NCBI GenBank assembly: GCA_028864975.1
Contig: JAGWLG010000043.1
Coordinates: forward strand, 1 to 21,952
Length of the DNA: 21,952 nucleotides
Direction of reading: 5' to 3'
Source: Thermoplasmata archaeon
GTDB lineage: Archaea; Thermoplasmatota; Thermoplasmata; Lutacidiplasmatales; UBA184
Positions 1 to 21,952 of the stretch are shown here, piece by piece. Positions within the stretch are counted from its first letter, which is position 1. The number at the start of each line of letters is the position of its first letter. Position numbers and translations under genes: made by a program. The notes below the pieces were generated by a model. That model did no database searches. It saw nothing but the letters and a program-made list of their open reading frames with translations, and was not told the DNA's origin.

Positions 1-178
1 GCGTGTGAAAGCTCCTCAGCAGGGGCACGAGGACTTCGTCCCGGTCCCGTCGGATGAGCTCCTGGAGCTCCGACGCGGCCTCGACCGGTGCCCTCCCGGG
101 GGCACGGCGCGCGTTCTCCTGCGCATCCCATGGGGGGTCGTGCACATGGGTGCTCGCGGGCTCGGTGCCGGGCGCCAT
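1..178 (-). CDS. Hypothetical protein, N-terminal part only (runs off the window edge)
   Basis: ATG at 178 on the minus strand is preceded by an SD-like GAGGTGGTGAGGG. The frame stays open to the window edge: MAPGTEPASTHVHDPPWDAQENARRAPGRAPVEAASELQELIRRDRDEVLVPLLRSFHT. It is not in the ORF track because no stop lies in the window. No family recognised. Confidence 0.45.
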   Translation of the reverse strand, partial: MAPGTEPASTHVHDPPWDAQENARRAPGRAPVEAASELQELIRRDRDEVLVPLLRSFHT

Positions 179-307
179 GCCCTCACCACCTCAGCCCGCG
201 AGAAGAGCTTCCACTGACCTCAGGGTTAGACCGTGGAGAAGCGGCCCCTATCGGTGACTCCCAGGCCCAGGGCACGTTCAAATTCGCAGAGGGCTCTCGC
301 ATCTTTC

Positions 308-877
308 ATGGGCCCCGGGTCGCGAGTTCGAGAGGTTCGCCCCTCGGACCGAGAGGACCTGATCCGAGGGTACCTCGACCTCTACCGCGAACGCGAGGTG
401 GACCCCTTCGTGGGCATCGTCCTCGGGGAGAGAGCTCCCTCCGTGGAGGCCGAGAACAGCTGGTTCGACGGGCTCATGGAAGGTCTACGTGTCGGGAAGA
501 AGGTGGCCTGTGTGGCCGATGTGGGAGGGCACGCGGTGGGCCTCTGCGACGTGACCCGCCGAGGATACGCGGGGGTGGGAGACATCGCTCATGTGGGCGA
601 CCTGGGCATTCTCGTCCACCGAGGTCATCGGGACCAGGGGCTGGGCGAAGCGCTCCTGCGCCGTGTGATCGAGGAATGTCAGGGCCGCTTCGAGCTGCTC
701 GTGCTCTCGGTCTTCGCGAACAACGCGCGGGCGAAGCACCTCTACGAGAAGGTGGGGTTCCGCCACTACGGAACCCTTCCCAGAGGGATCAAGCGGAACG
801 GAGGGTATGTGGACTCGGAGGAGATGTACCTGGAACTCCCCCCGAGGACCGCGGTCCCTCGAAAAAAGAGCGCGTAA
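308..877 (+). CDS. GNAT family N-acetyltransferase (189 aa)
   Basis: Motif A GILVHRGHRDQGLGEALL and motif B VFANNARAKHLYEKVGF. ATG 308 is preferred over GTG 233 because the 25 extra residues look non-coding and an AT-rich TTCAAATT box lies about 25-30 nt upstream of 308. Confidence 0.9.
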   Translation: MGPGSRVREVRPSDREDLIRGYLDLYREREVDPFVGIVLGERAPSVEAENSWFDGLMEGLRVGKKVACVADVGGHAVGLCDVTRRGYAGVGDIAHVGDLGILVHRGHRDQGLGEALLRRVIEECQGRFELLVLSVFANNARAKHLYEKVGFRHYGTLPRGIKRNGGYVDSEEMYLELPPRTAVPRKKSA

Positions 878-878
878 G

Positions 879-884
879 CTTAAT
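879..884 (+). promoter_or_regulatory. Putative TATA box (CTTAAT) of the rpl18e operon
   Basis: AT-rich hexamer in a GC-rich background, about 40 nt upstream of ATG 922. The same hexamer precedes starts at 12701 and 13691. Confidence 0.55.
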
Positions 885-921
885 GAGGGGACCCTAGGTG
901 GCTCCGCTCCCTCGCCGAGCC

Positions 922-1284
922 ATGGTGGCGGAAAAGAAGAACAACCCGGAGCTGCGCAAGCTCATCCGGACGCTCGCCCACCACGGCCGCCAGAAGCAGA
1001 TCCCGCTCTGGGTGGCCGCGGCCGAGCATCTGGACCGCTCGCGCCACGCTCGACGCCCCGTCAACGTGGGCCACCTGGAACGCATCGCCCGCCCCAAGGA
1101 GGTGGTCGTGGTCCCCACGAAGCTCCTCGCGGCGGGGAGCCTCCGTAAGCCTCTCACTGTGGCCGCGCTCGCCTACTCTCCGGGCGCTCGCGAGAAGGTC
1201 CTCGCCGCGGGAGGCACCGCCCTCTCCCTGGAGGAGCTCCTGCTCAAGCACGCGGATGCCAAGGGGGTGCGTCTCATTGCCTGA
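922..1284 (+). CDS. rpl18e: 50S ribosomal protein eL18 (L18e), 120 aa
   Basis: KKNNPELRKLI...W...AEHL..SRHARRPVNVGHL...VVVPTKLLAAG...VAALAYS..AREKV..AGG matches archaeal L18e. It sits directly upstream of L13/S9. Confidence 0.96.
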   Translation: MVAEKKNNPELRKLIRTLAHHGRQKQIPLWVAAAEHLDRSRHARRPVNVGHLERIARPKEVVVVPTKLLAAGSLRKPLTVAALAYSPGAREKVLAAGGTALSLEELLLKHADAKGVRLIA

Positions 1285-2029
1285 AACTTCCGCGACCGCT
1301 TCCTCCTCTCCTCCGAAGGAGACCCCTTCCAAGCCCGCCAACAAGCCCTCAACGCCAGCGACCTCTCCTCCCGCCGCCAAGCCCGCAGCGTCCCCTGCGA
1401 AGCCGAAGCCTTCGGCGGCCGCCCCTGTGGCGAAGCCTGCCGCACCCTCCTCCGCTCCCCCTAAGGCCGAGCCTGCGCCGAAGGTGGAAGCCAAGCCCGA
1501 GGTCAAGAAGGCGAAGGCCGAAGAGAAGCCCGCGGCCAAGAAACCGGCCCCTTCCCCGCCTCGCAAGTGGGAGAAGAAGGCCGCAGCAAAGCCCTCCGGG
1601 CCTCTTCCGAAGGTCGTGGACGCGTCAGGGCTCGTTCTCGGACGCGCCGCGAGCCTGCTCGCGAAGCGGCTGCTCCAGGGCGAGACGATCGCGGTGGTCA
1701 ACACCGAGAAGGCGCTCGTTCTGGGAGGCCGCGCGAGCCTGATGGAGGAGTACCGACTTGCCGTTGCTCGAGGCTCGGTGCGCAAGGGCCCTCACTACCC
1801 CCGCCGCCCCGACCGCATGTTCCGTCGGACCGTCCGGGGCATGCTGCCGTTCCGCCACACGAAGGGAAGGGAAGCCTGGTCGCGTCTCATCACCTACGTG
1901 GGGATCCCCTCGGAGCTGGCCTCGCTCCCCCGCGAGACCCTCGAAGGCGCTAAGCCCCGTCCCTCCCTGAAGCCGCCAATGACGCTCGGAGAGGTCTCGC
2001 GCCATGTGGGAGGTGTCGGTCCATGGTGA
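1277..2029 (+). CDS. rpl13: 50S ribosomal protein uL13 with a 111-aa Pro/Ala/Lys-rich N-terminal extension (250 aa)
   Basis: The uL13 core starts at 1610 (KVVDASGLVLGRAAS...VVNTEKA...KGPHYPRRPDRMFRRTVRGMLP). The proposed start is TTG 1277, with GGGGGTG at 1263-1269 as SD and an 8-nt overlap with the rpl18e stop. No in-frame ATG lies between 1277 and the core. The start codon is inferred. Confidence 0.93.
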   Translation: MPETSATASSSPPKETPSKPANKPSTPATSPPAAKPAASPAKPKPSAAAPVAKPAAPSSAPPKAEPAPKVEAKPEVKKAKAEEKPAAKKPAPSPPRKWEKKAAAKPSGPLPKVVDASGLVLGRAASLLAKRLLQGETIAVVNTEKALVLGGRASLMEEYRLAVARGSVRKGPHYPRRPDRMFRRTVRGMLPFRHTKGREAWSRLITYVGIPSELASLPRETLEGAKPRPSLKPPMTLGEVSRHVGGVGPW

Positions 2030-2439
2030 AGAAGCTCCCGACCCCGATGGTCCAGACCAGCGGCAAGCGCAAGATGTCCATCGCCCGGGCCGTCTTCAAC
2101 CCCGGCCAGGGACGCGTCTGGATCAACGACCGCCCCCTCGAGCTCTGGGAGCCGGAGTTCGCCCGATGGAAGATCCAGGAGCCCCTCGTTCTGGCGGGGG
2201 ACCGCGCCAACTCGCTCGACATCCAGGTGCTGGTAGAGGGTGGAGGGATCATGGGCCAGGCTTCCGCAGCCCGGACCGCGATCGCCCGGGGATTGGTCGA
2301 GTTCCTCAAGGACCCGGCCCTGGCGGAAACCTTCAAGCACCACGACCGCTCGCTTCTCGTGAACGACCCGCGCCGAAAGCTCCCGAAGCGCCCGCAGGGA
2401 CGCGGGGCCCGGAAGCGCCGGCAGAAGTCGTACCGTTAG
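2023..2439 (+). CDS. rps9: 30S ribosomal protein uS9, 138 aa
   Basis: SGKRKMSIARA, VEGGGIMGQASAARTAIARGLV, DRSLLVNDPRRK.PK and C-terminal GARKRRQKSYR. SD GGAGGTG upstream; overlaps the rpl13 stop. Confidence 0.97.
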   Translation: MVKKLPTPMVQTSGKRKMSIARAVFNPGQGRVWINDRPLELWEPEFARWKIQEPLVLAGDRANSLDIQVLVEGGGIMGQASAARTAIARGLVEFLKDPALAETFKHHDRSLLVNDPRRKLPKRPQGRGARKRRQKSYR

Positions 2440-2472
2440 GCAGGGGCGAACTCCAGGAGATCTCGCACGTCC

Positions 2473-2664
2473 ATGATGATGCCGGTTCGTTGCTTCACCT
2501 GCGGGACCCTGGTCGGTCAGCACTGGGATTCCTACCGTGAGCGCACCGCCCGCGGTGAGAGGCCCCGCGTCATCCTGGACGACCTCGGCGTCAAACGCTA
2601 CTGCTGCCGCCGGATGCTCCTATCCCACGTCGACCTTCTGGACGACGTCGGGCCCTACGGCTAA
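2473..2664 (+). CDS. rpoN: DNA-directed RNA polymerase subunit N (Rpo10), 63 aa
   Basis: MMMPVRCFTCG...LDDLGVKRYCCRRMLLSH with the Zn-binding CxxC and CC motifs. Conserved position after rps9. Confidence 0.97.
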   Translation: MMMPVRCFTCGTLVGQHWDSYRERTARGERPRVILDDLGVKRYCCRRMLLSHVDLLDDVGPYG

Positions 2665-2684
2665 GCGCCCTTCGCTCCCCCGGC

Positions 2685-2920
2685 GCGGCTGTCTTGGGCA
2701 TGGCCGCAGGGAGCTTCAGGACCTCCGTCGACCTCCCTTTCGAGGGGGAGCTCGCTGGTGCGCTCCTGAGGCGTTCCGCTTTCTCTCGCCCCTCTTTTCG
2801 GGACGGGGGTGATGCCACCCCAGGGACCCGCGAGCCCGGGTCGGTCCTGCAGGTCAGTGCGCGTGTTAAGAGGACCCGTGTGGGGAGCCCCCGATCTCCA
2901 CTACGGACGGGGCCAAGTCC
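2685..2920 (+). ncRNA. Candidate structured RNA or structured 3' UTR of unknown class
   Basis: Consecutive stems at 2685-2707, 2710-2777 (UUCG-capped), 2789-2808, 2807-2820, 2821-2849, 2877-2906 and 2905-2920. Non-Watson-Crick pairs read as G-U on + but C-A on -, which favours the + strand. No Rfam family recognised, and high GC inflates chance pairing. Confidence 0.3.
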
Positions 2921-2965
2921 GCGCTCGTAGCTTAGGACGGCCTTCCCGCCTTACGCGGGGGCCCA

Positions 2966-2987
2966 GGCGGAGGAATCGCCCTCCGCC
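2966..2987 (-). terminator. Perfect 8-bp hairpin immediately 3' of the surface-protein stop codon (terminator or 3'-stabilising stem)
   Basis: GGCGGAGG-N6-CCTCCGCC abuts the TAG at 2988-2990. There is no U-tract, so the function is inferred. Confidence 0.5.
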
Positions 2988-5900
2988 CTATTCGTCGTCG
3001 TCCTTGTCCTTGCCGCCCTTGGGGGAGGACTTCTCCTCGTCCTCCTCTTCGTCCTCTTCCTCAAGGGCCTTCTTGGGCTTGGCGGACTTCTTGCTGCCGC
3101 CGTGGGTTCGGCGGCGGTAGATGAAGTAGACCAGCGCGAGCACGACCACGACGGCCACCGAGGCGACGATGGCCACGAAGTACTGCTGCAGCGGCGACTG
3201 GTTGATCGTCACCTGCTTGCAGGCGATGTTCGACTTCGACTGGTAGATCTTGCCCGGCTCGTTCGTCGCGGTCCCGTTGCCGCACAGGTTGTACTGTCCG
3301 GCGGAGAGCCCTCCGGTGATCCCGCCGCCCGGGACGGTCCAGTCGATCTTCGCGCGGAAGCTCACGTTGTAGAACAGGTTGTTGGTGTTGCTCGCGTTGG
3401 AGTTCACCACACCCCCCGAGAAGCCGTAGAGTGTCCCGGTCCCGAGGTTCGTGTGGCCGGTGCCCGAGAGGGTCTCGTAGTAGAACTCGACGACCGTCCC
3501 GTTCGCGACCGACCGCGTCCCGCCGACGTTCGTGACGTTGACGTAGAGGGTGTACTTCTGCCCCTCCGTGAGCGTGGACGGGCCACCCTGGATCGTGAGG
3601 TTGAGCAGCTGCAGGATGGGGGTCGTCGTCTGGTTCAACTGGCAGGTGAACGCGTAGGTCATGTTCGCCTCGTTGCCGGCCGAGTCGTTGACGAAGAGCG
3701 TGATGTTGTAGGCGGCGCTCTTCACCGTGGAGGCGGTCTGGGGTACCTGCACGCTCGTCGCGACGGCGGCGCCGTTCGCGGGGTGGAACCAGACGGGGTT
3801 GAAGGAATACCATCCGGTGTTCTCGATCCGCCAGGACTCGTTCTTGACCGTGCCGTTGTGGGGGTCGTTGGTCCACTTGTCGACCAGGCTGATCGGGCAG
3901 TAGCCGCTGCTGAGGGCGGTCCCGCTCGTGACGTTCTTCCCCTCCATGTTCTGGGGACTGAAGAAGCTCCCGCCTTGGACGTTGGCGACGACTCTGGGCT
4001 TCTCCGTGTCGTTGACAATGACGTAGAGCGTCGAGTAGGCCGCGTTGCCAGCAGCGTCGTACTCCTTGAGGACGACCTTGTAGAGCCAGCCGTTGACGGT
4101 GTAGGTGTTCCCGTCGATGACCCGCGTCGTGTTCCACGTACCGGCCCCGTTGAACTGGTAGGTCACGTTCCCGTAGACGCTCGCCGCCTGCTTCCCGATC
4201 GAGAAGTTGGTGGTGTAGTAGGTGGGCCCTGCAGAGATGTTCCAGATCGCGTCAGAGATCTTCCCCATGGGCAGGCGCCAGTCCTGGGCCGAGGTGAGGG
4301 TCGCCTTCGTCCCGTTCGAGAGGATGGAGTCGTTGCTGTACGTCGCATTGACGCGGAGCGACTGGCTCCAGTTGACGCGGAGCATGGAGTCGTTCGAGCT
4401 CAGGCGCACGAGGCCCCGGGTGTCGTTGGAGCTGATGTGGGGGCTCGGGGGCGCGTTGTCGACGAGGACCGTGAAGTTCTGCCAGCTCCTTTGGCCACCG
4501 TTCGCCGTGAGCAGCACGCTCGCGTTCAGCCGACCCAGGGCCGCGCATCCTGCGATGCCGGTCGGACATGCGTACGTGTGGTAGGCCGTGGTGTTGGTAC
4601 GGTAGGTGGGCTTGGAGCTTCCGTCGCCGAAATTCCACAGATAGCTCGTCGCGTTGAACCCGGAGGGGAAGATCGAGCCCGCCGCGGAGAAGCTCACGTT
4701 CTGTCCCAGGCCCACCACGACGGTGTAGTTGTTGTGGGTCGGGCTCAGGATGTTGGTCTTGTTCGCGAACGCGAAGTTGGGGGAGTTCACGTTCACCACG
4801 GCGGTCACGTTCCGGACCTTGACGAGGTTGAATGTGGCGCTACCGTTGGTCGCCCCTAGGGTGGGGGAGTACTGGCTAGTGAGGGTGAAGGCCGACCAGG
4901 TCCCGCCGGGTCCCGCGGCCGTGAGACTCGTCCCTGCGGGCACGGAGGTGCCCGCCTGCAGCACCCAGTCCTTCGGCAGCTGGACCGTGTAGGAGAGCGA
5001 CTGCGACGCCGTCGGGTAGCGGAAGTCCATCGTCAGGGTGTGCGTGGAGGTCTTTTGCGTGACCGCCGAGGCGAGCGAGTAGCTCTCGTTGGTGTAGTGC
5101 CAGAACATCTGGGTGCTGTTGAAGGTCCGGTCCGTGGGGATTCCGCTGTAGGCGTGCGTGAAGGTCCCGCTCTCAGAGAAGTCCGTGCCGTTCACCGTGA
5201 GGTATGACTGCTGGGCCGGATAGATCGGGCCGCTCAGGTTCAGCCAGGATTCGAAGGAGCGCCACGCGCTCAGGGTGCCGTTGATGTTCCCGCTCGCGTA
5301 GTCGACGCCTACCTGTGCGTAGAGGTCGCCCAGGGCAGCGTTAGGGAGCTGGGGGATCACGCTGTCGTTGGAGAGCTTCTGAGTGCTGTTGACCCACGCC
5401 GCACCGAAGGACTGGTTGAAAGCGATCGCCGTGCTCTCCACCGTCGGCGGCGCGGCCCCGAGCGGGGTCACGTGCACCTGCAGGTTCTGTCCCTTGCCCG
5501 TGGGTGAGGCGGTGAAGTACTGCCAGGAGGTCGACTTCCCCTGAGGAGCGACCAGCAGGAGGAAGCGGGTCGAACCTGTCCACGGAGCGACCACGGAGTT
5601 GTAGCTCCCGAACTGGAAGAAGTTGCTTCCGCCCGCGCTCGCCGGGTTCACGAATTGGTAGCGTGCACCGGTTGCCGTGTCATAGAGCGTCAGGTTGGTC
5701 TGGTTGGTGAAGAGATAATGGTCCGTCGGGAACAGGTACCCCTGGACTAGGTAGGGCGCGAGGGTGATGTTCCAGGTGTTCCGGGCAACCGGGACGGTCA
5801 CCTGAGTGTAGTTCGTGACCGTCGTACCGTTCGCGAGCGTGCTGCTCGCGTAGAGGGTCCACGTTCCGGCAGGAAGGTCGCGGGTGAAACTGTAGCTCGC

Positions 5901-6470
5901 GATGAAGCTCCCCTGAGCAAAGACGAGTCCCGGGAAGGAGGGGTCGAGGACCTGCACCGCGGTCGTGTTGTCGTTGGTCTCACCGGTGACGTTGATCGAC
6001 CCGGAGAGAGTGTAGGTGTTCGCGAGCGAGGTCACTCCCCCTAGGTAGAGGGGTCCGCCGCTGTTGAGCAACGACTGGGAGGCGTAGAACGTGTCCGTGG
6101 AGACCCCAAGGGCCCCCGGAAGGATCGTCAGGGTGACAGAACCCCCGCTGGAGCGGTCGTCTTGGGGAGGAACGGCGGCCGTGTACCAGCCCGGGTTGAG
6201 CCAGCAGACCTTGCCGGTGGCATCCGCCTGGCCCGAGAAGAAGACGGCCATACCACCCGCCTGGGTGGTCTGGGTGCAGGTCTGCCCGGAGGACCCCGCG
6301 GCCAACGTCACGTTCACGCCCTTGGGAGCGTAGCTCCCTCCGGCGAGGTGTACGACGATGGCGAGGGTGTTGGTGCTCGTGGGCGCGGCGGTGCTCGCGG
6401 GTGCGAGCATGCTCACGAACAACACCACCAGGGTGGCGGCTAGGGCCCAGCGCTGCGCCCCGATTGGCAT
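2988..6470 (-). CDS. Large secreted, C-terminally membrane-anchored surface glycoprotein with PKD-like and CARDB-like domains; S-layer/cell-envelope protein candidate (1160 aa)
   Basis: Signal peptide MPIGAQRWALAATLVVLFVSMLAPASTA. Thr/Ser/Asn/Gly-rich beta-type composition with about 50 N-x-S/T sequons by manual count. PKD signature YLWNFGDGS, CARDB-like LQLLNLTI...GQKYTLYVNVTNVG, and TM YFVAIVASVAVVVVLALVYFIY followed by RRR. ATG 6470 has SD AGGAGTGA. The ORF-track start at 6572 runs through the promoter. Confidence 0.85.
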   Translation of the reverse strand: MPIGAQRWALAATLVVLFVSMLAPASTAAPTSTNTLAIVVHLAGGSYAPKGVNVTLAAGSSGQTCTQTTQAGGMAVFFSGQADATGKVCWLNPGWYTAAVPPQDDRSSGGSVTLTILPGALGVSTDTFYASQSLLNSGGPLYLGGVTSLANTYTLSGSINVTGETNDNTTAVQVLDPSFPGLVFAQGSFIASYSFTRDLPAGTWTLYASSTLANGTTVTNYTQVTVPVARNTWNITLAPYLVQGYLFPTDHYLFTNQTNLTLYDTATGARYQFVNPASAGGSNFFQFGSYNSVVAPWTGSTRFLLLVAPQGKSTSWQYFTASPTGKGQNLQVHVTPLGAAPPTVESTAIAFNQSFGAAWVNSTQKLSNDSVIPQLPNAALGDLYAQVGVDYASGNINGTLSAWRSFESWLNLSGPIYPAQQSYLTVNGTDFSESGTFTHAYSGIPTDRTFNSTQMFWHYTNESYSLASAVTQKTSTHTLTMDFRYPTASQSLSYTVQLPKDWVLQAGTSVPAGTSLTAAGPGGTWSAFTLTSQYSPTLGATNGSATFNLVKVRNVTAVVNVNSPNFAFANKTNILSPTHNNYTVVVGLGQNVSFSAAGSIFPSGFNATSYLWNFGDGSSKPTYRTNTTAYHTYACPTGIAGCAALGRLNASVLLTANGGQRSWQNFTVLVDNAPPSPHISSNDTRGLVRLSSNDSMLRVNWSQSLRVNATYSNDSILSNGTKATLTSAQDWRLPMGKISDAIWNISAGPTYYTTNFSIGKQAASVYGNVTYQFNGAGTWNTTRVIDGNTYTVNGWLYKVVLKEYDAAGNAAYSTLYVIVNDTEKPRVVANVQGGSFFSPQNMEGKNVTSGTALSSGYCPISLVDKWTNDPHNGTVKNESWRIENTGWYSFNPVWFHPANGAAVATSVQVPQTASTVKSAAYNITLFVNDSAGNEANMTYAFTCQLNQTTTPILQLLNLTIQGGPSTLTEGQKYTLYVNVTNVGGTRSVANGTVVEFYYETLSGTGHTNLGTGTLYGFSGGVVNSNASNTNNLFYNVSFRAKIDWTVPGGGITGGLSAGQYNLCGNGTATNEPGKIYQSKSNIACKQVTINQSPLQQYFVAIVASVAVVVVLALVYFIYRRRTHGGSKKSAKPKKALEEEDEEEDEEKSSPKGGKDKDDDE

Positions 6471-6534
6471 TCTTCGTTCACTCCTTGTGTTCAACGGCCC
6501 TCTCTCGAGAGCCGCGCGGCCCAATTTGGCCCCG

Positions 6535-6550
6535 TTTATATAGTTTGACG
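6535..6550 (-). promoter_or_regulatory. Consensus archaeal BRE + TATA promoter of the surface protein gene
   Basis: The minus strand reads CGTCAAAC-TATATAAA (TATA at 6542->6535). This is the closest match to consensus in the window, about 65 nt upstream of ATG 6470. Confidence 0.8.
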
Positions 6551-6606
6551 GCGGAGCGCGGTCCGACGCCACTTCCCGCCCCTTCCGGGCGTTCTGCTGG
6601 GCGAGC

Positions 6607-8829
6607 TCAGCGGTAGATGACCTCTTCCGCGCTCTCGCGCCGCTGCGCGACCCTGACCGAGGAGATCGACCGCGCGAACTGTTCGTAGAACTTGAGCGTC
6701 TCCTTGTCTACGCTGGCATGTGCGTTCTGGAGCGCGAGGTCGAAATGACGCGCGGTGACCTTCTTCGCTGCCTGGCTCTCCCGCAAGGCCTGCAGTCCCG
6801 CCTCCCGGCAGATCGAGGCAAGGTCGCTCCCGACGAAACCGTCGGTGCGGGCCGCGAGCTCGTTCAGGTCGACGCCTTCCAGCGGCATCTTGTTCGTGTG
6901 GACCTTCAGGATGGAGAGCCGGGCAGCGAGGTCAGGCGGGGCGACGTAGAGCAATCGGTCGAAGCGCCCCGTACGGAGCAGCGCCTCGTCGATGATGTCC
7001 GGGCGGTTCGTCGCGGCGAGGACCACGACGCGCTCGAGGGTCTCGAGCCCGTCGATCGAGGTCAAGAGCTGGTTCACGATCCGCTCGGTGACCCCGCTCG
7101 AGTTCTGCAACCCCCGCTTCGGGGCGATGGCATCGAGCTCGTCGATGAAGACGATGGCCGGCGAGGCCTGACGGGCCTTCTTGAAGATCACCCGGATGGC
7201 CTTCTCGCTCTCGCCGACCCACTTGCTCATCACCTCGGGTCCCTTGACCGAGACGAAGTTCGCCTGGCTCTCCGTCGCCACGGCCTTCGCCAGGAGCGTC
7301 TTCCCCACTCCCGGGGGGCCGAAGAGGAGGATGCCCCGGGGCGGGTCGATCCCCAGGTTCTTGAACGCGTTCGGGTTCTTGAACGGGAGTTCCACCGACT
7401 CCCGCATGTCGTCCTTGACCCGCTCGAGCCCTCCCACCTCGTCCCAGTGGACCGAGGGCACCTCGATGGCCACGTCCCGGAGCGAGGAGGGCTCGATCTG
7501 CTTCAACGCCTCGCGGAAGTCGGCAGGGGTGACCTTCATCCGCTCGAGGAGCGAGACGCTGATGGGACGGTCGAAGTCGATCTCCGGTAGATAGCGACGG
7601 AGCGCGCGCATCGCCGCCTCGCGGGCCAGAGCCGCCAGGTCCGCGCCCACGAAACCGTGGGTGAGCCCTGCGAGCTCCTCCTGGAGCTTCTCCCGCTCCT
7701 TGTCGCTGCCTTCGATAGGCATCCCTCGAGTGTGGATCTGAAGGATCTCCCGTCGCCCTTCCACCGTCGGGACCCCGATCTCGATTTCCCGGTCGAAGCG
7801 TCCGGGGCGGCGCAGAGCGGGATCGATCGCCTCCTCCCGGTTCGTTGCGGCAATGACGATCACGTTCCCGCGGCCGGAAAGGCCGTCCATGAGCGTCAAG
7901 AGCTGGGCGACCACGCGTCGCTCCACCTCGCCCACGACCTCGTCGCGTCGGGGGGCGATCGAGTCGAGCTCGTCGATGAAGATCACCGAGGGGGCGTGCT
8001 TCTCCGCCTCCTCGAACTTCTCCCGGAGCTCCTTCTCGCTCTCCCCGTAATACTTGGAGATGATCTCGGGGCCGGCGATGGAGATGAAGTGGGCCCCCGC
8101 CTCGCTCGCGACGGCCTTGGCGATGAGGGTCTTCCCGGTCCCCGGGGGACCGTAGAGCAGCACTCCCTTCGGGGGGGAGATGGCGAGGCGGTCGAAGAGC
8201 TCGGGGTGCTTGAGCGGGAGCTCGATCATCTCCCGCACGCGCGAGAGCTTCTCCCGCAGACCGCCGATGTCCTCGTAGGAGACCCGGGGGGCGGTGATCT
8301 CCGCCTCGTTGACGGTCTCCTCGCGGATGGTGACGAGGGTGTTGGGTCCGACGACGACGATCCCCTTCGGGGTCGTCGAGATGACGAGGAAGAGGAGGGA
8401 GCCTCCCATCAGGAAGACCCCGGGAACGACGAAGGCGTCCCCTCGGACGAAGGGGCGGCGGGAGAGGGCCTTCGCCACGAAGGCCTCGAGCCCCGGCCCC
8501 AGGTCCATCTTGGGAGCGCCGGAGTAGATGGGGGCGATCGTGATGGCCTCCGACGTGGGGGCCTCCACCCGGCCCACTTCCACACGGTCGCCGATGGACA
8601 CGCGAGCGTTCCGTCGGATGACCGCCTCGAGCCGGATGACGTTCTTCCCCTCGTCCTCGGGGGAGGCCTTCTGGACCACGGCGGCGGTCGTCTTGCGCCC
8701 CCGTACCTCGACGATGTCACCCACGGCCACCTTGAGCCGTTGACGTGTCGTGGAGTCCAGACGGGCGACGCCGAACCCCACGTCGTTCTGCGTGGCCTCC
8801 ATGACCTTGAGGTTCACGGTGTCGGCCAT
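6607..8829 (-). CDS. cdc48: Cdc48/VAT family AAA+ ATPase (N-D1-D2), 740 aa
   Basis: Double-psi-barrel N domain. D1 has [20 protein letters not shown] and [12 protein letters not shown]2 has [20 protein letters not shown] and [11 protein letters not shown]-terminus ...EEVIYR. A CTTATC box lies at 8860->8855. Confidence 0.97.
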
Positions 8830-8959
8830 CGCTTCAGGACGAGGCGCACCGTTGGATAAGAGTGACGTTCTTCTTGCACCACGTGGGGGCGGAGGCCACG
8901 GCCCCTCCCGTTGCGACTCGAGGTCCCCGTTTCATAACCCGCTGACCGGTCCTCTTCTC

Positions 8960-10063
8960 GTGCCTCACTCTCCCGGCGGTTCGTCGTTCCTCCGCCGGCT
9001 CTTCACGACCGCCGGCTGGTCCGTGGAAGAGGTCCCAGGAGGATGGTCGGCCCACGCGAGGTCCGAGAGCACAACGGTCCTGGCCTACCTCGAGGGTGGC
9101 CTGCCGGCCGGCTTCCAGCGATACTTCCCTTCCGAGGCCCAGAGGATCCTGGTCCTCTTTGGCCATGTGCCCGAGCCCCATGACCGGGACCGCGTGGAAC
9201 TGACCGGCGCGCACGTGGTCCTCCCCGATGACGTCCCGGGAACGGTCTTGGCGCTGCTGCATCTCCGTCCCGAGTCGTCCCCGCGGCCAGGGTCGGGGGG
9301 CCCCCCAGGTGGACCCTCCCCGGAGCCGAGCCTGACCACGCGCGCGGAGGAGCCCCCCACCTCGGCGACCCCCAGACCAGGCGGGGGATCGGCGCCTCCC
9401 GCTCCTCCCCCCCTCCCCCCACCGCCCTCGCTGCGCTCCTCGCGGAGGACGGCTTCGTTGCGCTCGGAGGTCTCCTCCTCGTCGCTCCCTTCAGAACCCC
9501 CCTCGCCCTTCCCCCCCGTCCTCTTCGAGACGGACCGCATCGTGCGCCCACGTCTCCAAGCGGAGGACATCCACCAGATGGCCACCCAGCGGTGGCGAGG
9601 GGGGGTCCCACGCATGGTCCTGGTGCCGTTCCATCTCTTCGCCTATTCGATCCCTGAGGACGAGGGAGCCACGTCCTCCCCCCCTCGGCTGGTCGCGGCC
9701 CCCCTCGTGGGAGGACTCCCCCAGTTCTGGCCGACCGGGGAGCGCGAGATCGTGAGCGCGCTCCACGTCACCCACCGAAGGGCGAGCCCGCGCCTTTCGC
9801 CGGAGGCCGCGCGGCGCTCGGCCGAAGAGGCGGTCCGCGAGCGACACGCAAGGACCGAGGAGCGGGCGGAGAAGGTCCGTGGCTACCTCCTTATCGAGCA
9901 CATCCAGAGGCCCCTGGAGGGCCGGGAGGTCCATCTCGGGCCTCCGGCCCTGGTGTGGGTCCCTCATTGGGTCGTAGAAGCCTGGAACGGCCGCGAGGTG
10001 ATCGATGCCGTCTCGGGACTCGCCGTGGAGCTCCCGCTCGACCCGGGGGAGGTCGGGGAGTAG
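8960..10063 (+). CDS. Uncharacterised protein: N-terminal alpha/beta domain, long Pro/Ser linker, two tandem related C-terminal modules (367 aa)
   Basis: GTG 8960 lies 23-30 nt downstream of TTTCATAA (8930-8937). The ORF-track start at 8750 overlaps cdc48 and is rejected. Coding-like composition outside the linker. No family name can be given confidently. Confidence 0.75.
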   Translation: MPHSPGGSSFLRRLFTTAGWSVEEVPGGWSAHARSESTTVLAYLEGGLPAGFQRYFPSEAQRILVLFGHVPEPHDRDRVELTGAHVVLPDDVPGTVLALLHLRPESSPRPGSGGPPGGPSPEPSLTTRAEEPPTSATPRPGGGSAPPAPPPLPPPPSLRSSRRTASLRSEVSSSSLPSEPPSPFPPVLFETDRIVRPRLQAEDIHQMATQRWRGGVPRMVLVPFHLFAYSIPEDEGATSSPPRLVAAPLVGGLPQFWPTGEREIVSALHVTHRRASPRLSPEAARRSAEEAVRERHARTEERAEKVRGYLLIEHIQRPLEGREVHLGPPALVWVPHWVVEAWNGREVIDAVSGLAVELPLDPGEVGE

Positions 10064-10119
10064 GTGGCTCGCGAGCCTTTGACCCTCGCCGTTTTCCGCC
10101 CTCGCACCCTCGCCACTTC

Positions 10120-10731
10120 GTGCTCCTCAAGCAGTTCCGCATCGGTCCTCTCGAGAACTTCACCTACCTTGTCGCCGCGGGTGAGGGAGGCGAAGGGGTG
10201 GTCATCGACCCGTCCTTCGGGGTCGACCCCGTGCTCGAGGAGATCGACCGACTACGGGTCAAGGTCCGCTACATCCTGAACACGCACGCCCATCCCGACC
10301 ACGTCGCGGGCAACGACGATGTGCGGGCCAGGACGGGCGCGAAGGTCGGGGCTCACAAGGCCGCCGAGCTCGACCAGGACCTCTCCTTCTCCGACGGGGA
10401 CGAGCTCACCGTCGGGGGCATTCCCTTCAAGGTCCTCCACACCCCCGGTCACACCCCCTGCAGCGTGCTCTACCTGTTCGAAGGGAACGTCGCGACCGGC
10501 GACACCCTCTTCGTGGGGGAGTGCGGTCGGACCGACCTCCCGGGAGGGAGCAACGAGCAGCTCTACGACAGCCTCTTCGGGAAGGTCCTGAAGCTCGAGG
10601 ACGCGACCGTCGTCCTTCCGGGACACGACTACGGGCGGACCCCGAGCTCCACGATCGGGTTCGAGCGGCTCAACAACTACGTCCTGAAGCCTCGGACGAA
10701 GGCCGAGTTCGTCCGCTTCATGCGTTCGTGA
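10120..10731 (+). CDS. Metallo-beta-lactamase fold hydrolase (glyoxalase II / persulfide dioxygenase-like), 203 aa
   Basis: ENFTYLV, VVIDP, THAHPDHVAG (HxHxDH), HTPGHT, TGDTLF..CGRTD, LPGHDY. GTG 10120 is chosen over the ORF-track start that overlaps the upstream gene. Confidence 0.92.
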   Translation: MLLKQFRIGPLENFTYLVAAGEGGEGVVIDPSFGVDPVLEEIDRLRVKVRYILNTHAHPDHVAGNDDVRARTGAKVGAHKAAELDQDLSFSDGDELTVGGIPFKVLHTPGHTPCSVLYLFEGNVATGDTLFVGECGRTDLPGGSNEQLYDSLFGKVLKLEDATVVLPGHDYGRTPSSTIGFERLNNYVLKPRTKAEFVRFMRS

Positions 10732-10762
10732 CGCGGGCGACCCCAGCGGAGAGGAGTCGACC

Positions 10763-11338
10763 ATGATCACCTCGCCACCGTTGATCCCTCCACCCCATGT
10801 GGCGGTGGGCGCGCGTCGCTCCCGCTCTGACCGACGGAGCGCTGAGGAGGTCCGCAAGGCGCTCCAGGTCGCGGTGCAGCGATTCCGCCCCGACCCCCAG
10901 GCGTTGACCCAGCTCGTCGACGCCCGGGCCGTGGCGGGCGCGAGGCATGTGGCTTCCGCTCTCGCCCGCGCGGCTCGGGCCCGGGCACGGGGGCGTGGCC
11001 ATCTGTCGGACGCAGGGGCAGAGTTCCTGCTCTACCTCGCGGGCTCCGACCAGTTCCCCGAGGCCGTTGCACGCGCAGGGGTCCAGCAGGACACCCGGGA
11101 GGTGGTGCTGGTCCTCTCGCCCCCAGGTGACCTTCACGGGCTCCTGGTCCGCACCGAGCTGGAGGAGGACCACAAGGTCTACCCTCGGCCTCCCACGGCC
11201 GAGGTCCTCGAACGCCTGGGCATCGACCCGGAGGCGAGGGGCCCCGTCCCCGAATCCTCGTGGGAGCTTCTGGCGATGGAGGCGGGGGCGCTCGTGGACC
11301 TTCCTCGGGGCGGGGGTTCCCGGCGGGGCAAGAGTTAA
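10763..11338 (+). CDS. cgi121: KEOPS complex subunit Cgi121 (191 aa)
   Basis: QLVDARAVAGARHVASALARA...EFLLYLAGSDQFPEAVARAGV fits the Cgi121 pattern (Q..DA..V.G..H...A...A; E.LLY.AG..Q...A...G). SD-like GGAGAGGAG upstream. Confidence 0.8.
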   Translation: MITSPPLIPPPHVAVGARRSRSDRRSAEEVRKALQVAVQRFRPDPQALTQLVDARAVAGARHVASALARAARARARGRGHLSDAGAEFLLYLAGSDQFPEAVARAGVQQDTREVVLVLSPPGDLHGLLVRTELEEDHKVYPRPPTAEVLERLGIDPEARGPVPESSWELLAMEAGALVDLPRGGGSRRGKS

Positions 11339-11377
11339 CCACGAGCCCCCTGTGGGCACGCGCGCCGGGGACGGCAC

Positions 11378-11478
11378 GCAGGCGTGGTCCAGTGGTAAGA
11401 CCTCAGCCCTCCAAGCTGAAGATCCGGGTTCGATACGTCCGCTCACCTCGAACGGACGCGGAACTCCCGGCGCCTGCA
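11378..11478 (+). tRNA. trnG: tRNA-Gly(TCC) with a 30-nt T-loop intron (11435-11464); CCA not encoded
   Basis: Acceptor GCAGGCG/CGCCTGC with discriminator A. D arm GTCC-AGTGGTA-AGAC. Anticodon arm TCAGC-CCTCCAA-GCTGA. T stem CCGGG/CCCGG, interrupted by an insertion that forms a strict BHB. A GTTAAC box lies at 11334-11339. Confidence 0.9.
11435..11464 (+). other. Archaeal tRNA intron at position 59/60 (bulge-helix-bulge)
   Basis: The 5' strand reads CCGGG|TTCG|ATA|CGTCCG and the 3' strand CGGACG|CGGA|ACT|CCCGG. This gives a 4-bp central helix with two 3-nt bulges. Cutting after the 2nd nt of each bulge restores the T-loop TTCGATT. Confidence 0.88.
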
Positions 11479-11524
11479 TGCCCCTCCCGGCGTTCGGCCG
11501 CAACTTGAAACGCCGGGTGGGTGC

Positions 11525-12490
11525 GTGACCCCTAGCATGCGACCTTCGCCGGTCCCCGCGAGCCTGTGGGCGGAGTTCCGGCAGGACATGGTGCAGGCCC
11601 ACCCCGAGGGGGGAGCGAGAGAGGTCAAAGGGACGCGGGCCGAGCTCGGTCGGGGGAGGCTACGGACGCAGCTCCTCGCGTCTTCCGAGGGGACGCCATG
11701 CGGCTTCGCCCTCTATCGCCCCCTTCGCTACGGAGCGCGGCAGGTCGAGACGTTCTACCTTCTCCGGACCTTTCGCTCCCCTCGCGCTCTCGCGGCCGAG
11801 CTGCGTCGGTTCCTTGCCGCATCGCGAGTCGCCACCCTCCGGGTGGACCCGCTGGTAGCCTCGCCCGCCGCGTTGACCGGGATCCTCCGGCCCTTGGGTT
11901 TCGAGAGGTTCGTTCGCCGCCGGCTCTTCATCGACCCCCGGCGCGTGAGAGGTCCCCTCCATCTCCCAACGGGTTTTGGGGTCCGGGCCCTGTGTCGCAA
12001 GGACCTGGAGGTCCTGCCCGGGCTCTGGGCCCGTGCGTACGCCCGCCACCTCGACGAGGCGTTCGTCCCCGGAGGGAGTTCTCGGGCCTTCTCCCGGTGG
12101 TATGTCCGGTTCATCTTTGAGAGGAAGCAGCCCCGGCTCGACCTCTCCTGCTCCTTCGTGATCGAGCGACGTGGTCGGCTCATCGGTGATGTGCTCACCA
12201 CACGAGATGCACGCGCGTCGTACATCCAGGATGTGGCGGTCGACCCCGCGTACCGTCAACGAGGGTTTGGCTCCGTCCTCCTACGCACCGCCCTCTCCAC
12301 CTTGGCCTCACGGGGGGAGCGTCGCGTAGAGATCGGCGTCACCGTGCAGAACCCCACAGGCGCCTACGCGATCTATCGACATCTGGGATTCCATCAGGTG
12401 ACGGGCCGGAAGCGCGACGCGGGACTCTGGGTCAACGCAAGGGAAAGAGGGCGACTCGGGTGGAGGGCGCTCAGGTCTCGCCGCCCTTGA
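11525..12490 (+). CDS. Tandem GNAT family acetyltransferase (degenerate N-terminal GNAT plus intact C-terminal GNAT), 321 aa
   Basis: C-terminal IQDVAVDPAYRQRGFGSVLL and V..QNPTGAYAIYRHLGF. The N-terminal half has GFALY...VETFYL and LRPLGFERF, resembling a second GNAT fold. The start may be ATG 11537. Confidence 0.85.
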   Translation: MTPSMRPSPVPASLWAEFRQDMVQAHPEGGAREVKGTRAELGRGRLRTQLLASSEGTPCGFALYRPLRYGARQVETFYLLRTFRSPRALAAELRRFLAASRVATLRVDPLVASPAALTGILRPLGFERFVRRRLFIDPRRVRGPLHLPTGFGVRALCRKDLEVLPGLWARAYARHLDEAFVPGGSSRAFSRWYVRFIFERKQPRLDLSCSFVIERRGRLIGDVLTTRDARASYIQDVAVDPAYRQRGFGSVLLRTALSTLASRGERRVEIGVTVQNPTGAYAIYRHLGFHQVTGRKRDAGLWVNARERGRLGWRALRSRRP

Positions 12491-12571
12491 CGTCCGACCG
12501 GCGCCCGAACCCCGGAGCCCTCCGTGCTCGGAAGGTGCGGTCTTTTCCGTCAACGGGTCTCCGCGCCTCGC

Positions 12572-12654
12572 GCTGAGGTAGCCTAGCCCGGTAAGGCGCC
12601 GGCCTTGAAAGCCGGTGGGGCAACCCCTCGGGAGTTCAAATCTCCCCCTCAGCG
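12572..12654 (+). tRNA. trnS: tRNA-Ser(TGA), long variable arm, no intron
   Basis: Acceptor GCTGAGG/CCTCAGC with discriminator G. Anticodon arm CCGGC-CTTGAAA-GCCGG, variable arm GGGGCAACCCC, T arm GGGAG-TTCAAAT-CTCCC. Confidence 0.96.
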
Positions 12655-12671
12655 CCTCTTGACAGCGTCGG

Positions 12672-12677
12672 CTTAAT
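12672..12677 (+). promoter_or_regulatory. Putative TATA box (CTTAAT)
   Basis: Lies 24-29 nt upstream of GTG 12701, the spacing expected for a leaderless or near-leaderless transcript. Confidence 0.6.
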
Positions 12678-12700
12678 CCCCGTCGACCCTCCGGTCTCCC

Positions 12701-13123
12701 GTGCCGACCTGCCTCTTCTTCTGCCCCGACCACGCCTTGAGCTCCCGGCTCGCGGAGGCGCTCTTCAACGCTCAATCCCCCCGGGGCTGGCGCGCGACTT
12801 CTGCAGGGATCGCGCCTGCTGCCACGGCCGACCCTCGGGCGGAGGCCGTGCTCGGGACCTTGGGCTATCGGGTCCCTGACGGCGGCACGCGAGCCGTGGA
12901 GAAGGACCTGGTGAGTTTCATGCGCGTGGTCGTGGCCGTGGGGGTCCCGGCCGACACCGCCCTGCCGGACTGGCTCGTACCGAAGGTCGACCGTCGTCTC
13001 GAGATCGACGACCCCCGCGCCCTGACGGCGGAGCAGCTCCAGGACTGGATGGCCCGCCTCAACGAGAAGCTCGAGGACGTGCTCGCCCTCTGCCGCGAGA
13101 GGACCCCGCGTCCCTTCGGGTGA
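12701..13123 (+). CDS. Low-molecular-weight protein-tyrosine-phosphatase / ArsC-like protein with a degenerate P-loop (140 aa)
   Basis: LFFCPDHALSSRLAEALF, ATSAGIAP, DPRAEAVL, and IDDP follow the LMW-PTP fold pattern (LFVCxxNxCRSxMAE..SAG..P..DP). The Arg of CX5R is replaced by Ser. Confidence 0.8.
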   Translation: MPTCLFFCPDHALSSRLAEALFNAQSPRGWRATSAGIAPAATADPRAEAVLGTLGYRVPDGGTRAVEKDLVSFMRVVVAVGVPADTALPDWLVPKVDRRLEIDDPRALTAEQLQDWMARLNEKLEDVLALCRERTPRPFG

Positions 13124-13691
13124 TCCGCACCGGCCGCACCGGGGTACGAGCCTCATGACGTGAACGGGAGGGTGGTCGCCTCGCCCTTACCCAGTCCTTC
13201 CGGAAGGCGGTGGAGGACGGAAGCCGAGAGAACCATCGGACCTCGCTGATCTCCTCGGGGACCCTCGACCGTGGCACCCCAGCGTGCCATCGGGCGACGT
13301 ACTGAAGGAAGTCCCAGCGGAGGGACCCTCCGCGCGGGCCATGCACGACCTCATGGAAGACCTTCCACAGAGCCAGGTCCCGTATCCGGACCCCCGTCTC
13401 CTCCCACACCTCGCGTCGGGACGCGGCCCGAGGGGTCTCGCCCCGTTCGCCCCCTCCTCCCGGGACGACCCACCCCCGGGTCCAAGCTTTCTTGGGGTTC
13501 ATGCGCACGAGCAGGACGCGCCCCTTCGCGTCCTCGATGAGGACCGCGACGCCAAAGGCCCCGGGCCGGCGCCGACGCGCCGCGCTCCGGAACGCCCCCT
13601 CCGACACCGTCCGGTGGCGAAAGATCCGTACGGCCCCCGGGGAACGGCAGAGTTCTCGCAGCACCGCGGGCGACGTCCCATCGGATGCCAC
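13059..13691 (-). CDS. Nudix hydrolase (210 aa, including an Arg-rich C-terminal run-on)
   Basis: Complete Nudix box GGGGERGETPRAASRREVWEETGV (GX5EX7REUXEEXGU), preceded by GVAVLIEDAKGRVLLVR and WVVPGG. GTG 13691 has CTTAAT at 13719->13714. Confidence 0.9.
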   Translation of the reverse strand: MASDGTSPAVLRELCRSPGAVRIFRHRTVSEGAFRSAARRRRPGAFGVAVLIEDAKGRVLLVRMNPKKAWTRGWVVPGGGGERGETPRAASRREVWEETGVRIRDLALWKVFHEVVHGPRGGSLRWDFLQYVARWHAGVPRSRVPEEISEVRWFSRLPSSTAFRKDWVRARRPPSRSRHEARTPVRPVRITRRDAGSSRGRGRARPRASR

Positions 13692-13713
13692 GGGGGCCCG
13701 ACCTTCCCTCCGT

Positions 13714-13719
13714 ATTAAG
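13714..13719 (-). promoter_or_regulatory. Putative TATA box (CTTAAT) of the Nudix gene
   Basis: Lies 23-28 nt upstream of GTG 13691, in the gap between the GT2 stop and the Nudix start. Confidence 0.6.
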
Positions 13720-13764
13720 GGGGGAGCGAGGTGGCGGACGTGCCACGGCGGGACCGATCCCCAT

Positions 13765-15873
13765 TCAAACGAACTCGGCCGCGGCCGTCCGACCCAGCGT
13801 ACCGAAGGCCTCGAACCGGAAGGCCTGCTTCAGGACGCTCAGGACCGGGAACAGGGGTACCCACGGCAGAGCATCGAAGCGCCGCATGTGGACGAGGAAA
13901 TAGGCGATGGGCAAGGTGCGGAAGAGCACGGCGATCAGGAAGAGGACGCCGGTGTCAAGGAGGGCGGGTGCGCCAAGGACGACGGCGAGGGCCAGGAGAA
14001 AGAGGTAGACCAGGCTCCGCACCCCGGAGTGCACGAACATCAGGAACCAGAGCAGGACCCCCAGCCCTCCGAACTCGGGGGACGAGCTGAAGACCGCAGG
14101 ATAGTGCTGTCCGTTCGCCATGAGGATGCCGCGCGCCCACCGCACCCTCTGCTTCCTGAGCTCGTCGTAGTCCTTCGGGACATCCTCGTAGGCGAGCGCG
14201 CCGAACTCGATGCGCGCGGTGTAGCCCATGCGCTGCAGGCGGATCGCGATCTCGGTGTCCTCCCCGTTCCACGGGACCCAGCCTCCCACCTCCAAGAGGT
14301 CCTTCCGCCGGAACGCGGAGAAGAGCCCGTCGACGACCTCCGCGCTGGAGGTCCCCATGGTGGCGGGCCGAAGGAAGTAGTGGTTCCAGGCGATCTCCAT
14401 CGCCCGGAGCTTCCGTGTCCATCCTCGGGTCTGCCGGGGATGGATCGCCCCCTGCACCGCCCCTACCCGGGGGTCCGCGAAGTGGGCGATCATCGCGGCG
14501 AACCCCTTCTTTCCCGAGATCGTGGTGTCCCCGTCGCAACGGATCACGATCTCCCCCGAGGCCACGGCCAGCGCGCCGTTGAGCGCGTTCGACTTCCCCC
14601 CGTGGGGAAGGTCCACCACCAGGGCCGTGCTGTGTTCGAGGTGCTCCGCGGTCCGAAGCGCGACGGCGAGCGTGTCGTCCGTCGACCCGTCGTTCCCGAC
14701 CACAATCTCGACAGGACCCGGGTAGAACGCGGCCGCTCGGTCCGCGGCCAGGATCGCTTGCCGGATCCATCGTCCCTCGTTGTAGGCGGGAATGAGGATC
14801 GAGACCGGAGGATGATACTCCTGCAACGAAGGGCGGGGCCCCTCTCGGACCTGTCGACCGTAGGCAGGTCGGGCCAGGAGGGCGAAGAGCTCCAGGGTGA
14901 CCGCGGGGAGCAACAGCAGGAGGGTGAAAGTCCGAAGCAGCGGGTCTGGAGGCAGGAACTCTGTCGCGAGGAGCAGCAGCAGGAACCCGGTGGCGAGGGC
15001 GAGCCCCCCCAGGCCGAGGAAGCGGGCGATCGCGCCACGACGGCGGGGAAAGCGAACGATGATCCTCTGGGCCTGGGGGAGGTGGAAGAATGCGAAGAGG
15101 AGCAGGGCGAGGAAGAGCCCCCCGAGGAGCGTACGGACCAGCAGGGCCAGGTTCCGGAACGCGGAACCTGGCACCGTGAAGAAGAGCGCGTCCAGGAGGA
15201 GCTCGGCCCCGACGTACGAAAGGAGCACCGCGAAGGCGAGGGCCCTCCGCTTGGCGCCGAGGCGGGGACGGTTCGTGAAGAGACCGCAGGCGAGCCCGTA
15301 GGCGACCATCGCACAGAGGTACATCGGGAAGATGTAGTCGGGGACGACGAGCGCCGTGGAGCTCACGGTGTAGACGCCGGGCCATCGGCCCGGCCAGTAG
15401 AGGAGCGTGCCCACCAGGGCCACCAGATGGTCGTAGTGGCCGAAGAGGAAGGGGAAGAACAGGAGCACGACGAGCGAGAGGAGGAAGAAGCTCCCGACCA
15501 GCGTGAGGACGAACGTCCGCGCCCTCGGCAGCCGTACCGAGGGGGACTCCCCGGCGCCCAGCATGAGCACGGTGCGGTCGGTTCTCGACGCGTAGAGGTC
15601 GACGTGGTGCATCGGTCGGCCCGAGGCGATGGCGCTCTCGGGGGGCACGGTCCCCGGGGCCCCCGAGTCGGAGACCACGCCCACCGGTACGGTCCCGGCA
15701 CGCGTGGTCTGGGGTCGCTCCTTCACCCGGGTCAGCGTGAACCAGAGCAGCACCGCCCCGACGGCGGCGACCGGGACCACGCCCAGAGGGACGTCCGCGC
15801 CTCCCACGGTGGACAGGAACGCCTCGAGGGCGTGCACGAGCCCGGTGAACGAGGCGAGGATGGGGTCGCTCAC
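13765..15873 (-). CDS. Processive membrane GT2 glycosyltransferase (PgaC/IcaA/cellulose-synthase-like) with an extended multi-TM N-terminus (702 aa)
   Basis: VSILIPAYNE (from V357), NDGSTDDT, GGKSNALN, RCDGDT (DxD), NGEDTE and KQRVRWARG (QxxRW at Q575) form the D,D,D,QxxRW signature. About 7 hydrophobic segments precede the catalytic domain and about 3 follow it. GTG start 3 nt after the upstream stop. Confidence 0.92.
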   Translation of the reverse strand: MSDPILASFTGLVHALEAFLSTVGGADVPLGVVPVAAVGAVLLWFTLTRVKERPQTTRAGTVPVGVVSDSGAPGTVPPESAIASGRPMHHVDLYASRTDRTVLMLGAGESPSVRLPRARTFVLTLVGSFFLLSLVVLLFFPFLFGHYDHLVALVGTLLYWPGRWPGVYTVSSTALVVPDYIFPMYLCAMVAYGLACGLFTNRPRLGAKRRALAFAVLLSYVGAELLLDALFFTVPGSAFRNLALLVRTLLGGLFLALLLFAFFHLPQAQRIIVRFPRRRGAIARFLGLGGLALATGFLLLLLATEFLPPDPLLRTFTLLLLLPAVTLELFALLARPAYGRQVREGPRPSLQEYHPPVSILIPAYNEGRWIRQAILAADRAAAFYPGPVEIVVGNDGSTDDTLAVALRTAEHLEHSTALVVDLPHGGKSNALNGALAVASGEIVIRCDGDTTISGKKGFAAMIAHFADPRVGAVQGAIHPRQTRGWTRKLRAMEIAWNHYFLRPATMGTSSAEVVDGLFSAFRRKDLLEVGGWVPWNGEDTEIAIRLQRMGYTARIEFGALAYEDVPKDYDELRKQRVRWARGILMANGQHYPAVFSSSPEFGGLGVLLWFLMFVHSGVRSLVYLFLLALAVVLGAPALLDTGVLFLIAVLFRTLPIAYFLVHMRRFDALPWVPLFPVLSVLKQAFRFEAFGTLGRTAAAEFV

Positions 15874-15876
15874 GGT

Positions 15877-18800
15877 TCAGAGTTCCCGGGCCTTGACGGC
15901 CTTTCCCGTCGTCGCAAGGTCGCGGCGGCGCTGGCGACGGGAACGTGCCCTCTCCCGCGCAAGACGCCTCCTCCGGCGCGTCTCCAGCGCGAAGTAGACC
16001 ACGCCCAAGGTGAGCAAGCCCATCCCCGCGACCATGCCGGCCCGGGCCCCAAGGACCCACACGCTCGGGCGCGGGCCTACCCCGGTGGGGACGAACGTGA
16101 CCGAGATCTCCGCGCCCTCCACGCCCACCGTCAGGTTCCCGTGCGAGCGCTCCGCGTAGTACCCCGGGGGGTTCACCACGTCCCAGGAGTAGCTCCCGTT
16201 CGGTTCCCGGAACGAGAAGGACGCGGCGGACGTGAGGTTCACGAGATGGTCGGAGAACCGCAGCTTCCAGTTGAGCCCTCCTGAGGGTCCCTGGACCGCC
16301 ACCGCGATCGGAAAGGTCGCCAGGGAGAAGTGGAGCCGTAGGGGAGGGGTGATGCCTTGGACCACGATCGACCCCGTCCGTGGGGAGACAATGTATCCCG
16401 GTGGGACCACGACGGTGAACGGGTAGCTCCCCGCCGGCAGCTCCACCGAGAGCCAGGGCCGGGTGGAGGAGAAGACCTGCCCGTTCACGGCGACCGCCCA
16501 GGAGACGTTCGCCCAGAGCCCGGAGGCGTTCCAGATGGCGGGCCAGAGCTGACGGAGTGGGATGAACTGGACCTCCACCACCACCTGGGAGCCGTTGACC
16601 CGGACGGAAGAGTGGGTCGGTAGCGAGCGGTACCCGTCGACCTTCCCGACCTCGAAGGCGAAGGTCCGGTTGTGCTCCACGAACTCGAGGGCACTTTGGT
16701 CCGTCGCGAGCACCTGCCCGTTCATCGCGACGCTCCATCGCGTCCCGAGGGGGAGCCCGGTCTCGTTGAAGAGGACCGGGAACCCGTGGGCGAAGAGGGC
16801 CAGTTCCGCGAGCGGCCCACGCGGGACGAGCTTGGCCTGGGGACCGGGCCCCCAATAGGCGCCCATCCCCCAGCCCTTCCATCGGAGCAAGGCGAACCCT
16901 GGGGCAGGAGCGGCGGAGAGGTAGAGCGGGGTCGTCGCGTTCGCCCACCCAACGGACGGGGTGACCGTCCCTTCGGAGGGTGGGGACCCCGAGACCTGGA
17001 GCCTCCACTGGTGGGCGAAGGGGACCTCGAGGTTCGTAGAGAGACCCGTCACCTCGAGCACGGGAGGAACGCTTGGGAGGTACCGCTCCTCCTCCAGGTT
17101 TCCGAAGGGCCCGTAGGGCACGGCGACAGGAGGCATCACGAGAACATGCGCCCCTTGGGTCAGCAGGAGCGTCGCGTTTGGCGAGACCGTGGTCCCGGTA
17201 CGACCATCAATGTTGTAGACCCAGCGGAGCCCTGAGGGGAGCCCCGTCGCCTGGAGCTGGACCGGCACGGCCCCTTGGGGGTAGCCCTCGAAGAGGGCAA
17301 TCGTCTGCGAGGGGAGGCTCCAATTCGAGGGAAGGCCCTGGGGGAAGAAGTGGAACACGGGAGCGGGGGTCCGCGCCTGGACCCACGCAGTTCGGTTGGT
17401 CGCGCCTCCTATCAGTCGTCCCGACCATTCCCAGAGCCCTACCGGGCTCCCTTGGGCGATGCCCGACAACTGAGGGGCGAGCGAGACCCACGTCGACAGG
17501 TTCTCGTTCACCATCAGCAGGTCCGACCTGCCGAGGTCCGCCGGGTCCCGTGTGGCCACGGCATAGAGGTTGTCCGCGAGCGAGCTGTTGCTTCCCTCAT
17601 AGGGGGGCTGCAGCGGGGGGGAGAGCGAGGCCGGGAGCACTTCCGGCCCCAGATGGGAGAGCATCTCGCTGTAGACGAGATAGTCCGGCCGGGCCGCTCC
17701 GGAGAGGTCGAACCAGGAGTTGGAGGTGTTGAACACGGTCGCGTAGACGTCCATGTTCGCCAGGTCCAGGTCCATCCCTTGGACCTCGGAGACGGCCATG
17801 GCGAGACCGCCCGCGAAACCCGCGCTCAAGTTGCCGTACTTCCAATGAGAGAGCGCCGAGCCGAGCTCGGTCACGAAGATCGGGAGCGGGGCACAATTCG
17901 GGCAGCTAGTGTTCAAGGAGGTCGAGATGACCTCCCGCGCCATCGTCACCCTCCCCACTGCACCGTAGGGGTCCTGGGCATAGGCGTAGAATGCGAGAGG
18001 GCCCGGCACCCCGAACCGCCCCGCTGAGTAGACGTGGAAGGCCTCTCCCGCGATGAGCGGGGCATCGACCGCCACGGTCACGTTCAGCCAGGTGGAAAGC
18101 GGGATCCGGTCCTGGGTCCTGCCGGTCCCCGGAAGCCCCAGGACCTGGAGATGGGGGTCCACCGAGCGCATGGCCAACGTGTAGTTGTGCACCTCCCAGG
18201 CGTACCCCCCGGGATGGATGCGGGTCGTCTCGTTCTCCTTCGGGAGCCCCCACTCGGACCAGGGCCGCTGCCACTCTCGCCAGAGCTCGGGCTCGTTGCC
18301 GATCTCCCAGTAGGTGGGCGTGAAGTTCAAGGTCCGTTCCGTGTAGTTCACGACGGCCTCTGCAAACGAGACGTTGTCGATCTCCCCGGGAACCTGAAAG
18401 ATCGCCCGGCAACCGATCGAGCGGCACCATGCGACGAACTGCGCCTCGGAGGTGGGGGCGTGGGTCCACGAGAGGAGCCCGTGTTGGACGTGGACGAGGG
18501 TGTTGTTGAAGGGGTTGTAGTCGTCCCCCGCGTTCCCCCCGGGCCAGAGCACGGTGAAGGTCCTCGTAGACTGGACGAGGGACCCCTCGTCGGCCAGGAG
18601 GGGCGCGCGAGGGGACACCGTGGTGCCCCAGAACGAGGCCCCCAGTTCGTAGCCGTTCGTGGCCACGCTCAGCGAGACCGGCACCGCCGTGGAGGGGACC
18701 GATCCGACGGGTCCCTCACCGACGTGCTGCGCGGGGAGGCTCTCCGCCTGAGCTCCTCCGAGAGTGAAGGGAGAGGGAAGGGTCAGCAAGGCGAGAACGA

Positions 18801-18909
18801 CCGCCTGGGTCAGCCACGGCCAGGTTGCCACCGCAAGCCCGGGCGGGGGCCGGGCGAGGGAACGCGCGTCGCGGTGCCGGGCTCCCGGGCGCCTGCGGTC
18901 CGTGTGCAT
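15877..18909 (-). CDS. Secreted, membrane-anchored clan GH-A glycoside hydrolase (GH51/GH79/GH44-like) with C-terminal beta-sandwich repeats (1010 aa)
   Basis: Signal-peptide-like N-terminus, LWPGGNAGD, WEIGNEP (acid/base E206), FHVY and FVTELG (nucleophile E348). C-terminal repeats of the type V.F.ETGLP.GT.WSV..NG...EPNGSY.W.V..P.GY. About 24 sequons by manual count, a C-terminal TM and an Arg-rich tail. The exact CAZy family cannot be assigned by eye. Confidence 0.85.
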   Translation of the reverse strand: MHTDRRRPGARHRDARSLARPPPGLAVATWPWLTQAVVLALLTLPSPFTLGGAQAESLPAQHVGEGPVGSVPSTAVPVSLSVATNGYELGASFWGTTVSPRAPLLADEGSLVQSTRTFTVLWPGGNAGDDYNPFNNTLVHVQHGLLSWTHAPTSEAQFVAWCRSIGCRAIFQVPGEIDNVSFAEAVVNYTERTLNFTPTYWEIGNEPELWREWQRPWSEWGLPKENETTRIHPGGYAWEVHNYTLAMRSVDPHLQVLGLPGTGRTQDRIPLSTWLNVTVAVDAPLIAGEAFHVYSAGRFGVPGPLAFYAYAQDPYGAVGRVTMAREVISTSLNTSCPNCAPLPIFVTELGSALSHWKYGNLSAGFAGGLAMAVSEVQGMDLDLANMDVYATVFNTSNSWFDLSGAARPDYLVYSEMLSHLGPEVLPASLSPPLQPPYEGSNSSLADNLYAVATRDPADLGRSDLLMVNENLSTWVSLAPQLSGIAQGSPVGLWEWSGRLIGGATNRTAWVQARTPAPVFHFFPQGLPSNWSLPSQTIALFEGYPQGAVPVQLQATGLPSGLRWVYNIDGRTGTTVSPNATLLLTQGAHVLVMPPVAVPYGPFGNLEEERYLPSVPPVLEVTGLSTNLEVPFAHQWRLQVSGSPPSEGTVTPSVGWANATTPLYLSAAPAPGFALLRWKGWGMGAYWGPGPQAKLVPRGPLAELALFAHGFPVLFNETGLPLGTRWSVAMNGQVLATDQSALEFVEHNRTFAFEVGKVDGYRSLPTHSSVRVNGSQVVVEVQFIPLRQLWPAIWNASGLWANVSWAVAVNGQVFSSTRPWLSVELPAGSYPFTVVVPPGYIVSPRTGSIVVQGITPPLRLHFSLATFPIAVAVQGPSGGLNWKLRFSDHLVNLTSAASFSFREPNGSYSWDVVNPPGYYAERSHGNLTVGVEGAEISVTFVPTGVGPRPSVWVLGARAGMVAGMGLLTLGVVYFALETRRRRRLARERARSRRQRRRDLATTGKAVKAREL
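16090..17270 (-). repeat. Protein-level tandem repeats (four thermopsin-associated-type beta repeats, one partial, plus one InlB-B-repeat-like unit)
   Basis: QATGLPSGLRWVYNIDG, NETGLPLGTRWSVAMNG, NASGLWANVSWAVAVNG and VQGPSGGLNWKLRFSD, with downstream P.GSY...V..P.GY...P..G.I.V.G. Also LQVSGSPPSEGTVTP...LSAAPAPGFALLRWKG. Boundaries are approximate. Confidence 0.6.
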
Positions 18910-19049
18910 ACAGCTAGCGGGCCGTCCATGGACACTACATCAATCCTTGGGAATGCGCCTCGTAGGCGTGCGCCGTTCCCCCACGGGGTACGACTCGGGG
19001 CGGTCACGGGACCGCCGCCGCTGGCCGGCAAGCGGGGGCGACCCACACC

Positions 19050-19070
19050 GTTAATCACCTCTGGGAGGTG
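19050..19070 (+). promoter_or_regulatory. GTTAAT box followed by inverted repeat CACCTC-TGG-GAGGTG containing the mutS SD
   Basis: Read directly from the sequence. The GGAGGTG SD lies 8 nt before GTG 19079. Confidence 0.55.
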
Positions 19071-19078
19071 CCGCGCGT

Positions 19079-21751
19079 GTGCCCGAACCCTCCCCGATGA
19101 TGGCCCAGTACCAGGGGGTCAAGGACCGCTACCCGGGTCATCTCGTGCTCTTCCGTGTCGGGGACTTCTACGAGACCTTTGGGGAGGACGCCCACACCCT
19201 CTCGAAGGAGGTGGAGGTCACCCTGACCAGTCGCCAGCTCGACCCGCAGGGGCAGCGGATCCCCTTGGCCGGGGTCCCCTACCACAGCGTGGAGGGCTAC
19301 CTCGCAAAGCTCGTCCGACGAGGCTACCGGGTTGTGGTCGTCGACCAGGTGGAGGACGCGAAGCAGGCGAAGGGTCTCGTCCGACGGGAGGTGACGCGCG
19401 TGGTCACTCCCGGGACCGTGCTCGAGGAAACGCTCCTTCCACGCGGTGGGAACAACTTCCTCTGCGCTTGGAGCTCGGGAGGAGGGCACCCGTGGTGCGC
19501 GGCCCTCGTGGACATCTCCACCGGGGAGACCTTCCTCCGCCGACGGCCCGCGGGGGAGGCGCGGCAGCTCTTCGAGGACCTTGCCCCGTCGCAACCGGTC
19601 GAGCTCCTCCTCCCCAAGGAGGCCACTCAAGGGAAGGACCCGCTCGAGTCCCTGGCGATCGCGACCCTGCCGGGCTCTCGGCGGGCCGAGGCCCCCTCCC
19701 CGTTGCGGGTCGAAGAGCTCCCGCTGCCCTGGCAGAACGAGTCCGCCCGCGCTCCCGACGTGGCCGAGGCCCTGGGACGCGCCGCCGCCTACGCCAAGGC
19801 GACTGAGCCTCGGATCCTGCCTTTCCTTTCGCCTCCGGTCTGGCGGAGGCCGGAGGAGCGGCTCGGGATCGACCTCAAGACCCTTCGACACCTCGAGATC
19901 ACCGAACCGATGAACCCGGGACCCGAGAGGTCCCTGACGTTGCTGGAGGTCCTCAACGAGGCCCAGACCCCCCCCGGACGTCGCACGGTCGAGGCCTGGG
20001 TCCGCTCCCCCCTTGCCGACGTGCGGGCGATCGAGGAGCGACTGGACGCCGTCGAGTCCCTCTTCACCCAGCGAGCGACGCTGCTCACGCTCACGGCGCG
20101 CCTGAAGGGCGTGGGCGACATCTCCCGTCTGACGGCGCGCCTCGTGGCCCGGCGCGGAGGGCCCCGCGAGCTCCTTGGGCTCGCCCGCTCGCTCTCCGCC
20201 CTCCCCGAGCTGCGCGCGCTCCTTCGGTCCGCCCAGCAGGCGGGGTCGCTCCCTCCTCTGCTTCAGAGGGTCTTGGAAGCCCTCGACCCCCGTGAGGATC
20301 TCGCCCAGCGGCTCGGCTCCGCCGTCCGGCCCGACGCTCCCGCGCACGCCAGGGACGGTGGGGTCCTGCGCTCCGAGGCCTTCCCCGAGCTTCAGGCGCT
20401 GAGGGAGGTCGAGCATCGCGCCCGCGGCGCGCTCGCCGAGCTCGAGCAGCGGGAGGCCCAGGCGACCGGCATCAAGAGCCTCAAGATCGGCTACACCCAG
20501 GTGTTCGGCTACTACTTCGAGGTGACCCGGGCGCATCTCTCCAAGGTCCCCGAGGGTCGCTGGAGACGCAAGCAGACGCTCGCGGGGTCGGAGCGGTTCA
20601 CGAGCGACGAGCTCGCGCACTGGGAGGCGGAGGTCCTGCAAGCCGAGGACCGCTCCCGGCTCCTCGAGGCCCGGCTCTACGAGGACCTTCTGCGGGAGGT
20701 GGACCGCGAGGCTTCCCACCTCCAATCCACCAGCGAAGCCCTGGGCGCGCTCGACGCGCTCGCGAACTTCGCGCGGGTCGCGCTGGAGCGCCGATGGGTC
20801 CGTCCGCGCGTCCACGAGGGAGGAAGGCTCCGCGTCCGAGAAGGACGGCATCCGATCCTGGAGCGGACGCTTGGCCCCGGCTACGTACCGAACGACGTTG
20901 AGCTCGATGCCTCGGAGGAGGGTCCGCGTCTCCTGCTCTTGACGGGGCCCAACATGGCCGGGAAGTCCACCTACATGCGCCAGGTGGGGCTCCTGGTGGT
21001 CCTCGCTCAGGCGGGCTCCTTCGTTCCGGCGCGCTACGCCGAGGTGGGGCGGGTGAGCTCCCTCCACACTCGGATGGGATTCACCGACGACATCGGCCGC
21101 GGCAAGTCGAGCTTCATGGTCGAGATGGGGGAGGTGGCGGAGATCCTCACCCACAGCGACGGAAGGAGCCTGGTCCTCTTGGACGAGGTGGGGCGGGGCA
21201 CCAGCACCTCGGACGGGCTCGCGCTCGCCTGGGGGGTTGTCCGCTACCTCCACGACAAGGTCGGGGCGCGCGCGTTGGTCGCAACGCACTACCACGACCT
21301 GATCCACCTCGTGGAGGGGCTCCCCGCGGCACGGAACGCCCACCTTGCCGTGCGCGAGGAGCGCGGAGAGATCACGTTCCTGCGCACCTTGCTCGCCGGA
21401 GGGACGGAGAAGAGCTACGGGGTCCATGTGGCCCAGCTGGCAGGGGTCCCCGCTCCGGTCCTGGAGGAAGCCCGTCGGATGCTCCGTGCCCCCCGCCCCG
21501 CGCGGACGGAGGCCTCCTCCCCTTCACGTACTTCTCGGGGCGCCGGGCCCGCGAATCCCCCCCCGAAATACACGCAGGGGATCTTCCTCGAGGACCCCGA
21601 GGTGGAACGCGCGCGCGAGCTCCTGCGAGAAGTGAACGCGCTCCACGTGGAACGGATGACGCCGGTCGAAGCGCTGAACCTCCTCCACCAGCTCTGGAAG
21701 CGCGCCCACCGGGAGCCGTCCCACCCCGACGCCCCTCCGTCGATCGATTGA
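19079..21751 (+). CDS. mutS: DNA mismatch repair protein MutS (MutS1 type), 890 aa
   Basis: Mismatch-binding [28 protein letters not shown], Walker [55 protein letters not shown]. Confidence 0.97.
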
Positions 21752-21803
21752 GAACGGGGTCCGCGGCGAGAATGCTCAAGACCTGCGCGCCTCTCGCGCG
21801 CCC

Positions 21804-21952
21804 ATGACGACCGCCACGGGCGGGGACGGCGAGCGGCCCGGGCCCGCTCGGCGGCGGATCCACCGACTGGACGAACGGACCGTTCACGAGATCGCCGCGG
21901 GGGAGGTCATCGAACGTCCCGCTTCCGTCGTCAAGGAGCTCGTGGAGAACTC
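21804..21952 (+). CDS. mutL: DNA mismatch repair protein MutL, N-terminal fragment (runs off the window edge)
   Basis: My translation from ATG 21804 is [50 protein letters not shown], containing the MutL signature [20 protein letters not shown]. It lies directly after mutS. Confidence 0.95.

Follow-up and report, generated by a model that had tools for sequence, protein, structure and literature searches.

Cellulose synthesis by BcsA relies on a membrane GT2 whose catalytic domain bears a D,D,D,QxxRW signature and lies between membrane and interface helices; a dedicated extracytoplasmic glycanase, BcsZ (GH8), is encoded in the same unit. PNAG is made by the PgaABCD and IcaADBC systems, and the hydrolase domain of PgaB is described as cleaving the polymer (PMC5933820). 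Pseudomonads have NdvB-type ‘Orphan’ GH17-GT2 cyclic beta-glucan synthases, single proteins that contain both a GT2 and a clan GH-A barrel outside the cytoplasm (PMC10237404). The capsular homopolysaccharide synthases of Mycoplasma are single membrane-embedded GT2 enzymes that make beta-linked surface homopolymers, and the abstract on them mentions no hydrolase partner (PMC11658790). A full-text literature search returned no described archaeal synthase-dependent polysaccharide system of this type. Among archaeal GT2 enzymes, PcManGT of Pyrobaculum calidifontis (PDB 6YV7) was reportedly characterized by Gandini et al. in 2020 as a mannosyltransferase that depends on dolichyl phosphate, does not polymerise and has no more than a ‘half tunnel’.

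The locus compared here with these systems lies in a window of 21,952 nucleotides, the whole stretch of DNA that was analysed, from an uncultured, wall-less Thermoplasmata archaeon. On its minus strand, a hydrolase gene (P0001, 15877-18909, ATG start, 1010 aa) is followed by a GT2 gene (P0002, 13765-15873, GTG start, 702 aa), and the two open reading frames meet at TGA-acc-GTG, the 3-nt spacer given in the preliminary description. A 790-aa minus-strand open reading frame upstream of the hydrolase gene is antisense to a full mutS (plus strand, 19079-21751, by Pfam), and the hydrolase gene is therefore the first of its unit. The divergent intergenic region between mutS and the hydrolase ATG at 18909 (18910..19078) is the presumed promoter region of the two-gene unit; a sigma-70 scan of it, which does not cover archaeal promoters, gave no promoter element. 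Pfam and NCBIfam searches of the window found no PilZ, deacetylase, BcsB/PgaD-like or pore gene, as the first reading of the letters had also reported. We consider it probable that the pair forms a beta-glycan system of the synthase-dependent kind, with a surface glycosidase dedicated to it.

The GT2 and its nearest relatives

The GT2 contains NDGS (394-397), DGD (447-449), GED (537-539) and QRVRW (575-579), the D,D,D,QxxRW signature named in the preliminary description, and residues D399, D447, D449, E538, D539, Q575, R576, R578 and W579 do not vary among 75 homologues, some of them bacterial; 253 homologues were found, and Pfam assigns PF13632, PF13641 and PF00535. In the AlphaFold2 (AF2) model (pLDDT 91), an N-terminal membrane domain (aa 1-345, 14839..15873, minus strand), in which eight membrane helices are predicted and aa 55-105 contain a small beta element, precedes the GT-A catalytic domain (aa 355-565, 14179..14811, minus strand), which holds the first three motifs and was delimited by Pfam and the invariant residues. 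An interface helix with QRVRW and the C-terminal membrane helices follow (aa 566-702, 13768..14178, minus strand; AF2 and VIA), and the chain stops directly behind the last of these helices. Taking the AF2 helix positions together with the positive-inside rule, we read a topology of eight helices before a predicted cytoplasmic catalytic domain.

In VIA, PcManGT, hyaluronan synthase and BcsA all fit the core of the model (residues 311-698) as far as its C-terminus. PcManGT is the top match by both profile (E 8e-42) and structure (Z 28.0, with 341 of 345 residues matched to model residues 311-698 at 24% identity), followed in structure by Chlorella virus hyaluronan synthase (Z 25.2, 372 aligned, model 312-696 to chain 38-452), E. 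coli BcsA (Z 23.5, 368 aligned, model 289-696 to 199-611) and Xenopus HAS1 (Z 23.3). The hyaluronan synthase and BcsA superpositions take in the flanking membrane and interface helices, and the GT2 profile matches BcsA residues 56-498 (E 2e-26). In both its motif set and these superposed helices the protein agrees with the membrane-integrated processive GT2 synthases (BcsA/CesA, hyaluronan synthase, chitin synthase and PgaC type). The structural alignment ends before the last two membrane helices of BcsA and hyaluronan synthase, and about 310 residues with eight helices precede the core; these eight N-terminal helices might replace the missing two in a continuous channel above the active site. 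Searches with the model of the whole GT2 found no structural relative of this domain, and from about aa 110-200 onward it is common to the bacterial homologues.

Scored as BcsA/CelA the protein reaches 40.6 bits against a cut-off of 699 (TIGR03030) and 28.2 against 992 (PRK11498), and it differs from the BcsA system in having no PilZ domain (Pfam), BcsB or BcsC, no counterpart of the last two BcsA helices, and an extra eight-helix domain at its N-terminus. PgaC_IcaA is its best-scoring NCBIfam model, and PgaC is among its nearest named plasmid homologues (30-33% identity), yet the score as PgaC/IcaA (TIGR03937) is 105.9 bits (107.6 in the genome search) against a cut-off of 422.3, and no PgaD/IcaD, deacetylase (PgaB/IcaB) or porin occurs in the window or in 26 related loci. 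The earlier placement of the QRVRWARG context closer to PgaC/IcaA holds only weakly; by structure, PcManGT and then hyaluronan synthase and BcsA come first. A minimal mannosyltransferase of the PcManGT type, defined by about 355 aa, a single N-terminal helix, three helices at the C-terminus and the absence of QxxRW, is likewise a poor description of a 702-aa protein with eight extra helices and QxxRW.

Sister GT2s of Acidimicrobiales and other Actinomycetota are 25-35% identical to this GT2 across the core and the greater part of the N-terminal membrane domain. Instead of a hydrolase, of which no homologue was found with them, they have a HlyD/membrane-fusion-like partner gene, present near the GT2 in 73 of 80 bacterial loci and nearly always upstream. 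The alginate synthase Alg8-Alg44 has a partner of this type, which places the wider GT2 family among secretion-coupled synthases. Within the archaeal family the GT2 is patchily distributed (63 of 180 genomes), which suits an accessory surface polymer and not core glycosylation.

These comparisons bear on an alternative that we judge unlikely, namely that the GT2 acts non-processively on a lipid-linked acceptor (a dolichyl-phosphate-linked glycan, or a membrane glycolipid or lipoglycan) and that the surface hydrolase trims the flipped glycoconjugate. The closest relative of the GT2 by sequence and structure, PcManGT, is also archaeal, and the C-terminal membrane part of the GT2 is of the short PcManGT type, two helices short of BcsA and hyaluronan synthase; however, PcManGT has only 355 residues, carries WRIRR in place of the invariant QRVRW, and is without the 310-residue eight-helix domain. 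The signature itself is shared with non-processive lipid glycosyltransferases such as glucosylceramide synthase, which counts against a synthase, as does a weak Pfam GT21 match. Glycoprotein biology appears active at this surface, given 24 N-X-S/T sequons in the hydrolase (the GT2 has none), but the conserved neighbours of the GT2 in 27 loci include no oligosaccharyltransferase, flippase or other glycosylation gene. For a core glycosylation step, it would be odd to be present in roughly one in three genomes of the family, and bacterial homologues that share the entire membrane architecture have a secretion partner of the membrane-fusion type.

The surface hydrolase

The hydrolase is laid out as a signal-peptide-like leader, a clan GH-A module, a beta-sandwich stalk, one C-terminal membrane helix and an Arg-rich tail. 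The leader (aa 1-55, 18745..18909, minus strand), read from the translation, combines an Arg-rich n-region, a short hydrophobic stretch and GGAQA, and is a putative signal peptide. Next comes the catalytic module (aa 60-560, 17230..18732, minus strand), a (beta/alpha)8 barrel with a beta-sandwich as judged by AF2, Foldseek, VIA and conservation. The stalk (aa 561-945, 16075..17229, minus strand) consists of beta-sandwich repeats with a recurring GLPxGTxWSV motif in the homologue consensus, and 21 of 46 homologues match PF18998; repeats of the stalk type are also present in other surface proteins of the same genome. By hydrophobicity and translation, a membrane anchor (aa 957-977), the sole hydrophobic segment above threshold, and an Arg-rich tail predicted to be cytoplasmic (aa 978-1010) complete the protein (15880..16041, minus strand). 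Folds and predicted topology of the two proteins agree with the original proposal that the hydrolase faces outside and the synthase catalytic domain inside.

Structure prediction followed by Foldseek, a check suggested in the preliminary description, returned a clan GH-A fold. The AF2 model of the hydrolase domain (pLDDT 92.9, pTM 0.91) matches GH51, GH79 and GH44 in Foldseek (E about 1e-18) and superposes in VIA on GH79 (Z 33.1, 390 aligned, rmsd 2.6) and GH51 (Z 32.0); Foldseek and VIA matches to GH79, GH51, GH44 and GH30 together span Z 27-33 over 340-420 residues. N205-E206-P207 follows model strand 141-144, and E348 of V346-T347-E348 lies within model strand 285-293; E206 (NEP, after strand 4) is the predicted acid/base and E348 (VTE, after strand 7) the predicted nucleophile, with H292 and Y294 on strand 6. 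Across 46 homologues E348 is invariant, and N205 and E206 are kept in at least 90%. The modelled hydrolase is thus a clan GH-A fold with its catalytic glutamates at canonical positions, and the claim that both are present is borne out by fold, structural matches and conservation alike.

At the sequence level the protein matched nothing in Pfam, NCBIfam or the PDB sequences, and its profile reached GH51 in the PDB at only E 2e-4. Pfam searches of the 46 homologues gave just five weak GH44 matches (best 8e-4) and one to GH5. Membership of GH79, GH51, GH44, GH5 or GH39 was considered and set aside, as no family model matched the window protein significantly. Judged against Pfam, NCBIfam and PDB sequences, it is probably a new glycoside hydrolase family; 114 homologues were found, and all named ones belong to Thermoplasmata MAGs. 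Unlike the GH8 enzyme BcsZ, it belongs to clan GH-A (GH79/GH51-like), and a stalk tethers it to the membrane.

Retaining GH-A enzymes can transglycosylate, a capacity central to another reading, which we hold to be quite unlikely: that the beta-glycan made by the GT2 is handled by a GH-A module acting mainly as a transglycosylase, which would cleave the chain and cyclise, branch or attach it, giving an oligomeric or cyclic beta-glucan or a chain grafted onto another surface molecule, as proposed for the GH17-GT2 NdvB-type enzymes. In those bacterial precedents a BcsA-like GT2 is joined to a clan GH-A barrel outside the cytoplasm and has no additional export partner (PMC10237404), but the enzymes are single fused polypeptides with a GH17 module, whereas here two archaeal genes encode a GT2 and a hydrolase of GH79/GH51-like fold with a stalk and an anchor of its own. 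The catalytic module would stand on that long stalk away from the membrane, not docked on the synthase. Tight 1:1 linkage and co-variation of the two genes (see below) are more readily expected of an obligate partner in biosynthesis than of an enzyme that trims now and then, although hydrolysis and transfer are equally compatible with the present data.

Conservation of the gene pair

A lack of synteny in relatives was the first of the findings listed beforehand as refuting the proposal, and the synteny proved strong. In published genomes of the same family, the hydrolase gene lies directly upstream, on the same strand, of 41 of the 42 orthologous GT2 genes that could be judged, with same-strand gaps of 3 to about 140 nt. 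Gene clustering over 27 loci found only the hydrolase and GT2 families in common (26 of 27 loci), which bears out a two-component unit; no third conserved gene was found among the 27, and neighbours recurring in four to six loci either have no Pfam match or match ABC transporters or amidotransferases. Distances of 21 adjacent pairs correlate strongly (Mantel r 0.94, reached by none of 2000 permutations). One genome (G247) carries a tandem duplication of the pair, three others (G177, G311 and G162) have two or three hydrolase genes preceding the GT2, and other GT2 paralogue clades adjoin hydrolase-like genes in other gene orders. Because relatives keep the two genes together, these archaea probably make and trim a surface polysaccharide.

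Hydrolase members without a nearby GT2 do occur, both as orphans within the same genus and on contig G000:C93, and they count against the synthase reading; 20 genomes have a hydrolase-like gene and no GT2 match. A nutritional hydrolase for exogenous glycans that merely adjoins the GT2 would fit these paralogues, the position of the G000:C93 copy among housekeeping genes and the lack of related metabolic genes conserved beside the pair, but is very unlikely given the near-constant close adjacency, the duplication of the pair as a unit and the recurrence of the linkage in separate paralogue clades with different gene orders.

A probable two-gene surface glycan system

Several lines of evidence argue for the synthase-dependent beta-glycan system: the GT2 signature is invariant and its fold superposes on hyaluronan synthase and BcsA; the hydrolase is a clan GH-A barrel with conserved catalytic glutamates; adjacency is conserved, extends to other paralogue clades and involves no other neighbour; and pair distances co-vary, bacterial sisters have a membrane-fusion-like partner, and the distribution is patchy. 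Every computationally testable part of the archaeal, single-membrane, two-component system first proposed from this DNA has held. We infer that the GT2, in the cytoplasmic membrane with its GT-A domain inside, would take a nucleotide sugar, add sugars successively to a growing beta-linked chain and pass the chain outward between its own membrane helices. GT2 enzymes invert, so that alpha-linked nucleotide sugars yield a beta linkage, the type that retaining GH-A enzymes mostly cut. The hydrolase, from the same transcription unit, would be secreted and tethered by its C-terminal helix, its glycosylated beta-sandwich-repeat stalk holding the retaining GH-A module above the membrane, where it may cut or transfer the chain and so set its length or release it. 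Glucuronate-containing and galactofuranose polymers found no support as the product.

A bolder version of this reading, which we regard as doubtful, is that the hydrolase is a new clan GH-A family so far confined to Thermoplasmata and the obligate partner of a new GT2 subfamily, whose eight N-terminal helices complete the export channel in place of a co-polymerase (BcsB, PgaD or Alg44-type). The pair would then build a structural beta-glycan coat for wall-less archaea, with the stalked enzyme as a ruler or transglycosylase that fixes coat thickness or grafts the coat to surface glycoproteins. Wall-less, single-membrane cells with one membrane-embedded GT2 synthase are also those of the bacterial genus Mycoplasma, a likeness of cell plan and enzyme type.

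Archaeal extracellular polysaccharide synthesis is poorly known, and a conserved, clearly bounded module of only two genes would lend itself to direct expression and assay. The gain would be an archaeal counterpart to the cellulose, PNAG and hyaluronan synthases, probably also a new glycoside hydrolase family, and a natural example of a GT2 whose channel may need no partner subunit. DNA of this locus occurs in mine-drainage and soil metagenomes, so that wall-less archaea there could depend on the polymer in protecting their surface or forming biofilms.

Gene layout and the glycosyltransferase

The best-supported reading of the neighbouring hydrolase and GT2 genes, which we hold to be probable, is that of a synthase-dependent system equipped with its own surface glycosidase. 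In the window (about 68% G+C), the hydrolase ORF (15877-18909, minus strand, 1010 aa) is followed by the GT2 ORF (13765-15873, minus strand, 702 aa), and because the junction reads TGA-acc-GTG, GT2 starts 3 nt past the hydrolase stop. All motifs listed in the preliminary description lie where it placed them: N205-E206-P207 and V346-T347-E348 in the hydrolase, and NDGS at 394, DGD at 447, GED at 537 and QRVRW at 575 in GT2. We discounted a 790-aa minus-strand ORF at 19055-21427 as an antisense shadow of a bacterial-type mutS; that gene (19079-21751, plus strand) is complete, with Pfam domains I-V, and is the true upstream neighbour. It diverges from the hydrolase gene across a 169-nt spacer, so that the hydrolase gene comes first in its unit. 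Downstream of GT2 is a NUDIX gene (13059-13691, minus strand) whose position there is not kept in relatives. Converging on it is a 140-aa ORF (12701-13123, plus strand) with a 32-bit match to the low-molecular-weight phosphotyrosine phosphatases (PF01451), bacterial members of which can regulate polysaccharide synthesis. Elsewhere in the window, a gene at 2988-6572 (minus strand) encodes a PKD-domain protein of 1194 aa, probably another surface protein, and adjoins a CDC48 ATPase gene (6607-8829).

The Pfam GT2 domain spans residues 355-634 of GT2, and the top curated model is PgaC_IcaA (105.9 bits, where the cut-off is 422), followed more weakly by NodC (52 bits) and CelA (41 bits); placement of the protein among BcsA, PgaC, IcaA, HasA and NodC rests on these model scores together with structure ranks. 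Residues D399, D447, D449, E538, D539, Q575, R576, R578 and W579 never vary in 75 homologues, bacterial ones included. In the confident structure model (pLDDT 91), the GT-A domain is preceded by eight helices plus a small beta element and followed by an interface helix carrying QRVRW and three to four C-terminal helices. From the helix order and the positive-inside rule, we read the N-terminus and catalytic domain as cytoplasmic. The beta element itself (residues 55-105; window 15559-15711, minus strand) consists of three strands and a short helix at pLDDT 77-93, is placed by the model after the second membrane helix and before the third, and is probably on the cytoplasmic side. It is absent from the GT2 paralogue clades and bacterial homologues, and matches no Pfam family, PilZ included.

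When residues 311-698 were superposed on solved structures, the Pyrobaculum calidifontis enzyme PcManGT ranked first (Z 28.0, 341/345 residues), ahead of the hyaluronan synthase of a Chlorella virus (Z 25.2), BcsA of E. coli (Z 23.5) and HAS1 of Xenopus (Z 23.3). BcsA and hyaluronan synthase each continue for two more helices past the end of the alignment; the extra N-terminal helices of GT2 might complete a channel in their stead. The GT2 family profile likewise reaches PcManGT at 8e-42 across the GT domain; its BcsA match (2e-26) spans residues 56-498 and takes in membrane helices. PcManGT is reportedly a single-addition enzyme working on a lipid-linked acceptor, and the chief rival to a synthase, one we consider unlikely, is that GT2 acts in the same way. 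PcManGT differs, however, in carrying WRIRR at the position of QRVRW and in lacking the N-terminal 310 residues of GT2. For that N-terminal membrane domain, which lies outside the VIA alignments, the ESM Atlas gave no usable relatives.

The hydrolase and candidate polymers

The hydrolase has no match in Pfam, NCBIfam or the PDB sequences, and thus stands outside any family recognised by these collections. We collected 114 homologues at 29-55% identity, and all those with an organism name come from Thermoplasmata metagenome-assembled genomes. In an alignment of 46 of these sequences E348, H292 and Y294 are invariant, and N205 and E206 are retained in at least 90%; with the resulting profile, GH51 arabinofuranosidases were matched no better than E 2e-4, and Pfam matched its GH44 model weakly in five of the 46 and GH5 in one. 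Residues 60-560 gave a confident AlphaFold2 model (pLDDT 92.9, pTM 0.91), in which a (beta/alpha)8 barrel is accompanied by a beta-sandwich; the NEP glutamate comes after strand 4 and the VTE glutamate within strand 7. Foldseek with this model returned GH51, GH79 and GH44 at about 1e-18, and VIA alignment gave a GH79 beta-glucuronidase (Z 33.1, 390 aligned residues, rmsd 2.6, 16% identity), bacterial heparanase (Z 32.4), GH51 (Z 32.0), and GH44 and GH30 (both Z 26.9); the ESM Atlas put the protein in the same GH79/GH51/GH39 neighbourhood. The barrel, the glutamate positions and the GH79/GH51 superpositions bear out the earlier assignment to clan GH-A. Beyond this region the protein continues as a stalk of beta-sandwich repeats, with PF18998 present in 21 of the 46 homologues, and it ends with a single hydrophobic helix at 957-977 and a tail rich in Arg. 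Its 24 N-X-S/T sequons are consistent with a putative extracellular glycoprotein.

Because beta linkages, which an inverting GT2 forms from alpha-linked donors, are also the main target of retaining clan GH-A enzymes, the two proteins are chemically compatible. Two polymer candidates were not supported. A glucuronate-containing polymer, an idea raised by the matches to GH79 and hyaluronan synthase, draws no support from the distribution of NDP-sugar dehydrogenase, which is found in 35/63 GT2-positive and 37/117 GT2-negative genomes of the archaeal family and is lacking from several near-complete GT2-positive genomes, for example G282 (99%) and G280 (95%). A galactofuranan had been suggested by the GH51-like fold and by a Mycoplasma precedent; UDP-galactopyranose mutase is found in 0/180 family genomes, the same model being positive in five control genomes. 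Somewhat less likely again than a PcManGT-like role is a transglycosylase or cyclic-glucan variant of the pair, for which the GH17-GT2 enzymes of pseudomonads are a precedent (PMC10237404).

Conservation of the pair

Within the class, close GT2 homologues were found only in the window's own family, where 63 of 180 genomes carry GT2 and 81 of 180 the hydrolase domain (61 and 79 of 178 when the unpublished genomes G098 and G291 are removed). For adjacency we left out G098 and took 45 GT2 places at 52% identity or more, of which three lie at a contig start and could not be judged. The proposed pairing is conserved in these relatives: in 41 of the 42 judged places a hydrolase domain with its stalk is directly upstream on the same strand, the exception being contig C2 of G045. 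In G274 adjacency was confirmed from a stalk fragment at the contig end; in G035 a 2154-aa open frame was rejected as a fusion, the hydrolase being in a different frame. Two tandem pairs occur in G247 (C16, 2410-17587), separated by a 1053-aa PQQ/beta-propeller protein (7947-11108), with a further hydrolase gene downstream on the same contig, and two or three hydrolase genes precede GT2 in G177, G162 and G311. Other GT2 clades (38-48% identity) also adjoin hydrolase-like genes; GT2 comes first in three genomes among them, and one clade has the order GT2, fn3 protein, short hydrolase-like gene.

Clustering the genes of 27 loci left the hydrolase and GT2 as the only families present in 26, and of the neighbours that recur in 4-6 loci, some lack any Pfam match and the others match ABC-transporter or amidotransferase families. 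Pairwise distances across 21 adjacent pairs are strongly correlated (Mantel r 0.94, 0/2000 permutations), with GT2 evolving more slowly (mean distance 0.35 vs 0.48 for the hydrolase domain). We take this co-variation as consistency and not proof, since shared ancestry alone could yield such a correlation; with adjacency this regular, a chance neighbourhood is very improbable.

The window's genome has a second GT2 paralogue (C55:948-3386, minus strand; 48% identity) in which roughly the first 140 residues are missing, and hydrolase paralogues at C93:25192-28008 (plus), C37:1273-2565 (plus) and C54:2927-4228 (minus). The C93 copy (55% identity) is an orphan among housekeeping genes, flanked by coaBC-like and Cys/Met-metabolism genes. 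The three remaining genomes of the genus carry just the orphan hydrolase and the C55-type GT2, so the pair is not universal even among close kin. The window's assembly comprises 3.6 Mb in 124 contigs with an estimated contamination of 1.9%, and assembly size is 2.5-3.0 Mb in those three genomes and close to 2 Mb across most of the family.

Bacterial relatives and significance

A GT2 search in 1.8 billion representatives found proteins roughly 650 aa long (25-35% identity), sharing the membrane domain from about residue 110-200 on; those with names come from Acidimicrobiales and a Nitrosocaldaceae archaeon. With a 12-sequence bacterial alignment we retrieved 80 genomic loci of sister GT2s, mostly from Acidimicrobiales and other Actinomycetota. 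No hydrolase homologue was found beside these (0/80 loci; tblastn, 46 queries, E 1e-4), and 73/80 have an HlyD/membrane-fusion-like gene nearby, nearly always upstream. Such a partner is known from the alginate synthase Alg8-Alg44, and this context places the wider GT2 family with secretion-coupled synthases. It also suggests that the archaeal branch exchanged a membrane-fusion partner for the hydrolase. In one Acidimicrobiaceae locus (L024) the membrane-fusion-like partner is fused to a sulfatase domain (3984-6902, minus strand), with a second sulfatase downstream (9166-10683, plus strand) and a weak GH26-like gene nearby, which hints at a sulfated polymer in that branch.

The combination of synthase and hydrolase is familiar in bacteria from BcsA/BcsZ. 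PgaC/PgaB follows the same logic (PMC5933820). A full-text literature search found no paper describing an archaeal hydrolase-GT2 module, and a published paper on the order Lutacidiplasmatales does not mention one. As a probable synthase-dependent system with its own surface glycosidase, the pair would be new relative to the bacterial systems in its archaeal setting, its unclassified hydrolase borne on a stalk, its lack of a co-polymerase and its extended GT2.
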